DNA of 64,000 nucleotides from Spirochaetia bacterium (GCA_965140585.1 OZ223269.1:960001-1024000), one strand, 5' to 3'. Positions 1 through 64,000 are shown, counted from the first letter of the stretch. A program made the numbers and translations. The notes: generated by a model from the sequence alone, not told the origin.

Positions 1-76
1 CAATGGCCCTCACTCCAGAATCGCGCCAATTCGGCGAAGACGCCGAACAATTTTGCTACTCAAATCGTCGTTATAC
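1..76 (+). repeat. attC site 1 (3' half; cut by window edge)
   Basis: Ends ATTTTGCTACTCAAATCGTCGTTATAC, as in the copy at 1024-1161. Core GTTATAC at 70-76. Internal hairpin TTCGGCG-AAGA-CGCCGAA. Confidence 0.85.
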
Positions 77-171
77 AGATATGAAGTGTGGGTAAATATC
101 TTTGTATACAAAATATGAATTTTAGGTTTAAAATAGGATGAATTTATAGATTAACTAAAAAAAGAGATGAA

Positions 172-1029
172 ATGAGATTGTTAAAAAAATTACATAAAAG
201 AATATATGAGATCATTGAACCTGCAGATAAAGCTGACATTCAAAGCAAATGTTTCGATATTACAATAATAGTATTGATAATCGCCAATATCGTCTCAGTG
301 ATTTTAGAATCTTTTTCAAATTTACAAGTTACATATAGGATTTGGTTTGATGTATTTGAGATAATATCTGTAATTATTTTTACAGTAGAATATTTGCTTC
401 GATTGATAACAGCTGTGCATAAATATCCAGGAGAAAATGCATTTAGAGCTATTATAAAATATATTTTATCGCCAATGGCGATAATAGATTATTTTGCAAT
501 AATTCCGTTTTATATTCCTCTATTAATAAAGATAGATTTGAGATTTTTAAGAATATTAAGATTAACAAGACTTTTAAGAATATTAAAAGTAAATCGATAT
601 TCAAAATCATTACAATTATTAGGAAAAGTTTTAAAAAGGAAAAAAGAAGAATTAGTTGTAACCCTGTTTGTTACAATGATTTTGATGCTATTAGCTGCAT
701 CAATAATGTATCATGTTGAATCAGATGTTCAACCCGACGCATTTCCAAATATTATTGCTTCGTTTTGGTGGGCAATCGCAACGCTAACAACTGTAGGTTA
801 TGGTGATATTTATCCAGTTACAATATTAGGAAAAACATTAGCGGGTTTGATAGCTTTATTAGGTATTGGTTTGGTAGCGTTGCCAACTGGAATTATTAGT
901 TCAGGGTTCATGGAAGAATTTAATGAAGATAAATTAAGAAAGAAGAGAAGGACATCTAAGAATAGTATTTTGAATAAACGAAGATTATCAAGAATGGAAA
1001 GAAAAAGAATGAAGAAAAATACTGTATAA
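172..1029 (+). CDS. Voltage-gated potassium channel (6TM ion transporter), cassette gene
   Basis: TTVGYGD selectivity filter, FWWA pore helix, S4 segment RFLRILRLTRLLRILK. Confidence 0.92.
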   Translation: MRLLKKLHKRIYEIIEPADKADIQSKCFDITIIVLIIANIVSVILESFSNLQVTYRIWFDVFEIISVIIFTVEYLLRLITAVHKYPGENAFRAIIKYILSPMAIIDYFAIIPFYIPLLIKIDLRFLRILRLTRLLRILKVNRYSKSLQLLGKVLKRKKEELVVTLFVTMILMLLAASIMYHVESDVQPDAFPNIIASFWWAIATLTTVGYGDIYPVTILGKTLAGLIALLGIGLVALPTGIISSGFMEEFNEDKLRKKRRTSKNSILNKRRLSRMERKRMKKNTV

Positions 1030-1161
1030 CAAGAGAAATGCAGTAGTCAAAATCTTTGTCACAGTTCTGGCAGAGACACTTCGCGCTGATCGCGCTACGT
1101 TCCAGAACTGCGCCAAGCCCCGAAGACTCGGCCGATTTTGCTACTCAAATCGTCGTTATAC
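1024..1161 (+). repeat. attC site 2 (138 bp)
   Basis: Inverse core GTATAAC 1024-1030 and core GTTATAC 1155-1161. AGTAG(T)CAAAAT pairs with ATTTTGCTACT. Internal stem CAGTTCTGG/CCAGAACTG. Confidence 0.9.
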
Positions 1162-1201
1162 AGACGTCCGATATGGTGGAAAAATATCATGAAGGCATGA
1201 A

Positions 1202-1582
1202 ATGAAAAAAAGAAATAATATAGAAATAAAGGTTAAAATCAAATTACTGTATCATAATCTTAAAAAGGTTCTTTCGAATAATATTATAATTTCGGTAATC
1301 GCTTTATTGATCACACTCGGATTCACTAATCAGTTTCGAAAAACATCACATGAAGAAATTTACATGAATGCTTTAAGAATGTTGTTAATCTCAATGATTT
1401 CTTTTGGATTTGGAATTTCATTGATATTCAGTGAATGGATACGTCGTGATGAAAATCATTTATATTGTCTTTATGGAATAAATAGAATTAAGAGATATGG
1501 TATTTTATACTTTTTGAATTTTATAATTGTAATAGCTGTGTTCCTAATTGGCATTCAAATGAGAAAATTTATATATGGATGA
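1202..1582 (+). CDS. Small membrane protein (about 3 TM), cassette gene
   Basis: Hydrophobic segments; overlaps the downstream ATPase start. Confidence 0.7.
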   Translation: MKKRNNIEIKVKIKLLYHNLKKVLSNNIIISVIALLITLGFTNQFRKTSHEEIYMNALRMLLISMISFGFGISLIFSEWIRRDENHLYCLYGINRIKRYGILYFLNFIIVIAVFLIGIQMRKFIYG

Positions 1583-2216
1583 ATTAGTAATTGAAGGCAT
1601 AAACTATTCTTATAAGCATGATAAGCTCTTGGGCAATATTCATTTTAAAATGAAGAAAAAAGGAATATTTGGTCTTTTTGGATTGAATGGTGCCGGGAAA
1701 ACAACATTCTTTAACTATCTATCTGGAAAAAATAGTGGCGAAACTGGGTTATTAAAGATAAATGATAGACTAATAGAAAATAAAGAAAGATGGAAATATT
1801 TTAGTTATTTAAATCAGAGAAATTTTCTGCCTTTTGATATGAAAGTAAAAACCGCAATTAAAATATTATCCTCTTCAATAGATTTTGATGAAAGAATAGA
1901 TAAATTAAAAGAATTTAGAATAGGAAAATTATCAGGAGGGGAGAAACGGTATTTAGAAACTCTTATAATATTAGGATTGAATAGAAAATTTATATTATTG
2001 GATGAACCCTTTTCTGAAATTGAACCAATGTATATAGAAAAGTTAAGTAGAATGATTAATAAGAAGAGCCAGGAGAATGGTATAATTATAACAGATCATA
2101 ACCATCATGCTGTTCGTAAAATAAGTGATGAGATAGGAATTTTAAGAGATAGAAAAATTATTAAAATAAATAATACAGATGAAGAATTAAAAATGAAAGG
2201 ATATTATGTAAAATAG
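1575..2216 (+). CDS. ABC transporter ATP-binding protein, cassette gene
   Basis: Walker A GLNGAGKT, signature LSGGE, Walker B ILLDEPF, H-switch ITDH. Confidence 0.9.
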   Translation: MDELVIEGINYSYKHDKLLGNIHFKMKKKGIFGLFGLNGAGKTTFFNYLSGKNSGETGLLKINDRLIENKERWKYFSYLNQRNFLPFDMKVKTAIKILSSSIDFDERIDKLKEFRIGKLSGGEKRYLETLIILGLNRKFILLDEPFSEIEPMYIEKLSRMINKKSQENGIIITDHNHHAVRKISDEIGILRDRKIIKINNTDEELKMKGYYVK

Positions 2217-2224
2217 AAATAGCT

Positions 2225-2362
2225 GTATAACAAAAGATTTGGAGTAGTCAAAATCTTTGTCACAGTTCTGGCAGAGACACTCCGCGCTGATCGCGCTACG
2301 TTCCAGAACTGCGCCAAGCCTCGAAGACTAGGCCGATTTTGCTACTCAAATCGTCGTTATCA
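2225..2362 (+). repeat. attC site 3 (138 bp)
   Basis: GTATAAC 2225-2231 to GTTATCA 2356-2362. Near-identical to 1024-1161. ATTTG(G)AGTAG(T)CAAAAT pairs with ATTTTGCTACTCAAAT, leaving two extrahelical bases. Confidence 0.9.
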
Positions 2363-2427
2363 AGACGACTGCCCCACGATTAGTGGACACCTGCTATAGT
2401 TAGATTTAAACTAAATAGGGGTGAAAA

Positions 2428-2736
2428 ATGGGAAAGAGAAAAGTCCAAGCGTACACAGAAGAATTCAGAAAGGAGGCCGTAAGACGGTCTGAGAAAGAAG
2501 GGGTTACAGCAAAGCAGGTAGCCGAAGAATTAGGGATTACCGTACAGCAAATCTATAACTGGAAAAGACAATATAATAAATTAATCGGCCGGCAATTCAA
2601 GACCGTTGATGGTGTAGATTATTCAAAAATAGAAAGCGAAGAATTAAGAGCACTTAAAAGAGAGAACAAACGTCTAAAAGATGAGAATGCATTCTTAAAA
2701 AAAGCTGCTGCGTACTTTGCGAACGACCAGGAGTGA
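2428..2736 (+). CDS. IS3-family transposase OrfA
   Basis: YTEEFRKEAV...QVAEELGI...IYNWKRQY helix-turn-helix, coiled coil, LKKAAAYFA end. Confidence 0.92.
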   Translation: MGKRKVQAYTEEFRKEAVRRSEKEGVTAKQVAEELGITVQQIYNWKRQYNKLIGRQFKTVDGVDYSKIESEELRALKRENKRLKDENAFLKKAAAYFANDQE

Positions 2737-3599
2737 AGTACGCTGTGATATATCATTTTATAGGTCAGTATGCAATAACCCTGATGTGTCGTGTTCTTGA
2801 AGTATCTCGTTCAGGATTCTATAAATGGTTCAACTGTAAATCCTCAAAGCGAAAGGAACGAGAAGAGAAATATACAAAACTCGTTTTAGATACGTATAAA
2901 GATTTTCAGGCTATTTATGGAGCGAGACGAATTGCTGATGAGCTGAATGATTTAGGTTATGAGTGCAGTGAAAATTATATAGCTAAAATCATGAAGGATA
3001 ATGAAATAAAGGCATTAAATGGAAAAGGTTTCAAATATCCTAAGAAAAGTCTTGCAATGAATAATGTTTTTGAGAATATATTATTTCGTAATTTTACAGC
3101 ATCTAAACCTAATGAAAAGTGGACCTCAGATATCACGTATGTATGGGTGAAAGATAAATGGATGTACCTGGCTGTAGTAATGGATCTATATTCAAGAAAG
3201 ATAGTCGGCTGGGCTTTAAGAGATTATATGACAGAAGATTTAATAAAAGAAGCCTTTTCAGTAGCGATGGGACGAAGGAATTTTGATAGTGCTCCAATAG
3301 TTCATTCTGATAGAGGAGTGCAATACAGAGCCCAGGACTACATAGATTATGTAAGATCATTTGGCTGTGAGATAAGTATGAGCAGGAAGGGTAATTGTTG
3401 GGATAATGCACCGATAGAATCCTTCTTCAGCAGGTCGAAGGTTGAGATGATCTATCCCAATAATTATCAAACAGTAGAAGCATTAAAAGCTGGCGTGTTT
3501 GAATATATTGAGATATTCTATAACAGGAAGAGGAAGCATTCAGCATTAGGCTATGTGAGTCCAGCTGAATACGAAGAGCAAATGGAATTAGCTGCATAG
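2733..3599 (+). CDS. IS3-family transposase OrfB (DDE integrase core)
   Basis: YGARRI, WTSDITY, HSDRGVQY, GNCWDNAPIESFF, YNRKRKHSALGY motifs. Confidence 0.95.
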   Translation: MKYAVIYHFIGQYAITLMCRVLEVSRSGFYKWFNCKSSKRKEREEKYTKLVLDTYKDFQAIYGARRIADELNDLGYECSENYIAKIMKDNEIKALNGKGFKYPKKSLAMNNVFENILFRNFTASKPNEKWTSDITYVWVKDKWMYLAVVMDLYSRKIVGWALRDYMTEDLIKEAFSVAMGRRNFDSAPIVHSDRGVQYRAQDYIDYVRSFGCEISMSRKGNCWDNAPIESFFSRSKVEMIYPNNYQTVEALKAGVFEYIEIFYNRKRKHSALGYVSPAEYEEQMELAA

Positions 3600-3630
3600 T
3601 TAGGCTGTCCACTTTTTGTGGGGCACTCCA

Positions 3631-4467
3631 GGATCATGAGTACCATTTCAACTGATATTGTTAAATCCCGGATGGAGGCCCTTGGCCTTTCTTTTATGGC
3701 AGCCGGTTTTGACTCCTTCTTGAGTGACCAGTCCAGACGGGAGAATACTCTTTTAGAGGTTCTTTCCGACCTTGTTGATCTTGAATATCATCCGCGAAAA
3801 GAACGTATGGCAAGAACACGGTTGAAGGTATCAGGAATTCCTCAGCATAAGAATCTTGAAGACTTTGACTTAAGCTGGCTGAAAGGCGGTCTCACACAGA
3901 AAAAGTTTAATGAACTTTCCTCTTTGAGCTTCATTGAACGTAAAGAGAATATCATTCTGCTGGGACCAAGCGGGCTTGGCAAAACTCATCTGTTATTGGC
4001 TCTGGGGCATAAAGCCTGTATGAATGGATTTACCGCCTACTATATAACCTGTGTAGATTTACTTGAGCGACTTATGAAATCCAGAGAATAGGGAAAATTC
4101 AGTAGAAAGCTTCAATGGTTCTCAAAGCCGCATGTTCTATTGGTTGATGAAGTTGGCTATGAAAATCTTACTACGGAACAGGCTACTTTATTTTTTCAGC
4201 TTGTTAATACCCGATATGAAAATGGTTCGATTATCTTAACTTCAAATAAAAACTTCGGACATTGGGGAGAAATCATGAATGATGATGCAGTGGCTACCGC
4301 CACACTGGACAGGCTGCTCCATCATTCTCATGTTCTCAGTCTTGAAGGAGATTCATACCGGATGAAAGACAGGTTGAAAATAGGAGTCGTTGACTTCTAA
4401 TATATTTTTGCCGGAAAACTGAAGTTTAGCTCCGGTGAAAACCTGCAGTTTTAGAACGGTGTTGACA
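3631..4467 (+). mobile_element. IS21-family remnant (istB and right end; istA missing)
   Basis: istB followed by tandem sub-terminal repeats (CCGGAAAACTGAAGTTT / CCGGTGAAAACCTGCAGTTT) ending CGGTGTTGACA at 4467. Confidence 0.8.
3636..4400 (+). pseudogene. istB: IS21 helper ATPase IstB with in-frame nonsense codon
   Basis: GPSGLGKTHL, VDEVGY, ATLDRLLHH, GDSYR motifs. TAG at 4089-4091 splits ORFs 3618..4091 and 4140..4400, which are in the same frame. Confidence 0.9.
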
Positions 4468-5550
4468 AAGTTTGAGAAATTGGGAATGGAAGGATTGAAA
4501 ATTCAGCCGACAATTCCGCATCATGTACCGAATAAGACACCAAAAGCAATAGAAGTCGCAATCATAAAAATACGAACAACGAAAGAAACTAAAAACTGGG
4601 GTGCAAATAAGATACTGTGGAAATTAGAAAAAGAGGGAGTTTACGAAAAGCTTCCGGCTCGCTCAACAGTCAGTTTGATATTAAAGAGAAATGGATTAAT
4701 TCCTGAACGTAAAAAAAGAAAAAGGGTAGAATCAGAAAGGCCGATCATTGATCCTCAAGAATCGAATGAAGTATGGAGTGCTGATTTCAAAGGGCAATTC
4801 CGGATGGGGAATGGAAAATATTGTTATCCTCTAACAGTATGTGATAGTAAATCAAGATTGATAATTGAGATAAAAGGTTTACATAAAACAGATTACGAAA
4901 CTGTTAAGGCAATTTTTTAAAGGGATATTTCAAGTATATGGACTCCCTAAACAGTTACATACGGATAACGGAGTTTCTTTTGCAAATGTAAGGGCTTTAG
5001 GCCGCCTAACAGCGTTTGGTGTCTGGCTGATGGATTTGGGAGTGAAACCAGCCTATTCAGATCCAGGACACCCTTAACAGAATGGTCGATATGAAAGAAT
5101 GCATAGAGAATTGAAAGCTGCAACATGCCAAAGCCTCAGTAGGAACCTTCAAGCACAGCAGGTTAGATTCACAAGTTAAAGAAGTTTTATAATAACGAAA
5201 GGCCACATGAAGCTTTAGGTATGAAGACACCGAATAGTGTTCATGAGAAGTCTAAAAGAGTCTAAGAAGAAGAAATAAATAAATGTGAGTATCCAGTAGG
5301 ATACAAGATTAAGCATGTTTGTAATAACGGAATAATAAGAGTAGGTAGAACAGATCAGATATTTGTAACAACGGTTTTGAAGGGTAAAGAAGTAGGATTA
5401 GAGGAGATAGGAGAGGGTATTTACCGTCTGTATTATCGCAATTATTGGTTTGGATATTTGGAGGAACAGCACTTCAGGTGTATGATATTCAGGAGTACAG
5501 TTACGTACCGAGACTGTAGATCAATGTGTACACAAAGCTCGGTCTGAACA
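4468..5550 (+). pseudogene. IS481-family transposase remnant (5'-truncated, frameshifted, with stops)
   Basis: WGANKI, PARSTV, NEVWSADFKG, YPLTVCD. After a frameshift near 4915: YGLPKQLHTDNG, PGHP*QNGRYERMHR, YNNERPHEAL. Probable end ..GGTCTGAACA at 5550. Confidence 0.85.
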
Positions 5551-5687
5551 TACTTTGGGACGTTTTGAATAAAATTAGAGCATATACTTATAAATCGTTT
5601 ACAGGTAATAAAATATTCCATTTTTTTTGATTCCTTGCTCAAATTAATAAATCTTGAATTATATAAAATTGATTGAAACAATACGCA

Positions 5688-5723
5688 TTAATGTGTATAT
5701 TTGCATTATATAATACACATTAA
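5688..5723 (+). promoter_or_regulatory. Inverted-repeat operator/promoter of vapBC
   Basis: TTAATGTGTAT (5688-5698) and ATACACATTAA (5713-5723) flank/overlap a TATAAT, directly before the AAGGAG RBS. Confidence 0.65.
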
Positions 5724-5732
5724 GGAGTTTTT

Positions 5733-5927
5733 ATGAGAACAAATATAGTTATTGATGATAGTTTAATGAATCAAGCTATTGAATTATCCGGATATAATAC
5801 AAAGAAAGAAACTGTTGAAGAAGCGTTACGAATGTTAATAAAATTCAAGCAGCAGAATGCTATAAGATCATTAAGAGGGAAATTAAAATGGGAAGGGGAT
5901 CTTGATGCAATGAGAAGTGATAAATGA
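5733..5927 (+). CDS. vapB: Type II antitoxin VapB (DUF2191-like)
   Basis: MRTNIVIDDSLM..TKKETVEEALR..LRGKLKWEGDLDAMR is typical; ATGA overlap with vapC. Confidence 0.9.
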   Translation: MRTNIVIDDSLMNQAIELSGYNTKKETVEEALRMLIKFKQQNAIRSLRGKLKWEGDLDAMRSDK

Positions 5928-6316
5928 TTGTTGTAGATACCTCAGCTTAGATAGACTATTTCAATGGTAAAAAATCTCCTCAGACTGATAGACTGGATAA
6001 AGATTTAGGAACTGAAAGAGTAATTATAGGAGATCTAATAATTACAGAATTGCTGCAAGGATTTAAAAACGATAAAGACTATGAAATAGCCAAGAAATTA
6101 ATAGAAAGTCTGGAATTTAGAGACTTCGTTGGTAAAGAAATAGCAATCCAGGCCGCGGACAATTATAGATATTTAAGAAAAAAGGGAGTAACTGTTAGAA
6201 AAACAATAGATGTTTTGATAGCTACTTTTTGTATAGAAAATGAATACGAATTAATCCATAACGATAAAGATTTTGAACCTTTTGAAGAATATCTTGGCTT
6301 AAAAATTAGAATTTAA
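5924..6316 (+). pseudogene. vapC: PIN-domain toxin VapC inactivated by nonsense codon 9
   Basis: MIVVDTSA*IDYF: TAG at 5948-5950 where Trp is usual. Downstream in frame: ELLQG, RKTIDVLIA, HNDKDF. Confidence 0.88.
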
Positions 6317-6384
6317 AAATTGAATTTCCTACTCGTTTAATAAAGCAATAAAAATTATGTAATAATCAGTAAATCAAAGTATCC

Positions 6385-6438
6385 TTATAGCATGAGATTG
6401 GGAGTAGTCAAAACCTTTGTCACTGTTCTGGCGGAGAC
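6385..6438 (+). repeat. Truncated, degenerate attC site 4 (left arm only)
   Basis: TTATAGCATGAGATTGGGAGTAGTCAAAACCTTTGTCACTGTTCTGGCGGAGAC aligns with the first ~54 nt of attC 2 and 3, then similarity stops. Confidence 0.8.
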
Positions 6439-6532
6439 GAATCTTGTTGAACCGGCACATTTAAATACTTACGAAATTTGCAATCATCATTTTATACATA
6501 TAATTCATAGTACCTTTACTATGGAGATAAAA

Positions 6533-7091
6533 ATGAAACGAATCATAATTTTCCTATGTTTTATTACACTTTCTCTCCCTCTCTTTGCAGAAGGACCGGA
6601 ACCAATTGTAAGCGTAAATGATTAGGGTGTAGGAGTCATCTCCGGTATGGCAATGGGTGATTTAGCCCAGGTTGCAAACTTCGGTTTCGGAATTGAAACA
6701 AAACTGCCTATGGAATTTAATTCTTTGTCGAATCTATTGATAATTCCACGAGTCTCCGGGCTCTATTATCTCACACAGCTTAATACTATAACAGGTATTA
6801 AGCTGTGTAGGTATAGGTGCTGCTGTAGGTTACAAAATAAACCTTTCTGATAAAATATCGCTTACACCTTCTCTTGGCTGCAATTCTCTCATTCACATGG
6901 CTCTGGCAGATACACCATTGTTTTTCGTTGATACTGGTTTAACGGTCGGACTTGACTCAAGCTTTGTTTTATCTGAAGAGTTATCAATTTATTTGGAACC
7001 CACTTACATGTACTTTTTTGAGCAGGAAGTAATATCTCATCAGATATTATTAAGTACAGGTGTACACATTCGGTTAGGAGGTGATGAATAA
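6533..7091 (+). pseudogene. Exported beta-strand-rich (outer-membrane barrel-like) protein, disrupted
   Basis: Signal peptide MKRIIIFL..LFA, in-frame TAG at 6623, later frameshift(s), alternating beta pattern. Confidence 0.55.
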
Positions 7092-8097
7092 TGAAAAAGA
7101 AATTTACATTACCTGTAATGAGTATAATTTTGTTTGCTCTGTTTATAGGCTGCTTTGATATGATTTCAACGCTGACTGGAGGAGATTCAACCCCATTATC
7201 AAATAATCTGGCTGAGGACGCTAGCTTTGGAACTGCAGGCACAGTTAGCCTTACCGGAGATACTGCCAGAAGAGTAGCCGGAGACAGTGAAGTAATATTT
7301 ATACTTTAAGTTTAAGCTCAACAACATGAATCTACTATCTTCAAAAATTTGATGACAGTGGAACAGCTGTATCTGCCTTTGGTGATGCTGGGAAATTAGC
7401 AATTGACTTGAAAGATTATGATGCTGCAACGGTTCTAACGGATCCAGGGACTTGGATAGCAGCGATGGCTGTTCTAAACGATGGCTCTGTTTTAATAGCT
7501 GGAGCTATATCTACAACCGGGCAAGAAGGTTTTGTAGTAAAATATACATCGACAGGGGTATTGGATACCAATTTTTTCAATAATGGATATTTTGATCTTT
7601 CTGATACTGACGGTACAATACTAACCAGCGTGCTATTTCTTGGATTAACACTTGATGGTGTTGATTTATACATATGTGGGAATCGAACACTTTCCGCCGG
7701 AGGCACTATAGGATCTGTATGGAAAATTTCGTCAGCGGGTGTAGCCAATTCTGATTTTGGTGGAGAAGAAGGATTGGCCCCGGTTTCACTGCTTGATAAT
7801 AGTTCCAGCTTCAACAGCTCTATGATAAACAGTCTCTTTCTAAAATTCGACGGAAGCTTGATTATTTCCGGAAGTGGTATTGATACTTCAAACAATTATT
7901 ACCGAATTGTTAATCAGGCTGCATTCCGTCAAACTACTCATAGAGGTTCTTTTGATACAGCATTCAGTTTAAGTGGAATTTTTTACCCCTTAGGAGAAAC
8001 TACAACAGGCGCCATTAGCAACTTTGTTAAAGACGGGACACGACTCTTAGCAGCCGTTACTCTGACTTCTGAAACAGTAGTTGTTGCATACAAGTAG
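7091..8097 (+). pseudogene. Lipoprotein with delta-60-like beta-propeller repeats, disrupted
   Basis: Lipobox FIGC, stop at 7309, repeats VKYTSTGVLDTNF / KISSAGVANSDFG / GSFDTAFS in 7408..8097. Confidence 0.6.
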
Positions 8098-8198
8098 TTT
8101 AAATAAACATCTTAATAAAAAAAACTCATCTAAATTGACGGTTTTTTTGCAGATATATTAAACTCCTATAAATTATTCAAATCATATTATGTACAAAT

Positions 8199-8603
8199 AT
8201 GAGAAAACTTATTAAATTGAATATAACATGGCAGGGTAAGAAATTGGATTATATAAAAGCAGCCAGTATTAAAGATTTTAAGAACAAAAGAATAAAAAGT
8301 ATCACAATATTGGGTAAAAAAGTCGGAATTATTAAAGGACCGGATTCTGAATTTTATGCAATTGAAGTCGGTTGTAAGCATCAGGGCGCAGATATAACAA
8401 AAGGCAATATATCTGGAGATATAGCAACCTGTCCTCGTCATGGATGGCAATTTAATCTTCTTACAGGAGAATGTCTTAATCATGATGCCTCAAAATTAAA
8501 AAAATATGGATTGAAAATAGAGGATGATGTTATTTTTATTACTTCTAAACCATTACCAGAGGATGTAGAAGATGATGATCCTCTTCTGCATTTTTTTGAT
8601 TGA
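8199..8603 (+). CDS. Rieske [2Fe-2S] ferredoxin
   Basis: CKHQG and CPRHGWQF ligand motifs. Confidence 0.9.
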   Translation: MRKLIKLNITWQGKKLDYIKAASIKDFKNKRIKSITILGKKVGIIKGPDSEFYAIEVGCKHQGADITKGNISGDIATCPRHGWQFNLLTGECLNHDASKLKKYGLKIEDDVIFITSKPLPEDVEDDDPLLHFFD

Positions 8604-8630
8604 GCAAATTATTGTGGAGAAAGTTTCAAC

Positions 8631-9092
8631 ATGAAAATTAAGAATATCGAATTGAATCATAAAGATTATGAAGATCAGAAAATACAGGTTCGTATAATAA
8701 GCCTGGTAAATTTATTTAATGAACTTAAAAACCGAAAAATACCTGCCGAAATTATTGAAACTTTTAATACTATGATAGATTCCATAAATACATTTGATGG
8801 TGAACCTAAAATGCTTCTAAAATTGCTGAACAGCATTCAGGAGAAAGTACTGAGCAGTCTTGAAAAAGAGTTAAAACTTGTTACTAAAAATCATTATCAA
8901 AATAAGTGGATGGCCATGGGGATGGCAGCCTTTGGTATACCAATTGGTGCAGCTCTCGGTTTAACATTGAATAATATGGCCTTTCTTGGTCTGGGCCTTC
9001 CAATTGGTTTGGCTATAGGCATAGCTATCGGTTCTAAAATGGATAAAGCTGCTAAAACACTTGGAAATCAGCTTAATCTTACCAGAGGATAG
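8631..9092 (+). CDS. Hypothetical membrane protein with C-terminal Gly-rich hairpin
   Basis: RBS GGAG; GIPIGAALG..GLGLPIGLAIGIAIG. Confidence 0.75.
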   Translation: MKIKNIELNHKDYEDQKIQVRIISLVNLFNELKNRKIPAEIIETFNTMIDSINTFDGEPKMLLKLLNSIQEKVLSSLEKELKLVTKNHYQNKWMAMGMAAFGIPIGAALGLTLNNMAFLGLGLPIGLAIGIAIGSKMDKAAKTLGNQLNLTRG

Positions 9093-9139
9093 AACTCTTT
9101 AAAACTGAATTTTTTTATTATTTGTGAGTTAAAAAAAGT

Positions 9140-9966
9140 ATGGAAAATAACTATTTTGGTTTAAAGAAAGCTATTATAATTTTAATTGTTCTTGCCGTTC
9201 TACAATTTGCAGGCGGACTGTTCATTACTGCAATAGCTATGCTGATAAACAAGAATCTGAATATCGCCTTAATTGCAGGTTTTGTAAATATCATAGTGTT
9301 CGGCATCTATTTATATTATCTTGCAAGCAGAGATAAAGCCGATATTTTCAAATTTTACTCAGTTAAACAATTCGAGATAAAATATCTTTTTCCAGGGTTA
9401 CTTTTAATTCTTGGAATCTCCATTTTAGCGTCCGAATTTGATAATATTTTAAGAGCTGTTCTTCCACTTCACGAATTATTTTTACTTGAAGACTTAATAA
9501 GTACCGATGGCAGGTTTTTCAATATCCTGGTTGAAATACTAACCTTATGTATTGTAGCACCCCTTACTGAAGAACTAATTTTTCGCAGGCATATACTTAA
9601 AAAATGAATAGAACTATGTCTTCAAACAAAGCTATATTCTGGTCGGCACTGCTTTTCGGCATTTTTCATCTCAATCCATTGCAGTTTCCGGGTGCTTTTA
9701 TCTACGGCTGTATTTTCGGTTATCTGTTTATACTTACCGGTTCTGTGCTGCCAGGTATCATTCTTCATTCTGCCGTAAATTTTTTACCGGTGCTGCTTAT
9801 TGATATCCTTGGAATCGTAATAGATGGTTATATTCCATCTCCTGAGAAAACACATCAGCCTGTGTGGTTTAACTTACTTGGTCTTATTCTCACATTTACC
9901 AGTATTTTGATCTTTTACATTATAAATAAGAATACTGCTCATAAAGGTGAATTAAAAGATCTTTAA
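9140..9966 (+). pseudogene. CPBP (CAAX/Abi) intramembrane protease split by frameshift
   Basis: APLTEELIFR in 9140..9607; SALLFGIFH and ILHSAVN in 9604..9966. Break at an A-run near 9600. Confidence 0.8.
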
Positions 9967-10600
9967 ACCGGTTGAAGCTAACTTTGCTTTTCAATAGATA
10001 TCATATATCTGAGTATAATTACAGATGCCGCGTAAAGGCTTGACCATAAAATATAACCATAATCAGAATTTATTTCTGATTATCTATTCCCTATCGATGA
10101 GAAAATAAATACTCCAAGATTTCCAAAAGTAAAAACCAGACCGATAGCGGTGCCAGCGTATCGACCTCCAATACATTCAGTTTCAATAACTATTTTTGTT
10201 AAAATAGCAACATATCCATCTATTATTAAACCGAATAATGCGCACAATAACCAGAGGGTCAATCTTTATGATAGAGGAAGTAGTGAAGTACTGATAAAAT
10301 TTAACAGAATCATTAAAGAAAGCATTCTCTTTTTTGATTTGCCCCTCCCTTACATTAGAGTAAAAGGCATTGCAGCTATCACACTGGCTCCATAGATTAA
10401 TGATAACGAACTATCCGCTTGAACTGCTTTCAATCCGTCGGCTCTTAAATACATTGGAATGAATATTGTCCATAATACAGAATTCACAATATAAACAGCT
10501 CCATAAAGTATAATCTCATTCTTCCAGCTGCCGACTATTGGCGATACAAAAGTCATTAAGGCAAGTAATAAAAAATTAGGAGTAAATGCTCTGAAAAGAT
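9963..10600 (-). pseudogene. Degraded MFS transporter
   Basis: Hydrophobic fragments (10350..10556, 10080..10262) with GGRYAGTAIGLVFTFGNLG, interrupted by stops. Confidence 0.6.
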
Positions 10601-10744
10601 CAAAGCCGTCTACTTCATGAAGGCTGCAAAGGAGACAATATCCCAGTCGTAATTATTAGTATGTTTTCTATACATTAGATGCAATGTTAATTTGAGTAAT
10701 GAAATATATCAAATACAAATACTTATTTCATTATTTGAAATTAG

Positions 10745-11580
10745 GTAGTCTTTATTTAAAAGCTGCTCCTTTTCCAGGGGTACTTCCTATAATTATATTT
10801 CCTCCAAGCAGTTTTTAAAATGATTTGGCAATTGCAAGGCCAGGCCTGTTTCCTCTGTAGCTTCTTTCATAACCACTGTCCACCTGAAAGATGGGCTCCA
10901 AAATTTTATCAAAATATTGCTGTTCAATCCTGATTCCGGTATCTGAAACACTAATTATGTACTCTGAATTATCAAAATCAATTTGTAATGTAACCGAACC
11001 TTTTTCCGTAAATTTAACAGCATTTTCTATTAGAGCAAAAATATAATCTTTAATCGCTGTACATCCGTATTTATAATTTGTTTATCTGAATTTAGATTTA
11101 TATCAATATTAAACAATAGCGATTTCTGCTCTGTTGGAAACTAGAAATGATTCTTTAGCTCATCTGACAGACTTATAAGCGACACTATCTCTAAATTTAG
11201 CTCTGATTTTCCCGTTTTAATTTCAGACATATATATTATACTGTCAACAATATCAATCAATTGAGAACTCCTATATTTTACAATATTTCTGAAAATTATT
11301 ATTTTCAGCCTCCGTGGTATCTGTGATAAGCCTTGAATATCCTATTATTCCGTTTAAAGGGTTGCGAATTTCATGACTTATATAAAGCAACAAAAATATA
11401 TGCCAGTTCTGAAAAAAGAAAATACAGCAATGTTGTCAGGATTTTTAGTCTTAAGATGAATTCGCAAGATAGGCATAAGCATATAATCAATGAATCCGAA
11501 TGCTCCATAAAAGATTTAGGGTAATCTGATCCCTGTTCTGAATGTATTGATGTCAACTTTTTCTTTTAAGCATACGGCTC
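10745..11580 (-). pseudogene. Degraded sensor histidine kinase
   Basis: Minus-strand fragments ENAVKFTEKGSVTL (N box), SDTGIRI (G1), GLGLAIAK (G2), GGKIIIGSTPGKGAAF. Many stops and frameshifts. Confidence 0.75.
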
Positions 11581-11712
11581 CAGTAAATACAGCTGAAATA
11601 TTGAATTATTAATTATATGAAATGAAAACTTAAAATGCTATGTAATCGAATACATACCTTTTTGCTTTTCCGCATTTTTTTATTAAGTTTATATAAGTTT
11701 GAGGAGTTTAAT

Positions 11713-12792
11713 ATGACTGATAAAGATAAAATAATTAAAGACAGAGCTGCTGGAGCTGTTTTAGGAGCGTTAATCGGCGATGCTCTTGCACTCGGTCCAC
11801 ACTGGTATTACAATCCTAAAAAGCAAAGAAATGATTACGGTGATTGGATTTCGTATTACACGGATCCCATGCCCGGCCGCTATCATGACGGATTAAAAGC
11901 TGGCGCATTATCACAGGCAGGTTATCTGCTTAATTTAACTCTTAATTCTTTATTAGAAAAAGGAGAGTACAGCCAGGATGATTTCTGCAATAGGATGGAT
12001 AATTATTTCTTTCCGCTAATAGACGGGACTCCTATCAGCGGTCCGGGTAATTATACAAGCCAGTCCATACGTGAAGCCTGGAAAAAAAGAACTTTAAAAA
12101 AATTACCATGGGGAAAAACAGGAGGAAACGCTGATACTACTGAAGCTATAGAAAGAATTATACCTATTGCAGTAAGATATGCACTTGAACCATCAAAAAT
12201 GACCGAGTTTGTATCTGGGAATACTTTGCTGACTCAGACTGATGACATTATAGTTTCAATAACTGTCGCATATGCAGCTATTCTCGGACAGCTTGTTCAG
12301 GGACATCCCCTGGATAGGCATATTTCGGAAAAACTAATGAAACTCGTGCACACTGGTGAGCTTCCTTTTCATTCTGTAACAAATGAAGATCTCGAACCAC
12401 CAAAGGCTGGTGATACTGAAATGCCGAGAGCAGGCAGGTTTGCATCACCTGATGCACTTCTGACACCATCATATATGGCTGAGGCGGCGGTTGATCCTGA
12501 TATTAAGATCGAACCGGCATGGAAAGTGTCGATAGTATATGGAATGCCCTGTGCAATTTATCATCAAATTCCTGCGGTTTATTATCTTTCGGCACGTTTT
12601 CATAATGATTTTGAAGCGGCAGTTTTAAATGCAGTCAACGGAGGAGGTCAGAACCAGGCACGTGCTATACTAACCGGTGCACTTACAGGAGCACAGGTGG
12701 GATTAAGCGGTATTCCACAGAAATTTATAAGCGGACTCGAGAAAGGAGAGGAACTTAAGAAAGCTGCTGAACAGCTTGCAGATGACTTGTAA
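11713..12792 (+). CDS. ADP-ribosylglycohydrolase / crystallin J1 family protein
   Basis: GAVLGALIGDALALGPHWYY and AVNGGGQNQARAILTGALTGA..G..GIP. Start chosen at GAGGAG RBS. Confidence 0.85.
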   Translation: MTDKDKIIKDRAAGAVLGALIGDALALGPHWYYNPKKQRNDYGDWISYYTDPMPGRYHDGLKAGALSQAGYLLNLTLNSLLEKGEYSQDDFCNRMDNYFFPLIDGTPISGPGNYTSQSIREAWKKRTLKKLPWGKTGGNADTTEAIERIIPIAVRYALEPSKMTEFVSGNTLLTQTDDIIVSITVAYAAILGQLVQGHPLDRHISEKLMKLVHTGELPFHSVTNEDLEPPKAGDTEMPRAGRFASPDALLTPSYMAEAAVDPDIKIEPAWKVSIVYGMPCAIYHQIPAVYYLSARFHNDFEAAVLNAVNGGGQNQARAILTGALTGAQVGLSGIPQKFISGLEKGEELKKAAEQLADDL

Positions 12793-12805
12793 CATGATAC
12801 CCGGA

Positions 12806-14050
12806 CTAATCAGTATCTGCATGCGAAATGGAGATACTGAAAATCTGTTCAGATACATTCAAAAAACTATCGACTATATCCGGATCAAACTGCCTGCCAC
12901 GCTGCTCACTTATTAGTTGTACTGCATCTTCATGTTTGAAGGCTTTTTTATAAGGACGTTGAGACACAAGAGCATCATAAACATCAACCAGTGCTGTGAG
13001 TCGTGCTGATAACGGTATTTTTTCACCCTTCAAACCTTCAGGATACCCCAATCCATCCCATCTTTCATGATGATACAAGGCTATCTCTTTACCTAAACTA
13101 TATAAGGATTGCCCTGAGATGTTCTTCTCTATTGCTGAGATAACTGATCCGCCGATCTTAGGATGACTTTTAATAATTTCGTATTCTTCGTTATCAAGTT
13201 TACCTGGTTTCAGTAATATTGAATCCTGAATTCCTACTTTTCCGATATCATGAAGAATAATTGAATTTTTTAAATCCCTTATATACTCCCTTGTTATATA
13301 TCCGTAATATTTACCAGATATTCTGAGATCTTCTGTCAGTAGTTCAATATAATTCTGTAAACGTATAAGATGCTGTCCCGTGTCATTATCTCTGTATTCT
13401 GCGAGTTTTGCGAGTCCGATCATACTTGCGTTTCTTGTTTGAACAATTCTTTTAATTAAATTTTGAAAACCTTTCAAAAATAATGCATTCGAAACAACAA
13501 TACTCATATTCAATAAGATATAATTCAGGCTTTTTACAAGCCAGGCATCAGGCAGTATATTAAATTTAATTTCCCAGTCAAGGTTTCCAGTGACCAGAAG
13601 CAGCCAGACTATAATATTTGTAAAAGTGTATATTGAAAATGAGACTATAGCACCCTTATTACCCAAAAGAAAAGCCGCTAATATAGTTGTTGAAAACATC
13701 CATATTTCACCGGCACCAAGAGGCCCCAGGATCAGGAGAACCACCAATCCCAGAAAATAAAAAATGGCCAGTCCAATTGAGTTTTTGATTTTGTAATTCA
13801 GATTCTTTATTCTTGCAAGTATTAAAAATGAAAGATAAAACAGAGTATCTGCAAAAGCAATTAGATAATAATGTTCCTTTAATGAAAGATATACACTGGG
13901 AATATATGTAAAAAATGCCAGAATTGCAAAAAATTTGAATACAGTATCACAAACTTCCTGACGCCATTCTTTTATTTCACGCCCCATCAGCAGATCATCT
14001 TCTGAGACAAATAATCCAAAAATTCGTCTAATAAAAGTGTTAAAATTCAT
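12806..14050 (-). CDS. Membrane-bound HD-GYP c-di-GMP phosphodiesterase
   Basis: About 6 TM N-terminus; EYRDNDTGQH, HDIGK, HHERWDGLGYP, DVYDAL..RPYK. Confidence 0.92.
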   Translation of the reverse strand: MNFNTFIRRIFGLFVSEDDLLMGREIKEWRQEVCDTVFKFFAILAFFTYIPSVYLSLKEHYYLIAFADTLFYLSFLILARIKNLNYKIKNSIGLAIFYFLGLVVLLILGPLGAGEIWMFSTTILAAFLLGNKGAIVSFSIYTFTNIIVWLLLVTGNLDWEIKFNILPDAWLVKSLNYILLNMSIVVSNALFLKGFQNLIKRIVQTRNASMIGLAKLAEYRDNDTGQHLIRLQNYIELLTEDLRISGKYYGYITREYIRDLKNSIILHDIGKVGIQDSILLKPGKLDNEEYEIIKSHPKIGGSVISAIEKNISGQSLYSLGKEIALYHHERWDGLGYPEGLKGEKIPLSARLTALVDVYDALVSQRPYKKAFKHEDAVQLISEQRGRQFDPDIVDSFLNVSEQIFSISISHADTD

Positions 14051-14145
14051 ATAAATCCTGCATCCATATTAACTTTATGAAAAATTGCCGGTCAATTCAA
14101 ATCTATATACAAATATTAAAAATATTTAATATAATGGAGTCTGTA

Positions 14146-15216
14146 ATGGATATAAAAATCAAAGCTCTTATTATATTTCTAATCGTTCTTACATCCTGTC
14201 ACACGGTTTCAAGACCGCAGACTCCTGAACCGCCTTTCAACTATGAAAATCAATTAGTTTCTGTATATAACGAAGATGATGATATAAATTTAGACGGTAT
14301 TTTGAGCATACCAAATAACAGGAAATCATTTCCTGTAGTAATTTTAGTAAGCGGCTCAGGTCCGCATAACTACGATGCAGAATGGAACTATCACAAACCA
14401 TTTGCGGTCATAGCAGATTTTCTTGCTGAGAACGGGACAGCAGTTCTCAGGCTTAATGATCGGGAATATAATTCAAATCCGGAGTTATTTTACCAGAACA
14501 CAACTGCTGATTTTGCCCGGGATCTCAGCTGTGCAGTAAGATTTTTAAGAAGTTATAAAGAAACCCGCAATTGTGATATCGGATTTTTAGGGCATAGTGA
14601 GGGTGGAATAGTAAGCGCAATGACCGCAGCTGAAGACCCGGATATTTCATTTGTAATCCTGCTTGGAACTCCCGCACTGCCGTTAAAAGATGTGAACCTG
14701 ACTGCTGCCGCTTTATCCTATGAACTTTCAGCTACACCCAATGAGGAGAAAGAGAAGCTTATGAGTTTTCACAGGGCATTTAATGAACTGGTTGAAAATT
14801 ATACCAGCCGGAATGAGTCCAGACTTGAGGTTGAGAAATTATTTGATTCATATTTTAAAGACACTGAACTTTATGACTTAAACACCCGGTATAATCTTTC
14901 CACAAAAATTACTTTACCCTGGTACAGATATATATTTTTAAACAATCCTTCTGATTATCTTGAAAAACTTAAAATTCCCGTACTAGCCATTATTGGACAG
15001 TATGATACTCAGGTTCCACCGGAAGAAAATCTTAAATACACGAAATTGGCCTTAAGCAGGCACTGGAATGATAAAAATTCGATATTAGAGTTTCCTGATT
15101 TAAACCATATGCTTCAGCCAACAAAAGGATATCAGGATTATTCAGGAATTGATAATACAGTTTCAGTAGAGCTTCTTCATGAAATTAACAGATGGATTAG
15201 TTATTTAGATTTATGA
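14146..15216 (+). CDS. Alpha/beta-hydrolase lipoprotein
   Basis: Lipobox LTSC, SGSGP, nucleophile GHSEGG, D-x-Q-V, LNH. Confidence 0.88.
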   Translation: MDIKIKALIIFLIVLTSCHTVSRPQTPEPPFNYENQLVSVYNEDDDINLDGILSIPNNRKSFPVVILVSGSGPHNYDAEWNYHKPFAVIADFLAENGTAVLRLNDREYNSNPELFYQNTTADFARDLSCAVRFLRSYKETRNCDIGFLGHSEGGIVSAMTAAEDPDISFVILLGTPALPLKDVNLTAAALSYELSATPNEEKEKLMSFHRAFNELVENYTSRNESRLEVEKLFDSYFKDTELYDLNTRYNLSTKITLPWYRYIFLNNPSDYLEKLKIPVLAIIGQYDTQVPPEENLKYTKLALSRHWNDKNSILEFPDLNHMLQPTKGYQDYSGIDNTVSVELLHEINRWISYLDL

Positions 15217-15232
15217 AAGAATAATTTATGCG

Positions 15233-15261
15233 TTGACACTATTTTGATTCATCATTAACAT
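15233..15261 (+). promoter_or_regulatory. Sigma70-type promoter of the ABC-F gene
   Basis: TTGACA-17 bp-TAACAT. Confidence 0.65.
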
Positions 15262-15267
15262 TACATT

Positions 15268-15441
15268 ACTTATTTTACAGGAGTACAAAGGGAACATGAG
15301 GCTGTAAGGCAGAAAATCACAAAATACTATCTTAGAACTCTTCTGGTTCATTATTGTGGTTATCTGCGTTGCTTTCCCCGGGCTCTCTGTTTTAACATTT
15401 TTTGTTATAAGATAAGCCCGGTTACACTTCAGGAGGAAGCT
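15268..15441 (+). promoter_or_regulatory. Structured 5' leader with 3-codon uORF (MRL*, 15296-15307); putative ribosome-dependent attenuator
   Basis: Stems 15275-15280/15302-15307, 15309-15322/15354-15367, 15378-15384/15415-15421. GCTTTC at 15371-15376 pairs with GGAAGC overlapping the SD. Confidence 0.55.
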
Positions 15442-16926
15442 GTGACCGGTATAATTATAAATAAACTTACATTCGGATATTCCACTCAACTTTTTAATAA
15501 TCTAAATATTCAGTTTTCAGAAGGATGGACCGCAATAGTCGGCAATAACGGCTGCGGTAAAACAACACTATTGCGTCTTATCAAAGGGGTGCTGACACCA
15601 TGGAGTGGAGATATTTCAACACATGGTTTGGTTTCATACTGTTCACAGAATTCGGAATTTCCACCTGAAAATGCAGAAGATTTTCTATATGCCTATACCG
15701 GTGTTTCAATGCGTCTTAAAGGTATTCTTAATATAGAAGATGACTGGCTGGACAGATGGAACACGCTGAGTTACGGGGAAAGAATGAGATTTCAAATTGC
15801 CAGCGCTTTATTCCAGGAACCGGATATACTTCTTGCTGATGAGCCTACTAATCACCTAGATGAAAATAGTAGAGCTATGATTTTAAATTCTTTAAAGCTT
15901 TTTAAGGGTACCGGGTTATTAGTCAGTCATGACAGGATTCTTTTGGAGCAGCTACCTTTTCAGTGTCTATTCCTTACTCCTTCATCTATTACGATGCGAA
16001 AAGGGAATTATTCTGCAGGGAAAATTGAAGAAGAAAGAGAGTATAAAGAAGCAGTTCGCCTGAAAAATAACCTTGGGAATACTATAAAAAGACTTGAAAG
16101 TGCTGCAGCTAATAAAAAGAGACTGGCAGCAAAAGCTGACTCAGAAAGTTCAAAAAGAAAACTTGATAACAAAGATCACGATGGAAAAGCTAAAATAGAT
16201 CTGGGCCGTCTTACCGGAAAGGACGCGGTGCAGGGAAAGATGTATTCTATTATGCAGACCAGGCTTGAGAATGAAAAGAAAAAGTTCTTTGAGGCTGATG
16301 TAAAAATAAAGAGAGAGTTAAAACTATATAATACATCAGAAGAAGTAAGATCTGATTATATCATCAGGCTTGATCCCGGAATGCTGAATATTGGAAACAG
16401 AAAACTTATACTTCCGGAAATTGAAATATCACCTGGAACTAATATTGGAATTAGAGGTGATAATGGAACCGGGAAATCTAGTTTAATTAAACATCTGAAT
16501 AAAATTAATAAAAATTCCCGGACTTTATATATCCCCCAGGAAATATCGATGGACGAAGCTAATATAATTTCTGAAAGAATAAATAATCTGAACAGAAATG
16601 AAAAAGGAAAAGTTTTTGCGTCACTTGATAGACTGGGCTCAGATCCTCACAGGATTTTAAATACTAATAGACCAAGTCCGGGAGAATTGCGTAAACTATT
16701 GTTGTCAGAAGGATTTCTTTATGCACCATCATTACTGATAATGGATGAGCCTACAAACCATATGGATCTTGATAGTATTGAAAAGATTGAAAGCACTCTC
16801 AGGGAAACAGACTGCGCCATTATACTTGTAAGTCATGATTCTACATTTTTAAATAATGTATCAAATGAGATATGGGAAATTAAATATACAGAGGACAAAA
16901 ATATTTTAGTGCTAATAAAACCCTGA
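15442..16926 (+). CDS. ABC-F family ATPase (two NBDs, no TM)
   Basis: GNNGCGKT/LADEPTNHLD and GDNGTGKS/IMDEPTNHMD with a charged helical linker. AGGAGG RBS, GTG start. Confidence 0.9.
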   Translation: MTGIIINKLTFGYSTQLFNNLNIQFSEGWTAIVGNNGCGKTTLLRLIKGVLTPWSGDISTHGLVSYCSQNSEFPPENAEDFLYAYTGVSMRLKGILNIEDDWLDRWNTLSYGERMRFQIASALFQEPDILLADEPTNHLDENSRAMILNSLKLFKGTGLLVSHDRILLEQLPFQCLFLTPSSITMRKGNYSAGKIEEEREYKEAVRLKNNLGNTIKRLESAAANKKRLAAKADSESSKRKLDNKDHDGKAKIDLGRLTGKDAVQGKMYSIMQTRLENEKKKFFEADVKIKRELKLYNTSEEVRSDYIIRLDPGMLNIGNRKLILPEIEISPGTNIGIRGDNGTGKSSLIKHLNKINKNSRTLYIPQEISMDEANIISERINNLNRNEKGKVFASLDRLGSDPHRILNTNRPSPGELRKLLLSEGFLYAPSLLIMDEPTNHMDLDSIEKIESTLRETDCAIILVSHDSTFLNNVSNEIWEIKYTEDKNILVLIKP

Positions 16927-17042
16927 TTACTTAGATTTGACTTTAACCATTTTATCCAGTAATCTGACAATATTATAAAGACCGGACTTTACAGATACAT
17001 CAGAAGAGTAGGTATGTTTTTCCCTAAAGGGGGCACAAAATA

Positions 17043-17579
17043 ATGAATGATGACTATCTTTTATCAATTCTTAAAAATCGCTTCGAAGTTAATAAAAAGC
17101 GACATCCGAATCTTGAATGGGCTGCTGTTGAAAACAGGCTGACTGAAAACAGTGATTTACTCAAAGTATTAATTAAAATGGAAAAAACCGGCGGTGAACC
17201 TGATGTAATAGGGCAGGAACCCGATACCAGCCGAATAATTTTCTGCGACTGTTCTCCTGAAAGTCCAAAAGACCGGAGAAGTCTTTGTTATGATTCAGAA
17301 GCCCTTGAATCAAGGAAGGAACATAAACCAAAAGGAAATGTTATAGATACAGCTTCAGAAATAGGTATCGAACTTCTTGATGAAGAGCAGTACAGAAACC
17401 TTCAGAAACTCGGACCCTTTGATCACAAAACTTCAAGCTGGATAAAAACACCGGAATCTATCAGAAAACTGGGTGGAGCTTTATTCGCAGATTACAGATA
17501 CGGAACGGTTTTTGTCTATCACAACGGGGCTGACTCCTACTATGGTGCACGCAGATTCAGAGGTATTATCAGGATATAG
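17043..17579 (+). CDS. DUF4256 family protein
   Basis: MEKTGGEPDV, DCSPESPKDRRSLCYD, TSSWIKTP..IRKLGGALF, YHNGADSYY. Confidence 0.85.
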   Translation: MNDDYLLSILKNRFEVNKKRHPNLEWAAVENRLTENSDLLKVLIKMEKTGGEPDVIGQEPDTSRIIFCDCSPESPKDRRSLCYDSEALESRKEHKPKGNVIDTASEIGIELLDEEQYRNLQKLGPFDHKTSSWIKTPESIRKLGGALFADYRYGTVFVYHNGADSYYGARRFRGIIRI

Positions 17580-17706
17580 GCCGCATTCTTAATATTAGTA
17601 AAAAAATAATATTTCCTCCTTTTTACATGATAATTTTTTCAAATAGAGTTATCTTCTTATACGGATACAAAAGTTCATATTTGTTTATTTATATAGGAGA
17701 AATACT

Positions 17707-18354
17707 ATGAGTAACTTGAGACAACTGCTGATTTTTTCAGTATTATCTGCCTCATTCATTATCGCTTCATGCGATCCATTCTCATCCCTGGAGCTGGCAT
17801 GGGATAAAACTAACCCGTCTGCTTCCGAGGCGCCGGACTTATCAAGTAAAATTTCATTCATCAGTGGTGAGCTAAACAGTACAAGTATTAATTCAACAGA
17901 TAGATCTTTTACAGTTTCTGCTGATACCTATTTTATGGGGACAATTACGGTTGAAACCCTAAATGGATTCGAGAGTTCTGCCAACGTACCTCTTGGTGCA
18001 ACTAATACATGGGATGATAATGCTTCTGCATTTTGGCTTGAGCAGCTGAATATTGAAACTGGTACAAACACGTACTCTATTGATATACATGAAACAGCAC
18101 CATCAACTCCCGGTACATATTATCTTATTATTGCATTTAACGAAGCTGAGAGTATAGAAGAAGTATTCTCATGTACTGATGTATCTGTACCTACAGCACC
18201 GGTATGGAATGACGGGAATGATGTTGCTGATTATGATTCTATACAATTAGCCGATGCTACCTCATATGGAGCAGCTGAAACAGAATATTTATATTCTGAT
18301 GGTTTTTCAAGCATCTGGCTTCCATCATTAGTGATTGAAGTAATAGTGGAATAA
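17707..18354 (+). CDS. Acidic Ser/Thr-rich lipoprotein
   Basis: Lipobox IASC; AGGAG RBS. Confidence 0.75.
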   Translation: MSNLRQLLIFSVLSASFIIASCDPFSSLELAWDKTNPSASEAPDLSSKISFISGELNSTSINSTDRSFTVSADTYFMGTITVETLNGFESSANVPLGATNTWDDNASAFWLEQLNIETGTNTYSIDIHETAPSTPGTYYLIIAFNEAESIEEVFSCTDVSVPTAPVWNDGNDVADYDSIQLADATSYGAAETEYLYSDGFSSIWLPSLVIEVIVE

Positions 18355-18367
18355 ATTCTTAACAAAT

Positions 18368-18399
18368 AAAAAAAGACCTGCATACGCAGGTCTTTTTTT
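18368..18399. terminator. Bidirectional rho-independent terminator
   Basis: A7-GACCTGC-ATAC-GCAGGTC-T7 between convergent genes. Confidence 0.9.
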
Positions 18400-18406
18400 A
18401 TTTATT

Positions 18407-19533
18407 TTATTTTTTCTTTTTAGTTATCAGCATTATTACAGCATAAACAATACCGGCAGCAATGATGGTATCAAGTGCTACTATGCTGGTAAATTTTGCT
18501 GGTGTATACTGAATGATGAATCCGAAAATTGAGCCGACTGCCCATGCTACAAGAGGAATAATTCTGATACTCGCTGATTCTTCTATCTTATCCGAATCAA
18601 AGAAGCAGTTTTCTTCACTCTTAAAGAAATAATAATCAAGTATCATTACTGAAGCTGCAGGCGGAATTAAAATCGCTATTATTCCAAGAAATGCCTGAAA
18701 ACCTCCTGCGGTATTTATACCCAGAAGCGCAAGTACAGTTCCAACAACACCCGATACAACAGTGATCACCCATTTATTGAGTTTTGGAAACATGGCATTC
18801 AGTAATAATGCACCAGAATAAAGATTGTTAGCAAGCATTACCTTTGAAAAATCAATTTCTCCGCCTGCACCGACAGTATAGGTACTGATAACTATTGAAA
18901 TTGCCATACCAAGCGGCATAGCGGCGTCTGAACTCTGCACTGCAACTTCAGCAAGAGTTTTATCTCCTGAAAAGACGCTTGCAATGTTAGCAATTATTAT
19001 GATTATAAGACTCGGTATCGCAACAATACTAAGTTTTTCTATCGTTTTAAATCCGAACATTGCGGTAAGCGTTATGAGAATACCGCCGACTACTTTGAGT
19101 ATCCATACCGGTACTGCACCTCAGAAAACGAAGGATAATCCGCCGTCTCCAAGTTCTGCTACCATAAAACCAAGCTGTACGCCGAACCAGCCCCAAAGCC
19201 CGAGGAAAAGAAGTATCTGCAGAATATTGGCTCCGTATTTACCGAATGTAAATCTTGCTGACATACCTGTTGATAATCTGGTTTGTGCGCCAAGTATACC
19301 AACTAAAATAGAAATGGCTCCAAGAACAATTGCACCGACAGCAAAAGCAGCTATTGCTGTCCTGAGTTTTGCAGGTCCTGCTATCAGACCTGCTATAAGA
19401 AATGCGGGGAGACATATAGCCGATCCCCAGTAAACGATTCCGATCTCAAACCAGTTTTTTCCTTTACCTTCCGGAACTGGTTTTGAACCGTAATCCTCTA
19501 ATACACTCTTTTTTTCTTCAATTGTGTTTTCTA
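18407..19533 (-). pseudogene. NCS1 cytosine/purine permease (CodB-like), disrupted
   Basis: EDYGSKPVPE..NWFEIG, GWFGVQL, NNLYSG. In-frame TGA at 19121-19123, no clear start codon, apparent internal deletions. Confidence 0.8.
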
Positions 19534-19549
19534 CCCCTGTATAAATAAT

Positions 19550-19790
19550 TTAAATGGATTCACTTTTTTCAACCAGATGAAGAGTAATATCCTTAACCGC
19601 TTCATCCAATAAATTTTTAAATTCTCCGGCATCTGACATCACTGAAAATTTCTGTTCATCAATTTTTGATTGCAGAGCATTAAGGAAATCAACTTCGCCG
19701 GAACCGGTCTCAGCCATAATTCCGCAAAGTCTGGATGCTCCGTCGATCAGCCTGAACGGACCGTAACCTGACGGCTCATCAAGGAATGTT
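19550..19790 (-). pseudogene. DUF6092-like protein, N-terminus apparently deleted
   Basis: LDEPSGYGPFRLIDGASRL motif; abuts/overlaps the nitroreductase end with no RBS or ATG. Confidence 0.55.
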
Positions 19791-20240
19791 CCAGTGAATA
19801 ACAACTTCTTTTCGTTTAGGATTACCGGGGTTTCCTTCAAAATATCCCTGGGTGATAAGAAGTTCAGGCATGATATTTTCGGGAGCCTTGAGGATCATTC
19901 TCACAGCATCCCTGTTGAAAGAGCGGATTACACAGCTTCCAAGTTCAAGATCATAAGCTTTAAGCATTATATTCTGAGCAGCCATTGAACAGTCCATTAT
20001 GGCCTCTGAACATACAGCAATACAGGCGGAAGGATTGCCGAGAAGACCGGGGGAAACAGTTTTTATCAGTTTTAATGCTACCGGCGAGTTTATGATAATA
20101 AACTCCCATGGCTGTGCATTACCTCCGGTTGGAGCCCATATCCCGGCTTTAACCAAGTCTGTAAGTTTTTCGGGTGTTACTTCTTTGTCAGTGAATCTTC
20201 TCACACTTCGCCTTTCAAGAATTGCTTCATCGATGTTCAT
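19779..20240 (-). CDS. Nitroreductase family protein (possibly internally deleted)
   Basis: RRSVRRF, WAPTGGNAQPWEF, AAQNIMLKAYDLELGSC. Confidence 0.8.
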   Translation of the reverse strand: MNIDEAILERRSVRRFTDKEVTPEKLTDLVKAGIWAPTGGNAQPWEFIIINSPVALKLIKTVSPGLLGNPSACIAVCSEAIMDCSMAAQNIMLKAYDLELGSCVIRSFNRDAVRMILKAPENIMPELLITQGYFEGNPGNPKRKEVVIHWNIP

Positions 20241-20249
20241 ATATTTTCC

Positions 20250-21780
20250 TTATCTTTTAAGTTCACCTACAACTTTTACCCTGAAGCGTACCGCGTTGGA
20301 AGGGAGGTAGGCGAGCGGTATCTCTTCAAGCTCTACAATTTCAAGAGTTGTTTCATCAGCACCTGCTTTTACTGCTTCAGCCATTGCAGCGGTTTTTACT
20401 TCCTCAATAACCTGCTCACGCCCCTTACTTACGACATCAAATACACCATCGATACTGCCTGACACCTGGGAGATTGCTGCACCTATCGCATTAGCCACTT
20501 CAAAGTGATCAGGTTTGATAACCTCGCTTGCACCCTTAAGCTTAGAAGCAATTAGTATTGAACCGCCGCCAACCACTATAACCGGAATATCCGCAGCCAT
20601 TGTTTTCATCTTGTCAATGACTTCATTTCGTTTATTCCGCTTTCTATAAGTTTTTTATCAAGATCATCAACCTTAGATTTATCACCAAGTTCATACATAC
20701 CGTCCGCAACAGCAATATCAGTGGCAGTTAAAGTCTCTCCGCCGAATATTTTTGCTTCGGTATGTATTCTGTATCCTACCGACTGGGGGCCAACTGTTAC
20801 TCTGCCGTCCAGCTGTTTTACTTCTGAACCTCCGCCGAGACCCAGTGTTATCAGGTCTGGCATTCTGAAATTTGTTCTGACTCCGCCTATTTCTGCAGCG
20901 GATGACGACTCCCTTGGTCAATACACCTACATCAGTTGTTGTTCCTCCGACATCTGCATCAATAGCTTCCTTCATTCCGGTTAAAATCGCCGCACCCCTT
21001 AAGGTGTTTGTCGGTCCTGATGCGATAGTCAGAACCGGGTATTTTTTAGCGTATTCAATTGAAATCAGAGTACCGTCATTCTGAGTAATGAAAAGATCGG
21101 CTTTAATATTATGTTCAAGAAGGACGTTCTGAAATGAACTGTAGGCATTTTCTGTGAGTTTTCTGATATCGGAGTTGAGTATTGCAGCATTCTCTCTCTC
21201 TATGATACCAATCGAACCAATTTCACTTGATTTTGTAACAGGAAAATCAGCTCCGAATACTTCCGCAGCTAACTCCGCCACAAGACTTTCCTGCTCATCA
21301 TTTACAAGTGAGAATCCCCCCGGAGACAGCAAGAGCCTCTGCACCATGTGCTTTTATATCATTTAAGGCTTTTAAAATTTCATCTTTATCTGTGTTTGAT
21401 ATAAGAGCGCCGTGGTATTCATAGCCTCCCTTTACGATAACGTAAAAATGGTCAACTGCTTTTAAAATATCATCCGGCCATTCGATAAATGAAGGAATTG
21501 CAAAACCTGACGGCGCTGCAAGCCTTATTACTCCGACTTTAGAAAGACTTTTTCTTTCAACAATGGCATTGGTACCGTGAGTTGTTCCAAGCATGGCATC
21601 AGCTATATCCGCCGGGTTAATTGCGGAATCATTAAGGACTTGTTCAACAGCATTTTTAATTCCCGTTGAAATATCGGCTGAAGTTGCCTTTTTACATTTT
21701 GCAATTACCTTGTTCTTATCATCAAGAATGACTGCGTCTGTGTTGGTTCCGCCGACATCTATTCCAAGTCTGTATTTCAT
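20250..21780 (-). pseudogene. Hydantoinase/oxoprolinase family protein, in four frameshifted pieces
   Basis: GIDVGGTNTDAV, ERENAAILN, SGPTN..DVGGTTTDVG, TNFRMPD..GLGGGS, VANAIGAA spread over 21298..21780, 20718..21347, 20606..20863, 20250..20609. Confidence 0.9.
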
Positions 21781-22868
21781 TTTGACCTCCCTGCTGCAAG
21801 CTCTTCAATTGGTGTGTAATCATAGTCATACTTGAAATAACTAGGTCCAACCTGTGCTATTCCTGCTTCGCTTCTCCAGAATGAATCACATGGAATACCA
21901 AGGACAACAACCCTCTGGCCGTATTTAAGACTTTCAGTTGTAATAGGGAAGCCTTTTTCCTTATCAAGTACAGTTATTAGATCGGGAGTAAGAGCTACGG
22001 GCTGTCCGTCACGGCTGCCGACCAGATTTTCATTCTGGAAATCAAGCTGAAAATCTGAACCCTTGCAGCTTTCAATACCTTCAATAAGAACCTTCCCACG
22101 AACAAAGCCTGTAGTCAGATCCCGCTGAACATCTGTTATCTTACCTTCAAAAAGATTAAATCCGTTTGTAACATCTATCAGCCCTGCAATAGGATCATCT
22201 TTTTCTTTGTTTGCCTGGATTAATCTTTTTCCTATCGCCTTTGCAAAAGACATTGTTCCTTTTACTGAATATTTTTTCAGCTGTTCTCCGGTAATACAGT
22301 AGATTGCAATCATTGAAGCCAGACCCATCGCAACTGTTGCGGTTCTTGCAAAAGTTTCAGACCAGGCATTCGTAATTGTATCAATTACGAGTTTATTTCC
22401 CTTTTCATCACAGACCACCATAGTAGTGGCATCTATTCCTCCGACACCGAAGGTAGTCATGGGAAGTTCAGGAAAAGCCCGGCCCATACCGTCAGCATCA
22501 ACCAGAGGCAGATTCAGACTGGCCGCGGTATAGATAGGAATAGTTGAATTCAGGCCTCCGGCTTCAATCGGAATTACAGCAAAGGCTTTTTTCCATAAAT
22601 GCTTTTCAAGGCTGCGGAAGGAATTTGCCGGCTCACTTCCGTTTGGAAGTTTTTCCAGCATAACAGCCGGAGCTCCCATCATTGCTGACGGGATAACAGT
22701 TTCATCATCAGGAACTTCATCAGCTGTAATCAATTTAACTTCGCCGTGTTCTTTTATCGCCTGCTTAGCCATTAGTTTTCCAACGTAGGGATCACCCCCG
22801 CCGCCGGCACCAAGAATGGCCGCACCAATTGCGATATAGTCCATGTCTTCTTCGGTAAGATAAGTCAT
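21777..22868 (-). CDS. DUF917 family protein
   Basis: GAAILGAGGGGDP, EAGGLNS, VDADGMGRAFPEL, FQNENL, TTESLKYGQRV. Confidence 0.92.
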   Translation of the reverse strand: MTYLTEEDMDYIAIGAAILGAGGGGDPYVGKLMAKQAIKEHGEVKLITADEVPDDETVIPSAMMGAPAVMLEKLPNGSEPANSFRSLEKHLWKKAFAVIPIEAGGLNSTIPIYTAASLNLPLVDADGMGRAFPELPMTTFGVGGIDATTMVVCDEKGNKLVIDTITNAWSETFARTATVAMGLASMIAIYCITGEQLKKYSVKGTMSFAKAIGKRLIQANKEKDDPIAGLIDVTNGFNLFEGKITDVQRDLTTGFVRGKVLIEGIESCKGSDFQLDFQNENLVGSRDGQPVALTPDLITVLDKEKGFPITTESLKYGQRVVVLGIPCDSFWRSEAGIAQVGPSYFKYDYDYTPIEELAAGRSK

Positions 22869-22886
22869 TATTTATATCCTTTAAAA

Positions 22887-23342
22887 TTAAAGTACATAGC
22901 GCAGCTGAAAGTTAGCTCCGCCAATAGTAAAAAAGGTTTCGGTACTGGTTATTCCTTCAACCTCAAGTAATTCTTCTTCCAGAAATCTCTCATATGTGTA
23001 TTCCTGATTGAAAAGCATTACAGCAATAACATCAAACCTGCCGCTCACTCTGGCAGCTCCGACAACACCTTTTAATTGTGATATCTGCTGAAGACAGGTT
23101 TTTACCTTGCTCGGCAGTATGTTGAAACCAATAAATGCAGAACTGTGGCCTTCAACTGAGGATACCTCAACCAGGCTGTTAATCTGAAGCAGTCCGTTAT
23201 CAAGAAGTCTGTTGACCCTGTTTCGGACTGTATTTGTAGTGAGTCCGACTTTATCAGCAACTTCACTGTACGGTGCTCGTCCGTCCCAAAGATTTTTAAC
23301 AATTTCCAAATCTGTTTTATCTAATTTATTTTCATTTTCCAT
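22887..23342 (-). CDS. Lrp/AsnC family transcriptional regulator
   Basis: LDKTDLEIV..DGRAPYSEVADKVGLTTNTVRNRV helix-turn-helix; SGRFD. Confidence 0.92.
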   Translation of the reverse strand: MENENKLDKTDLEIVKNLWDGRAPYSEVADKVGLTTNTVRNRVNRLLDNGLLQINSLVEVSSVEGHSSAFIGFNILPSKVKTCLQQISQLKGVVGAARVSGRFDVIAVMLFNQEYTYERFLEEELLEVEGITSTETFFTIGGANFQLRYVL

Positions 23343-23474
23343 ATGTCAAAAATAATACGGTCTATTTTATGATGTTTGTATTTATCTTTATATGAATGTA
23401 GATGTGTATTTTTTTGCACTTGCACATTGATAAATTATCAAAAAACGGATGTATAATTGTGATATAATACGTTC

Positions 23475-24155
23475 ATGAGTGTAGAAAAAGTCTTCTGGCA
23501 GGATCCCTATCTGCAGAATCTCGATGCTGTCATATCCCGTATTGATGGAAACGATGTAATACTGGATAAAACCATAATATATTCATTTTCAGGGGGGCAG
23601 GAATCAGATTCCGCTTCAATAGGCGGAAATAAGGTTATTGATTCAAGAATTGAGGACCACGAGATCATCTATACTGTAAATCGGGAATATGACCTGTTTG
23701 CTGGTCAGAAAATTAAAATGCATATCGACTGGCCTAGAAGGTATAGACTTATGAGGCTGCATTTCGCCGCAGAACTTGTTCTTGAACTGGTTTATCAGAA
23801 ATATAATAAACCATATAAAACAGGTGCACATATTAGCCCTGCGAAGGCAAGGCTGGATTTTGAATGGAATGGAAATATCAATGAGGCTATAAATATTATT
23901 AAACCTGATCTTGAGATGCTTATAAATGAAAATCATGATATCCACAGTTTTTTCACAGATGAGAAAAATGAAATACGATGCTGGGAAATTGATGATTTTG
24001 CATGTGTTAATTGCGGTGGAACTCATCTTCGGACTACCAGTGAAATTGGTGAAGTAAGGCTAAAAAGAAATAATATTGGGAAAGGAAGGGAAAGGATAGA
24101 AATAACCCTCATGGATCCTGACCTTTCTATCAACGATGGAGACAGCCGTGTATAG
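23475..24155 (+). CDS. alaX: AlaX-type alanyl-tRNA editing protein
   Basis: FWQDPY, SGGQESD, RLHFAAE, CGGTH, GKGRERIEI. Confidence 0.85.
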   Translation: MSVEKVFWQDPYLQNLDAVISRIDGNDVILDKTIIYSFSGGQESDSASIGGNKVIDSRIEDHEIIYTVNREYDLFAGQKIKMHIDWPRRYRLMRLHFAAELVLELVYQKYNKPYKTGAHISPAKARLDFEWNGNINEAINIIKPDLEMLINENHDIHSFFTDEKNEIRCWEIDDFACVNCGGTHLRTTSEIGEVRLKRNNIGKGRERIEITLMDPDLSINDGDSRV

Positions 24156-24723
24156 AATTGAAAAATTCCATATCAGCCGGTTGGATGACTGGTATGATTA
24201 TTTTGATAAGCATGCATTCAGTGATAATCCTGGATGGCAGAGCTGCTACTGTACGTATTTTCACTCCCCGAAAAATCTTTTGATGCCTGACGGAAAGAGA
24301 TTCAAAACCAACAGAGATTATGCCGGATATCTTCTTGAACAGAATATTCTTCAGGGCTATATTGCTCTTGATGATGAGAACAGGATAATAGGCTGGTGTA
24401 ATACAAATCAGCGCAATTCATTCCCCAGGATAGTTGAATCCATCGGACAAACAATTGCAGAAGATACTATATCAATTACCTGTTTTGTCATAGCAAAGGA
24501 GCACAGAGGCAAGGGTATTTCTAAACTGTTTATTAATAGAATAATTCAGGATGCCGGCCTGAATGGAATCAGGTACATCGAAGCTTACCCCAAAAAAAGA
24601 GCCAGATCAGATTCAGGTAATTTCCACGGATATTTTAAGACTTACCAGAAGTTCGGATTCAATGAAGAGACTATTAACAATATGCTTGTAATGCGAATTG
24701 ACATAAAAGGAGAAACAAAATGA
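24136..24723 (+). CDS. GNAT family acetyltransferase
   Basis: WQSCYC, CFVIAKEHRGKGIS, IEAYP. Confidence 0.85.
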   Translation: METAVYRIEKFHISRLDDWYDYFDKHAFSDNPGWQSCYCTYFHSPKNLLMPDGKRFKTNRDYAGYLLEQNILQGYIALDDENRIIGWCNTNQRNSFPRIVESIGQTIAEDTISITCFVIAKEHRGKGISKLFINRIIQDAGLNGIRYIEAYPKKRARSDSGNFHGYFKTYQKFGFNEETINNMLVMRIDIKGETK

Positions 24724-25313
24724 AGGCAAGTATCATACTGGCTCATCCTTTCAAAGAAAGTTTCAACCATGCAATCTTTGCACGTTCAGTAAAGACATTT
24801 GAAAATATAGGAATAGCAACCTTTGCTCACGACCTTTATGCTGAAAAATTCAATCCGATTCTCACGGTTAATGAACTTGGCTGGAATAAATCGGAAGATC
24901 CACTTGTTAATAAATATTCTGAAGAGCTGGTTGAATCTGATTATCTTGTGTTCATTCATCCAAACTGGTGGGGGCAGCCGCCGGCAATGCTAAAAGGTTA
25001 TATAGATCGGGTTTTCAGGCCGCCTCATGCTTATGATATGCCGGAGGACGGTTCAGGCGGAGGCCTGCCTATTGAGAAACTGAAAGGTAAATACGGCATT
25101 GTTTTTAATACTTCAAATACACCTGAAACCCGGGAGAATAATTATTTTGGCGATCCGTTGGAAAATGAGTGGATAAAATGTACATTCGGCTTTTGCGGCA
25201 TCACTGACAGCTATCGCAAAATGTTCAGGATAATAGCTGACAGTGATGAAGAACAGAGAACTCTATGGCTTGAAGAAGTTGAAAAAACACTTATACAAAT
25301 AGTATCAGAGTAA
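24720..25313 (+). CDS. NAD(P)H-dependent oxidoreductase (flavodoxin-like fold)
   Basis: AHPFKESFNHAI, HPNWWGQPPAMLKGYIDRV. Confidence 0.9.
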   Translation: MKASIILAHPFKESFNHAIFARSVKTFENIGIATFAHDLYAEKFNPILTVNELGWNKSEDPLVNKYSEELVESDYLVFIHPNWWGQPPAMLKGYIDRVFRPPHAYDMPEDGSGGGLPIEKLKGKYGIVFNTSNTPETRENNYFGDPLENEWIKCTFGFCGITDSYRKMFRIIADSDEEQRTLWLEEVEKTLIQIVSE

Positions 25314-25335
25314 ATAGAAGCAGAGCAATAACTTA

Positions 25336-25761
25336 TTAAGTTTTAGATTTTTCACCGATATAAACCCCGATGATAATCAGAGCTGTTCCTGCAACCGCCA
25401 TAAAAGGCTGCTTTATAACTCCTCTGAAATAATCAATAATTGCGGCAGTAAAAACCTGCCCGCCTATCATCATAACAGTTGCCTTGGCGGCTCCGATTTT
25501 CGGTACGACAAAATTTGAAATAGTGACGTACAAGGCTCCGATAAAGCCTCCTAAATAAGCATAGAATGGAATTTCGGCATATTTAAATGCATAACTGTTC
25601 ATAACAGCAACAATTACAGCCATTACAGCAGAACCCGTAAGATGGTTCCACAGTGAAGCTCCGGCTGGATTTATCAGACTGCCAAGTTTTGCGTTTATTG
25701 ATCTTGCAAGTATTCCGACCATTCCGCTGAATAAAGCTAGAAGAATAAAGGGAATTATCAT
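25336..25761 (-). CDS. DMT family transporter (YdcZ-like)
   Basis: INAKLG, YLGGFIGA, PKIGAA..GQ..IDY. Confidence 0.85.
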   Translation of the reverse strand: MIIPFILLALFSGMVGILARSINAKLGSLINPAGASLWNHLTGSAVMAVIVAVMNSYAFKYAEIPFYAYLGGFIGALYVTISNFVVPKIGAAKATVMMIGGQVFTAAIIDYFRGVIKQPFMAVAGTALIIIGVYIGEKSKT

Positions 25762-26255
25762 GCATTCCCCCTTGAATTAATAATCAGAAGGGCACCGGTT
25801 AAAATACACAGAAGCCTGATAATATCTCTTAATCCAGGCGTTCTTCTTGTTTCTACAATAAACCCGGTATAGTCAAATAAAAGAGCCGCTGAGGTTTGTC
25901 CAAGAATCAGACAGCTTAAACTGCCGGCAAGTCCTAAAGGCGAATTAACAACTATATTTGAAATTACCACCGTTAAGGATCCTGCGACACCGCCGGTGTA
26001 TGCCCACAAGGGGGCTTCCTTCGAAAACAGGATCCCTTTGCGATGACTGTTTATAATAAGCCAGAGGATAAAACTGCCTGATAATCCGGCTACATGTACA
26101 ATTAAGGAACTGAAAAATGGATTGGTATACCGGCTTAATATACCATTAAATAAAACCATTAAAGCAAGGCAGCCGCCTGCTGCTGTTGCGGCAAATGTAT
26201 AAATACGATCGTTAATCATCGTCCTCATCATCGTCGAAAATGAATAATTCATCAA
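25758..26255 (-). CDS. DMT family transporter (YdcZ-like), partner subunit
   Basis: [21 protein letters not shown]. True start may be slightly downstream. Confidence 0.8.
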
Positions 26256-26421
26256 TAGAAGAATATAGTATTTTTGCTATTCGATGAGCCAGTTTAATCG
26301 AAGGATTGTAATTTCCTTTCTCAATAAAACTTATAGTTTCTCTTCTGGCATTAACAAGAACTCCCAGCTGTTCCTGTGTCAGGTCATATCTGGCTCTGAA
26401 TTCCTTTATCCTTGTTCTCAT
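26212..26421 (-). CDS. XRE/Cro helix-turn-helix regulator
   Basis: [26 protein letters not shown]. Confidence 0.9.
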
Positions 26422-26807
26422 TCAGCCGATAACCTTTTATTGTAGATGATTCGGGATATAAAAAAAGTTATCAGACTTATCAAAAATGTATAAGTAACCA
26501 AAGGTTCAGAATCTATACTGAATGAAAAGAAGTTGTGTATCAATGAAAACATCGAAAGCAGCGCATATATCGAAACAAGTGAATTTCGCATACTTTTTAA
26601 TGAAATCAATTCAGTTAATTCATCTTTTTGTACAATATGTAATTTTTGCTGCCTGATTACCAAAATTAAAAAAACAGAAGTAACGCAGACAAAAACAATA
26701 ATTGATGTAATTGAACCTTCAGTAAAACCATTTCTTATAAAATATCCTGCTGCCGATATAGCTGCCATTACAGATCCAATTAATAATGCTATGTTTTCTT
26801 TTTTCAT
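26418..26807 (-). CDS. Membrane protein (DUF2178-like) coupled to the HTH regulator
   Basis: Four TM with KDEL motif; AGGAG RBS; ATGA overlap with HTH gene. Confidence 0.65.
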
Positions 26808-26929
26808 ATTTTCTCCTTTGTTAAATATATCCATCTATTTGTTATATATATATCACATTTGTATAAAAGTCAAATTTTATATTCAGATATGCTATAATTT
26901 TGTTAAAATTGATTTAACAGGAATTAAAA

Positions 26930-27565
26930 TTGGAAAAAATAATAGAAGGTTTATACATCATAAAAAATGTCGGAGTTGCAAATGTTTTTGTTATAGGTGA
27001 TAAGGAAAACTATTCATTGATCGATACCGGAATGGAAAACGGTACAGATTATCTTATAAAAGAACTTAAAGAAAACGGTTTTGAACCAGGCAGACTATCG
27101 AGAATTATACTATCGCATTATCACCCCGATCATGTTGGCGGACTTAAAAAACTTATGCTGCTTTCGGCGGCAGTGCTTGAAGCTCATGAAAATGATGTCG
27201 ATTCAATAACAAGTGTGCTCTGCAGCTGCGGATGCTGCAGGGATAAAATTGATGTCGAATTAAAAGATGGGGATTTTATTGATTTGATTGGAGGTCTTGA
27301 GGTAATCAATGTAAGCGGACATACTCCGGGAAGCATTGCTCTATACCAGAGAGATAAAAAAATAATGTTTTTCGGAGATGTAATTAAGGATATAGAAGGA
27401 CAGGGCCTGTGTATAGGAGCCCAACACTATAACCATGACACAGAGCAGACACTTTTGGATGGACAGAAACTTCTCGATTATGAAATTGAAATCGCTTTAT
27501 TCAGTCATGGTGATCCTATTCTAAACCGGGATATCGATCGATTGTATCAGCTTAAAAGACATTAA
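26930..27565 (+). CDS. MBL-fold metallo-hydrolase
   Basis: LIDTG, SHYHPDHVGG, GHTPGS, FFGD, HG. TTG start. Confidence 0.88.
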   Translation: MEKIIEGLYIIKNVGVANVFVIGDKENYSLIDTGMENGTDYLIKELKENGFEPGRLSRIILSHYHPDHVGGLKKLMLLSAAVLEAHENDVDSITSVLCSCGCCRDKIDVELKDGDFIDLIGGLEVINVSGHTPGSIALYQRDKKIMFFGDVIKDIEGQGLCIGAQHYNHDTEQTLLDGQKLLDYEIEIALFSHGDPILNRDIDRLYQLKRH

Positions 27566-27683
27566 TAATATGTTCGAATACAGAGATTTAAAAAATACGG
27601 ATCTTGAATCTATTCACAAAACCTTTTTTGATGCTTTTATGGAAATTATTATCAACAAGCTTAAAATGTGCAGGGAGTTTAAA

Positions 27684-28070
27684 ATGAAAAAAAATATAAA
27701 TCTTGTTACAATATGGACTGATAAAATTGAAGATATGAAAAATTTTTATTCAAACGTGCTGGGATTCGAAATAATTAATGATCTTGGAGATTATGTAGAA
27801 TTTTATAATGAAGGATGTAGATTTGCGATTTGTAAAAGAGCTGTAATGTTTGGGACTTCTGAGGCTTTCAAAGAAGAACCCAGGGGGCAAATATTAGAGC
27901 TTGCTTTCCCCTGTGAGTCTGTAGAGGATCTTGAAACCTCATATAAAAATATTATTTCAAAAGGTGCTGTCGCAGTACAGGGACCTTCAAATATGCCATG
28001 GAACCAGCGTACAGCTTTTTTTAAAGATCCTGATGGTAATATACACGAGCTTTTCACTGAATTAAATTAA
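27684..28070 (+). CDS. VOC/glyoxalase family protein
   Basis: FYSNVLGF, MPWNQRTAFFKDPDGNIHE; GGGAG RBS before 27684. Confidence 0.88.
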   Translation: MKKNINLVTIWTDKIEDMKNFYSNVLGFEIINDLGDYVEFYNEGCRFAICKRAVMFGTSEAFKEEPRGQILELAFPCESVEDLETSYKNIISKGAVAVQGPSNMPWNQRTAFFKDPDGNIHELFTELN

Positions 28071-28083
28071 ACGGCGGTACTAA

Positions 28084-28641
28084 ATGCAGTATGTAACAGA
28101 GCGTCTTGTTTTAAAATATCCCGATGACTCCTGCGCCAAAGATTATCTTGAATATCTTATAAGAAACAGGGATTTCCTGAGAGAATGGGAACCTTCACGC
28201 ACAGATTCATATTTCACAATTGACTCTGCAAATGGTTTTCTCAAAGAACAACTGGAAGGTATAATCAGCAAAACCTCTCTTACCTTATTAATAAGTAATA
28301 AAAACGACTCAAAAATAATCGGTACAGTCAGTTTATCAAATATCGTCAGAGGCGTTTTTCAGTCGTGCTTTCTTGGATACAAACTTGATGCTGATGAGAT
28401 AAAAAAAGGGAAAATGTCAGAGGCAGTTAAGAAGATTATAAATATTGGATTTTCAGAACTTAAACTTCATCGAATTGAAGCTAACATCATGCCCAGAAAT
28501 ATAGATTCGATAGAACTTGTTAAAAAGATGGGTTTTACTAATGAAGGGTTAAGCCCTAAATATTTAAAAATTAATGATAGATGGGAAGACCATCTGCATT
28601 TTGCTATTCTTAATGATATGGAGGATGAAAATGAATATTAG
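28084..28641 (+). CDS. RimJ/RimL-family N-acetyltransferase
   Basis: NIVRGVFQSCFLGY, LHRIEANIMPRN, YLKINDRWEDH. Confidence 0.9.
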   Translation: MQYVTERLVLKYPDDSCAKDYLEYLIRNRDFLREWEPSRTDSYFTIDSANGFLKEQLEGIISKTSLTLLISNKNDSKIIGTVSLSNIVRGVFQSCFLGYKLDADEIKKGKMSEAVKKIINIGFSELKLHRIEANIMPRNIDSIELVKKMGFTNEGLSPKYLKINDRWEDHLHFAILNDMEDENEY

Positions 28642-29416
28642 TGATCTGACTCCTGAAAAAGAAAAGCTGTACTGCATGTGTCTCGAGGACTGGTCTGATG
28701 AAATGAAGGAAGCCGGCAATCATAAAGAACTCTGGTATACTGCAAACAAATCAAAAGGACTGAGAGTTAAACTGTCAGAGGATGATAACGGCAAGACCGG
28801 AGGGATGATTCAATATTTGCCGATTGAGGAATCCGCGGCATCGGGCAGGGACCTTTATTTTGTCAATTGCATATGGGTTCATGGATATAAGCAGGGTCGT
28901 GGAAATTTTCAGAAAACAGGAATGGGTAAGGCATTATTAAAAGCTGCTGAAGATGATGTAAAAATGCTCGGAGCCAAGGGTCTTGTAACATGGGGTGTTT
29001 CCTTACCTTTCTGGATGAAGGCTTCATGGTTTAAAAAGCATGGATACAAAAAAGTGGATAAAATTGGTATCCAGGAACTTTTATGGAAACCTTTTTCTGA
29101 AGATGCAATAAAACCGAGCTGGATAAGGCCTTTACGCAAACCTGACATGGAGAAAGATAAAGTAACTGTTACTGCATTTATAAATGGATGGTGTCCTGCA
29201 CAAAACATAGTCTTTGAAAGAGCAAAGCGTGCAGCAGAAACTGCAGGCGAAAAGGTAGTATTCAAACCAATAGATACCTCTGACCGTAAAGTCTTTCTAT
29301 ACTGGGGGCTCCTGGATGCTTTATATATAGATGGTAAAGCGATCAATACCGGACCGCCGCCCTCCTATGATAAACTACTTAAGATTATTGAAAGGCGAGT
29401 GAATAAATTAAAATAA
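28631..29416 (+). CDS. GNAT acetyltransferase (YoaP-like) with C-terminal thioredoxin-like domain
   Basis: CIWVHG..FQKTGMGKALL; GWCPAQ; GAGGA RBS. Confidence 0.8.
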   Translation: MNISDLTPEKEKLYCMCLEDWSDEMKEAGNHKELWYTANKSKGLRVKLSEDDNGKTGGMIQYLPIEESAASGRDLYFVNCIWVHGYKQGRGNFQKTGMGKALLKAAEDDVKMLGAKGLVTWGVSLPFWMKASWFKKHGYKKVDKIGIQELLWKPFSEDAIKPSWIRPLRKPDMEKDKVTVTAFINGWCPAQNIVFERAKRAAETAGEKVVFKPIDTSDRKVFLYWGLLDALYIDGKAINTGPPPSYDKLLKIIERRVNKLK

Positions 29417-29495
29417 AGGTTAGAGAAATTACCTGTTAAATTTTTGGTTGCTCAATTTATGAAGTTAGCGCATATTTAATATATCCTAACTTGAG

Positions 29496-30566
29496 ATGGA
29501 GCTACGAATGAAGATTACCGATGCTGATAAAATCAATGAATACTACGAAGCTCTTGTGGAAAGAAATGAAGATTATCAGGGAGTTTTTTTTGCAGGTGTA
29601 AAAACCACCTCGATTTTCTGTATTTCAACCTGCAGAGCAAGAAAACCTAAAAAAGAAAATGTTGTCTTTTTTTCCGATTTTAAAGATGCTCTCATAGAGG
29701 GATTTCGTCCATGCCGAATATGTCATCCAACAGAAAATTCTCAGGAAGCACCCGATGAAATAAAAGATGCTGTAAGACTCATCACTGATAATCCTAAGCA
29801 GAAATACAATGATTATGAAATGAAAACGCTTGGTTTCAGTCCCAGTTTTCTAAGACGATGGTTTCAGGATAATTATGGCATTACATTTCAGTCTTTTCAG
29901 AGAATGTACAGAATAAATACAGCGTTTGAAGAACTTCAGAAAGGAAAAAATGTTACTGATACAGCCTTTGATTCAGGATATGAATCCCTGAGCGGATTTG
30001 GATATACATATAAAAAACTATTTGGTAATTCTCCCAGTAAATCTGATGGTAAAAACATTATCCTTATACACCGCCTGACAACTCCTATTGGGCCCATGTT
30101 TACCTGCGCAACGGATGAAGGAATTTGCCTGCTTGAATTTACAAACAGAAGAGCATTGGAAACAGAATTCAGGGATATTCAAAAGAAACTGAATGCTGTT
30201 ATTATTGCAGGTGTAAATAATCATATAAAACAGCTCGAAAAAGAACTTAAAGAGTATTTTGGAGGAAACCGGAAACAGTTCACGGTCTCACTTGTTACAC
30301 CAGGTACAGAATTTCAGCAGATAGTATGGACCAGCCTGAAAAAAATTCCATATGGAGAAACAACTTCATATCTAAAACAGTCAATATCGATTGGCAGGGA
30401 AAAGGCGGTCCGAGCAGTTGCGACCGCTAATGGTAATAACCGTGTTGCAATTATTATCCCCTGTCACAGGGTTATCGGTAGTGATGGAAGTCTGACAGGT
30501 TATGCAGGCGGTCTTGAGAGAAAACAATGGCTTCTTGATTTTGAAAAATCAAATTTATATCAATAA
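29496..30566 (+). CDS. ada: Bifunctional Ada regulator / O6-methylguanine-DNA methyltransferase
   Basis: Zn site FCISTC..RPCRIC, AraC helix-turn-helix, IPCHRV active site. Confidence 0.93.
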   Translation: MELRMKITDADKINEYYEALVERNEDYQGVFFAGVKTTSIFCISTCRARKPKKENVVFFSDFKDALIEGFRPCRICHPTENSQEAPDEIKDAVRLITDNPKQKYNDYEMKTLGFSPSFLRRWFQDNYGITFQSFQRMYRINTAFEELQKGKNVTDTAFDSGYESLSGFGYTYKKLFGNSPSKSDGKNIILIHRLTTPIGPMFTCATDEGICLLEFTNRRALETEFRDIQKKLNAVIIAGVNNHIKQLEKELKEYFGGNRKQFTVSLVTPGTEFQQIVWTSLKKIPYGETTSYLKQSISIGREKAVRAVATANGNNRVAIIIPCHRVIGSDGSLTGYAGGLERKQWLLDFEKSNLYQ

Positions 30567-30601
30567 TTAACTAATAAATCAGTAGTATACAGGAGTAAAT
30601 T

Positions 30602-30973
30602 ATGGCATTCAGCTGGGTTACAATCATTGTAAAAGACATGGATGAATCTTTAAAATTCTATCAGGATATGGCTGGATTGAAAATCAACAGGCAGTCAGAG
30701 TCCGTGCCGGGAACGAGGCTTGCATTTCTGGGTTTTGAAGGGGGCAGCACAGAAGTTGAACTTATTCAGAATTCCAGGAATCCGAACCCTGTTCACGGCA
30801 GTGATATATCAATTGGTTTTACAGTAGAGAATCTTGAAGATAAAATTGAAGAATTTAAAGCAATCGGAATTAGTGAAATTGACGGACCGCATCAGCCTGC
30901 ACCCTTTATAAGATTTTTTTATGCAAAAGATCCTGATGGTGTTAAGATTCAGTTTATTCAGGACATGAATTAG
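30602..30973 (+). CDS. VOC family (lactoylglutathione lyase-like) protein
   Basis: VKDMDESLKFY, VELI, KDPDGVKIQ. Confidence 0.85.
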   Translation: MAFSWVTIIVKDMDESLKFYQDMAGLKINRQSESVPGTRLAFLGFEGGSTEVELIQNSRNPNPVHGSDISIGFTVENLEDKIEEFKAIGISEIDGPHQPAPFIRFFYAKDPDGVKIQFIQDMN

Positions 30974-31995
30974 AAATCAAGATCCAGAGGTGCGGATTTA
31001 TCCGTTGAACTACGAATAACAAGTTCAGTTCCAAGTATTGTAAGCCTATTTTTAACAGAGGGATTATCAATAATCTCTCTTAGTAATTTTACAGCTTCTT
31101 CTCCCATATCAGAGATAGGAAGGGCCACCGTGGACAGGGCAGGCTGGTACATTGCAGACAGCATGATATTGTCGAATCCAATTAATGCAATATCATCCGG
31201 GATTTCAAGCTTGCATTGTGAAAAATATTTAAGGCATCCCAGACCGACATTATCATTCTCAGCAACAACAGCATCCGGCCTTTGTTCCATATCCATTATC
31301 TTTTTTGCAGTATAATAGCCGTTCTGCATCTTAAGAGGTCCGTTAAATACCAACTGCGGATCCGGCACAAATCCGGCATCTTTCAGAGCGTCGCAAAAGC
31401 CTTGAAACTTCTGAGCTGATATACGGTTATCACTGTGACCTCCGGCATAAGCAATTCTTCTGTAGCCAGCTTTCAGCAGGTATTCAGTCGCTTTATACAT
31501 GCCTTCGCGCACATCTATACATACACGGTTAAGCCTTGTCATTTCAATATCCCAGCTGAGAAGAACTACGGGAAGCGTATCCTGAAGCTCATTCACATAT
31601 TCATCAATCATCTGTTCCTGATCGACAAAGCAGAGAATCAGGCCGTCAACTGGATTATTGGTTATATTATCAAGATAGTTTTTAATCACTTTAAAATCAT
31701 CTTCAATGGTCATAAGTGTAGCTGTAAGGCCATTACTTACAGCATTGGTTCTGATGGAATTAAAAACTTCTACAAAAAACGGATTGCTGATATTCGGGGT
31801 TATAACCGAAATTAGTCCGGTTTTTCCTGTTCTCATGCTCCGGGCAAGGGGACTGGGGCTGTAATTAAGTTCTTTAATTGCATTTTCTACACGTTCACGG
31901 GTTTTTGCCTTCAGAGAATCTGGATTATTCAGATATTTTGATACTGTACCTACGGAGACTTCTGCTAGACCGGCTACATCTTTAATAACCGCCAT
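30970..31995 (-). CDS. LacI family transcriptional regulator
   Basis: IKDVAGLAEVSVGTVSKYLN, IPDDIALIGFDN, PALSTV. Confidence 0.95.
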   Translation of the reverse strand: MAVIKDVAGLAEVSVGTVSKYLNNPDSLKAKTRERVENAIKELNYSPSPLARSMRTGKTGLISVITPNISNPFFVEVFNSIRTNAVSNGLTATLMTIEDDFKVIKNYLDNITNNPVDGLILCFVDQEQMIDEYVNELQDTLPVVLLSWDIEMTRLNRVCIDVREGMYKATEYLLKAGYRRIAYAGGHSDNRISAQKFQGFCDALKDAGFVPDPQLVFNGPLKMQNGYYTAKKIMDMEQRPDAVVAENDNVGLGCLKYFSQCKLEIPDDIALIGFDNIMLSAMYQPALSTVALPISDMGEEAVKLLREIIDNPSVKNRLTILGTELVIRSSTDKSAPLDLDF

Positions 31996-32025
31996 TTAAT
32001 ATCCTTTTTCTGTTTATTCTTGAAA

Positions 32026-32147
32026 ATGAATCGATATCATTATATAATAAAATACTAAATAAGGGTAAAAAATATAATTTATCGTTATAAGACGTATAAA
32101 AAAAGTCTTGTCTCGATTTAAAAAATCCTTAAAATGAATCGATTCAT
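32026..32147. promoter_or_regulatory. Two LacI-type operators
   Basis: Perfect palindrome ATGAATCGATTCAT at 32134-32147 and variant ATGAATCGATATCAT at 32026-32040, with central CG, between divergent genes. Confidence 0.75.
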
Positions 32148-32175
32148 ATTTGTATTATTTTAACTGGAGGATAAC

Positions 32176-33180
32176 TTGCCTGTAATTACAGAAAGAAAAG
32201 AAGTTTTAAATATTTATGCAGAAGCAGAAAAGAAGGGATGGGTAATACCATGTCTGTGTACCGAGAATCTTACGACAACTGAAGCAATTCTTCAGGCCGC
32301 TCTTGAGTTCGGAGAAGAAAAATCGATATCTGATATCCCGGTAATAGTAGCAATCACAAATCAATATGATCATCGCACACAGTCAGCTTATTATACCCAT
32401 ACAAGACGTTGGGATATCGGCTTAAAATTATTTATGGCTGATCTGAATGTACTTATGTCATCCGGTTCTCCCTATGAAAACTTGAGAGTAATGGTTCATC
32501 TTGATCATACTCAGTTTGATGATGATTCAGAACTGCTGTCGTGGGACATGAAACAATTTTCCTCTATCATGTTTGATGCATCTAAAGTTCCGCTTGCTCA
32601 GAATATTGCTCTTACTAAAAAGTTCGTGGAAGAGCAGGGCGGCAACATAGTTATTGAAGGGGCTTGTGATGAAATAGTAGATGCTACCGGACAGGATAAG
32701 AGTGAACTCACCACAGCAGAAAGAGCAGAGGAATTTTTCCGTGAAACCGGAGTGGATCTCATTGTTGCAAACCTTGGAACAGAACACAGAGCCAGTGGCG
32801 CCGACTTGAAATATTACGGTGATTATGCAAGAAAAATTAAAGAAAAGATCGGAACCAGGATCGTTCTTCACGGTGCATCCTCGGTACACGGGGAGCAGAT
32901 AGCTCATCTTTTTGAAGATGGAGTGTGTAAAGTTAATATATGGACCGCCCTTGAAAGAGATTCATCTCCCGCTCTAGTAAAATTGATGGTTCAAAATGCA
33001 TCAAAAGCAGGCGGTACAGACATTGTTGATAAACTTATCAACGACGGCTATTTGACTGAAAAATGCCGAACCGGTGAAAAAGCCTCAATTGCATTCTTTA
33101 CGACTGAAGCAAGACAGAAAACTGTATTTGAAGAAATGAAAAAAATTGTCAGAGGCTATCTTGACCTCTGGTATGTATAA
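32176..33180 (+). CDS. Class II fructose/tagatose-bisphosphate aldolase-like protein
   Basis: VHLDH, SIMFDAS, NLGTEH, VLHGASS, KVNIWT; GGAGG RBS, TTG start. Confidence 0.82.
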   Translation: MPVITERKEVLNIYAEAEKKGWVIPCLCTENLTTTEAILQAALEFGEEKSISDIPVIVAITNQYDHRTQSAYYTHTRRWDIGLKLFMADLNVLMSSGSPYENLRVMVHLDHTQFDDDSELLSWDMKQFSSIMFDASKVPLAQNIALTKKFVEEQGGNIVIEGACDEIVDATGQDKSELTTAERAEEFFRETGVDLIVANLGTEHRASGADLKYYGDYARKIKEKIGTRIVLHGASSVHGEQIAHLFEDGVCKVNIWTALERDSSPALVKLMVQNASKAGGTDIVDKLINDGYLTEKCRTGEKASIAFFTTEARQKTVFEEMKKIVRGYLDLWYV

Positions 33181-33194
33181 GGCAGGAGTTAATT

Positions 33195-34679
33195 ATGTCT
33201 CTTCTAGGACTCGATATAGGAACATCCGGATGCAAAGCTACTATAGTAAATTATAAAGGAGCCGTAATAGGACAGGCGCATCGGGAATATCATCTGATAA
33301 ATCCCGGTCCCGGCCTCGAAGAACTTGATCCTGAGATTGTATGGAGATCAGTTAAAGCTGTAATTTCTGAATCAATTTTAAACTACTGTTCAGATCCTGT
33401 AGTTGCGGTAAGCGTATCATCTTTCGGAGAAGCCGCTATTCCAGTAGGAAATGACGGCAGAGTCCTTCACAATGCAATAATATACATTGATAAAAGGGGA
33501 CAGGAAGAAGCTGCATTTCTTAGTTCTGCGCTTGGTGATGAAAAAATACAGGCGATAACCGGAGTACCTGCACATTCCATGTTTTCAATAAGTAAAATAA
33601 TGTGGATTAAAAAGAACCTTCCCGAAGTTTTTAAAAAAACATGGAAGTTTATGGCCTTTGCCGATTTTATTCTATTCCGGCTGGGAGCAGATCCTCATAT
33701 GGATTATTCACTTGCCGGACGAACCCAGGCTTTTGATATAATAAACAAAGAATGGTCTTCTGATATTCTAAACTGCGCAGATGTAAAAACAGAAATTTTC
33801 GGAACTCCGGTTCAGAGCGGAACAGTAGTTGGTACCATCTCAAAAACAATTGCCTCGGAACTAAACCTGCCTGATAATATCATCCTTGTTGCAGGAGGAC
33901 ATGACCAGCCGTGTGCAGCACTTGGAGCAGGCGTTATTCGAAGTGATCTTGCAGTAGACGGACTGGGTTCAACAGAATGTATTACACCGGCTTTCAACCG
34001 TCCGGTAATTTCTTCCAAAACAGCAGAAAGCAGTTTCGCCTGCGTTCCTCATGTTGTTAAAGACATGTATGTAACCTATGCATTTACCTTCACCAGCGGA
34101 AGTGTTCTTAAATGGTATCGTGATTCATTCGGTAAACTTCACAATAATTCGGTAAATCAAAGCTATGGTGATCTTATTGAGGCTGCGGCTAAAACTCCAT
34201 CAGATATTTTTATTCTTCCTCATTTTGCCGGTGCAGCAACTCCTTATATGGATACCGACTCCCGTGGGGCGATTGTAGGTCTTACGATCAATACAAAACC
34301 GGAGGAGATTTTAAGGGCAATCCTTGAAGGTATCACGTATGAAATCATGGTGAATGTAGAAAGGCTGGATGAAGCGGGTATACATGTAAACGAACTGCGT
34401 GCAGTCGGAGGTCTTTCAAAATCAGATACATTCCTTCAGATTAAGGCGGATATTATGGGGAGGGAGGTTTCTACGCTTGAGATCTCAGAAGCTGGGACTC
34501 TTGGTGTTGCGATTCTCGCCGGTACTGCTGCCGGAATCTACAGCAGTATTAAAGAAGCAGTAAACCAGCTTGTCAAAAAGAAAAAAGTATTTTATCCGAA
34601 TGAATCAATGAACAGTATTTATAAAGATAAATTTCAGACTTACAAAAAAATATATCCATCGGTGAGACCGATTTTCTAA
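33195..34679 (+). CDS. FGGY-family carbohydrate kinase
   Basis: GLDIGTSGCKA, GGHDQPCAALGAG, LPHFAG, VGGLSKS..QIKADI. Confidence 0.92.
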   Translation: MSLLGLDIGTSGCKATIVNYKGAVIGQAHREYHLINPGPGLEELDPEIVWRSVKAVISESILNYCSDPVVAVSVSSFGEAAIPVGNDGRVLHNAIIYIDKRGQEEAAFLSSALGDEKIQAITGVPAHSMFSISKIMWIKKNLPEVFKKTWKFMAFADFILFRLGADPHMDYSLAGRTQAFDIINKEWSSDILNCADVKTEIFGTPVQSGTVVGTISKTIASELNLPDNIILVAGGHDQPCAALGAGVIRSDLAVDGLGSTECITPAFNRPVISSKTAESSFACVPHVVKDMYVTYAFTFTSGSVLKWYRDSFGKLHNNSVNQSYGDLIEAAAKTPSDIFILPHFAGAATPYMDTDSRGAIVGLTINTKPEEILRAILEGITYEIMVNVERLDEAGIHVNELRAVGGLSKSDTFLQIKADIMGREVSTLEISEAGTLGVAILAGTAAGIYSSIKEAVNQLVKKKKVFYPNESMNSIYKDKFQTYKKIYPSVRPIF

Positions 34680-34689
34680 GGGATTTATC

Positions 34690-35868
34690 ATGAAAAAAGC
34701 AGTAATGTATGGAGCCGGCAACATTGGTCGTGGTTTTATCGGACAGTTATTTTATGAATCAGGTTATGAAACTGTTTTCATCGATGTAAATTCAGATGTT
34801 GTACAAAAAATTAATTCTGATAAAAGCTATCCGGTAAAATTCGTCTCAGACAGAGGAAGTCATGAACAGACAGTAAAAAATATCAGTGCAGTTGACGGCC
34901 GCAATGAGCAGGCAGTAGTCGATGTAATTGCCCAGGCCGATATAATGGCTACAGCTGTTGGTGTTAATATTTTACCATATATCGCAAAACCGCTTGCTCT
35001 TGGATTAAAAAAACGCTGGAGCAGCGGAATTCAAGGGCCGCTTAATATAATAATCTGTGAAAATCTTATTAATGCAGATATTTATCTTAAAAAACTTATC
35101 TCCGAGCAGCTTGATGATGCTTATATAAAAAAACTTGATGAAAATATTGGTTTTGTAGAAGCATCAATAGGACGGATGGTTCCTGTAATGACCCCGGACA
35201 TGCAGGGAGATAATATACTTCGGATTTGTGTTGAAGAATATTCTCAGCTTCCTGTTGATAAAGATGGATTTAAAGGAAGTATTCCTGAAATTAAAAATCT
35301 GAATCCCTTCAGCCCTTTCAGTTTTTATATTCAGAGAAAGCTTTTCATTCACAATATGGGTCATGCAGCATCAGCCTATCTTGGAGCATTAAAAAGCTAT
35401 ACCTATATTTGGCAGGCAGTTGAAGATGAACAGATTATAAAAACTGTAAAGGAAGCCATGACATCATCTGCGAAAGCTCTTTCAAAAGAACATAATGTAG
35501 AACTAAAAGAATTACTTGAGCATGTTGATGATCTTCTGTCCCGTTTCGGCAACAGGCAGCTTGGTGATACTGTTGCAAGAGTAGGCCGCGATTTAACCCG
35601 CAAACTTTTGCCGGAGGATCGACTCACAGGCGCACTTAACTTATGTATCAAACATAAATTAAACACAGATGCAATCTGCACGGCAATTGCGGCAGCTCTA
35701 TGCTTTGAAGATCCTGCAGAAAGCAGGGCTGCCGGAATATTAAAATCCGACGGCCCTGAAAAAGTTCTTAAAGATATCTGTCAGATTAAACCCGGAACTG
35801 ATTCATGGAAGACTATAACTCAAAAGTATAAAGAACTTAGCCTACCTTCATCACCTTTCGTGCAATAG
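34690..35868 (+). CDS. Mannitol-1-phosphate 5-dehydrogenase-like polyol-phosphate dehydrogenase
   Basis: GAGNIGRGFIG, TAVG, ICEN, GRMVP, RKLFIHNMGH, RVGRDLTRKL..DRL. Confidence 0.88.
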   Translation: MKKAVMYGAGNIGRGFIGQLFYESGYETVFIDVNSDVVQKINSDKSYPVKFVSDRGSHEQTVKNISAVDGRNEQAVVDVIAQADIMATAVGVNILPYIAKPLALGLKKRWSSGIQGPLNIIICENLINADIYLKKLISEQLDDAYIKKLDENIGFVEASIGRMVPVMTPDMQGDNILRICVEEYSQLPVDKDGFKGSIPEIKNLNPFSPFSFYIQRKLFIHNMGHAASAYLGALKSYTYIWQAVEDEQIIKTVKEAMTSSAKALSKEHNVELKELLEHVDDLLSRFGNRQLGDTVARVGRDLTRKLLPEDRLTGALNLCIKHKLNTDAICTAIAAALCFEDPAESRAAGILKSDGPEKVLKDICQIKPGTDSWKTITQKYKELSLPSSPFVQ

Positions 35869-37027
35869 CCACAACCGGTTTAAAGAAGGAACCTTCAAGT
35901 TCCTTCTTAACGTTCTTAAGTTCTTTTCGAATCTCAATATGCTGAGGACAATGCTTTTCACATTTGCCGCAGTCAATACACAAAGAAGCAAATGCCGGTT
36001 TCTTTGCTCCTCCGCCGAGATTCATCATATAATTGAACCTGATGCCGCGTGCTCCCAGCAGATACTTATCGTTATAGGCTGTAAAACACTGAGGTATATT
36101 AACGCCTGCGGGGCAGGGCATACAATACGCACAGCCGGTACAGGGAACTTTGGTTTTTTCAAGGATAATCTTTTTTACCCTGTCATAAATCTTCATTTCC
36201 TCGGATGTTAGAGAGCCTGACTCAGCAGTTGATGCAGTCGCAATATTTTCATCAAGCTGGCTGAACTCATTCATTCCTGAAAGAATGAGAGTTACTTCAG
36301 GATGATTCCATATCCAGCGAAGCGACCATTCTGCCGGACTTCTATCAATTTTATAATCCCCGAATTCCTTAATGACCTCTTTTGGCAGATTATTAACAAG
36401 CTGACCTCCCCGAAGAGGTTCCATAATGATAACAGGCAGCCCCATAGAATGGGCCAGATCCAGACCGGATCTCGTTGCCTGGTTATTTTCATCAAGATAA
36501 TTATACTGAATCTGGCAGAGGTCCCATGGATATGCAGTCACAAGCTCTTCAAAATCCTTCTTGCTTCCATGGAAAGAAAAACCAAGATTCTTAATAATCC
36601 CTTGCTTTTTTAAGTCTTCAAGCCATGACATTACTCCGAGTTTTTCAAGCCTTTCAAAACCGGTACAGTCCGAAAGCATATGAATAAGGTAGTAATCAAT
36701 ATAATCTGTATTAAGTCTTGAAAGCTGTGTGTCAAAGATCTTTTTTGCCCGCTCCAGACTCCCTACAAGATAATGAGGCAGCTTATCTGCAATCATTATT
36801 CTTTCTCTGTAACCGCCCTCAAGCGCTTTTCCAAGCATGACCTCGCTTTTACCGCCATGATACGGATAAGCAGTGTCAAAGTAATTAATTCCCTTTTCAA
36901 TTGCAGTTCTAATAAGGGAGGTAGTTTTCTCTTCATCTATGCTGTTGCCCTTCATTGGAAACCGCATACAGCCGAAGCCGAGGATTGACAGTTCATCACC
37001 ATTTTTCTTGTTTAATCTGGTAAGCAT
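35837..37027 (-). CDS. Aldo/keto reductase with C-terminal 4Fe-4S domain
   Basis: LGFGCMRF, YFDTAYPYH, MEPLRGG, CTGCAYCMPC, CIDCGKCEKHCPQ. Confidence 0.92.
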   Translation of the reverse strand: MLTRLNKKNGDELSILGFGCMRFPMKGNSIDEEKTTSLIRTAIEKGINYFDTAYPYHGGKSEVMLGKALEGGYRERIMIADKLPHYLVGSLERAKKIFDTQLSRLNTDYIDYYLIHMLSDCTGFERLEKLGVMSWLEDLKKQGIIKNLGFSFHGSKKDFEELVTAYPWDLCQIQYNYLDENNQATRSGLDLAHSMGLPVIIMEPLRGGQLVNNLPKEVIKEFGDYKIDRSPAEWSLRWIWNHPEVTLILSGMNEFSQLDENIATASTAESGSLTSEEMKIYDRVKKIILEKTKVPCTGCAYCMPCPAGVNIPQCFTAYNDKYLLGARGIRFNYMMNLGGGAKKPAFASLCIDCGKCEKHCPQHIEIRKELKNVKKELEGSFFKPVVAIARKVMKVG

Positions 37028-37206
37028 TAAAGACTCCGTGTTATAGAATAAAAAAGTTTCACATACAATTTACTTAAAAATACTTTTAAGGCAACCTTTA
37101 ACTGCAATCTTAAACAAAAAGTTAAGATTTATGTAACCCGTTATTTATGGCTTTAACATGCCTTTACATATATTTTTACCCTGTAATTCAATCAGCGGAG
37201 AAAATA

Positions 37207-38610
37207 ATGAAGAGATTTTTTTTCATATTAATAATTTTAACGTCATTATGTGCAAATATTTCTGCAGAAAATGATGAGAATGCACTGATACTGAGTGTAG
37301 ATGATGCTGTGACACTTGGTCTGCAGAATAATTATAATCTTAAAGTAAAAACAATTGAAACTGTACAAAAAAACAGAGAGCGAAGAGATGCCTGGAATGT
37401 ATTGATTCCGGATATATCTGCTTCGGCAACACTAAACAGGAGCAATGTCGCAGCTAGCGGCAGTGGTATTGCAGTTCTTGGTTCTAATAATCCGCTTGAC
37501 AGCAGTTCATTTTCTACAGATGACGGACTTTATGATTATATATTTATGCAGAACTATGAATATGAAGCAGATCCATGGACTCTGGTAGGTAAGATTTCAA
37601 CCCAGCTGGCCCTCTCACCTGCTATGGTTAACGGCGTAAAACAGCTTGATCTAGACTATCGGAATTCAATGTTGGAATATAATTCCGCGGAATTATCAAC
37701 AAGGCAGTCTATAAAACGTAATTTCTATAATCTACTGCTTCTGCAGGAACAAATCAGTGTACTTGAAAAGAATATCGAAACAACAGAAAACAGGCTTGAG
37801 AGTATGCAGCTAATGTACATTTACGGTTATATAACAGAACTTGACCTCTTAAACACACGAGCAGGCTTATCTTCAATGGGGCCTAGTCTTGCAAAAATGG
37901 AAGATGCATATCAGCAGCTGCTGATGGCTTTTAAAATGGATCTTGGTCTGGATTTAAAAATGCCACTTGAACTTACCGGAACTGTAGAAGTTGTACCTGA
38001 GAACCTTGATGCAGACAAACTTATACAGACGTTTCTATCGGGAAGGATTGACCTGCAGCAGCTGTCAGTAAGCTATGAAATGCTTGAGAACTCAAAATCT
38101 GCAGTTTTTAATCAGTCCTATTTACCTGCGCTTGTTCTTGGCTACAGTTACAGTCCTTATATATCAGACCCCTTTGCATCAGAAAGCTGGGAAAATGAGG
38201 ATATGTACGGTGATAACGGCGCTTTTTCAGTAACGCTTTCAATACCAGTTGATGAGTGGCTTCCGCATTCAGCATCTGCAAATAAAATAAAAGCTTCTGA
38301 AGACGCTCTGAATCAGCTTGAATATCAGAAAGAACTGGCATATACGGCAGCCGAAATGGAAATACGCTCACTAGTGAGAACGCTTAATACCAGTAGAAAA
38401 AATATGGAAGTGCTGACTGAGTCAATCGAACTTAATCAAAAGAATTATGACATGAGCAGGGAAGCTTATGAAAAAGGAGAACTGCAGCTGCTCGAACTTG
38501 AATCAAGTGAAAATTCTCTTCTGCAGGCGGAACTTGATCTGCTTTCTGAAAAATACAGCTACATTTCCAATTTTTTAAGTCTTGAACAGGCTTTAAATAC
38601 TGAATTATAG
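37207..38610 (+). CDS. TolC-family outer-membrane efflux protein
   Basis: Signal peptide, LSVDDAVTLGLQNN, helical repeats ending YEKGELQLLEL; GGAG RBS. Confidence 0.85.
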   Translation: MKRFFFILIILTSLCANISAENDENALILSVDDAVTLGLQNNYNLKVKTIETVQKNRERRDAWNVLIPDISASATLNRSNVAASGSGIAVLGSNNPLDSSSFSTDDGLYDYIFMQNYEYEADPWTLVGKISTQLALSPAMVNGVKQLDLDYRNSMLEYNSAELSTRQSIKRNFYNLLLLQEQISVLEKNIETTENRLESMQLMYIYGYITELDLLNTRAGLSSMGPSLAKMEDAYQQLLMAFKMDLGLDLKMPLELTGTVEVVPENLDADKLIQTFLSGRIDLQQLSVSYEMLENSKSAVFNQSYLPALVLGYSYSPYISDPFASESWENEDMYGDNGAFSVTLSIPVDEWLPHSASANKIKASEDALNQLEYQKELAYTAAEMEIRSLVRTLNTSRKNMEVLTESIELNQKNYDMSREAYEKGELQLLELESSENSLLQAELDLLSEKYSYISNFLSLEQALNTEL

Positions 38611-38627
38611 AAAGACGGGGAGTCAAT

Positions 38628-39545
38628 ATGAAACAATTTTTTGTAAAAACTGCAGCAGTATTAACGGCAGTAATTATTATTTCTGGCTGCGGTTCCGCAG
38701 CTGTCTCGCGGGAGGAAAGCCGCGATGCCGGAATGGAACAGGTCATTGATAAAAGAATCAATGTAAGAACCGCTGAAGCGCAAATCGGTTCAATCTCTAA
38801 CAGACTTATACTGAGCGGAGATGTTGAAGCTTCATCATCGGTAGATGTATACCCAGCGGTAGCCGGTAAAATTACTTCACTGCTTATTGAAGCAGGTGAT
38901 TATGTTAAAAAAGGGCAGGTCCTGGCAAAGGTTGATCAGGCAAGACCGGGAATGAATTATGCCGAAAGCCCGGTAGAAGCCCCGGTGAGCGGAACCGTTA
39001 CTGCTGTTAATGCAGATACAGGAGCGACTGTATCGCAGCAGATGGCCTTATTCAGTATCGGTAATATAGACAGTCTTAGAATTAAAACACAGGTTCCGGA
39101 ACGATTCATATACATGGTGGAGAAGGGACAGAAAGCAAATATTTCAACCACGGCGTCTCCGGGTGCACATTATCAGGCTCTTATTTCTTCAATAGCACCT
39201 GTTGTTAATCCTGCCAGCAGAACCCTAAGCATAGAACTTGAAATTACCGGCAGAATTCCCATAAAGGCGGGGATGTTCGTCGGTATTGAGCTGATAACAT
39301 CGACAAGGGAATCAGCAGTAATACTGCCGGAAAAAGCAGTTCTTACCAGAGACGAATACAGCTATGTCTATCGTGTTTCTGACAATACAGCAGAACGGGT
39401 AATAGTTGAAACAGGAATTAAAGATAATGAATTTGTTGAAATTATTTCCGGTATCGACGAAGGCGATATTGTTGTTACAGAAGGAGCTGCATTGCTTTCA
39501 GCCGGAAGCGGTGTAAAGATTATCAATAAGGATAGCAGCAAATGA
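38628..39545 (+). CDS. RND efflux periplasmic adaptor (lipoprotein)
   Basis: Lipobox ISGC; GDYVKKGQVL, APVSGTV, AGMFV. Confidence 0.9.
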   Translation: MKQFFVKTAAVLTAVIIISGCGSAAVSREESRDAGMEQVIDKRINVRTAEAQIGSISNRLILSGDVEASSSVDVYPAVAGKITSLLIEAGDYVKKGQVLAKVDQARPGMNYAESPVEAPVSGTVTAVNADTGATVSQQMALFSIGNIDSLRIKTQVPERFIYMVEKGQKANISTTASPGAHYQALISSIAPVVNPASRTLSIELEITGRIPIKAGMFVGIELITSTRESAVILPEKAVLTRDEYSYVYRVSDNTAERVIVETGIKDNEFVEIISGIDEGDIVVTEGAALLSAGSGVKIINKDSSK

Positions 39546-42500
39546 CAATTTCAAGACGAATATTAAGCCGTCCGATGACCATGATAATTGTCTTTCTGGT
39601 AATTTCAGTTGCAGGAGCTACTCTTATCGGCAGACTTGCTGTGAATCTTTTACCGGAAATAGACATGCCGGCCCTGGCAGTAGTAACAACATATCCAATG
39701 GCTTCACCCTCAGAAATAGAAGAAAAAATTACCAGACCTATAGAAGCGCAACTGGCAAATGTATCGGGTCTTGACTCCATGACCTCTTATTCCTATGAAA
39801 ATTACAGCATGATAGTCATGATGCTTGATTTTGATACCGATATGACCGAAACCACCGCAGATATTCGTGATAAGCTTTCAATGGTTACAAACAGTCTGCC
39901 CGAAGATTCCAATACACCGTCAATTTTCCGTTTTGATCCTAACGCCCAGCCGGTAATAACCCTCGCCCTGACCGGAGACCAGAGACTTGAAGTTCTTCTG
40001 CAGATAGCCACAGATGAAGTTCAGCCTAGACTTGAGCGCATAAGCGGTGTTGCTGAAGCAGCAGTTTCAGGCGGCCTTGAGGAAATAGTACAGGTAGATT
40101 TCTACCAGGAAAGACTTGATTCACTGGGATTAAGTATTTCCCAGATTTCGGCTGCACTTGCAAGTCAGAATATGAAACTAGGTGCAGGAGAGATGCTTGA
40201 AGGCGGTAAAAATTATATTATACAGACATCCGGTGAAATTAATACTTTAAAAGAACTTGAAATGACAACAGTCGGAGTCAAGGCAACCGGCAGAAACTCC
40301 TATTATGAAATACTTTTACGGGATATTGCAGATGTTCATATGGGTACCGCAAATCAGACCAGTATAGTTCTTATTGACGGAAAGGAAGGCATACAGATAT
40401 CAGTCAGAAAAACTGATAATGCAAATATGATAGATGTGGTTAATGCAGTAAAAGCAGAAATTTCATCTATCGAAAACATACTTTCAGATGGTAACAGTAT
40501 AAAAGTTCTTCAGGATAATTCCATAATGGTCAATTCAGTTATTAATCAGGTGCTGAGCTCAGCGGCCGTTGGAATACTTTTTGCCGTTCTGGTCCTGATA
40601 CTTTTTCTCAGAAGAATAAAACCGACTATCATTATTGCAATCTCAATACCAGTAAGTCTTCTTATAACAATAGGAGCAATGAGTCTTGCCGGTAAAACCT
40701 TCAATATGATTTCGCTTACCGGACTTATACTTGCTTTAGGAATGATAGTAGACGGTTCAATAGTTGTTATTGAAAATATATTCAGATACAGACAGAAAGG
40801 CGCACTTCAGCAGTCATCCGCGGAACTCGGTACCCAGGAAGTTATCGGGGCAATAACCGGGTCAATTCTAACATCAATTTGTGTTTTTCTTCCTCTGCTT
40901 ATTTTTAAAAGTGATCTGGGTGTAGTAGGCATCATGTTCGATGATATGGCTTTTACAATAGTCGTCGCCCTGCTTTCATCTCTTGCTGTTTCAATCCTCC
41001 TTGTTCCGGTACTTGCTTCAAAAGTTTTTCCTATCTATACAAGGGAGGAAAAGCCTGTTAAAAACCGTGCTTTAAAATATATGGATGACAGCATGGAAAC
41101 GGGTATGAATAAATTTACCGAAGCTTATAGAAAAGCAGTGGGATGGTGTTTAAATCATAAAGCAGTAATTATTCTGCTTTCAGTTGCACTCCTTGCTGCA
41201 TCGATTATTCAAATCCCTAAACTCGGTCTTATAATGATGCCTGACTCAGGAGAAACTTCGATTATTATGAATGTGAATATGCCGGAAGGTACAGCACTCG
41301 AACAGACCGAAGCGGTAATGATGCAGTGGCAGGAAATTGCGCTGGAAAATATTCCTGAACGTGAACGTAGAAGCATCGTCATTTCTTCAGGTTCAAGCGG
41401 AGGACTCAATTCAAGCGGAGGCACACATACCGGTACTATTGAAATTGCACTGCCGGATCCCGCAGAACGCAGCATGTCAGATGAGGATATAAGAGAAATA
41501 TTCAGGAGCAGATTCGATATGTTTCCTGATGCTGTTATCCAGTTCTCAACAACAGATCAGGCTAGAATGATGACAGGCAGCGATGTATCAATAAATATAA
41601 AAGGTAATAAACTCGATGATCTGGTCTACGTAAGTGAAGAACTGATGCAGCTGGTTAAGGAAGAGATTCCAGAAATTAAAGAGTTCACAAGCAGTCACTC
41701 AAATGCACTGCCGGAAATACAGCTTGAACTTGACCGCTCCAAACTCTTTGATCTGGGACTTAATTCTCAGACTGTGGCATACGAAATACGTTCGCAGATA
41801 GCCGGTGTAACCGCTACAAGTATTACTCTGGATGGAGAAACCTATGATGTAGTTCTACAGCTCAGAGAAGAAGATCGTGATTCGGAATTTGATATTAACC
41901 GTATATTTGTATCAAACAGTTTCGGCCAGAAAATACCATTTTCAAGTTTTGGAGATGTGGTGAAAACCGTAGGTCCTGTATCGATTTACAGGGAGGACCG
42001 TTCAAAAACAATTACACTCTCAGGCAGCCTTCAGCCGGGAGCCAAGGCAAACTTCGTTCAGAATGAGATAGAAACATTAGCCGAAGAAGCTATAGTTCTG
42101 CCTGAAGGCGTATCATTCACTACCGGCGGTCAGATGGAGATGCTTACCGACGCCATGGATGGAATGCAGCTGGTGCTTATTTTTGCAGCGCTTCTTGTCT
42201 TCGCTGTTATGGTAAGCCAGTTTGAATCACTAAAACTCCCGCTCATCATTGTAATTATGATACCGATGCTGCTTATCGGCGTCGTAGCAATATACACCAT
42301 CACCGGTGAACCGCTGAGTATGCCGTCTCTGATTGGAATTGTAATGCTGCTTGGTATCGTCGTAAATAATGGAATCATTCTTGTTGATGCTATCAACCTT
42401 CAGCGCAAGAGAGGACTTACCGTTTTTGATGCGTGCAGGGATGCAGCAGCCAACAGACTCCGCCCGGTTCTGATGACCACCATGACAACAGTTTTTGCAA

Positions 42501-42667
42501 TGATTCCTATGGCATTCTCCGGTGCCAACGGAACTGAAATGGTAAAACCAATTGGTGTAACAGTAATTGGCGGTCTGACATCAAATACTATAATTACCCT
42601 GTTTCTCGTACCGGTACTTTATCTGCTGATGCACCGAAAGCAGCACAAAAAGGAGATAGAATGTTAA
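39542..42667 (+). CDS. RND efflux permease (AcrB/MdtC family)
   Basis: 1041 aa; GMIVDGSIVVIENI, GIVVNNGIILVD, RLRPVLMTT. Confidence 0.95.
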   Translation: MTISRRILSRPMTMIIVFLVISVAGATLIGRLAVNLLPEIDMPALAVVTTYPMASPSEIEEKITRPIEAQLANVSGLDSMTSYSYENYSMIVMMLDFDTDMTETTADIRDKLSMVTNSLPEDSNTPSIFRFDPNAQPVITLALTGDQRLEVLLQIATDEVQPRLERISGVAEAAVSGGLEEIVQVDFYQERLDSLGLSISQISAALASQNMKLGAGEMLEGGKNYIIQTSGEINTLKELEMTTVGVKATGRNSYYEILLRDIADVHMGTANQTSIVLIDGKEGIQISVRKTDNANMIDVVNAVKAEISSIENILSDGNSIKVLQDNSIMVNSVINQVLSSAAVGILFAVLVLILFLRRIKPTIIIAISIPVSLLITIGAMSLAGKTFNMISLTGLILALGMIVDGSIVVIENIFRYRQKGALQQSSAELGTQEVIGAITGSILTSICVFLPLLIFKSDLGVVGIMFDDMAFTIVVALLSSLAVSILLVPVLASKVFPIYTREEKPVKNRALKYMDDSMETGMNKFTEAYRKAVGWCLNHKAVIILLSVALLAASIIQIPKLGLIMMPDSGETSIIMNVNMPEGTALEQTEAVMMQWQEIALENIPERERRSIVISSGSSGGLNSSGGTHTGTIEIALPDPAERSMSDEDIREIFRSRFDMFPDAVIQFSTTDQARMMTGSDVSINIKGNKLDDLVYVSEELMQLVKEEIPEIKEFTSSHSNALPEIQLELDRSKLFDLGLNSQTVAYEIRSQIAGVTATSITLDGETYDVVLQLREEDRDSEFDINRIFVSNSFGQKIPFSSFGDVVKTVGPVSIYREDRSKTITLSGSLQPGAKANFVQNEIETLAEEAIVLPEGVSFTTGGQMEMLTDAMDGMQLVLIFAALLVFAVMVSQFESLKLPLIIVIMIPMLLIGVVAIYTITGEPLSMPSLIGIVMLLGIVVNNGIILVDAINLQRKRGLTVFDACRDAAANRLRPVLMTTMTTVFAMIPMAFSGANGTEMVKPIGVTVIGGLTSNTIITLFLVPVLYLLMHRKQHKKEIEC

Positions 42668-42951
42668 AGCTCGAAATTATCGCAAACCAGGCACTTGAAG
42701 CTCCGCTTATTGAAATCATGCCTGAAAAAAACAGTAAACCCTGTTATACAATGCTTAAGCAGGTTGACGGTGCCGGTTATTCCGGCATCTGTCTGGGAAA
42801 CGATGTATGGCCTGAAGAAAATGTTATGTTTATTCTGTTTATAGATGAGCCCGAACTTGCTATAATTAAACAAAGTATTGACAGAATCCGTAAGAGATTC
42901 CCGCTTCTGGGATTATCCGTATTCTGTCATGAAGGTATAAAGGAATTGTAA
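42661..42951 (+). CDS. PII-like transporter-associated protein (PG0541-like)
   Basis: YTMLKQVDGAG..LGNDVWPEEN; immediately after the RND permease. Confidence 0.75.
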   Translation: MLKLEIIANQALEAPLIEIMPEKNSKPCYTMLKQVDGAGYSGICLGNDVWPEENVMFILFIDEPELAIIKQSIDRIRKRFPLLGLSVFCHEGIKEL

Positions 42952-42959
42952 AATAGCGT

Positions 42960-43652
42960 ATGCAGGCATCAGTGTTGATTATTGAGGATGAACCTAAAAT
43001 TGCTGAACTCATCTCAATGTACCTTCAGAAAGAAGGAATCGTTACCATCATTTGCGACTCCGGAGAAGAAGGACTTGATAAACTCAAAAGCAATAAATTT
43101 GATCTTGTCCTCCTTGATATCAACCTTCCCGGACTTGACGGTTTTGAGGTGCTTCAGGAAATAAGGAAGGTTGAAAACCTTCCTGTAATCATTGTATCAG
43201 CTAGACAGGAAGACGAGGATATGATACTCGGTTTCGGTGTAGGCGCCGATGACTACGTTTCTAAACCTTTCAGCCCGAAAGTACTCGCAGCCAGAGTCCG
43301 AGCTCATTTGAAAAGAAAAAATACATCTGGAGTTTCATATGGGAATATATGCGTATTCGGACCTTATACTCTTGATACTTCCAATTATATTCTTAAAAAA
43401 GACGGTATAAGATTTGAATTACCACCGAAAGAGATGGGAATACTTGTAGTTCTTGCGGAAAAACCCGGAAAGGCAAGTTCTCAGGAAGAACTTTATTCAC
43501 GCATCTGGAACAACAGTTACGGAGATCTTACTACTGTATCTGTGCATATCCAGCGTCTTAGAAAAAAACTTGAGAAGGATCCGTCGAAGCCCTGCTTTAT
43601 AAAGACCTCATACGGATTCGGCTACTATCTTGATACCGGTGGAAACGCTTAA
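42960..43652 (+). CDS. OmpR-family response regulator
   Basis: IEDE, LLDINLP, GADDYVSKPF, VHIQRLRKKLE..GFGY. Confidence 0.95.
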   Translation: MQASVLIIEDEPKIAELISMYLQKEGIVTIICDSGEEGLDKLKSNKFDLVLLDINLPGLDGFEVLQEIRKVENLPVIIVSARQEDEDMILGFGVGADDYVSKPFSPKVLAARVRAHLKRKNTSGVSYGNICVFGPYTLDTSNYILKKDGIRFELPPKEMGILVVLAEKPGKASSQEELYSRIWNNSYGDLTTVSVHIQRLRKKLEKDPSKPCFIKTSYGFGYYLDTGGNA

Positions 43653-45019
43653 TGAAATTGAGAAACAGACTCAAGATTATTACAATGGCTTTTCTGATTA
43701 TCCCGCTGTTATCAATAATGATCACAACTGTCACTTTCTATCTTTCCTGGTCACTGAGCTGGCAGGATGATAATGACCTTACTGTGCCCCGTTTTATGCA
43801 TAAACCGCTTCTTAAAATCCTTCAGGGTGAGGCGGATGCACTTGATGAGCATTCTGCTGGAATCGTCATGGTACTTGATGATGAAGCAAATATCATATGG
43901 GCCAGACATGAAGTTCAGTATGAACTTGATAAACATGACTGGACAGGATTTGACAAGATATACAAAGAACTTATGAACAGAATGCCCGGTATCCCTGTGA
44001 ATTTTATTGTTTATTCCTATCATGGGAAATCAGGAATGGTTATGTTTCTGGAAACGGCTTTTACCGGTGCTAAACTTTTTAAACTTAGCAATCTTCTAAT
44101 TGTCATCATCTATTACGGTATGATTCTGATACCTCTGCTGTTTATCATAATTAACATAAGACCTGCAATTAATTCATTTACAGTACTTGAAAACGCCGCG
44201 AATGAAATAGGCAGGGGCAACCTTGATGTAAGTATAAAACTTACAAAACAATCCGGTAAAAAGAATCCCATATTTAAAGAACTTGCGTCCCTCGAAAAAG
44301 CATTCGACGGCATGCGTAATGAACTGAAAGAGAACCATGAAAGACAGAGCCGGATGATGCTGGCAATTTCCCATGATCTAAAAACACCTCTTACCCTGAT
44401 TAAGGGTTACGTTGAAGCGTTAAAGGACGGAATGGCTGAAACTCCAGAACAGGTTATTGAATATGCTGATGTCATCTTTGACCGTTCAATTATACTTGAA
44501 GAACGTATAAATGATCTTATCCAGTTTGCAAAACTGAGAACAAGTGACTGGCAGGCTGGCTTTTCACTAATCGCTGTTAATGCCTTTATTGAGGAAATAA
44601 CTCAGGTTTTCAGTGATGATGCCTTTATTAGAAAACGAAAGTTTGAAAAGAATATCACAATTGATTCCGGAATCAGTATAAACGGTGATCAGAAAATGCT
44701 CTTTCAGATACTGGAAAATCTATTTGATAATGCATGCCGATATACAGATGATAATGATATAATCAGGTTTTCAGTTGAAAGAAATGATAACAACCTGTTT
44801 CTGCGCTTTGAAGATTCCGGACCCGGTATAAGCGCTGAACACAGAGATAAAATTTTCGGAGTTTTTTACCGGGCAGATCAGACCCGCAACAGCAGAGGCA
44901 TTGGTGTTGGTCTTAGTTCTGTACAGCTGATTGTTGAAAATCATGGCGGAAGTATAGAATATTTCCAGTCAGACCTCGGAGGTGCCGGTTTCCTCGTTGT
45001 GTTACCGATTTGCTTGTAG
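43652..45019 (+). CDS. HAMP-domain sensor histidine kinase
   Basis: Two TM; SHDLKTPLT, NLFDNA, DSGPG, GVGLS. Confidence 0.95.
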   Translation: MKLRNRLKIITMAFLIIPLLSIMITTVTFYLSWSLSWQDDNDLTVPRFMHKPLLKILQGEADALDEHSAGIVMVLDDEANIIWARHEVQYELDKHDWTGFDKIYKELMNRMPGIPVNFIVYSYHGKSGMVMFLETAFTGAKLFKLSNLLIVIIYYGMILIPLLFIIINIRPAINSFTVLENAANEIGRGNLDVSIKLTKQSGKKNPIFKELASLEKAFDGMRNELKENHERQSRMMLAISHDLKTPLTLIKGYVEALKDGMAETPEQVIEYADVIFDRSIILEERINDLIQFAKLRTSDWQAGFSLIAVNAFIEEITQVFSDDAFIRKRKFEKNITIDSGISINGDQKMLFQILENLFDNACRYTDDNDIIRFSVERNDNNLFLRFEDSGPGISAEHRDKIFGVFYRADQTRNSRGIGVGLSSVQLIVENHGGSIEYFQSDLGGAGFLVVLPICL

Positions 45020-45079
45020 ACAAAATCAGCTTTTTAATAGCATATAGATGGTAAATATTGTGTAACTGAAGGGGTTTTT

Positions 45080-45883
45080 ATGATAGTAGGAATAGATATC
45101 GGCAGTACAACAACCAAGGCTGTTGTTATGAAAGACAATAAACTGCTTACCAAGATGAAAGTAAAAGCTTCTGATTCCATAACATCGGCAACCGGTGTTC
45201 TTGGGCGTATCACAGTTGAGCATGATATTGAAATTGGTGATATTCAGAAAATCAACATAACCGGAGCAGGTGCTCTTAAAATTCATAAAAATATTTTTAA
45301 TATACCAACCAAAAAAATTGAAGAAATTAATGCTATAGGTCACGGTGGAAAATTTCTTTCCGGTAAGGATGATATAGTTATAGCAAATATCGGAACAGGT
45401 ACCGCTATGGTAGAGAATATCGGAGGCAAAATTTCACACTTAGGCGGAACTGCGGTTGGTGGTGGTACACTGGTCGGTCTGGCGAAACTGCTTTTAAACA
45501 CATCAGATTTTAAGGGTATTGTAGAGCTTGCCGAAAGAGGAACACTGAACTCCGTAGACCTTCTCATTGGTGATATTGTTGAAAAGAATATCAGCTTCCT
45601 GAATATGGAGGATACAGCCTCCAATTTCGGAAAGATTCTTGATACAGCTTCTAAAGAGGATATCGCTCTGGGCCTGATAAACATGATATATCAGGTTATC
45701 GGTATGATAGCGGTATTTGCAGCCCAGAGCAGAAATAAAGATATTGTAGTTGTAACAGGTAACGGCAGCCATAACCTGCTGGGGCAGAATGTACTTAATA
45801 AAATATCAGAAATGTATGGAATTAAGTACGAATTTCCCCAGGATGCGGAATATGCCACAGCAATAGGCGCCGCCCTGTTGTAA
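45080..45883 (+). CDS. coaW: Type II pantothenate kinase-like (ASKHA/fumble) protein
   Basis: GIDIGSTTTK, TGAGA, NIGTGT, GTAVGGGT..GL, VDLLIGDI, TASNFGK, AIGA. Confidence 0.78.
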   Translation: MIVGIDIGSTTTKAVVMKDNKLLTKMKVKASDSITSATGVLGRITVEHDIEIGDIQKINITGAGALKIHKNIFNIPTKKIEEINAIGHGGKFLSGKDDIVIANIGTGTAMVENIGGKISHLGGTAVGGGTLVGLAKLLLNTSDFKGIVELAERGTLNSVDLLIGDIVEKNISFLNMEDTASNFGKILDTASKEDIALGLINMIYQVIGMIAVFAAQSRNKDIVVVTGNGSHNLLGQNVLNKISEMYGIKYEFPQDAEYATAIGAALL

Positions 45884-45902
45884 AAATTTTTAAAATGCAG
45901 TT

Positions 45903-46982
45903 TTAAGTGACCAGCGGTATCAGGGTTTCAATATAATATGGGTCGCTTGAAACCGGCTCTCCTTCATATCCTTTTGAATCTAACGGTATAACAATTGCTT
46001 TGATATATTTACCTACATCTGAAGATTGAATATTATACGAAGCTGCTGTTTCACCATCTATCAGAGTATAGGTTCCATCAGCCGAATCTGAAATATACCA
46101 TGCAATCACTGTGTCTGCTTCCTCATCATCATCACTGTCTGTATAGACATAATCTGCTATAAGCTGATTCATTATCCTTGTGACTCCTGTATAGAAACTC
46201 ATTGTAGGTGAATTGAATCGATATCCTTCAATTATTTCTTCCCAGTATCTGTTTGTTGAAGAATCAAACTGACGTTCAATCGGATAGTAATAAACAATAT
46301 CGGTTAGTGGTCCGATAGCTGCCAGAGGAGCGAACTCCTCACCGTAATGAGGATATACATTATCATCCATGGAATCACTGATAGCCCAGAAGCCTCCATC
46401 AGAATCATAATAATAAATATAATAGGTAATTCCGGCATTTTCCATTGTGTAATAGTCACCAGAGACATCTTTTACGTAAAAACCCTCAATCTGAGTAAAC
46501 TCTGTAGTATCGCTGACTGTTATTCCGAACGCTGCCTCCGGTGCATAATTTCCTGTTCCGATAAGATTGAATGACATCGTATTAACTGCATCCGTTTCAT
46601 AACTGACAGTAACTGCAGCATCTCTTGTACCGTTGTCGGATGGATTAAAGGTTACTGAAAAACTGACAGAATCACCGGATTCAAGATCTGCGGGCAACTC
46701 ACTGACAGATACTGTAAAATCATCTGTATTATCAACTATTATGCTGTTAATTTTAAAGACAGTATCACCGGTATTTTCTATCGTTCCTGAAACTGTTTCA
46801 GATGATTCACCGACCTTAATTTCACCGAAGTTAATTCTGGATAAATCATCCAGTGTAACATCAGTAAAATTGAGATTTAAATCATAATTGGGATTGATGT
46901 CCGGTGTAGTTTCTGGATTGCATGATATAAGTACAGTAAGGATGACTACAACCGAAACAAAAGTAACAATTACATTCTTCAT
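45903..46982 (-). CDS. Surface lipoprotein with Ig-like (ASH / choice-of-anchor D) domains
   Basis: Lipobox LISC; INFGEIKVG..IENTG..VTFNPS..G; C-terminal YTDSDDDEE..WY..DVGKYIKA..P. Confidence 0.75.
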   Translation of the reverse strand: MKNVIVTFVSVVVILTVLISCNPETTPDINPNYDLNLNFTDVTLDDLSRINFGEIKVGESSETVSGTIENTGDTVFKINSIIVDNTDDFTVSVSELPADLESGDSVSFSVTFNPSDNGTRDAAVTVSYETDAVNTMSFNLIGTGNYAPEAAFGITVSDTTEFTQIEGFYVKDVSGDYYTMENAGITYYIYYYDSDGGFWAISDSMDDNVYPHYGEEFAPLAAIGPLTDIVYYYPIERQFDSSTNRYWEEIIEGYRFNSPTMSFYTGVTRIMNQLIADYVYTDSDDDEEADTVIAWYISDSADGTYTLIDGETAASYNIQSSDVGKYIKAIVIPLDSKGYEGEPVSSDPYYIETLIPLVT

Positions 46983-47184
46983 TGTTTTCTCCTTTGGAAT
47001 ATATCACTTACAGAAGCTATCATATTTTAGAAGGATACTTGTGATTTATATCTATATTTTATCACTCTGACATTATTGTTCAATGAATAAATAGCTGATA
47101 ATCAACAATATCTTAATTTGGCCGATATAATTAATCAAATGGAAGCTCCTATGGAAAAAATATAAAGTAATGCTATGATACAAT

Positions 47185-47418
47185 ATGAATATGATACAGG
47201 AAACGTTCGAAAACTACATCTTAACAGCTGCACCTCTTCAAACCTCTAACGGAAGATGGTCTGTATCGGTGATTATCAAACAGACCAACGGTTCCGGACA
47301 AAAATCCAGGCGATTTTACGCTGATGATGGAATCTCCTATATTCTCGAAATAGAAGCTGCAAAGGAATGTCTTAACCTCGGCCGGAATCTTATCAAAAGA
47401 AACCTGGCAGGCTTATAA
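47185..47418 (+). CDS. Small hypothetical protein
   Basis: 77-aa ORF with three-strand plus helix pattern in an otherwise empty gap. Confidence 0.55.
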   Translation: MNMIQETFENYILTAAPLQTSNGRWSVSVIIKQTNGSGQKSRRFYADDGISYILEIEAAKECLNLGRNLIKRNLAGL

Positions 47419-47493
47419 AGAATGCATTAAATAAAGATAGCTATTGTACATTTTTATGATAAAATAAGTGTATATTTTCAAACGGAGAACAGC

Positions 47494-49404
47494 ATGTCAC
47501 AGAAGACAGAATGGTACAAGGATGCCGGATTCGGACTCTTCATTCATTGGGGAGCGTACTCTGTGGCTGGAGTAGAGGCTTCCTGGCCGATAATGGCTCC
47601 CAGAATGTCAGAGGCTATGTTTAAAGTACCGTCCAATATTTCAGAAGAAGATTATTTTAAGCTTCCTCAAAGTTTTAATCCTGTTGAATTTAAACCGGAT
47701 GAATGGGTAGAAACCGCCAGAAACGCAGGTATGAAGTACATCATTTTTACATCAAAACATCATGATGGTTTCTGTATGTTCGATGCACCCGGTACTTCAT
47801 ACAAGATTACCAATACTCCTTATGGCCGTGATATCTGCCTTGAACTGGCTGAAGCCTGCCGAAAAGCGGATATGCCTCTCGGCTTTTATTATTCTCCGCC
47901 TGATATGAATCATCCGGGATACCGGGATACTTCAAAACCGGTGACTGCAAACTGGACCGGTCAACCTGAACGGAAAAAGGAATGGGCTGAATATTTAGAT
48001 TATATGGAATCTCATATAGTTAAATTGCTGACTAATTATGGGAAAATATCTGTACTCTGGTTCGACGGCCTGTCAAATCACGGAAAATATCAGCCGGAAC
48101 GTTTTCATAAACTTATAAGAAAAATCAGCCCTGATACATTAATAAATGACAGGCTTGGCGATGGCTACGATTTTCTTACACCCGAGCAGTTTATACCAAA
48201 AGATGGAATTCCTGCTAAAAGTTTTTCAAAAGCTCCCGGAATGGAACCGGGAGGTGATAGTTTCTTCAAGACAGTTAATAAACTATTTAAAGTTCCTCTT
48301 ATAAATATTTATATCAGAAAACAGATGGAAAAATACTCAACCGGAGAACTGGAGCTTTCACCGGTATACAGAGAAGCATATCCTGAACCTGAATATTTTC
48401 AGCTTTGGGAAACATGTATGACAATCGGCAGTACCTGGGCATTTAATCCTTTAGAAAAAAACTGGAAAACTTCATCATCCCTGATTGAGAATCTGATTGC
48501 TGTATCGGCTAAAGGAGGCAACTATCTCCTTAATATAGGACCGGATGGTCTTGGTCAGTTTCCATCTGAAGCTGTAAACAGGCTGAAAGATATCGGAACA
48601 TGGATGAATCAAAATGGTGAGTATGTATATGGAAGTAATTATACCGGAATACAGGATCAAAACTGGGGCTATACGCTTAGAAAAGATAAAAATCTGTACT
48701 TATTTTTAAAAATGGATTCAAAAGAAAGTACATTGGAACTTACAGCTCTGCCAGCAGATATTGTTTCAGTTAGATTAAGCTCCGGAGCACCATGTGAGTA
48801 TCAATTTGAAAACGGATCCCTTTTAATTCCTTTGGATAATCTTAAGAAAACAGAACCTCTAACGGTAATTATTGCAGAAATTGACCATCAGGCAGTAAAT
48901 AAAGAAAAATACAGTCCTCATATCGACAACCGTCAGACAGGACGCTCTTTTCTTAAAAAGCAGGTCTTTTACAGTTTAATAGTAAACAGCATTGCAAACG
49001 GTCTTATTGCTTTTTTCAGCTATATTAATCATTCCGCAGTTAAGGCAGTTGACGGGCTTATCGATTCCGGGATAACCGCTTTTATAATTGGTTTTATTGT
49101 TACCTGGATTTTGACCGATTCAGTTAGGAAAGAAGTATTTATGCACCGACTTAAGGATTATACCGATAACCCGGTTTTCAGAATTATGCCCGGTAATATA
49201 ATTTTACGATCTGTTGTTTTTTCATTTATAACAAGCTGCCTTATCATGCTTCTTTTCTGGTCAGTACTAAATTTAACCGGAATTTCAGTCATAGCTAATA
49301 ATCATTATATACTGATTAAAACTCTCTACACAGGTGTATCCGGTGCAATCGCAGCATTGGCTGCCATCGGATCAGTATTAATTGAACATCGAAGGCAGAG
49401 TTAA
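47494..49404 (+). CDS. GH29 alpha-L-fucosidase with C-terminal 4-TM domain
   Basis: FGLFIHWG, TSKHHDGF, LWFDG nucleophile, INDR, TPEQ, WETCMT, GGNYLLNIGP; hydrophobic C-terminus. Confidence 0.88.
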   Translation: MSQKTEWYKDAGFGLFIHWGAYSVAGVEASWPIMAPRMSEAMFKVPSNISEEDYFKLPQSFNPVEFKPDEWVETARNAGMKYIIFTSKHHDGFCMFDAPGTSYKITNTPYGRDICLELAEACRKADMPLGFYYSPPDMNHPGYRDTSKPVTANWTGQPERKKEWAEYLDYMESHIVKLLTNYGKISVLWFDGLSNHGKYQPERFHKLIRKISPDTLINDRLGDGYDFLTPEQFIPKDGIPAKSFSKAPGMEPGGDSFFKTVNKLFKVPLINIYIRKQMEKYSTGELELSPVYREAYPEPEYFQLWETCMTIGSTWAFNPLEKNWKTSSSLIENLIAVSAKGGNYLLNIGPDGLGQFPSEAVNRLKDIGTWMNQNGEYVYGSNYTGIQDQNWGYTLRKDKNLYLFLKMDSKESTLELTALPADIVSVRLSSGAPCEYQFENGSLLIPLDNLKKTEPLTVIIAEIDHQAVNKEKYSPHIDNRQTGRSFLKKQVFYSLIVNSIANGLIAFFSYINHSAVKAVDGLIDSGITAFIIGFIVTWILTDSVRKEVFMHRLKDYTDNPVFRIMPGNIILRSVVFSFITSCLIMLLFWSVLNLTGISVIANNHYILIKTLYTGVSGAIAALAAIGSVLIEHRRQS

Positions 49405-49425
49405 AAAATACAGGAAATTACATCA

Positions 49426-50163
49426 ATGGTTTTACGCAAAATTTTTTTCGCAATTCTTCTAATATTTTCAGTCTCAACAGCTCTTCATGCTGAAATAATT
49501 ATCAGAGCATATAACGGCTATATACTCTGGATAGATACAGAGCAAAGAGGTCCTGTGTTTTTTATGTATAATTTAGGTCCAGATAACGGAAATTATAATA
49601 AAAGAAATTACAAACCTGATCCCTGGCTCGATTCTGAATTTCAGCAAAAAGACTCCGGAACATACGCTTCGGTTCATCAAGGTTGGGATCTTGGGCATCT
49701 GGTGCCTCTTAATCATCTTGATTCCTATACGGAAACCGCCGCCGCGACTGAGTATCTTACAGATATCGTCCCGCAAGCCAGTTATCTCAATCAGCGAGGG
49801 ACCTGGAGAGAAACAGAGAAGATAATTGAATGTTTAAGAGAAGATTATTATCTAACTATTTTTGGAGGAGTTATCTGGGGTGATGATGAGTCCAATGATT
49901 ATTTTGTTGAATCTCATGGAATTAAAACTCCTGATTTTCTCTGGAAGGCAATTCTTCACGATGTTGAAGTAATTGCATGGATTATGCCGAACACCGACGA
50001 TACAGATCTGACAAGAGCTGAAAAGCTCGATGATTATATTTGTTCTATCGATGAAATATCTGAACAGGCATTTATTCCGATTTATCTGCCTGGTTTTATC
50101 AGAGAACAGAAACCTGAAACGACCTGGAAAATTGACTGTACCGGCAATGACTGGAAAAAATGA
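49426..50163 (+). CDS. Secreted DNA/RNA non-specific endonuclease
   Basis: Signal peptide; WDLGHLVP, IVPQ..LN..W..E, TPDFLWK, AWIMPN. Confidence 0.85.
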   Translation: MVLRKIFFAILLIFSVSTALHAEIIIRAYNGYILWIDTEQRGPVFFMYNLGPDNGNYNKRNYKPDPWLDSEFQQKDSGTYASVHQGWDLGHLVPLNHLDSYTETAAATEYLTDIVPQASYLNQRGTWRETEKIIECLREDYYLTIFGGVIWGDDESNDYFVESHGIKTPDFLWKAILHDVEVIAWIMPNTDDTDLTRAEKLDDYICSIDEISEQAFIPIYLPGFIREQKPETTWKIDCTGNDWKK

Positions 50164-50673
50164 TCAGCCTTTCAATGATTCAAAAAATCCAAGTTCCCTG
50201 TTTTTTCTGACATTATCATAATTAAAGATTCTTCCGTTCATCACGATATATACACCATGCTCCAAAAGCTGTACTGCTGTAAAACTACAGCCAAGATTGA
50301 AAACAGCATCAGACCCCGCAATAGTATATGGGATCATAGCTCCTGTTAAGATAACGGTTTTTGCAAGGCGAGCTTCGCCAAGAATAGCAGCAGTCTCTGC
50401 CATTGTATCGGTTCCATGGGTGATTATAATTCTTGATTCCTTTGCGCTTCTACAGGAATCAAGAATAGAAATACGATTGCTTTCAGCCATATCAAGGCTG
50501 TCAATAAGCTGGTTTACTTCAAGTTCAACCGGAAGAGTCGGCCTCACAGTTTTTACTATTTCAGGCAGATGACTGTTTTGAAAAGTAAGATCTCCCTTTA
50601 TTGCGTCATATTCCTTATCGAAGGTTCCGCCGGTAATGATGATCCTAATTGTTTCGCTTGCTGATTCTTTCAT
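50164..50673 (-). CDS. Short-chain asparaginase domain protein
   Basis: TGGTFDK, DSLDM, THGTDTM, TGAMIP. Confidence 0.9.
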   Translation of the reverse strand: MKESASETIRIIITGGTFDKEYDAIKGDLTFQNSHLPEIVKTVRPTLPVELEVNQLIDSLDMAESNRISILDSCRSAKESRIIITHGTDTMAETAAILGEARLAKTVILTGAMIPYTIAGSDAVFNLGCSFTAVQLLEHGVYIVMNGRIFNYDNVRKNRELGFFESLKG

Positions 50674-52822
50674 TTGTTCTATCCCCGTTTTTGCCTAGGC
50701 TTATTTTAAGTATAGTGGGAAGAAGACTGAGGCTTAAAAAGGAACTGAGAATCATAGTTACCCACATCAAAATGCTTAATGTCACATGTATTTGAAATGG
50801 ACTGAAAACCATAGCCGTAAAACCTATGGCAAGTCCCATGGCATTTGCGATTACCGGAGTAGCTACATAATCAAGAGCCCGAGTCACAGCAAGAGCAGAA
50901 GCCTCTCCTGCGGCTAGTTTCTTTTTTTCAAACCGGTATAAAGAAACAAAATGAATTGCATAATCAATTCCAACACCGACCGTCAGCCCTGCCATCATGC
51001 TGGATATAATACTAAGCCTTATTCCTGAATAACCCATGAACCCGAAAAGCCCTATCAAGGTAATTGCTACAGGAATACCTGAAAGGATCCCGAGTTTGAA
51101 GCTTCTCTGGGTGATAGTAGTCAGCACCATTACAAGAATAACTGCAAGCACAAGAGATCCGGTCTGCTGCGGCATTATAGTATCATTAAGCTCTTTCATC
51201 GCAAAAGCTGTACTGACAGGCTGAAGTTCAATACCATAATCCAGACTTATCTGTTCAGCAGTCTCAATGAAACCATTTAAAGTCCCGTCACTTAAGTCGG
51301 GAAGAAAGAAAAAAGCACGGCCGTAGCCTTCATCTGAATAAAAGTTGTTTAATCCGGATGGACTTAATTTTTTTATTCTGCTTAAAATCATCCTCTGAAC
51401 AAAAGGATCATCAGGTATTTCCGTCATCTTTGTTGTTGATGTAAGAAATCCCTCGACAAGCGAAAAAAGCGAAAGACTGCTGCCGGCTATACCTTTTTCA
51501 TTCACTGCCTTCTGAAAAGCAAGTACTGCATCAGCAGTATTAACATCAAGAGGTGAAGGGGTTTCGTACAGGAGTGTTACCGGTATGGCACCGCCAAGAA
51601 TTTCTGTTATTCTATCAATTGATTGATAAACTTCCGTATTCTTTTTATACATCGAAAGCATGGAAAAATCAGACTTAAGAAAAAATGTACCCGGAATTGC
51701 AACTGCTATAATCAGAAGTGTAATGACAATCGATTTACCTCCCTGGATCTTTTTGAATAGCCCAAGTACCCGGTTTTTACTGTTATAACGTCGTGATTCA
51801 AGCGGTTTCTGATGCAGCAGAAGGATTGGAAGAATTACCCAGGTTGCAGCACCGGCAGCAAGTATTCCCAATGCAGCGCCTGCTGCCATACTCCTGATTG
51901 CTTCACTGTCAATTAGAAGCATAGACAGAAATCCGGCCATAGTTGTCAGTGAAGTCATGATAATAGGTATACCGACAGCTTCCATAGTTTCCGATACTGC
52001 GTCAAAAGTCGAACGGCCCTCTGCAAGCCGGTCCATTACATGACTTGTAATATGCAAACCGTCCGCACTTCCAAGAACTATGATAAAAATTGGAATAAGT
52101 ACCGTCATTATCGAAATACTTCCCTCTATCCATGACATAACACCCAGGGTCATTACACCGGCAATAATAGCAGGAGACATACTAAGTGCGGTTGCCCTGA
52201 GACTTCCGATTCTTATTCTGAAAACGTTAATAAGGAGAATAATAGCGATGGGCGGGAGAAATATTAAAACTCGAAGAATATAATCAAATATTTTCCCCTG
52301 AAGATAGGGTTCTCCGGAAAGTAGATACTCACGGCCCGATCCATCAAGAGTATTCTGAATATTTTTTATTATAGGCGGATATTCATTATGCAGTCCCAAA
52401 AATACCCTGCAGATTACCCAGTCACTGTTTTTAAGCTCTATTCCTGTATTCAGATTATCAAGCAGTGCATCAGAATCAAAATCTGCAGAATCAAGAAGTT
52501 CTCTGCTGTAGGGCAGTTCAACTTTGCTAACCCCTTTGATCAGTGATAATTCATCTGCAATAAAACTAATATCATCAAGATCCTTCCTGTTGTTATCTAA
52601 ACTCATTAAAATCAGAATTTCATCAGAATCGCCGAATATCTCATTCAGAAAATGTATTTTCTTCAGTTGTTCAGACTTCATGGGCATAAAAACCGTAAAA
52701 TCAGTATTTATGTCTACAATGATAATTCCGGCTAAAGAAAAAGCCATCAACAATACAGTAAGAATCATAATAATTTTACCGTATTTGGAAAGAAATCCGG
52801 TATAGGAACGATATAGTCTCAT
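50645..52822 (-). CDS. MMPL/RND-superfamily transporter
   Basis: Two TM bundles; GSADGLH, TSLTTMAGF, GVGIDYAIH. Start uncertain (52822 or 52861). Confidence 0.85.
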   Translation of the reverse strand: MRLYRSYTGFLSKYGKIIMILTVLLMAFSLAGIIIVDINTDFTVFMPMKSEQLKKIHFLNEIFGDSDEILILMSLDNNRKDLDDISFIADELSLIKGVSKVELPYSRELLDSADFDSDALLDNLNTGIELKNSDWVICRVFLGLHNEYPPIIKNIQNTLDGSGREYLLSGEPYLQGKIFDYILRVLIFLPPIAIILLINVFRIRIGSLRATALSMSPAIIAGVMTLGVMSWIEGSISIMTVLIPIFIIVLGSADGLHITSHVMDRLAEGRSTFDAVSETMEAVGIPIIMTSLTTMAGFLSMLLIDSEAIRSMAAGAALGILAAGAATWVILPILLLHQKPLESRRYNSKNRVLGLFKKIQGGKSIVITLLIIAVAIPGTFFLKSDFSMLSMYKKNTEVYQSIDRITEILGGAIPVTLLYETPSPLDVNTADAVLAFQKAVNEKGIAGSSLSLFSLVEGFLTSTTKMTEIPDDPFVQRMILSRIKKLSPSGLNNFYSDEGYGRAFFFLPDLSDGTLNGFIETAEQISLDYGIELQPVSTAFAMKELNDTIMPQQTGSLVLAVILVMVLTTITQRSFKLGILSGIPVAITLIGLFGFMGYSGIRLSIISSMMAGLTVGVGIDYAIHFVSLYRFEKKKLAAGEASALAVTRALDYVATPVIANAMGLAIGFTAMVFSPFQIHVTLSILMWVTMILSSFLSLSLLPTILKISLGKNGDRTNERISKRNN

Positions 52823-52881
52823 GAATTGAATTATATGAAAAAAACGATTTTTTTTCATCATTTCTTTGATAAAATATCGCT

Positions 52882-53391
52882 ATGAATATTAGATTATACA
52901 CTGAAAATGAACTTAAAACTCTGGTTGGAATAGGCAGAAAAACCTATTTCGATACCTTTAGCAGATTCAATACTCCTGAAACCATGAGTGCCTACCTTGA
53001 TGAAGCTTTTGATAAAAATAAAATCGCCGGTGAAGTGGCTAATCCCGGTTCGTTTTTTTATTTTTGCGAGATTGAAAAGTCGATAGCAGCCTATTTCAAA
53101 CTTAACCTGCCTCCTTATCAATCAGATCGCAATGAACCTGATTCTCTGGAGCTTGAGCGTATATACGTGATTAGAGATTTTAAAGGCATAGGCCTTGGTC
53201 GGAAAATAATTGAATTTACAGAAACTTTTGCGGTAGAAAATGGCTGTAAAAAAATATGGCTTGGAGTATGGGAAAAGAACAGCTCAGCGCTCGAATTCTA
53301 TGCTAAAATGGGTTTTGAGAAATGCGGTGAACATTATTTCAGAATGGGAGAGGAACTTCAGACTGATTATATACTTGAAAAATATTTATGA
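52882..53391 (+). CDS. GNAT acetyltransferase (PaiA-like)
   Basis: ELERIYV..GIGLG, IWLGVWEKN..FY..GF. Confidence 0.9.
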   Translation: MNIRLYTENELKTLVGIGRKTYFDTFSRFNTPETMSAYLDEAFDKNKIAGEVANPGSFFYFCEIEKSIAAYFKLNLPPYQSDRNEPDSLELERIYVIRDFKGIGLGRKIIEFTETFAVENGCKKIWLGVWEKNSSALEFYAKMGFEKCGEHYFRMGEELQTDYILEKYL

Positions 53392-54434
53392 AGACTTCGC
53401 ATAAAATCATATTCAGCGACTCCCGTAATTTGCAATCCTTAATGCCGGATAACACGGTAGAACTCGTTGTAACATCACCTCCTTATCCGATGATTCCAAT
53501 GTGGGATTCACTTTTTTCAATTCTCAATCCCCTTATAAATGAAGATACCTTTACTACATCATCTGACGCCTTTGATATGATGCATAATGTACTTGATAAG
53601 ACATGGCTTGAAACTTTTCGCATCCTTAAACCCGGGGGTTTTGCATGTATAAACATTGGAGATGCTGCAAGAAAAACCAGTGAAGGTTTCAGGATGTTCA
53701 GCAATCATTCCAGAATTCTTGAATATTGTCATAAAATAGGCTTTGAAATTCTACCGCTGATAATCTGGCGAAAAACAACCAATTCCCCTACTAAATTTAT
53801 GGGGTCCGGAACACTCCCGGCCGGAGCCTACGTAACTCTTGAACATGAGTATATACTTGTAATGAAAAAACCGGGAAAAAGAAGTTTCGAGTCCGACTCA
53901 GAAAAAAAACATAGAAGGGAAAGTTCAATTTTCTGGGAAGAAAGAAATCAATGGTATTCTGATCTTTGGCAGTTTAAAGGAATCAGACAGAAAATCGAAG
54001 CAGGGTCAGCCAGAGAGCGAAGTGCAGCATTTCCTTTCGAAGTTCCTTTCAGACTCATCAATATGCTTTCAGTAAAAAATGACACTGTTTTTGACCCTTT
54101 TGCCGGAACCGGAACAACTTTGAAAGCAGCTGCATTCACCTGCAGAAACAGTATAGGTGTAGAAATTGATTCTGACATTGGTGAACTGTTCTTTGAGTCA
54201 CCGGAAAACTTTAAAGCTGAAGGAAATTCTATTATCGAGCAAAGAATCACTTCCCATACTGATTTTTTAACTGAATATAAAAAGAAAAAGCAGCTTAAAG
54301 GTTATAAGAATAAACATTACGGTTTTGATGTGGTTACAAGACTCGAAAAGGAACTGTATTTTAATAAACTCAAAGAAATTGTAAGGATATCTGAGAATGA
54401 ATTTCAAATTGGATATGAAAAACCCGAATATTAA
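53388..54434 (+). CDS. Beta-class amino (N4-C/N6-A) DNA methyltransferase
   Basis: Motif IV VTSPPY precedes motif I DPFAGTGTT. Confidence 0.9.
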   Translation: MKTSHKIIFSDSRNLQSLMPDNTVELVVTSPPYPMIPMWDSLFSILNPLINEDTFTTSSDAFDMMHNVLDKTWLETFRILKPGGFACINIGDAARKTSEGFRMFSNHSRILEYCHKIGFEILPLIIWRKTTNSPTKFMGSGTLPAGAYVTLEHEYILVMKKPGKRSFESDSEKKHRRESSIFWEERNQWYSDLWQFKGIRQKIEAGSARERSAAFPFEVPFRLINMLSVKNDTVFDPFAGTGTTLKAAAFTCRNSIGVEIDSDIGELFFESPENFKAEGNSIIEQRITSHTDFLTEYKKKKQLKGYKNKHYGFDVVTRLEKELYFNKLKEIVRISENEFQIGYEKPEY

Positions 54435-55284
54435 AATTGCTTATTTCAGCGGTACAGGCAGTACTGCATATGCTGCAGCTACACTAAGGCAAACGGCAGA
54501 AAAAATGGGGTATAAGGCTTCATTATACAGAATAGGTTCCGCTGATGTATTTGAATTAAAATCCGATGAGCTTCTTATACTGTGTTATGTCGTTCACGCC
54601 TGTAACCCACCAAAACCTGTTATAAACTGGCTGAAAAAACTTCCTGATAATGTTAACTCTGCAGCAGTCCTTTCAGTCTCCGGTGGCGGTGAAATTACAC
54701 CAAACCTTGCCTCAAGACTTCCCGCTATCAGAATTCTTGAAAATAAAGGGATGAAGGTCATTTATGAAGATATGTTTGTTATGCCTTCGAACTGGGTTAT
54801 TGCAATGAGTGATAAGCTTGCATCAAGACTGATAGAAGTACTTCCTCATAAAGCTGAAATGATACTTTCGAACATATTTTCAGGGATTACACGAAGAACC
54901 TCTCCCGGTCCGGGAAACAGACTTCTATCAGTTCTATGCCGTTTGGAACATTTTGGAGCAGAAAAAGTCGGCAGAAAAATGAAAATTGCAAATAACTGTA
55001 CAGGCTGCGGAATATGCAGTAAGAAATGTCCAGTGGGAAATATTGAACTTAATGCTGGTAAACCTGTTTTTTCCACTGCCTGTACACTTTGTCTAGGCTG
55101 CATCTACTCCTGCCCGGAACAGGCACTTTCTCTTTCAATGTTAAAATTTTTCTGCATTAAAGAGGGCTTCAACTTCAGCAGATTATTAAAACTGCCGCCT
55201 CCCGGTGAAATTTTTGATCTCAATACCGAAACTGAAAACGTCGTCTGGAAGGGTGTAAGAAAATACCTCTCAGAGTTAGAGTAA
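54415..55284 (+). CDS. EFR1-family flavodoxin-ferredoxin protein
   Basis: YFSGTGST, MPSNW, CTGCGICSKKCP, CTLCLGCIYSCP. Confidence 0.88.
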   Translation: MKNPNIKIAYFSGTGSTAYAAATLRQTAEKMGYKASLYRIGSADVFELKSDELLILCYVVHACNPPKPVINWLKKLPDNVNSAAVLSVSGGGEITPNLASRLPAIRILENKGMKVIYEDMFVMPSNWVIAMSDKLASRLIEVLPHKAEMILSNIFSGITRRTSPGPGNRLLSVLCRLEHFGAEKVGRKMKIANNCTGCGICSKKCPVGNIELNAGKPVFSTACTLCLGCIYSCPEQALSLSMLKFFCIKEGFNFSRLLKLPPPGEIFDLNTETENVVWKGVRKYLSELE

Positions 55285-55359
55285 ATTTTTTTAATCAGAT
55301 AATTTCAGCAAAAAAAACCGCAGGATATACCGGCGGATAAAAACTTTCAAAATAATTAA

Positions 55360-56868
55360 TCAGACAAACTTCTCCCTGATTTTTGAACTTACATAATCTA
55401 GAATAGCTACAGTAACAGCAATAAACCAAACGGCAATACCTGCAGACTTGTAATCAAGCAGACGAATGTACTGAACCAGAAGGAATCCGATTCCGCCTCC
55501 ACCGACCATACCGATAATTGTAGACATTCTGACATTGATGTCCCATCGGTAAATAGTAAATGAAACAAATGGCGGAATCATCTGGGGAACTACTGCAAAC
55601 ATAATAGTCTGCAGTTTATTTGCACCGGTTGCCTGAATTGCTTCTATCGGACCCGGATCAATGCTTTCTATAGATTCAGAATACAGCTTGCCTAATGCAG
55701 CTACAGAATGGATAGTAAGAGCAAGAATACCCGCAAAGGGGCCAAGACCTACCCACACAACTGCAATCAAAGCCCATATCATAGGTTCAATTGACCTTAT
55801 AATGTTAAAAATTGTTCTTGTTATATAATAAATAACAATCGTCAGCCGTGAGCCGGACATCATATTTCTGGCAGCCAGAAAACTCAGCGGTATTGAAATA
55901 ATTATACCAAACAATGTTGCCATCATGCCCATAAAGATGGTTTCAAGCATAAGTTCTATTGTTAATCTAAGCGGTTCACTTGCCTTCAGAGGGCCTACTG
56001 CAGATTCCTGTCTGGCGTGAACACTATGGTACTGCAGCCCCACGGCTGATGGGGGTGTAAGCCTGTAAGGCATAACAAGGTCAAACTCAAATGCTCCGCT
56101 GTTATCAGTCATTACACTGACATACTTCCCATCCTGCCTGGGCCGGAATTCATTACCTACAGAATCCTCCCAGACAATTAATGTTTCAGTATCCGGAGCA
56201 AAGCCGCTTCCTTCAAGGTGAAGAACATCACCCTTTATTACATTATTATCTTTATCAAGTTTCGATAGATTTCCATACGTTGGTGTGGATTTTATATATG
56301 GTTTTCCTTCCTCATACACCGGAATCTCAGGCGGGGCTTCATCGGAATCAGCAAGGATTTTGGCCTCTGCTTCAACTGTTGAAATATCACGTGTCACAGC
56401 AGCTTCCCAGGGCCAAAGAATACGTGAAAGCGGCGGCCATGCCTCAGGAAATTCAGTTACCATCTTATAGACATTAATTTCACTAATCTGCCATCCCATA
56501 CTGAAAAAAAGTACAAGAACAAGTCCGAAAAGAAGAACATTTCTTTCTTTACCGTTTTTTGAAATATTCCAGGCATCAAGAATTATCCAGATATACAGAA
56601 CCACAAGTGCAACTGAAATAAAAACCATAAAGAAGGGTGCACGATCAACAGATTTTATAAATTTAGCTATAAAAGTAGGTTCGCGATGCGCAAGGAGATT
56701 AATTCTCCAGATAAACAGTCCTATAATACTGATAAATGATGCAAGCAGCAAAAGCCCGCGTCGAATCCGCAAATTGATTAACTGTCCCAGACCGGGTATC
56801 ACTGCCGAAATAATCGCAGAAGGCAGCGGAGGTATGATAGTTTTTAAAGTTTCCTTTTTTTTAGCCAT
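55360..56868 (-). CDS. phnE: Phosphonate/phosphate ABC permease PhnE, N-terminally extended
   Basis: LSFLAARN, RSIEP, GLGPFAGILAL, GKLYSESIE, YRWDINVR..GGGGIG. Confidence 0.88.
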   Translation of the reverse strand: MAKKKETLKTIIPPLPSAIISAVIPGLGQLINLRIRRGLLLLASFISIIGLFIWRINLLAHREPTFIAKFIKSVDRAPFFMVFISVALVVLYIWIILDAWNISKNGKERNVLLFGLVLVLFFSMGWQISEINVYKMVTEFPEAWPPLSRILWPWEAAVTRDISTVEAEAKILADSDEAPPEIPVYEEGKPYIKSTPTYGNLSKLDKDNNVIKGDVLHLEGSGFAPDTETLIVWEDSVGNEFRPRQDGKYVSVMTDNSGAFEFDLVMPYRLTPPSAVGLQYHSVHARQESAVGPLKASEPLRLTIELMLETIFMGMMATLFGIIISIPLSFLAARNMMSGSRLTIVIYYITRTIFNIIRSIEPMIWALIAVVWVGLGPFAGILALTIHSVAALGKLYSESIESIDPGPIEAIQATGANKLQTIMFAVVPQMIPPFVSFTIYRWDINVRMSTIIGMVGGGGIGFLLVQYIRLLDYKSAGIAVWFIAVTVAILDYVSSKIREKFV

Positions 56869-57652
56869 TTTCCCCTCCGCTTATAGAACCGGCATTAACT
56901 CTTATAGCTTCTTCACCATAAATATCCTTGAACTGAGCGTCAGTCATTTTTTTTATGTCAGCATTTGAGCCTTCATATACAATCTTACCGCCTTTCAATC
57001 CGATAACTCGGGTTGAATATCTTTGAACAAGATCAAGATAATGAAGGCTGCACATAATTGTAATATCCTTCTGTCTGTTTATATCTTCAAGGTATCCAAG
57101 TATAGAATGTGCAAGAACCGGGTCAAGACTTGCAACAGGTTCATCAGCAAGAATCATCAGTGGGTCCTGCATCAAGGCTCTGGCTATCCCGACACGCTGC
57201 TGCTGCCCTCCGGATAATTCATCAGCACGTTTTTCAGCCTGATCCTCAATACCGACCATTTTTAAAGCTTCCTGAGCCTTTTTCCTGTCTGCCGTGGAAA
57301 AATGATATAAAAGACTTGAAGACGGTTTTGTATATCCAAGCCGTCCTGAAAGTACATTCTGCATTACGCTTGAACGCTTAACCAGATTAAAATGCTGAAA
57401 TATCATTCCAATCTGTCGTCTGACTTTTCTGAGTGTTTTACCGTCAGCCCCGGTCACCATCTCTCCGTTCCATATAATTTCACCGTCTGTAGGTTCTATC
57501 AGTCTATTGATACAACGCAGCAGAGTGGATTTACCTGAACCGGAAAGACCGATAATTACAAGAAATTCACCGTCATTTACTGTGAAGCTCACATTATCAA
57601 GGGCTTTAGTACCATCATCGTATATTTTTGTGAGATTGCGGATCTCAAGCAT
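56861..57652 (-). CDS. phnC: Phosphonate ABC ATP-binding protein
   Basis: GLSGSGKSTLLRCINRL, FQHFNLV, LSGGQQQRV, LADEPVASLDP. Confidence 0.92.
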   Translation of the reverse strand: MLEIRNLTKIYDDGTKALDNVSFTVNDGEFLVIIGLSGSGKSTLLRCINRLIEPTDGEIIWNGEMVTGADGKTLRKVRRQIGMIFQHFNLVKRSSVMQNVLSGRLGYTKPSSSLLYHFSTADRKKAQEALKMVGIEDQAEKRADELSGGQQQRVGIARALMQDPLMILADEPVASLDPVLAHSILGYLEDINRQKDITIMCSLHYLDLVQRYSTRVIGLKGGKIVYEGSNADIKKMTDAQFKDIYGEEAIRVNAGSISGGENG

Positions 57653-57712
57653 TATGCCTCCAAAAAGAAAAGGAGCCGCAAAAGGATGCAGCTCCCCATT
57701 AGGAATAGTTTC

Positions 57713-58618
57713 TTAGTTTGTAAGTTCTTCGATACTCAGACCTGAAGCCTGGAGAACCTGTCTGAAAGGATCGTAGAATGTATCATCGTGTTTTTCGAGA
57801 GCATTCCACTGATATGCGGTATTTAACGCATCCTTACCTTCATCAGTTGAGGCGATTTTAAGAAGTGCGTCTACAATTCTTGATTTCATCTCAGCATCCA
57901 TACCTGGGATAAACTGAACACCGTCATTGGGAATGTTTTCAGTAAGGGCAATTACGATTACCTTGTCCATTACATCAGGATAATCGCCTTCAAGCCTTGT
58001 TCTTGCATCAACATAAGAAGCACCGGCATCAACATCACCGTTATATAGCGCAGCAATTACTGCATCATGGCTTCCTGCATCTACTACACCTGTAAGGTCT
58101 GATTCCGGATCAACACCTGCAGCTCTTAAAGTAAGCATTGGAATAATCCATCCGCTTGTTGAAAGAGGATCAGGTCTTCCAAATGTATGTCCGGAAATAC
58201 CGGCAACGTCGGTTATACCGCTGTCTGCTCTTACCATGATCTGTCCATTATATGTAGGACTTCCGTATCTTACAGAAACGAGTTCGGCTTCTGCTACACC
58301 TTTTTCGGCAGCAAGAACATATGCAAATGTAGCAAGTGAAGACATATGAGCCTCGGGAGGATCACTGGCCATAGCTTCAATAACACCAGCATACTCGGTT
58401 GCAACATTGGTTTTGAAGTAATAACCGGTTTCATCATGAAGCATGTCAGCAACAGCCTGTGCACCGGAAGATACTCTTTCCATTTCTCCGGACGGAACAA
58501 AAGACCAGATAATCGGGTTTTCTTCAGTACCGAGAGCAGCTTCAGCTTTACCGCCTGCAAATGCCATTGCGGAAAGAATCAGAAGCAGGATAGTTGAAAT
58601 TAGAATTGTTTTTTTCAT
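57713..58618 (-). CDS. phnD: Phosphate/phosphite/phosphonate-binding protein
   Basis: Signal peptide ..FAGG; YAGVIEAM, STSGW, GSHDA, IPNDG. Confidence 0.88.
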   Translation of the reverse strand: MKKTILISTILLLILSAMAFAGGKAEAALGTEENPIIWSFVPSGEMERVSSGAQAVADMLHDETGYYFKTNVATEYAGVIEAMASDPPEAHMSSLATFAYVLAAEKGVAEAELVSVRYGSPTYNGQIMVRADSGITDVAGISGHTFGRPDPLSTSGWIIPMLTLRAAGVDPESDLTGVVDAGSHDAVIAALYNGDVDAGASYVDARTRLEGDYPDVMDKVIVIALTENIPNDGVQFIPGMDAEMKSRIVDALLKIASTDEGKDALNTAYQWNALEKHDDTFYDPFRQVLQASGLSIEELTN

Positions 58619-58762
58619 TCGATTTTGCCTCCGTTAAATTTTTAACAGTTAATTATACGCCTGAGCACCGAATCATGCAATCATAACCCGATAAAATCCT
58701 GTTCGATAAAGCTTGAAGATCCAAAAACTATCCGTTATTATTAGGTTCTACAGGGGAAATAA

Positions 58763-59908
58763 ATGCAAGACGAATTTGAAGACATCAGGCCTTACAGCGA
58801 TGTGGAATTTCCAGAAGTAAAGAGAAGGATTCATGAAGACAAATTCCTTCGAGGATTTTTCAGAAACATAAAATGGCCAAACTGCCCGTCTATTTTAAAG
58901 CCTGCAGCAGATCAGGCAATAGGCTTGTATTTAAAAAGTGAGCTTAAAAAAGTAACAACTATCAGAGATTTTCAGCATGATATTATTATAAATAAATTTG
59001 TGCAGTGGGTGGTAGATAAGACTACAGATGGTGTCTCCTGTTCCGGCCTCGATGAACTGGATAAGAATACTGCCTACATGTTTATCAGCAACCACCGTGA
59101 TATAGTGCTCGATGCAACTCTTTTAAACTATTTTCTGGTTAAAAACGGATTCAGCACTACACAGATTGCCTTTGGTGACAATCTTTTAATTAATGAGCTT
59201 GTAACTGACCTTATTAGGATTAATAAGTCTTTTATTGTAAAGCGAAATCTCAATCTTCGTGAACAGCTTGAAGCATCAATAAAATTGTCAAAATACATCT
59301 ATCATATGATAGAAAGCGGTGATTCTATCTGGATAGCTCAGAAGGAAGGACGGTCAAAAGACGGAGCCGACCAGACAAATCCGGCAGTTATCAAGATGCT
59401 GTTTCTTTCCCAGAGAAAGAGCGGTGTGGAATTTTCTGATTTTATCAAAAAACTCAGGATTGTTCCTGTATCCATTTCCTATGAACTTGATCCATGCGAT
59501 ACATTAAAGGGCTGGGAAGTATACAGATCCGAAACAAGGGAAAATATTCAGAAAACTAAAAACCTTGATCTTGTAAGCATGTGGACCGGAATGCGCGGGG
59601 CAAAGGGCAGGGTACACATACACTACGGAGAACCTTTAAACGGCAACTATGCTAATGACAAAGACGTAGCTGCAGCGCTTGACAGGGGAATACACCGCGG
59701 ATACAAGCTCTGGCCAAGTAACTACATCAGCTATGATGAACTCAACAAGACTGGTAAATATGCTGATAACTACACAGAAATGCAGAGAGAGGAATTTCTT
59801 CACAGATTCAGAAAGCTTGGAGAACCTGTAAGACAAAAAGTTCTTAATATGTATGCAAGGCCTGTTACCAACCAGGAAGAGGCTGTTTTCTTCGATGAAC
59901 AGCAATAA
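58763..59908 (+). CDS. Glycerol-phosphate acyltransferase (PlsC-like)
   Basis: FEDIRPY, SNHRDIVLD, WIAQKEGRSKDG, PVSISYE. Confidence 0.9.
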   Translation: MQDEFEDIRPYSDVEFPEVKRRIHEDKFLRGFFRNIKWPNCPSILKPAADQAIGLYLKSELKKVTTIRDFQHDIIINKFVQWVVDKTTDGVSCSGLDELDKNTAYMFISNHRDIVLDATLLNYFLVKNGFSTTQIAFGDNLLINELVTDLIRINKSFIVKRNLNLREQLEASIKLSKYIYHMIESGDSIWIAQKEGRSKDGADQTNPAVIKMLFLSQRKSGVEFSDFIKKLRIVPVSISYELDPCDTLKGWEVYRSETRENIQKTKNLDLVSMWTGMRGAKGRVHIHYGEPLNGNYANDKDVAAALDRGIHRGYKLWPSNYISYDELNKTGKYADNYTEMQREEFLHRFRKLGEPVRQKVLNMYARPVTNQEEAVFFDEQQ

Positions 59909-60590
59909 AATAATAACTGCTGCGCTCCTTTTATATGCGGCTTTAACCTGCTTTTCATGCGGAAACAGTATTCCGCAAATTTCAGGGGTAAACAGCCAGC
60001 AGTATTTTCTTATTTCACCGGAAAGCGGTGAAATAGGTTTTTTTATTAATTTATACGTAAATGCTGATGACAAAGACGGAATCGAAGATTTACTTAACCT
60101 GTATCTGCTGTCGGACGATGATGAACTCCTCTGGCGCAGTTCCAGTGAAGACTGGGTAATTCGTGAACAAAACGGTATAGAGTGGCGCGGAATTGAAAAA
60201 CTGGTACTATCTGAAAACAGTGTATTTTCACCCGGAACTTACAGACTGATACTGAAAGACAGGGCCGGAGAGCAGGTTAATGATGAAATCATTATCCGTC
60301 CGGTTGGTCAGGATTTAAACCCTGATACATTTCCCAGGCTGTCGGCATCAAATGAAAACAGCAGTACTTTACTTCTTGAAAGCCCATATGAAAACAGTAT
60401 CATTTCGTTTTATGATAAATCAGGTGAACTTCTACAGGCCTATAGAACAACAAATGGCACCATTCTTATCAGAGATCTCCCGCATGGTGATGATGTTTCA
60501 AGAAAATATCAGTCTGTATATGTATCAGCCTATAATGACAAAATAGGTGCGGCGTTTATGGCCGGCCCCTATTTTAAGGGATCTTTTTAA
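59895..60590 (+). CDS. Lipoprotein of unknown function
   Basis: Lipobox CFSC; DDKDGIEDL motif. Confidence 0.7.
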   Translation: MNSNKIITAALLLYAALTCFSCGNSIPQISGVNSQQYFLISPESGEIGFFINLYVNADDKDGIEDLLNLYLLSDDDELLWRSSSEDWVIREQNGIEWRGIEKLVLSENSVFSPGTYRLILKDRAGEQVNDEIIIRPVGQDLNPDTFPRLSASNENSSTLLLESPYENSIISFYDKSGELLQAYRTTNGTILIRDLPHGDDVSRKYQSVYVSAYNDKIGAAFMAGPYFKGSF

Positions 60591-61932
60591 GCATCTGCTG
60601 AAGTTTTTCTTTACCTACCAGGTTTACCGGTCTTGTTTCAGAAAACTCACGTGCCTTCTTTGAAAACTCAGAACTTGTAACAATCATAGCACGTCCGACA
60701 TTATTCTTTTTCATGGATTCATGAATGGCTCTTGCAGTACTTTCAGAAACCATCTCAGGAACTCGCAGAAACCATATCAGCAGTGGAATCTTCTTGGCTC
60801 CGCGCCATTTCGATTCAGATTCTACTGCAATAATCTGGCATCCGTTCTGAATATCTCCGATATCCCGGACACTGAGCCCCATAGCAGCCGTAGCACCCTT
60901 GCAAATAGAGAAGAATTCATCCCGGCTTGCTGTAAGATAGTCTTTCATTCTGTCGTCAGTTCTAAGATCCTGGTACTGACTCAGTTTTTCACCGACATCC
61001 TTGAAAGTTGGTTTCTTTGAATAAATTTCTTCCCACTGCTTTATAGCATTATCAATATCCCGTTTCTGTTCATGACAGTAGGCAAGAAAATATCTTGCAA
61101 AGAGTATTTCCTGACCGCCTTCAGAAATATTGCTGTTGGAAATAGCTCTTTCCAGTTCTGATATTGCCCTGTCGAAATTCTTCATGCTGATAAAGCAGAT
61201 ACCGCGTTCAAGCAGTGATTTAACCTTCAGTTCAATATCACGCTGTGATTTTTCAAAATATGACAGAGCACCTGCAAAATCTTTCTTTTCCTTAAGTATC
61301 TTCCCTATAAAAAAATTAGCTTTATGATTTTCCGGGTTGTACTTTAGTGCAAGGTCAAGCTCAGTTTTGGCTTCCTGAGCACGCTTATTTCGATAATAAA
61401 TGTTTCCAAGTCTGAAATGTGCATCAGTGTGCCTTGGATCAAGATCTATTGTTTTCTTATAATTTTTAACGGCACTGTCGGTCTTTCCGCGCTGTTCGAA
61501 TAATGTTCCGGACATAAAATACCATTCGGGCTCTTCCGGCTGCATCCGGATAAGCAGAACAAATTCTTTGAGTGCCTCTTCCGGCTGTCCGAAATCATTG
61601 TAAAGCTTGGCAATTGTCCTGCGAAACTCAACTTCTTTCACGATACCTGAAAACTCGCCGAACTCATTAACTTTCTTAAGTTCCATAAGTGCAAGTTCGT
61701 TTTTCCCGTCTCCAAGATACGCCAGACCGAGCAGGTAGTGCATTTCATGATTTCTAGCGTCATTGGCAAGGTTCTGCTTTGTCTGCTTGATAACTGCAGA
61801 ATATTTGCCCTGCTTGTAGAGATCATAAATACCTGCTACCTTTCTAGGTGCTAGAGCAGATTTTACAATTATAACTATAGTAACAACGCCTATGAGGCCG
61901 ACGATTAAAAGTAATAGAACTACTGGTGCCAT
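60574..61932 (-). CDS. Membrane-anchored TPR protein with C-terminal Mrr-like (restriction-endonuclease fold) domain
   Basis: N-terminal TM, many TPRs, C-terminal AMIVTSSEFSKKAREFS..VNLVGKEKL. Confidence 0.8.
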   Translation of the reverse strand: MAPVVLLLLIVGLIGVVTIVIIVKSALAPRKVAGIYDLYKQGKYSAVIKQTKQNLANDARNHEMHYLLGLAYLGDGKNELALMELKKVNEFGEFSGIVKEVEFRRTIAKLYNDFGQPEEALKEFVLLIRMQPEEPEWYFMSGTLFEQRGKTDSAVKNYKKTIDLDPRHTDAHFRLGNIYYRNKRAQEAKTELDLALKYNPENHKANFFIGKILKEKKDFAGALSYFEKSQRDIELKVKSLLERGICFISMKNFDRAISELERAISNSNISEGGQEILFARYFLAYCHEQKRDIDNAIKQWEEIYSKKPTFKDVGEKLSQYQDLRTDDRMKDYLTASRDEFFSICKGATAAMGLSVRDIGDIQNGCQIIAVESESKWRGAKKIPLLIWFLRVPEMVSESTARAIHESMKKNNVGRAMIVTSSEFSKKAREFSETRPVNLVGKEKLQQMLKKIP

Positions 61933-62004
61933 AGATACTCCATGATAAGATTAATCGGTTATTTAAAGAGTGTCAAATATAAAGCTGGCAAAAAAGAGGT
62001 TTAA

Positions 62005-62706
62005 ATGAAAAAATTAAAGCCTGAAATTATACTTATTCCTTTATGTGTTATAGTTTTGTCTTCGGCATCCATGTTTGAAGAAGGTGAAAAGCTTCTTTTA
62101 AACAATCAGCTCTCAGAAGCGATAGTAATGTTTGAAGGTGCGCTTGAGCAGGATCCAATGAATACCAGGACTTACTTTTATCTTGGCAATATATATGAAA
62201 TAAGAAAAGAATACTCATCTGCAGTAAATATCCTTACCAAGGGGCTGAACACCACGGGAAAAGAAACCGGCAGGTTTTATTTCGAAATAGGGAATAATTA
62301 CTTTAAGGATGGAGATTACTTATCTGCAGCTGATATGTATTCAAGATCAATTCAGAATTCTTCAGGATTTGCCGATCCTTATCTGAACAGGGCTAATTCA
62401 AGAGTAAAATCAGGTGATTATACTCTTGCAGCAAGGGATTACAGACTTTATCTGAATATGGTTCCGGCTGCCTCACAGAAAACAGAAATTGAAAAGATGA
62501 TTTCCATGCTGGAACTGACGGTAGCAGAAGAAGAAAGACTTCGCGCTGAAGATGAGGCAAGACGACTGGCTGAGGAAGCCAGACAGAAGGCCCTGCTTGA
62601 CAGTGTACTGCAGTCATTAAGTAATGCAGGAGAAGATACAACCAACATATCGGCAGAATCCGAAGATATCGAAGATATTGAAGTGGAACTGGATATAGAA
62701 GACTAG
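62005..62706 (+). CDS. Exported TPR protein
   Basis: Signal peptide, TPRs (YFYLGNIY, YFEIGNNY, YLNRAN), acidic tail. Confidence 0.85.
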   Translation: MKKLKPEIILIPLCVIVLSSASMFEEGEKLLLNNQLSEAIVMFEGALEQDPMNTRTYFYLGNIYEIRKEYSSAVNILTKGLNTTGKETGRFYFEIGNNYFKDGDYLSAADMYSRSIQNSSGFADPYLNRANSRVKSGDYTLAARDYRLYLNMVPAASQKTEIEKMISMLELTVAEEERLRAEDEARRLAEEARQKALLDSVLQSLSNAGEDTTNISAESEDIEDIEVELDIED

Positions 62707-62725
62707 GCGGGATATAGGTATAGAT

Positions 62726-64000
62726 ATGGATAAAAGAATAATAATTGTAGCAGCAGCGGTACTGGTACTTATTGCAGGAGTCGTTCTTTTTTTAACTCTT
62801 GGAAACAATGATTCCGGAACTGCAGTAGTGGATGAAACACAGAAAGTAAAAGAAAATACCATGATACTTGCTCGCGATTACCTTGAAAAGGGCGATTACC
62901 AGCGGGCTCTTGATCTTCTTGACGGGCTTCTTATAAAAGATGCATCCGATGAAGAAGTCAGAAAACTCAGAGATGAAGTATTCGCCGCCCGCAAACTTTC
63001 TGAACAGGAAGAAAAACAAGCGTCAGACCAGAAACAGAATGACCTTGTTGAAACCCTTGAAGACCTTGGAGAAAGTATCAGTAAAAATACCTCTGTAAAT
63101 AATAATACGACTGTAACTCCTCAGAAGTCGGCTGAACAGGCGGCTGCTGAAGCTGCAGCAGAGCAGAAAAGACTTGAAGAACAGATGAAAGCTCTAGAAG
63201 AGCAGAAACGGCTTGCAGAAGAGCGTAGAAAGGAGGAGGAAGCCCGTCTGGCGGCCCTCTCCGAGGCTGAGAAAAAGAAAGCTGAACAGGTTCGAAAGCT
63301 TATCGACGAGGGTGTCGAAAAAATGCAGTCTTCAAACTTCAGAGGAGCCCGTGATAATTTCACCGAAGCAATATCACTGGATCCTCGGGCAGCAGAAGCC
63401 TATGCACAAATGGGAGAAGCCTATTTTCAGGAGGATGACAGCAATCAGATAAATATAAGAGAAGCTGTTGAATATGCGAACAAAGCCGTAAATTACGATG
63501 ATTCGCTGTGGATACCTCATAATACTCTAGGTAAAATATATGTTCAGACAAGAAACTGGAATGAAGCCATCAAAGAATTCAAGGAAGCCTCAAGGCTAAA
63601 TCCAGAGGATGCAAATATCCTTTATGAACTTGGTAAGGTTCAGTACAGAGCCGGTCAGTTCAATGATGCTAAAATTTCATTTGAAGGTGTAACACATCTT
63701 GATCCCGGCTTTTCAAAGGCATATTACAATCTTGGAGTTGTTTACAATAAACTGGGAAATGCCAGATCTGCACTTGATGCTTATAAAAAAGCAATCAACA
63801 CCGATCCATCCTATGATTCAGCCTACTATGCTGCAGGAAGCATTTTGAAAAGTTCAGGCGATTTTAATGCTGCAGAAACTTACCTGAAGAAGGCAGCAGC
63901 CCTTAAACCTGACAATCCCCGTTATCTTGATTTACTAGGGGTCGTTCTCTACAAGAATGGGAAATATACAGAAGCTGAGAATAATTTCAGCAGATCACTT
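62726..64000 (+). CDS. Large TPR protein, N-terminal part (runs off window)
   Basis: ATG at 62726 (MDKRIIIVAAAVLV..), TM, Glu/Lys coiled coil, then TPRs (AYAQMG, PHNTLG, LYELG, AYYNLG). I saw no stop before 64000, which would explain its absence from the ORF track. Confidence 0.85.
   Translation, partial: MDKRIIIVAAAVLVLIAGVVLFLTLGNNDSGTAVVDETQKVKENTMILARDYLEKGDYQRALDLLDGLLIKDASDEEVRKLRDEVFAARKLSEQEEKQASDQKQNDLVETLEDLGESISKNTSVNNNTTVTPQKSAEQAAAEAAAEQKRLEEQMKALEEQKRLAEERRKEEEARLAALSEAEKKKAEQVRKLIDEGVEKMQSSNFRGARDNFTEAISLDPRAAEAYAQMGEAYFQEDDSNQINIREAVEYANKAVNYDDSLWIPHNTLGKIYVQTRNWNEAIKEFKEASRLNPEDANILYELGKVQYRAGQFNDAKISFEGVTHLDPGFSKAYYNLGVVYNKLGNARSALDAYKKAINTDPSYDSAYYAAGSILKSSGDFNAAETYLKKAAALKPDNPRYLDLLGVVLYKNGKYTEAENNFSRSL

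Follow-up and report, generated by a model that had tools for sequence, protein, structure and literature searches.

The left end of the 64,000-nt stretch of Spirochaetia DNA analysed here (hereafter the window) consists of genes separated by palindromic repeats. The question it raises is whether these repeats belong to a gene-capture system and, if so, to one of a known kind. The repeats, about 138 nt long, are attC sites, and region 1-6453 is very probably where the cassette array of a sedentary chromosomal integron ends on the side away from the integrase (the distal end); the host is an uncultured member of the Spirochaetia. Such an array tail had been proposed in an earlier reading made from the DNA alone (the sequence-only reading), and it is now supported by arrays headed by intI in relatives, by a rule relating cassette ends that holds at 75/88 junctions, and by synteny of the flank.

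The four attC-type repeats in 1-6453 are ~138-nt imperfect palindromes, all (4/4) on the + strand; two of them are complete, the window edge truncates one, and of another only a left-half remnant is present (Table 1). A family HMM run over the whole 64 kb on both strands placed 4/4 matches in 1-6453 and none in 6454-64000, and each of two repeat-derived 20-mers matched the window three times, versus 0.00 expected from 100 shuffles. The GTATAAC and GTTATAC boundaries are present as the sequence-only reading had claimed, with coordinates slightly refined. Its description of a near-identical attC family applies to the two complete window copies only, which share 94% identity across 145 nt; copy 0 has clearly diverged further, and homogeneity among relatives is moderate, with several stem subtypes and a mean pairwise body identity of 69-71%. 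In copy 0 the R' box is GTTATACAG at 70-78, and its TT (71) is the start of cassette 1. The remnant occupies 6383-6438 and is extended to 6453 by an nhmmer match at 6385-6453 (HMM positions 3-71, E 1.7e-11), and its inverse core is degenerate, CCTTATAGC. The genes between the repeats are, as had been stated, unrelated, co-oriented and AT-rich: an Ion_trans channel, a small membrane protein with an ABC ATPase, and VapB/VapC, with a GC content of 34.0% in 1-6438 versus 38.7% across the remaining window. The stop codon of the K+ channel-like ORF was likewise found in the inverse core, its TAA forming part of GTATAAC.

Table 1. Features of the array tail and its flank, numbered from the first nucleotide of the window.
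Feature	Position	Strand	Evidence and remarks
attC copy 0, 3' part	1..78	+	nhmmer match 4-79, HMM positions 70-145, E 8e-17; cut by window start
Cassette 1	71..1155	+	1085 bp, G|TT to G|TT
K+ channel-like ORF, voltage-gated type, 285 aa	172-1029	+	Pfam Ion_trans 2.3e-39, Ion_trans_2 3.6e-15; stop TAA 1027-1029
attC 1	1024..1161	+	138 nt, GTATAAC (1024-1030) to GTTATAC (1155-1161)
Cassette 2	1156..2356	+	1201 bp, two overlapping ORFs
Membrane protein ORF, 126 aa	1202-1582	+	In cassette 2; no family match
ABC-type ATPase ORF, 213 aa	1575-2216	+	In cassette 2; Pfam ABC_tran 3.7e-16
attC 2	2225..2362	+	138 nt, GTATAAC (2225-2231) to GTTATCA (2356-2362)
Cassette stub after attC 2	2357-2369		13 nt, all that survives of the next cassette
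IS3-family insertion sequence	2370..3625	+	NCBIfam transpos_IS3 6.2e-92; orfA 2428-2736, orfB 2733-3599
IS21-type fragment, istB helper ATPase gene	3626..4400	+	NCBIfam IS21_help_AAA 1.6e-33 and 9.9e-32 (two halves)
IS481-like transposase pseudogene	4435..5550	+	NCBIfam transpos_IS481 6.9e-21, first 161 aa
vapB/vapC toxin-antitoxin pair	5733..6316	+	vapB 5733-5927 (Pfam VapB_antitoxin 2.6e-16), vapC 5924-6316 (NCBIfam TA_toxin_VapC 2.7e-31)
Left-half attC remnant	6383..6453	+	81% identity to copy 2 across 68 nt; array end
Chromosomal flank outside array	8226..15501	+	Syntenic with flank past distal end of CAXXYH010000003.1 array

Hairpin statistics were computed on 105 full-length sites of the family. 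Of 3725 cells, 92.8% were paired, versus 78.6% in 500 shuffles (0/500 reached the observed value) and 31-42% when partners were slid by 1-3 columns. Compensatory changes were present in 26/36 hairpin pairs, with a covariation score of 0.401 versus 0.153. These values identify an imperfect hairpin, of the attC type with R and L stems and a variable terminal structure, that selection has maintained. The bottom strand, opposite the genes, folded better than the top strand in 104/105 sites (mean -33.2 vs -27.5 kcal/mol with DNA parameters). The same relationship was seen in the window, where attC 1 folded at -32.8 kcal/mol on the - strand (z -6.0) and -26.5 on the + strand (z -3.8), and attC 2 at -34.7 and -27.4 kcal/mol, respectively. 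For both complete copies the folds were far better than those of shuffled sequences (0/200 shuffles as good). An Rfam search of window 1-8000 returned no matching family, only a chance snoRNA match (E 0.11).

The AAC triplet is kept in 104/105 sites and GTT in 104/105, and both complete window copies have both. The full 7-nt consensus is matched far less often: RYYYAAC fits 29/105 inverse cores and GTTRRRY fits 31/105 cores, and the window's GTATAAC and GTTATAC are each one position off. This consensus is a weak criterion because attC sequence conservation, as described by Wu et al. (2013, PMC3607928), is limited to the two triplets. The R boxes are extended 9-nt palindromes. Family attC length has a median of 139 (range 117-158); at 138 nt the window sites fall inside the 57-141 bp range given in PMC5027507, and some family members are longer. 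Alignment columns 19 and 26 are unpaired; both belong to the gene strand's 5' arm, and six covarying pairs (20-25 with 154-149) separate them. Such an arrangement, in which the top strand carries the extra bases on its AAC arm with a 6-bp stem between them, is the geometry described by Nivina et al. (2016, PMC5027507). The identities of the two conserved bases differ. On the gene strand they are G (104/105) and T (104/105), which gives C and A on the bottom strand, the presumed substrate, whereas the bottom-strand extrahelical bases in PMC5027507 are usually G plus a conserved T. Given the word "usually" in that account, C and A represent a deviation and not an exclusion.

The same repeat family was sought in other genomes by scanning for a 20-mer taken from the R' arm and then running nhmmer on the fetched loci only. 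Two related Spirochaetia MAG chromosomes carry long arrays. In CAXXYH010000003.1, 37 and 40 matches in two nhmmer searches lie at 51.6-126.8 kb (~76 kb, 40 sites), with 40/40 on the - strand; in OY776510.1, 47 and 49 matches lie at 4.425-4.524 Mb (at least 100 kb, 49 sites), with 49/49 on the - strand. At these fetched loci the repeats lie at one locus and on one strand, as the sequence-only reading had expected in place of scattered copies. Sites were all on a single strand in four short contigs (Spirochaetaceae/Bacteroidales/Mycoplasmatota-binned) and in three JAQQAK contigs as well. In the case of OY759746.1 the family is sparse, with 6 matches on + and 1 on - in 60 kb. No match was found among 72,556 plasmids, and when species-representative genomes were scanned with the 20-mer, no Treponema-labelled contig came up. 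Cassettes have a median length of 1418 bp. Their longest ORF runs in the same direction as attC in 81/94 and antisense to it in 13/94, several of the latter being IS insertions.

Cassette ends were compared for 88 pairs of consecutive sites separated by under 4 kb, by setting the 6 nt after GTT against the 6 nt before the next site's AAC. The two were exact reverse complements in 75/88 pairs (mean 5.70 of 6), and the rule was broken at 13/88 junctions. Within-site comparison gave a mean of 3.24 (8/105 perfect), and random pairings gave a mean of 3.18, with 3.61 as the highest value over 1000 draws. In the window, GTTATACAG (70-78) pairs with CTGTATAAC (1022-1030), and GTTATACAG (1155-1163) with CTGTATAAC (2223-2231); the complementarity of each cassette's start to its own end, noted earlier, appears in both as a 9-nt match. 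The window cassettes obey the rule yet are uninformative, since their ends are identical. Only circular intermediates recombined at G|TT account for the complementarity, which is the trace left by cassettes that once existed as circles.

Both arrays that could be followed to their head (CAXXYH and OY776510.1) adjoin there an integron integrase gene that is divergent from the cassettes. The encoded proteins (L020:13914-15173 and L024:17293-18312) matched TIGR02249, "integron integrase", at 382.5 and 392.5 bits against a cutoff of 265, over model positions 5-315 and 4-315 of 315. The Pfam Phage_integrase match in both spans ~200 residues versus 168 profile positions. The best PDB match of the L024 protein is VchIntIA (2A3V; E 4.6e-74); the alignment is colinear across chain residues 16-318 and takes in a ...YPNA...W..FPS... 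segment that we take to be the IntI-specific one. Motifs with what are presumably the catalytic positions R, K, H-x-x-R, H and Y also align with VchIntIA. A tyrosine recombinase with what is presumably the IntI-specific insertion, the kind of gene that the sequence-only reading had suggested looking for, was located at the array head in two relatives. For the first-cassette junction the end rule predicts a 9-mer, and in each relative the stretch from intI to the first attC contains a single occurrence of it (CAXXYH 127975, OY776510 4524824). TAATATG precedes both, CTGAGTTATATAGAA is shared upstream of the junction, and we regard this junction as a candidate attI. These two relatives carry complete integrons built on this attC family, each with intI, the candidate attI junction and 40-49 detected attCs. 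By homology with them, the window genome's own intI and attI would be expected tens of kb to the left.

Taken as an integron, the system would work as follows. The bottom strand (the - strand of the window, complementary to the genes) would fold into an imperfect hairpin and is the probable recombination substrate. The IntI tyrosine recombinase would cut this hairpin in the R' box, at its AAC/GTT triplet, and each "TT...ORF...attC...G" unit could then be released as a circle and reinserted at attI.

Shared cassettes show that the relationship between ORF and attC is not always simple. Recent duplicates within one MAG (5 clear pairs) have downstream attCs that are 98-100% identical and upstream attCs that are 52-66% identical; retention of the downstream but not the upstream attC fits the requirement of the canonical model. 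Window cassette 2 also occurs in the OY776510.1 array, at 95.4% identity over 1264 nt (interior 98.6%) and with unrelated neighbours on both sides, but both attC bodies of this pair are just 65-67% identical. Among 20 homologous cassette pairs there are 6 whose upstream attC bodies resemble each other more than their downstream ones do. The simple picture of an ORF travelling with its downstream attC does not account for these cases. Where attC bodies differ around near-identical ORF segments, whole compensated stems differ, and one vapBC homologue carries a different attC family.

These differing attC bodies, the complemented extrahelical bases and the 9-nt palindromic R boxes are the grounds for supposing that the family uses a relaxed or altered strand or site logic, which we consider quite improbable. 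On one reading of such a logic, the cognate IntI would resolve at either R box on either strand, and the exchanged unit would be the GTT...AAC ORF segment, not the ORF plus attC. Alternatively, attC bodies might be replaced wholesale by a conversion process undescribed for integrons.

At its distal end the window array has been disrupted. The IS3 element is inserted 11 nt past the GTT of attC 2; its ends, at 2370 and 3625, carry 23-nt terminal inverted repeats with 83% complementarity. In the IS21-type fragment an in-frame TAG splits istB into ORFs 3618-4091 and 4140-4400, and istA is absent. The IS481-like pseudogene contains several stops and frame breaks and shares 86.8% identity over 1097 nt with a copy within the OY776510.1 array. 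Translation of vapC shows that its codon 9 is an in-frame TAG; in OY759746.1 a pair 74% identical to the window vapBC forms a bona fide cassette. The three IS elements or fragments, the vapC nonsense codon and the truncated last attC suggest that this tail is decaying, and it is probably poorly expressed. Beyond it, window 8226-15501 aligns with CAXXYH 49465-42348 in four colinear blocks at 77-85% identity (blastn). The array thus ends at a chromosomal position common to both genomes, and synteny of the two distal flanks indicates that the locus is chromosomal and inherited.

The repeats might instead be REP- or MITE-like palindromes, or hairpins resembling intrinsic terminators, lying between genes with no recombinase involved. 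They are indeed palindromes between genes, have a higher GC content than the sequence around them and directly follow stop codons, and the OY759746.1 copies are sparse with one inverted. However, strict co-orientation at a single locus beside intI (40/40 and 49/49), the lack of copies in the window's other 57.5 kb and the lack of a T-run behind the hairpin all argue against such elements, which also leave the end complementarity at 75/88 junctions unexplained; we regard them as extremely improbable. Dispersed REP/MITE palindromes were rejected on 0 copies in 6454-64000 and on the single-strand, single-locus clusters at the relatives' fetched loci. A less distant alternative is that the window cassettes form a CALIN, an attC cassette cluster whose integrase was lost or separated in the window genome, for example via IS-mediated rearrangement; its cassettes would be static unless IntI acts in trans. 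Like the CALINs of Cury et al. (2016, PMC4889954), the window holds two or more attC sites with no intI, none of its 70 scanned ORFs matching Phage_integrase at the thresholds used. The truncated last attC and the three IS elements or fragments within the tail point the same way, since that study links IS to the break-up of integrons. Unlike a CALIN, though, the array continues past the window's left edge, towards the expected place of intI; in both relatives with an array traceable to its head, an intact intI is found there, and the window array shares its chromosomal end position with the CAXXYH array. A CALIN is therefore unlikely, and the distal end of a chromosomal integron is the preferred reading. 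If the window genome were without any intI, the label would change from integron to CALIN and the identification of the cassettes would be unchanged.

Among known systems, this is a known kind of gene-capture system, and the odd details are the extrahelical base identities and the uncoupling of ORFs from attC bodies. In T. denticola, intI points in the same direction as its cassettes, unlike the divergent arrangement in both window relatives. The Treponema integrons (T. denticola, T. vincentii and T. succinifaciens), as described by Wu et al. (2013, PMC3607928), belong to the same class-level host group and resemble the present system in their long arrays and in a chromosomal position conserved among species. 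The T. succinifaciens attC of 132 bp is near the window's 138 nt, whereas those of T. denticola and T. vincentii are 63-68 bp (PMC3607928). That account of 2013 gave Treponema as the only spirochaete clade then known with integrons. A taxon-specific "Spirochaetes" attC covariance model, built from 52 sites (Ghaly et al. 2021, PMC8352920), shows that the structural coherence of spirochaete chromosomal attCs as a group had been recognised before; compared by length, its consensus is 98 and the present family has a median of 139 (117-158).

The V. cholerae superintegron is likewise a sedentary array on the chromosome, around 100 kb in scale, with long attC sites (VCR2, 133 bp, PMC5027507, against 138 nt here), toxin-antitoxin cassettes and an intI divergent from the cassettes. 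It differs in host phylum, and its VCR is one near-uniform repeat, whereas the spirochaete family has several stem subtypes. VCR2 has three extra bases and the spirochaete family two, and those of VCR on the presumed substrate strand are G and T where C and A are found here. Both nevertheless carry the extra bases on the top-strand AAC arm with a 6-bp stem between, and among solved structures VchIntIA matches the relatives' IntI best.

The sequence-only reading had placed the tail of an integron cassette array, with an attC family of its own, at 1..6438, and its description of attC-like repeats between unrelated, co-oriented genes holds. Reading of positions 1-7500, together with a repeat finder, located an imperfect palindrome of about 138 nt in four copies, all on the + strand and all within 1-6453; the genes between the copies are unrelated to one another and share one orientation. 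As had also been stated there, the stop codon of the K+ channel-like ORF lies inside an inverse core. For each of two 20-mers derived from the repeat the window has three matches, compared to 0.00 expected, and a family HMM run on both strands detected no further attC in the other 57.5 kb. An Rfam scan of 1-8000 (E up to 1) returned a chance snoRNA match as its sole result (E 0.11); the repeat thus corresponds to no curated family. Mobile elements are piled up downstream of 2369. GC content is 34.0% in the array region compared to 38.7% in the remaining window.

Features of the array tail, in window positions.
Feature	Position	Strand	Remarks
attC, 3' part	1-78	+	truncated at window edge
K+ channel-like ORF (Ion_trans)	172-1029		TAA at 1027-1029 within GTATAAC
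attC 1, complete	1024-1161	+	located by repeat finder
Two-gene unit, small membrane protein and ABC ATPase	1202-2216		
attC 2, complete	2225-2362	+	94% identity to attC 1 over 145 nt
IS3-family element, complete	2370-3625		inverted repeats found
istB fragment, IS21-type element	3626-4400		in-frame stop
IS481-like transposase pseudogene	4435-5550		
vapBC pair	5733-6316		vapC with TAG at codon 9 (5948-5950)
attC left-half remnant, end of series	6383-6438 (to 6453 by nhmmer)	+	

Species-representative genomes were scanned once for a 20-mer of the R' arm (the core, GTT-bearing end of attC), and the resulting 34 loci were searched with a profile of the window copies and then with a profile of 105 full-length sites. 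Two relatives carry long arrays: CAXXYH010000003.1, a 2.2-Mb contig, has 37 or 40 matches over 51.6-126.8 kb, and OY776510.1, a 5.15-Mb chromosome, has 47 or 49 over 4.425-4.524 Mb, all counts being lower bounds because part of each array (70,397-77,358 and 4,456,723-4,475,433, respectively) lay outside the searched DNA. The observation that might have spoken against an integron, copies scattered in both orientations, was not made at the loci searched, since 40 of 40 and 49 of 49 sites there in the two relatives are on the '-' strand and none lies in the window's other 57.5 kb. Seven short contigs hold 2–5 copies each, on a single strand in every one; three belong to a Spirochaetaceae MAG and four to bins labelled Bacteroidales and Mycoplasmatota. 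The only sparse locus is in OY759746.1, with six '+' matches and one '-' match in 60 kb. Site spacing as in the window (1085 and 1201) was found at none of the 34 loci, and blastn with attC 1 gave no match among PLSDB plasmids. Matches in a Prevotella MAG (L001, 322-348) and in Acidocella (L008, 437-467; L029, 3867-3897) cover only 27–31 nt of the R' arm, with no full site, and were discounted as fortuitous or fragmentary. The four contigs binned outside the spirochaetes (L003, L012 and L013, JAEINU010000047/50/19, and L034, JAEIOE010000098; bins Bacteroidales MAG12 and Mycoplasmatota MAG22) are 2.4–8.2 kb long with 2–5 co-oriented sites each, and two of them share a cassette at 100% identity. 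They are either mis-binned spirochaete integron contigs or a sign of spread beyond the class.

If each cassette once existed as a circle that recombined at G|TT, the bases following GTT belong to the next cassette and should pair with that cassette's inverse core rather than with that of the same site. Among 88 consecutive site pairs, the six bases were perfectly complementary in 75 (mean 5.70). The within-site control gave a mean of 3.24, with 8 of 105 perfect, and random pairings gave a mean of 3.18 with a maximum of 3.61 in 1000 draws.

Folding of the repeat was assessed on an alignment of 105 sites, from which 8 of the 113 nhmmer matches were left out as not spanning the whole site. RNAalifold found compensatory changes in 20 of 27 pairs. 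In a hand-refined structure (3725 cells), 92.8% of positions were paired compared to 78.6% in shuffles, none of 500 reaching the observed value; pairing fell to 31–42% when partners were slid, and double changes occurred in 26 of 36 pairs. Two unpaired columns are nearly invariant (G in 104/105 sites, T in 104/105). These extrahelical bases lie on the AAC-bearing arm of the gene strand with exactly six covarying pairs between them, and they are the complement of the usual ones. The same extrahelical-base geometry for top and bottom strands appears in Nivina et al. 2016 (PMC5027507). The bottom strand, opposite the genes, is the more stable in 104 of 105 sites, with a mean of -33.2 compared to -27.5 kcal/mol. 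Judged by pairing, extrahelical geometry and strand asymmetry, the repeats behave as attC sites. The identity of the extrahelical bases fits less neatly, and so do the R boxes, of which some 30% agree with the 7-nt consensus; the triplets are nearly invariant.

An integrase gene is present on the '+' strand at the high-coordinate end of both relatives' '-' arrays, and intI is thus divergent from the cassettes. Both proteins pass the NCBI integron-integrase model TIGR02249 over its whole length (382.5 and 392.5 bits; cutoff 265), and in Pfam their match to Phage_integrase exceeds the profile length by about 30 residues. Among solved structures VchIntIA matches best (2A3V, E 4.6e-74), with an alignment that is colinear through the YPNA...W..FPS segment, which we take to be what sets IntI apart from Xer recombinases. 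The motifs assigned to the R, K, H-x-x-R, H and Y catalytic residues align with VchIntIA. The 9-mer that the cassette-end rule (a cassette's first bases pair with its own inverse core) predicts for the first cassette start occurs once per relative, in the stretch from intI to the first attC. TAATATG precedes it in both, with a shared CTGAGTTATATAGAA further upstream, and we infer that this is a putative attI junction in these relatives.

The second complete cassette of the window (cassette 2) is also present in the OY776510.1 array, at 95.4% identity over 1264 nt, with other cassettes on either side. When window 1024-2362 is compared to OY776510.1 4510484-4511829, the interior is 98.6% identical and both attC bodies are only 65–67% identical, the differences being concentrated in whole compensated stems on a common backbone. 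Twenty homologous cassette pairs were compared in all. As expected, it is the downstream attC, not that upstream, which recent duplicates within one MAG keep (98–100%); pairs that are older or from different genomes often have neither attC in common. These comparisons show that ORFs can be uncoupled from attC bodies. Local homogenisation of neighbouring attC sites was considered as an explanation. Adjacent sites are not significantly more alike, since shuffled orders attain the observed mean 202 and 180 times in 2000, and simple local conversion is therefore not the cause of the body swaps.

Window positions 8226-15501 are colinear, at 77–85% identity, with the DNA just past the distal end of the CAXXYH010000003.1 array, so the array ends at the same chromosomal place in two species. 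The integron interpretation of the sequence-only reading is borne out by the cassette-end rule (75/88), the hairpin covariation, the occurrence of the same cassette in another array and this shared flank. The array is, on comparative grounds, a sedentary chromosomal integron whose far end lies in the window; by analogy with the relatives' arrays, its intI would lie to the left. The longest ORF is co-oriented with attC in 81 of 94 cassettes, and several of the antisense exceptions are IS with a DDE_Tnp_1 transposase, found five times in the OY776510.1 array. The gene encodes a 385-aa DDE transposase (DUF4372 + DDE_Tnp_1) and is antisense in all five cassettes (e.g. L021, 7740-8897). The IS load within these arrays is high.

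One IS3-family element (84% identical between its two occurrences) lies 11 nt after GTT at window 2356-2370 and 10 nt after GTT in OY776510.1 (L006, ~715-735; ~4425006). The two attC sites differ in stem subtype and in their post-GTT bases, so the element inserted twice, independently, at the same offset. These two left ends, the only ones in the DNA examined, are no more than a hint that it prefers attC ends as targets.

In-frame TAG codons interrupt istB (3618-4400), vapC (5948-5950) and a lipoprotein-like ORF from 6534 (TAG 6621-6623), and further broken ORFs continue as far as 8097. Both the tail of the array and the adjoining flank look pseudogenised. A non-standard code and G-to-A hypermutation were considered as the cause of these stops. 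There is no substitution skew relative to homologues (IS481-like: A/G 18, G/A 23), and table 11 gives intact flanking genes, so both were rejected. A vapBC pair 74% identical to that of the window is a proper cassette in OY759746.1, where a second, longer attC family with ends GTATAAC ... GACGTTATA forms an array (2088859-2108878; L014, 1-20020). It obeys the cassette-end rule (GTTATACGA / TCGTATAAC), and its VapC has W where the window vapC has the stop. Three genes elsewhere in the window are apparently split or truncated (9140-9966, 20718-21780, 50164-50673), which could reflect real decay or assembly errors: one is CAAX-protease-like, one a hydantoinase spread over two ORFs, and one an asparaginase represented by its N-terminal part only.

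Small co-oriented detoxification-type genes at 23475-30973 (GNAT acetyltransferases, a flavodoxin-like protein, a metallo-beta-lactamase fold, two glyoxalase-family proteins and Ada) have no attC match; their gene content is cassette-like but cassette structure is absent. Two further genes, at 53388-54434 and 60574-61932, are unrelated to the integron; they encode an N6/N4 DNA methylase and a TPR protein whose C-terminal domain is an Mrr-type restriction endonuclease.

According to Wu et al. 2013 (PMC3607928), Treponema was the only spirochaete clade then known with integrons, its attC sites measuring 63–68 bp in T. denticola and reaching 132 bp in T. succinifaciens. Spirochaetes are among the integron-bearing phyla in Cury et al. 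2016 (PMC4889954), and an attC model for them (52 sites, consensus length 98) is given by Ghaly et al. 2021 (PMC8352920). The genomes behind the latter model aside, the literature searched holds no description of this 139-nt attC family or of Spirochaetia integrons other than those of Treponema. Our results place sedentary integrons that are large and apparently active in uncultured Spirochaetia whose labels give neither Treponema nor a genus. Array lengths are ~76 kb and at least 100 kb, about 2% of a 5.15-Mb chromosome. The 105 aligned attC sites show both covariation and the cassette-end signature cleanly, and can help to extend attC models. Integron specialists may be interested in three points: the non-standard conserved extrahelical bases, ORFs uncoupled from attC bodies, and the two independent IS3 insertions at one offset. 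Apart from these, this is an ordinary integron tail.
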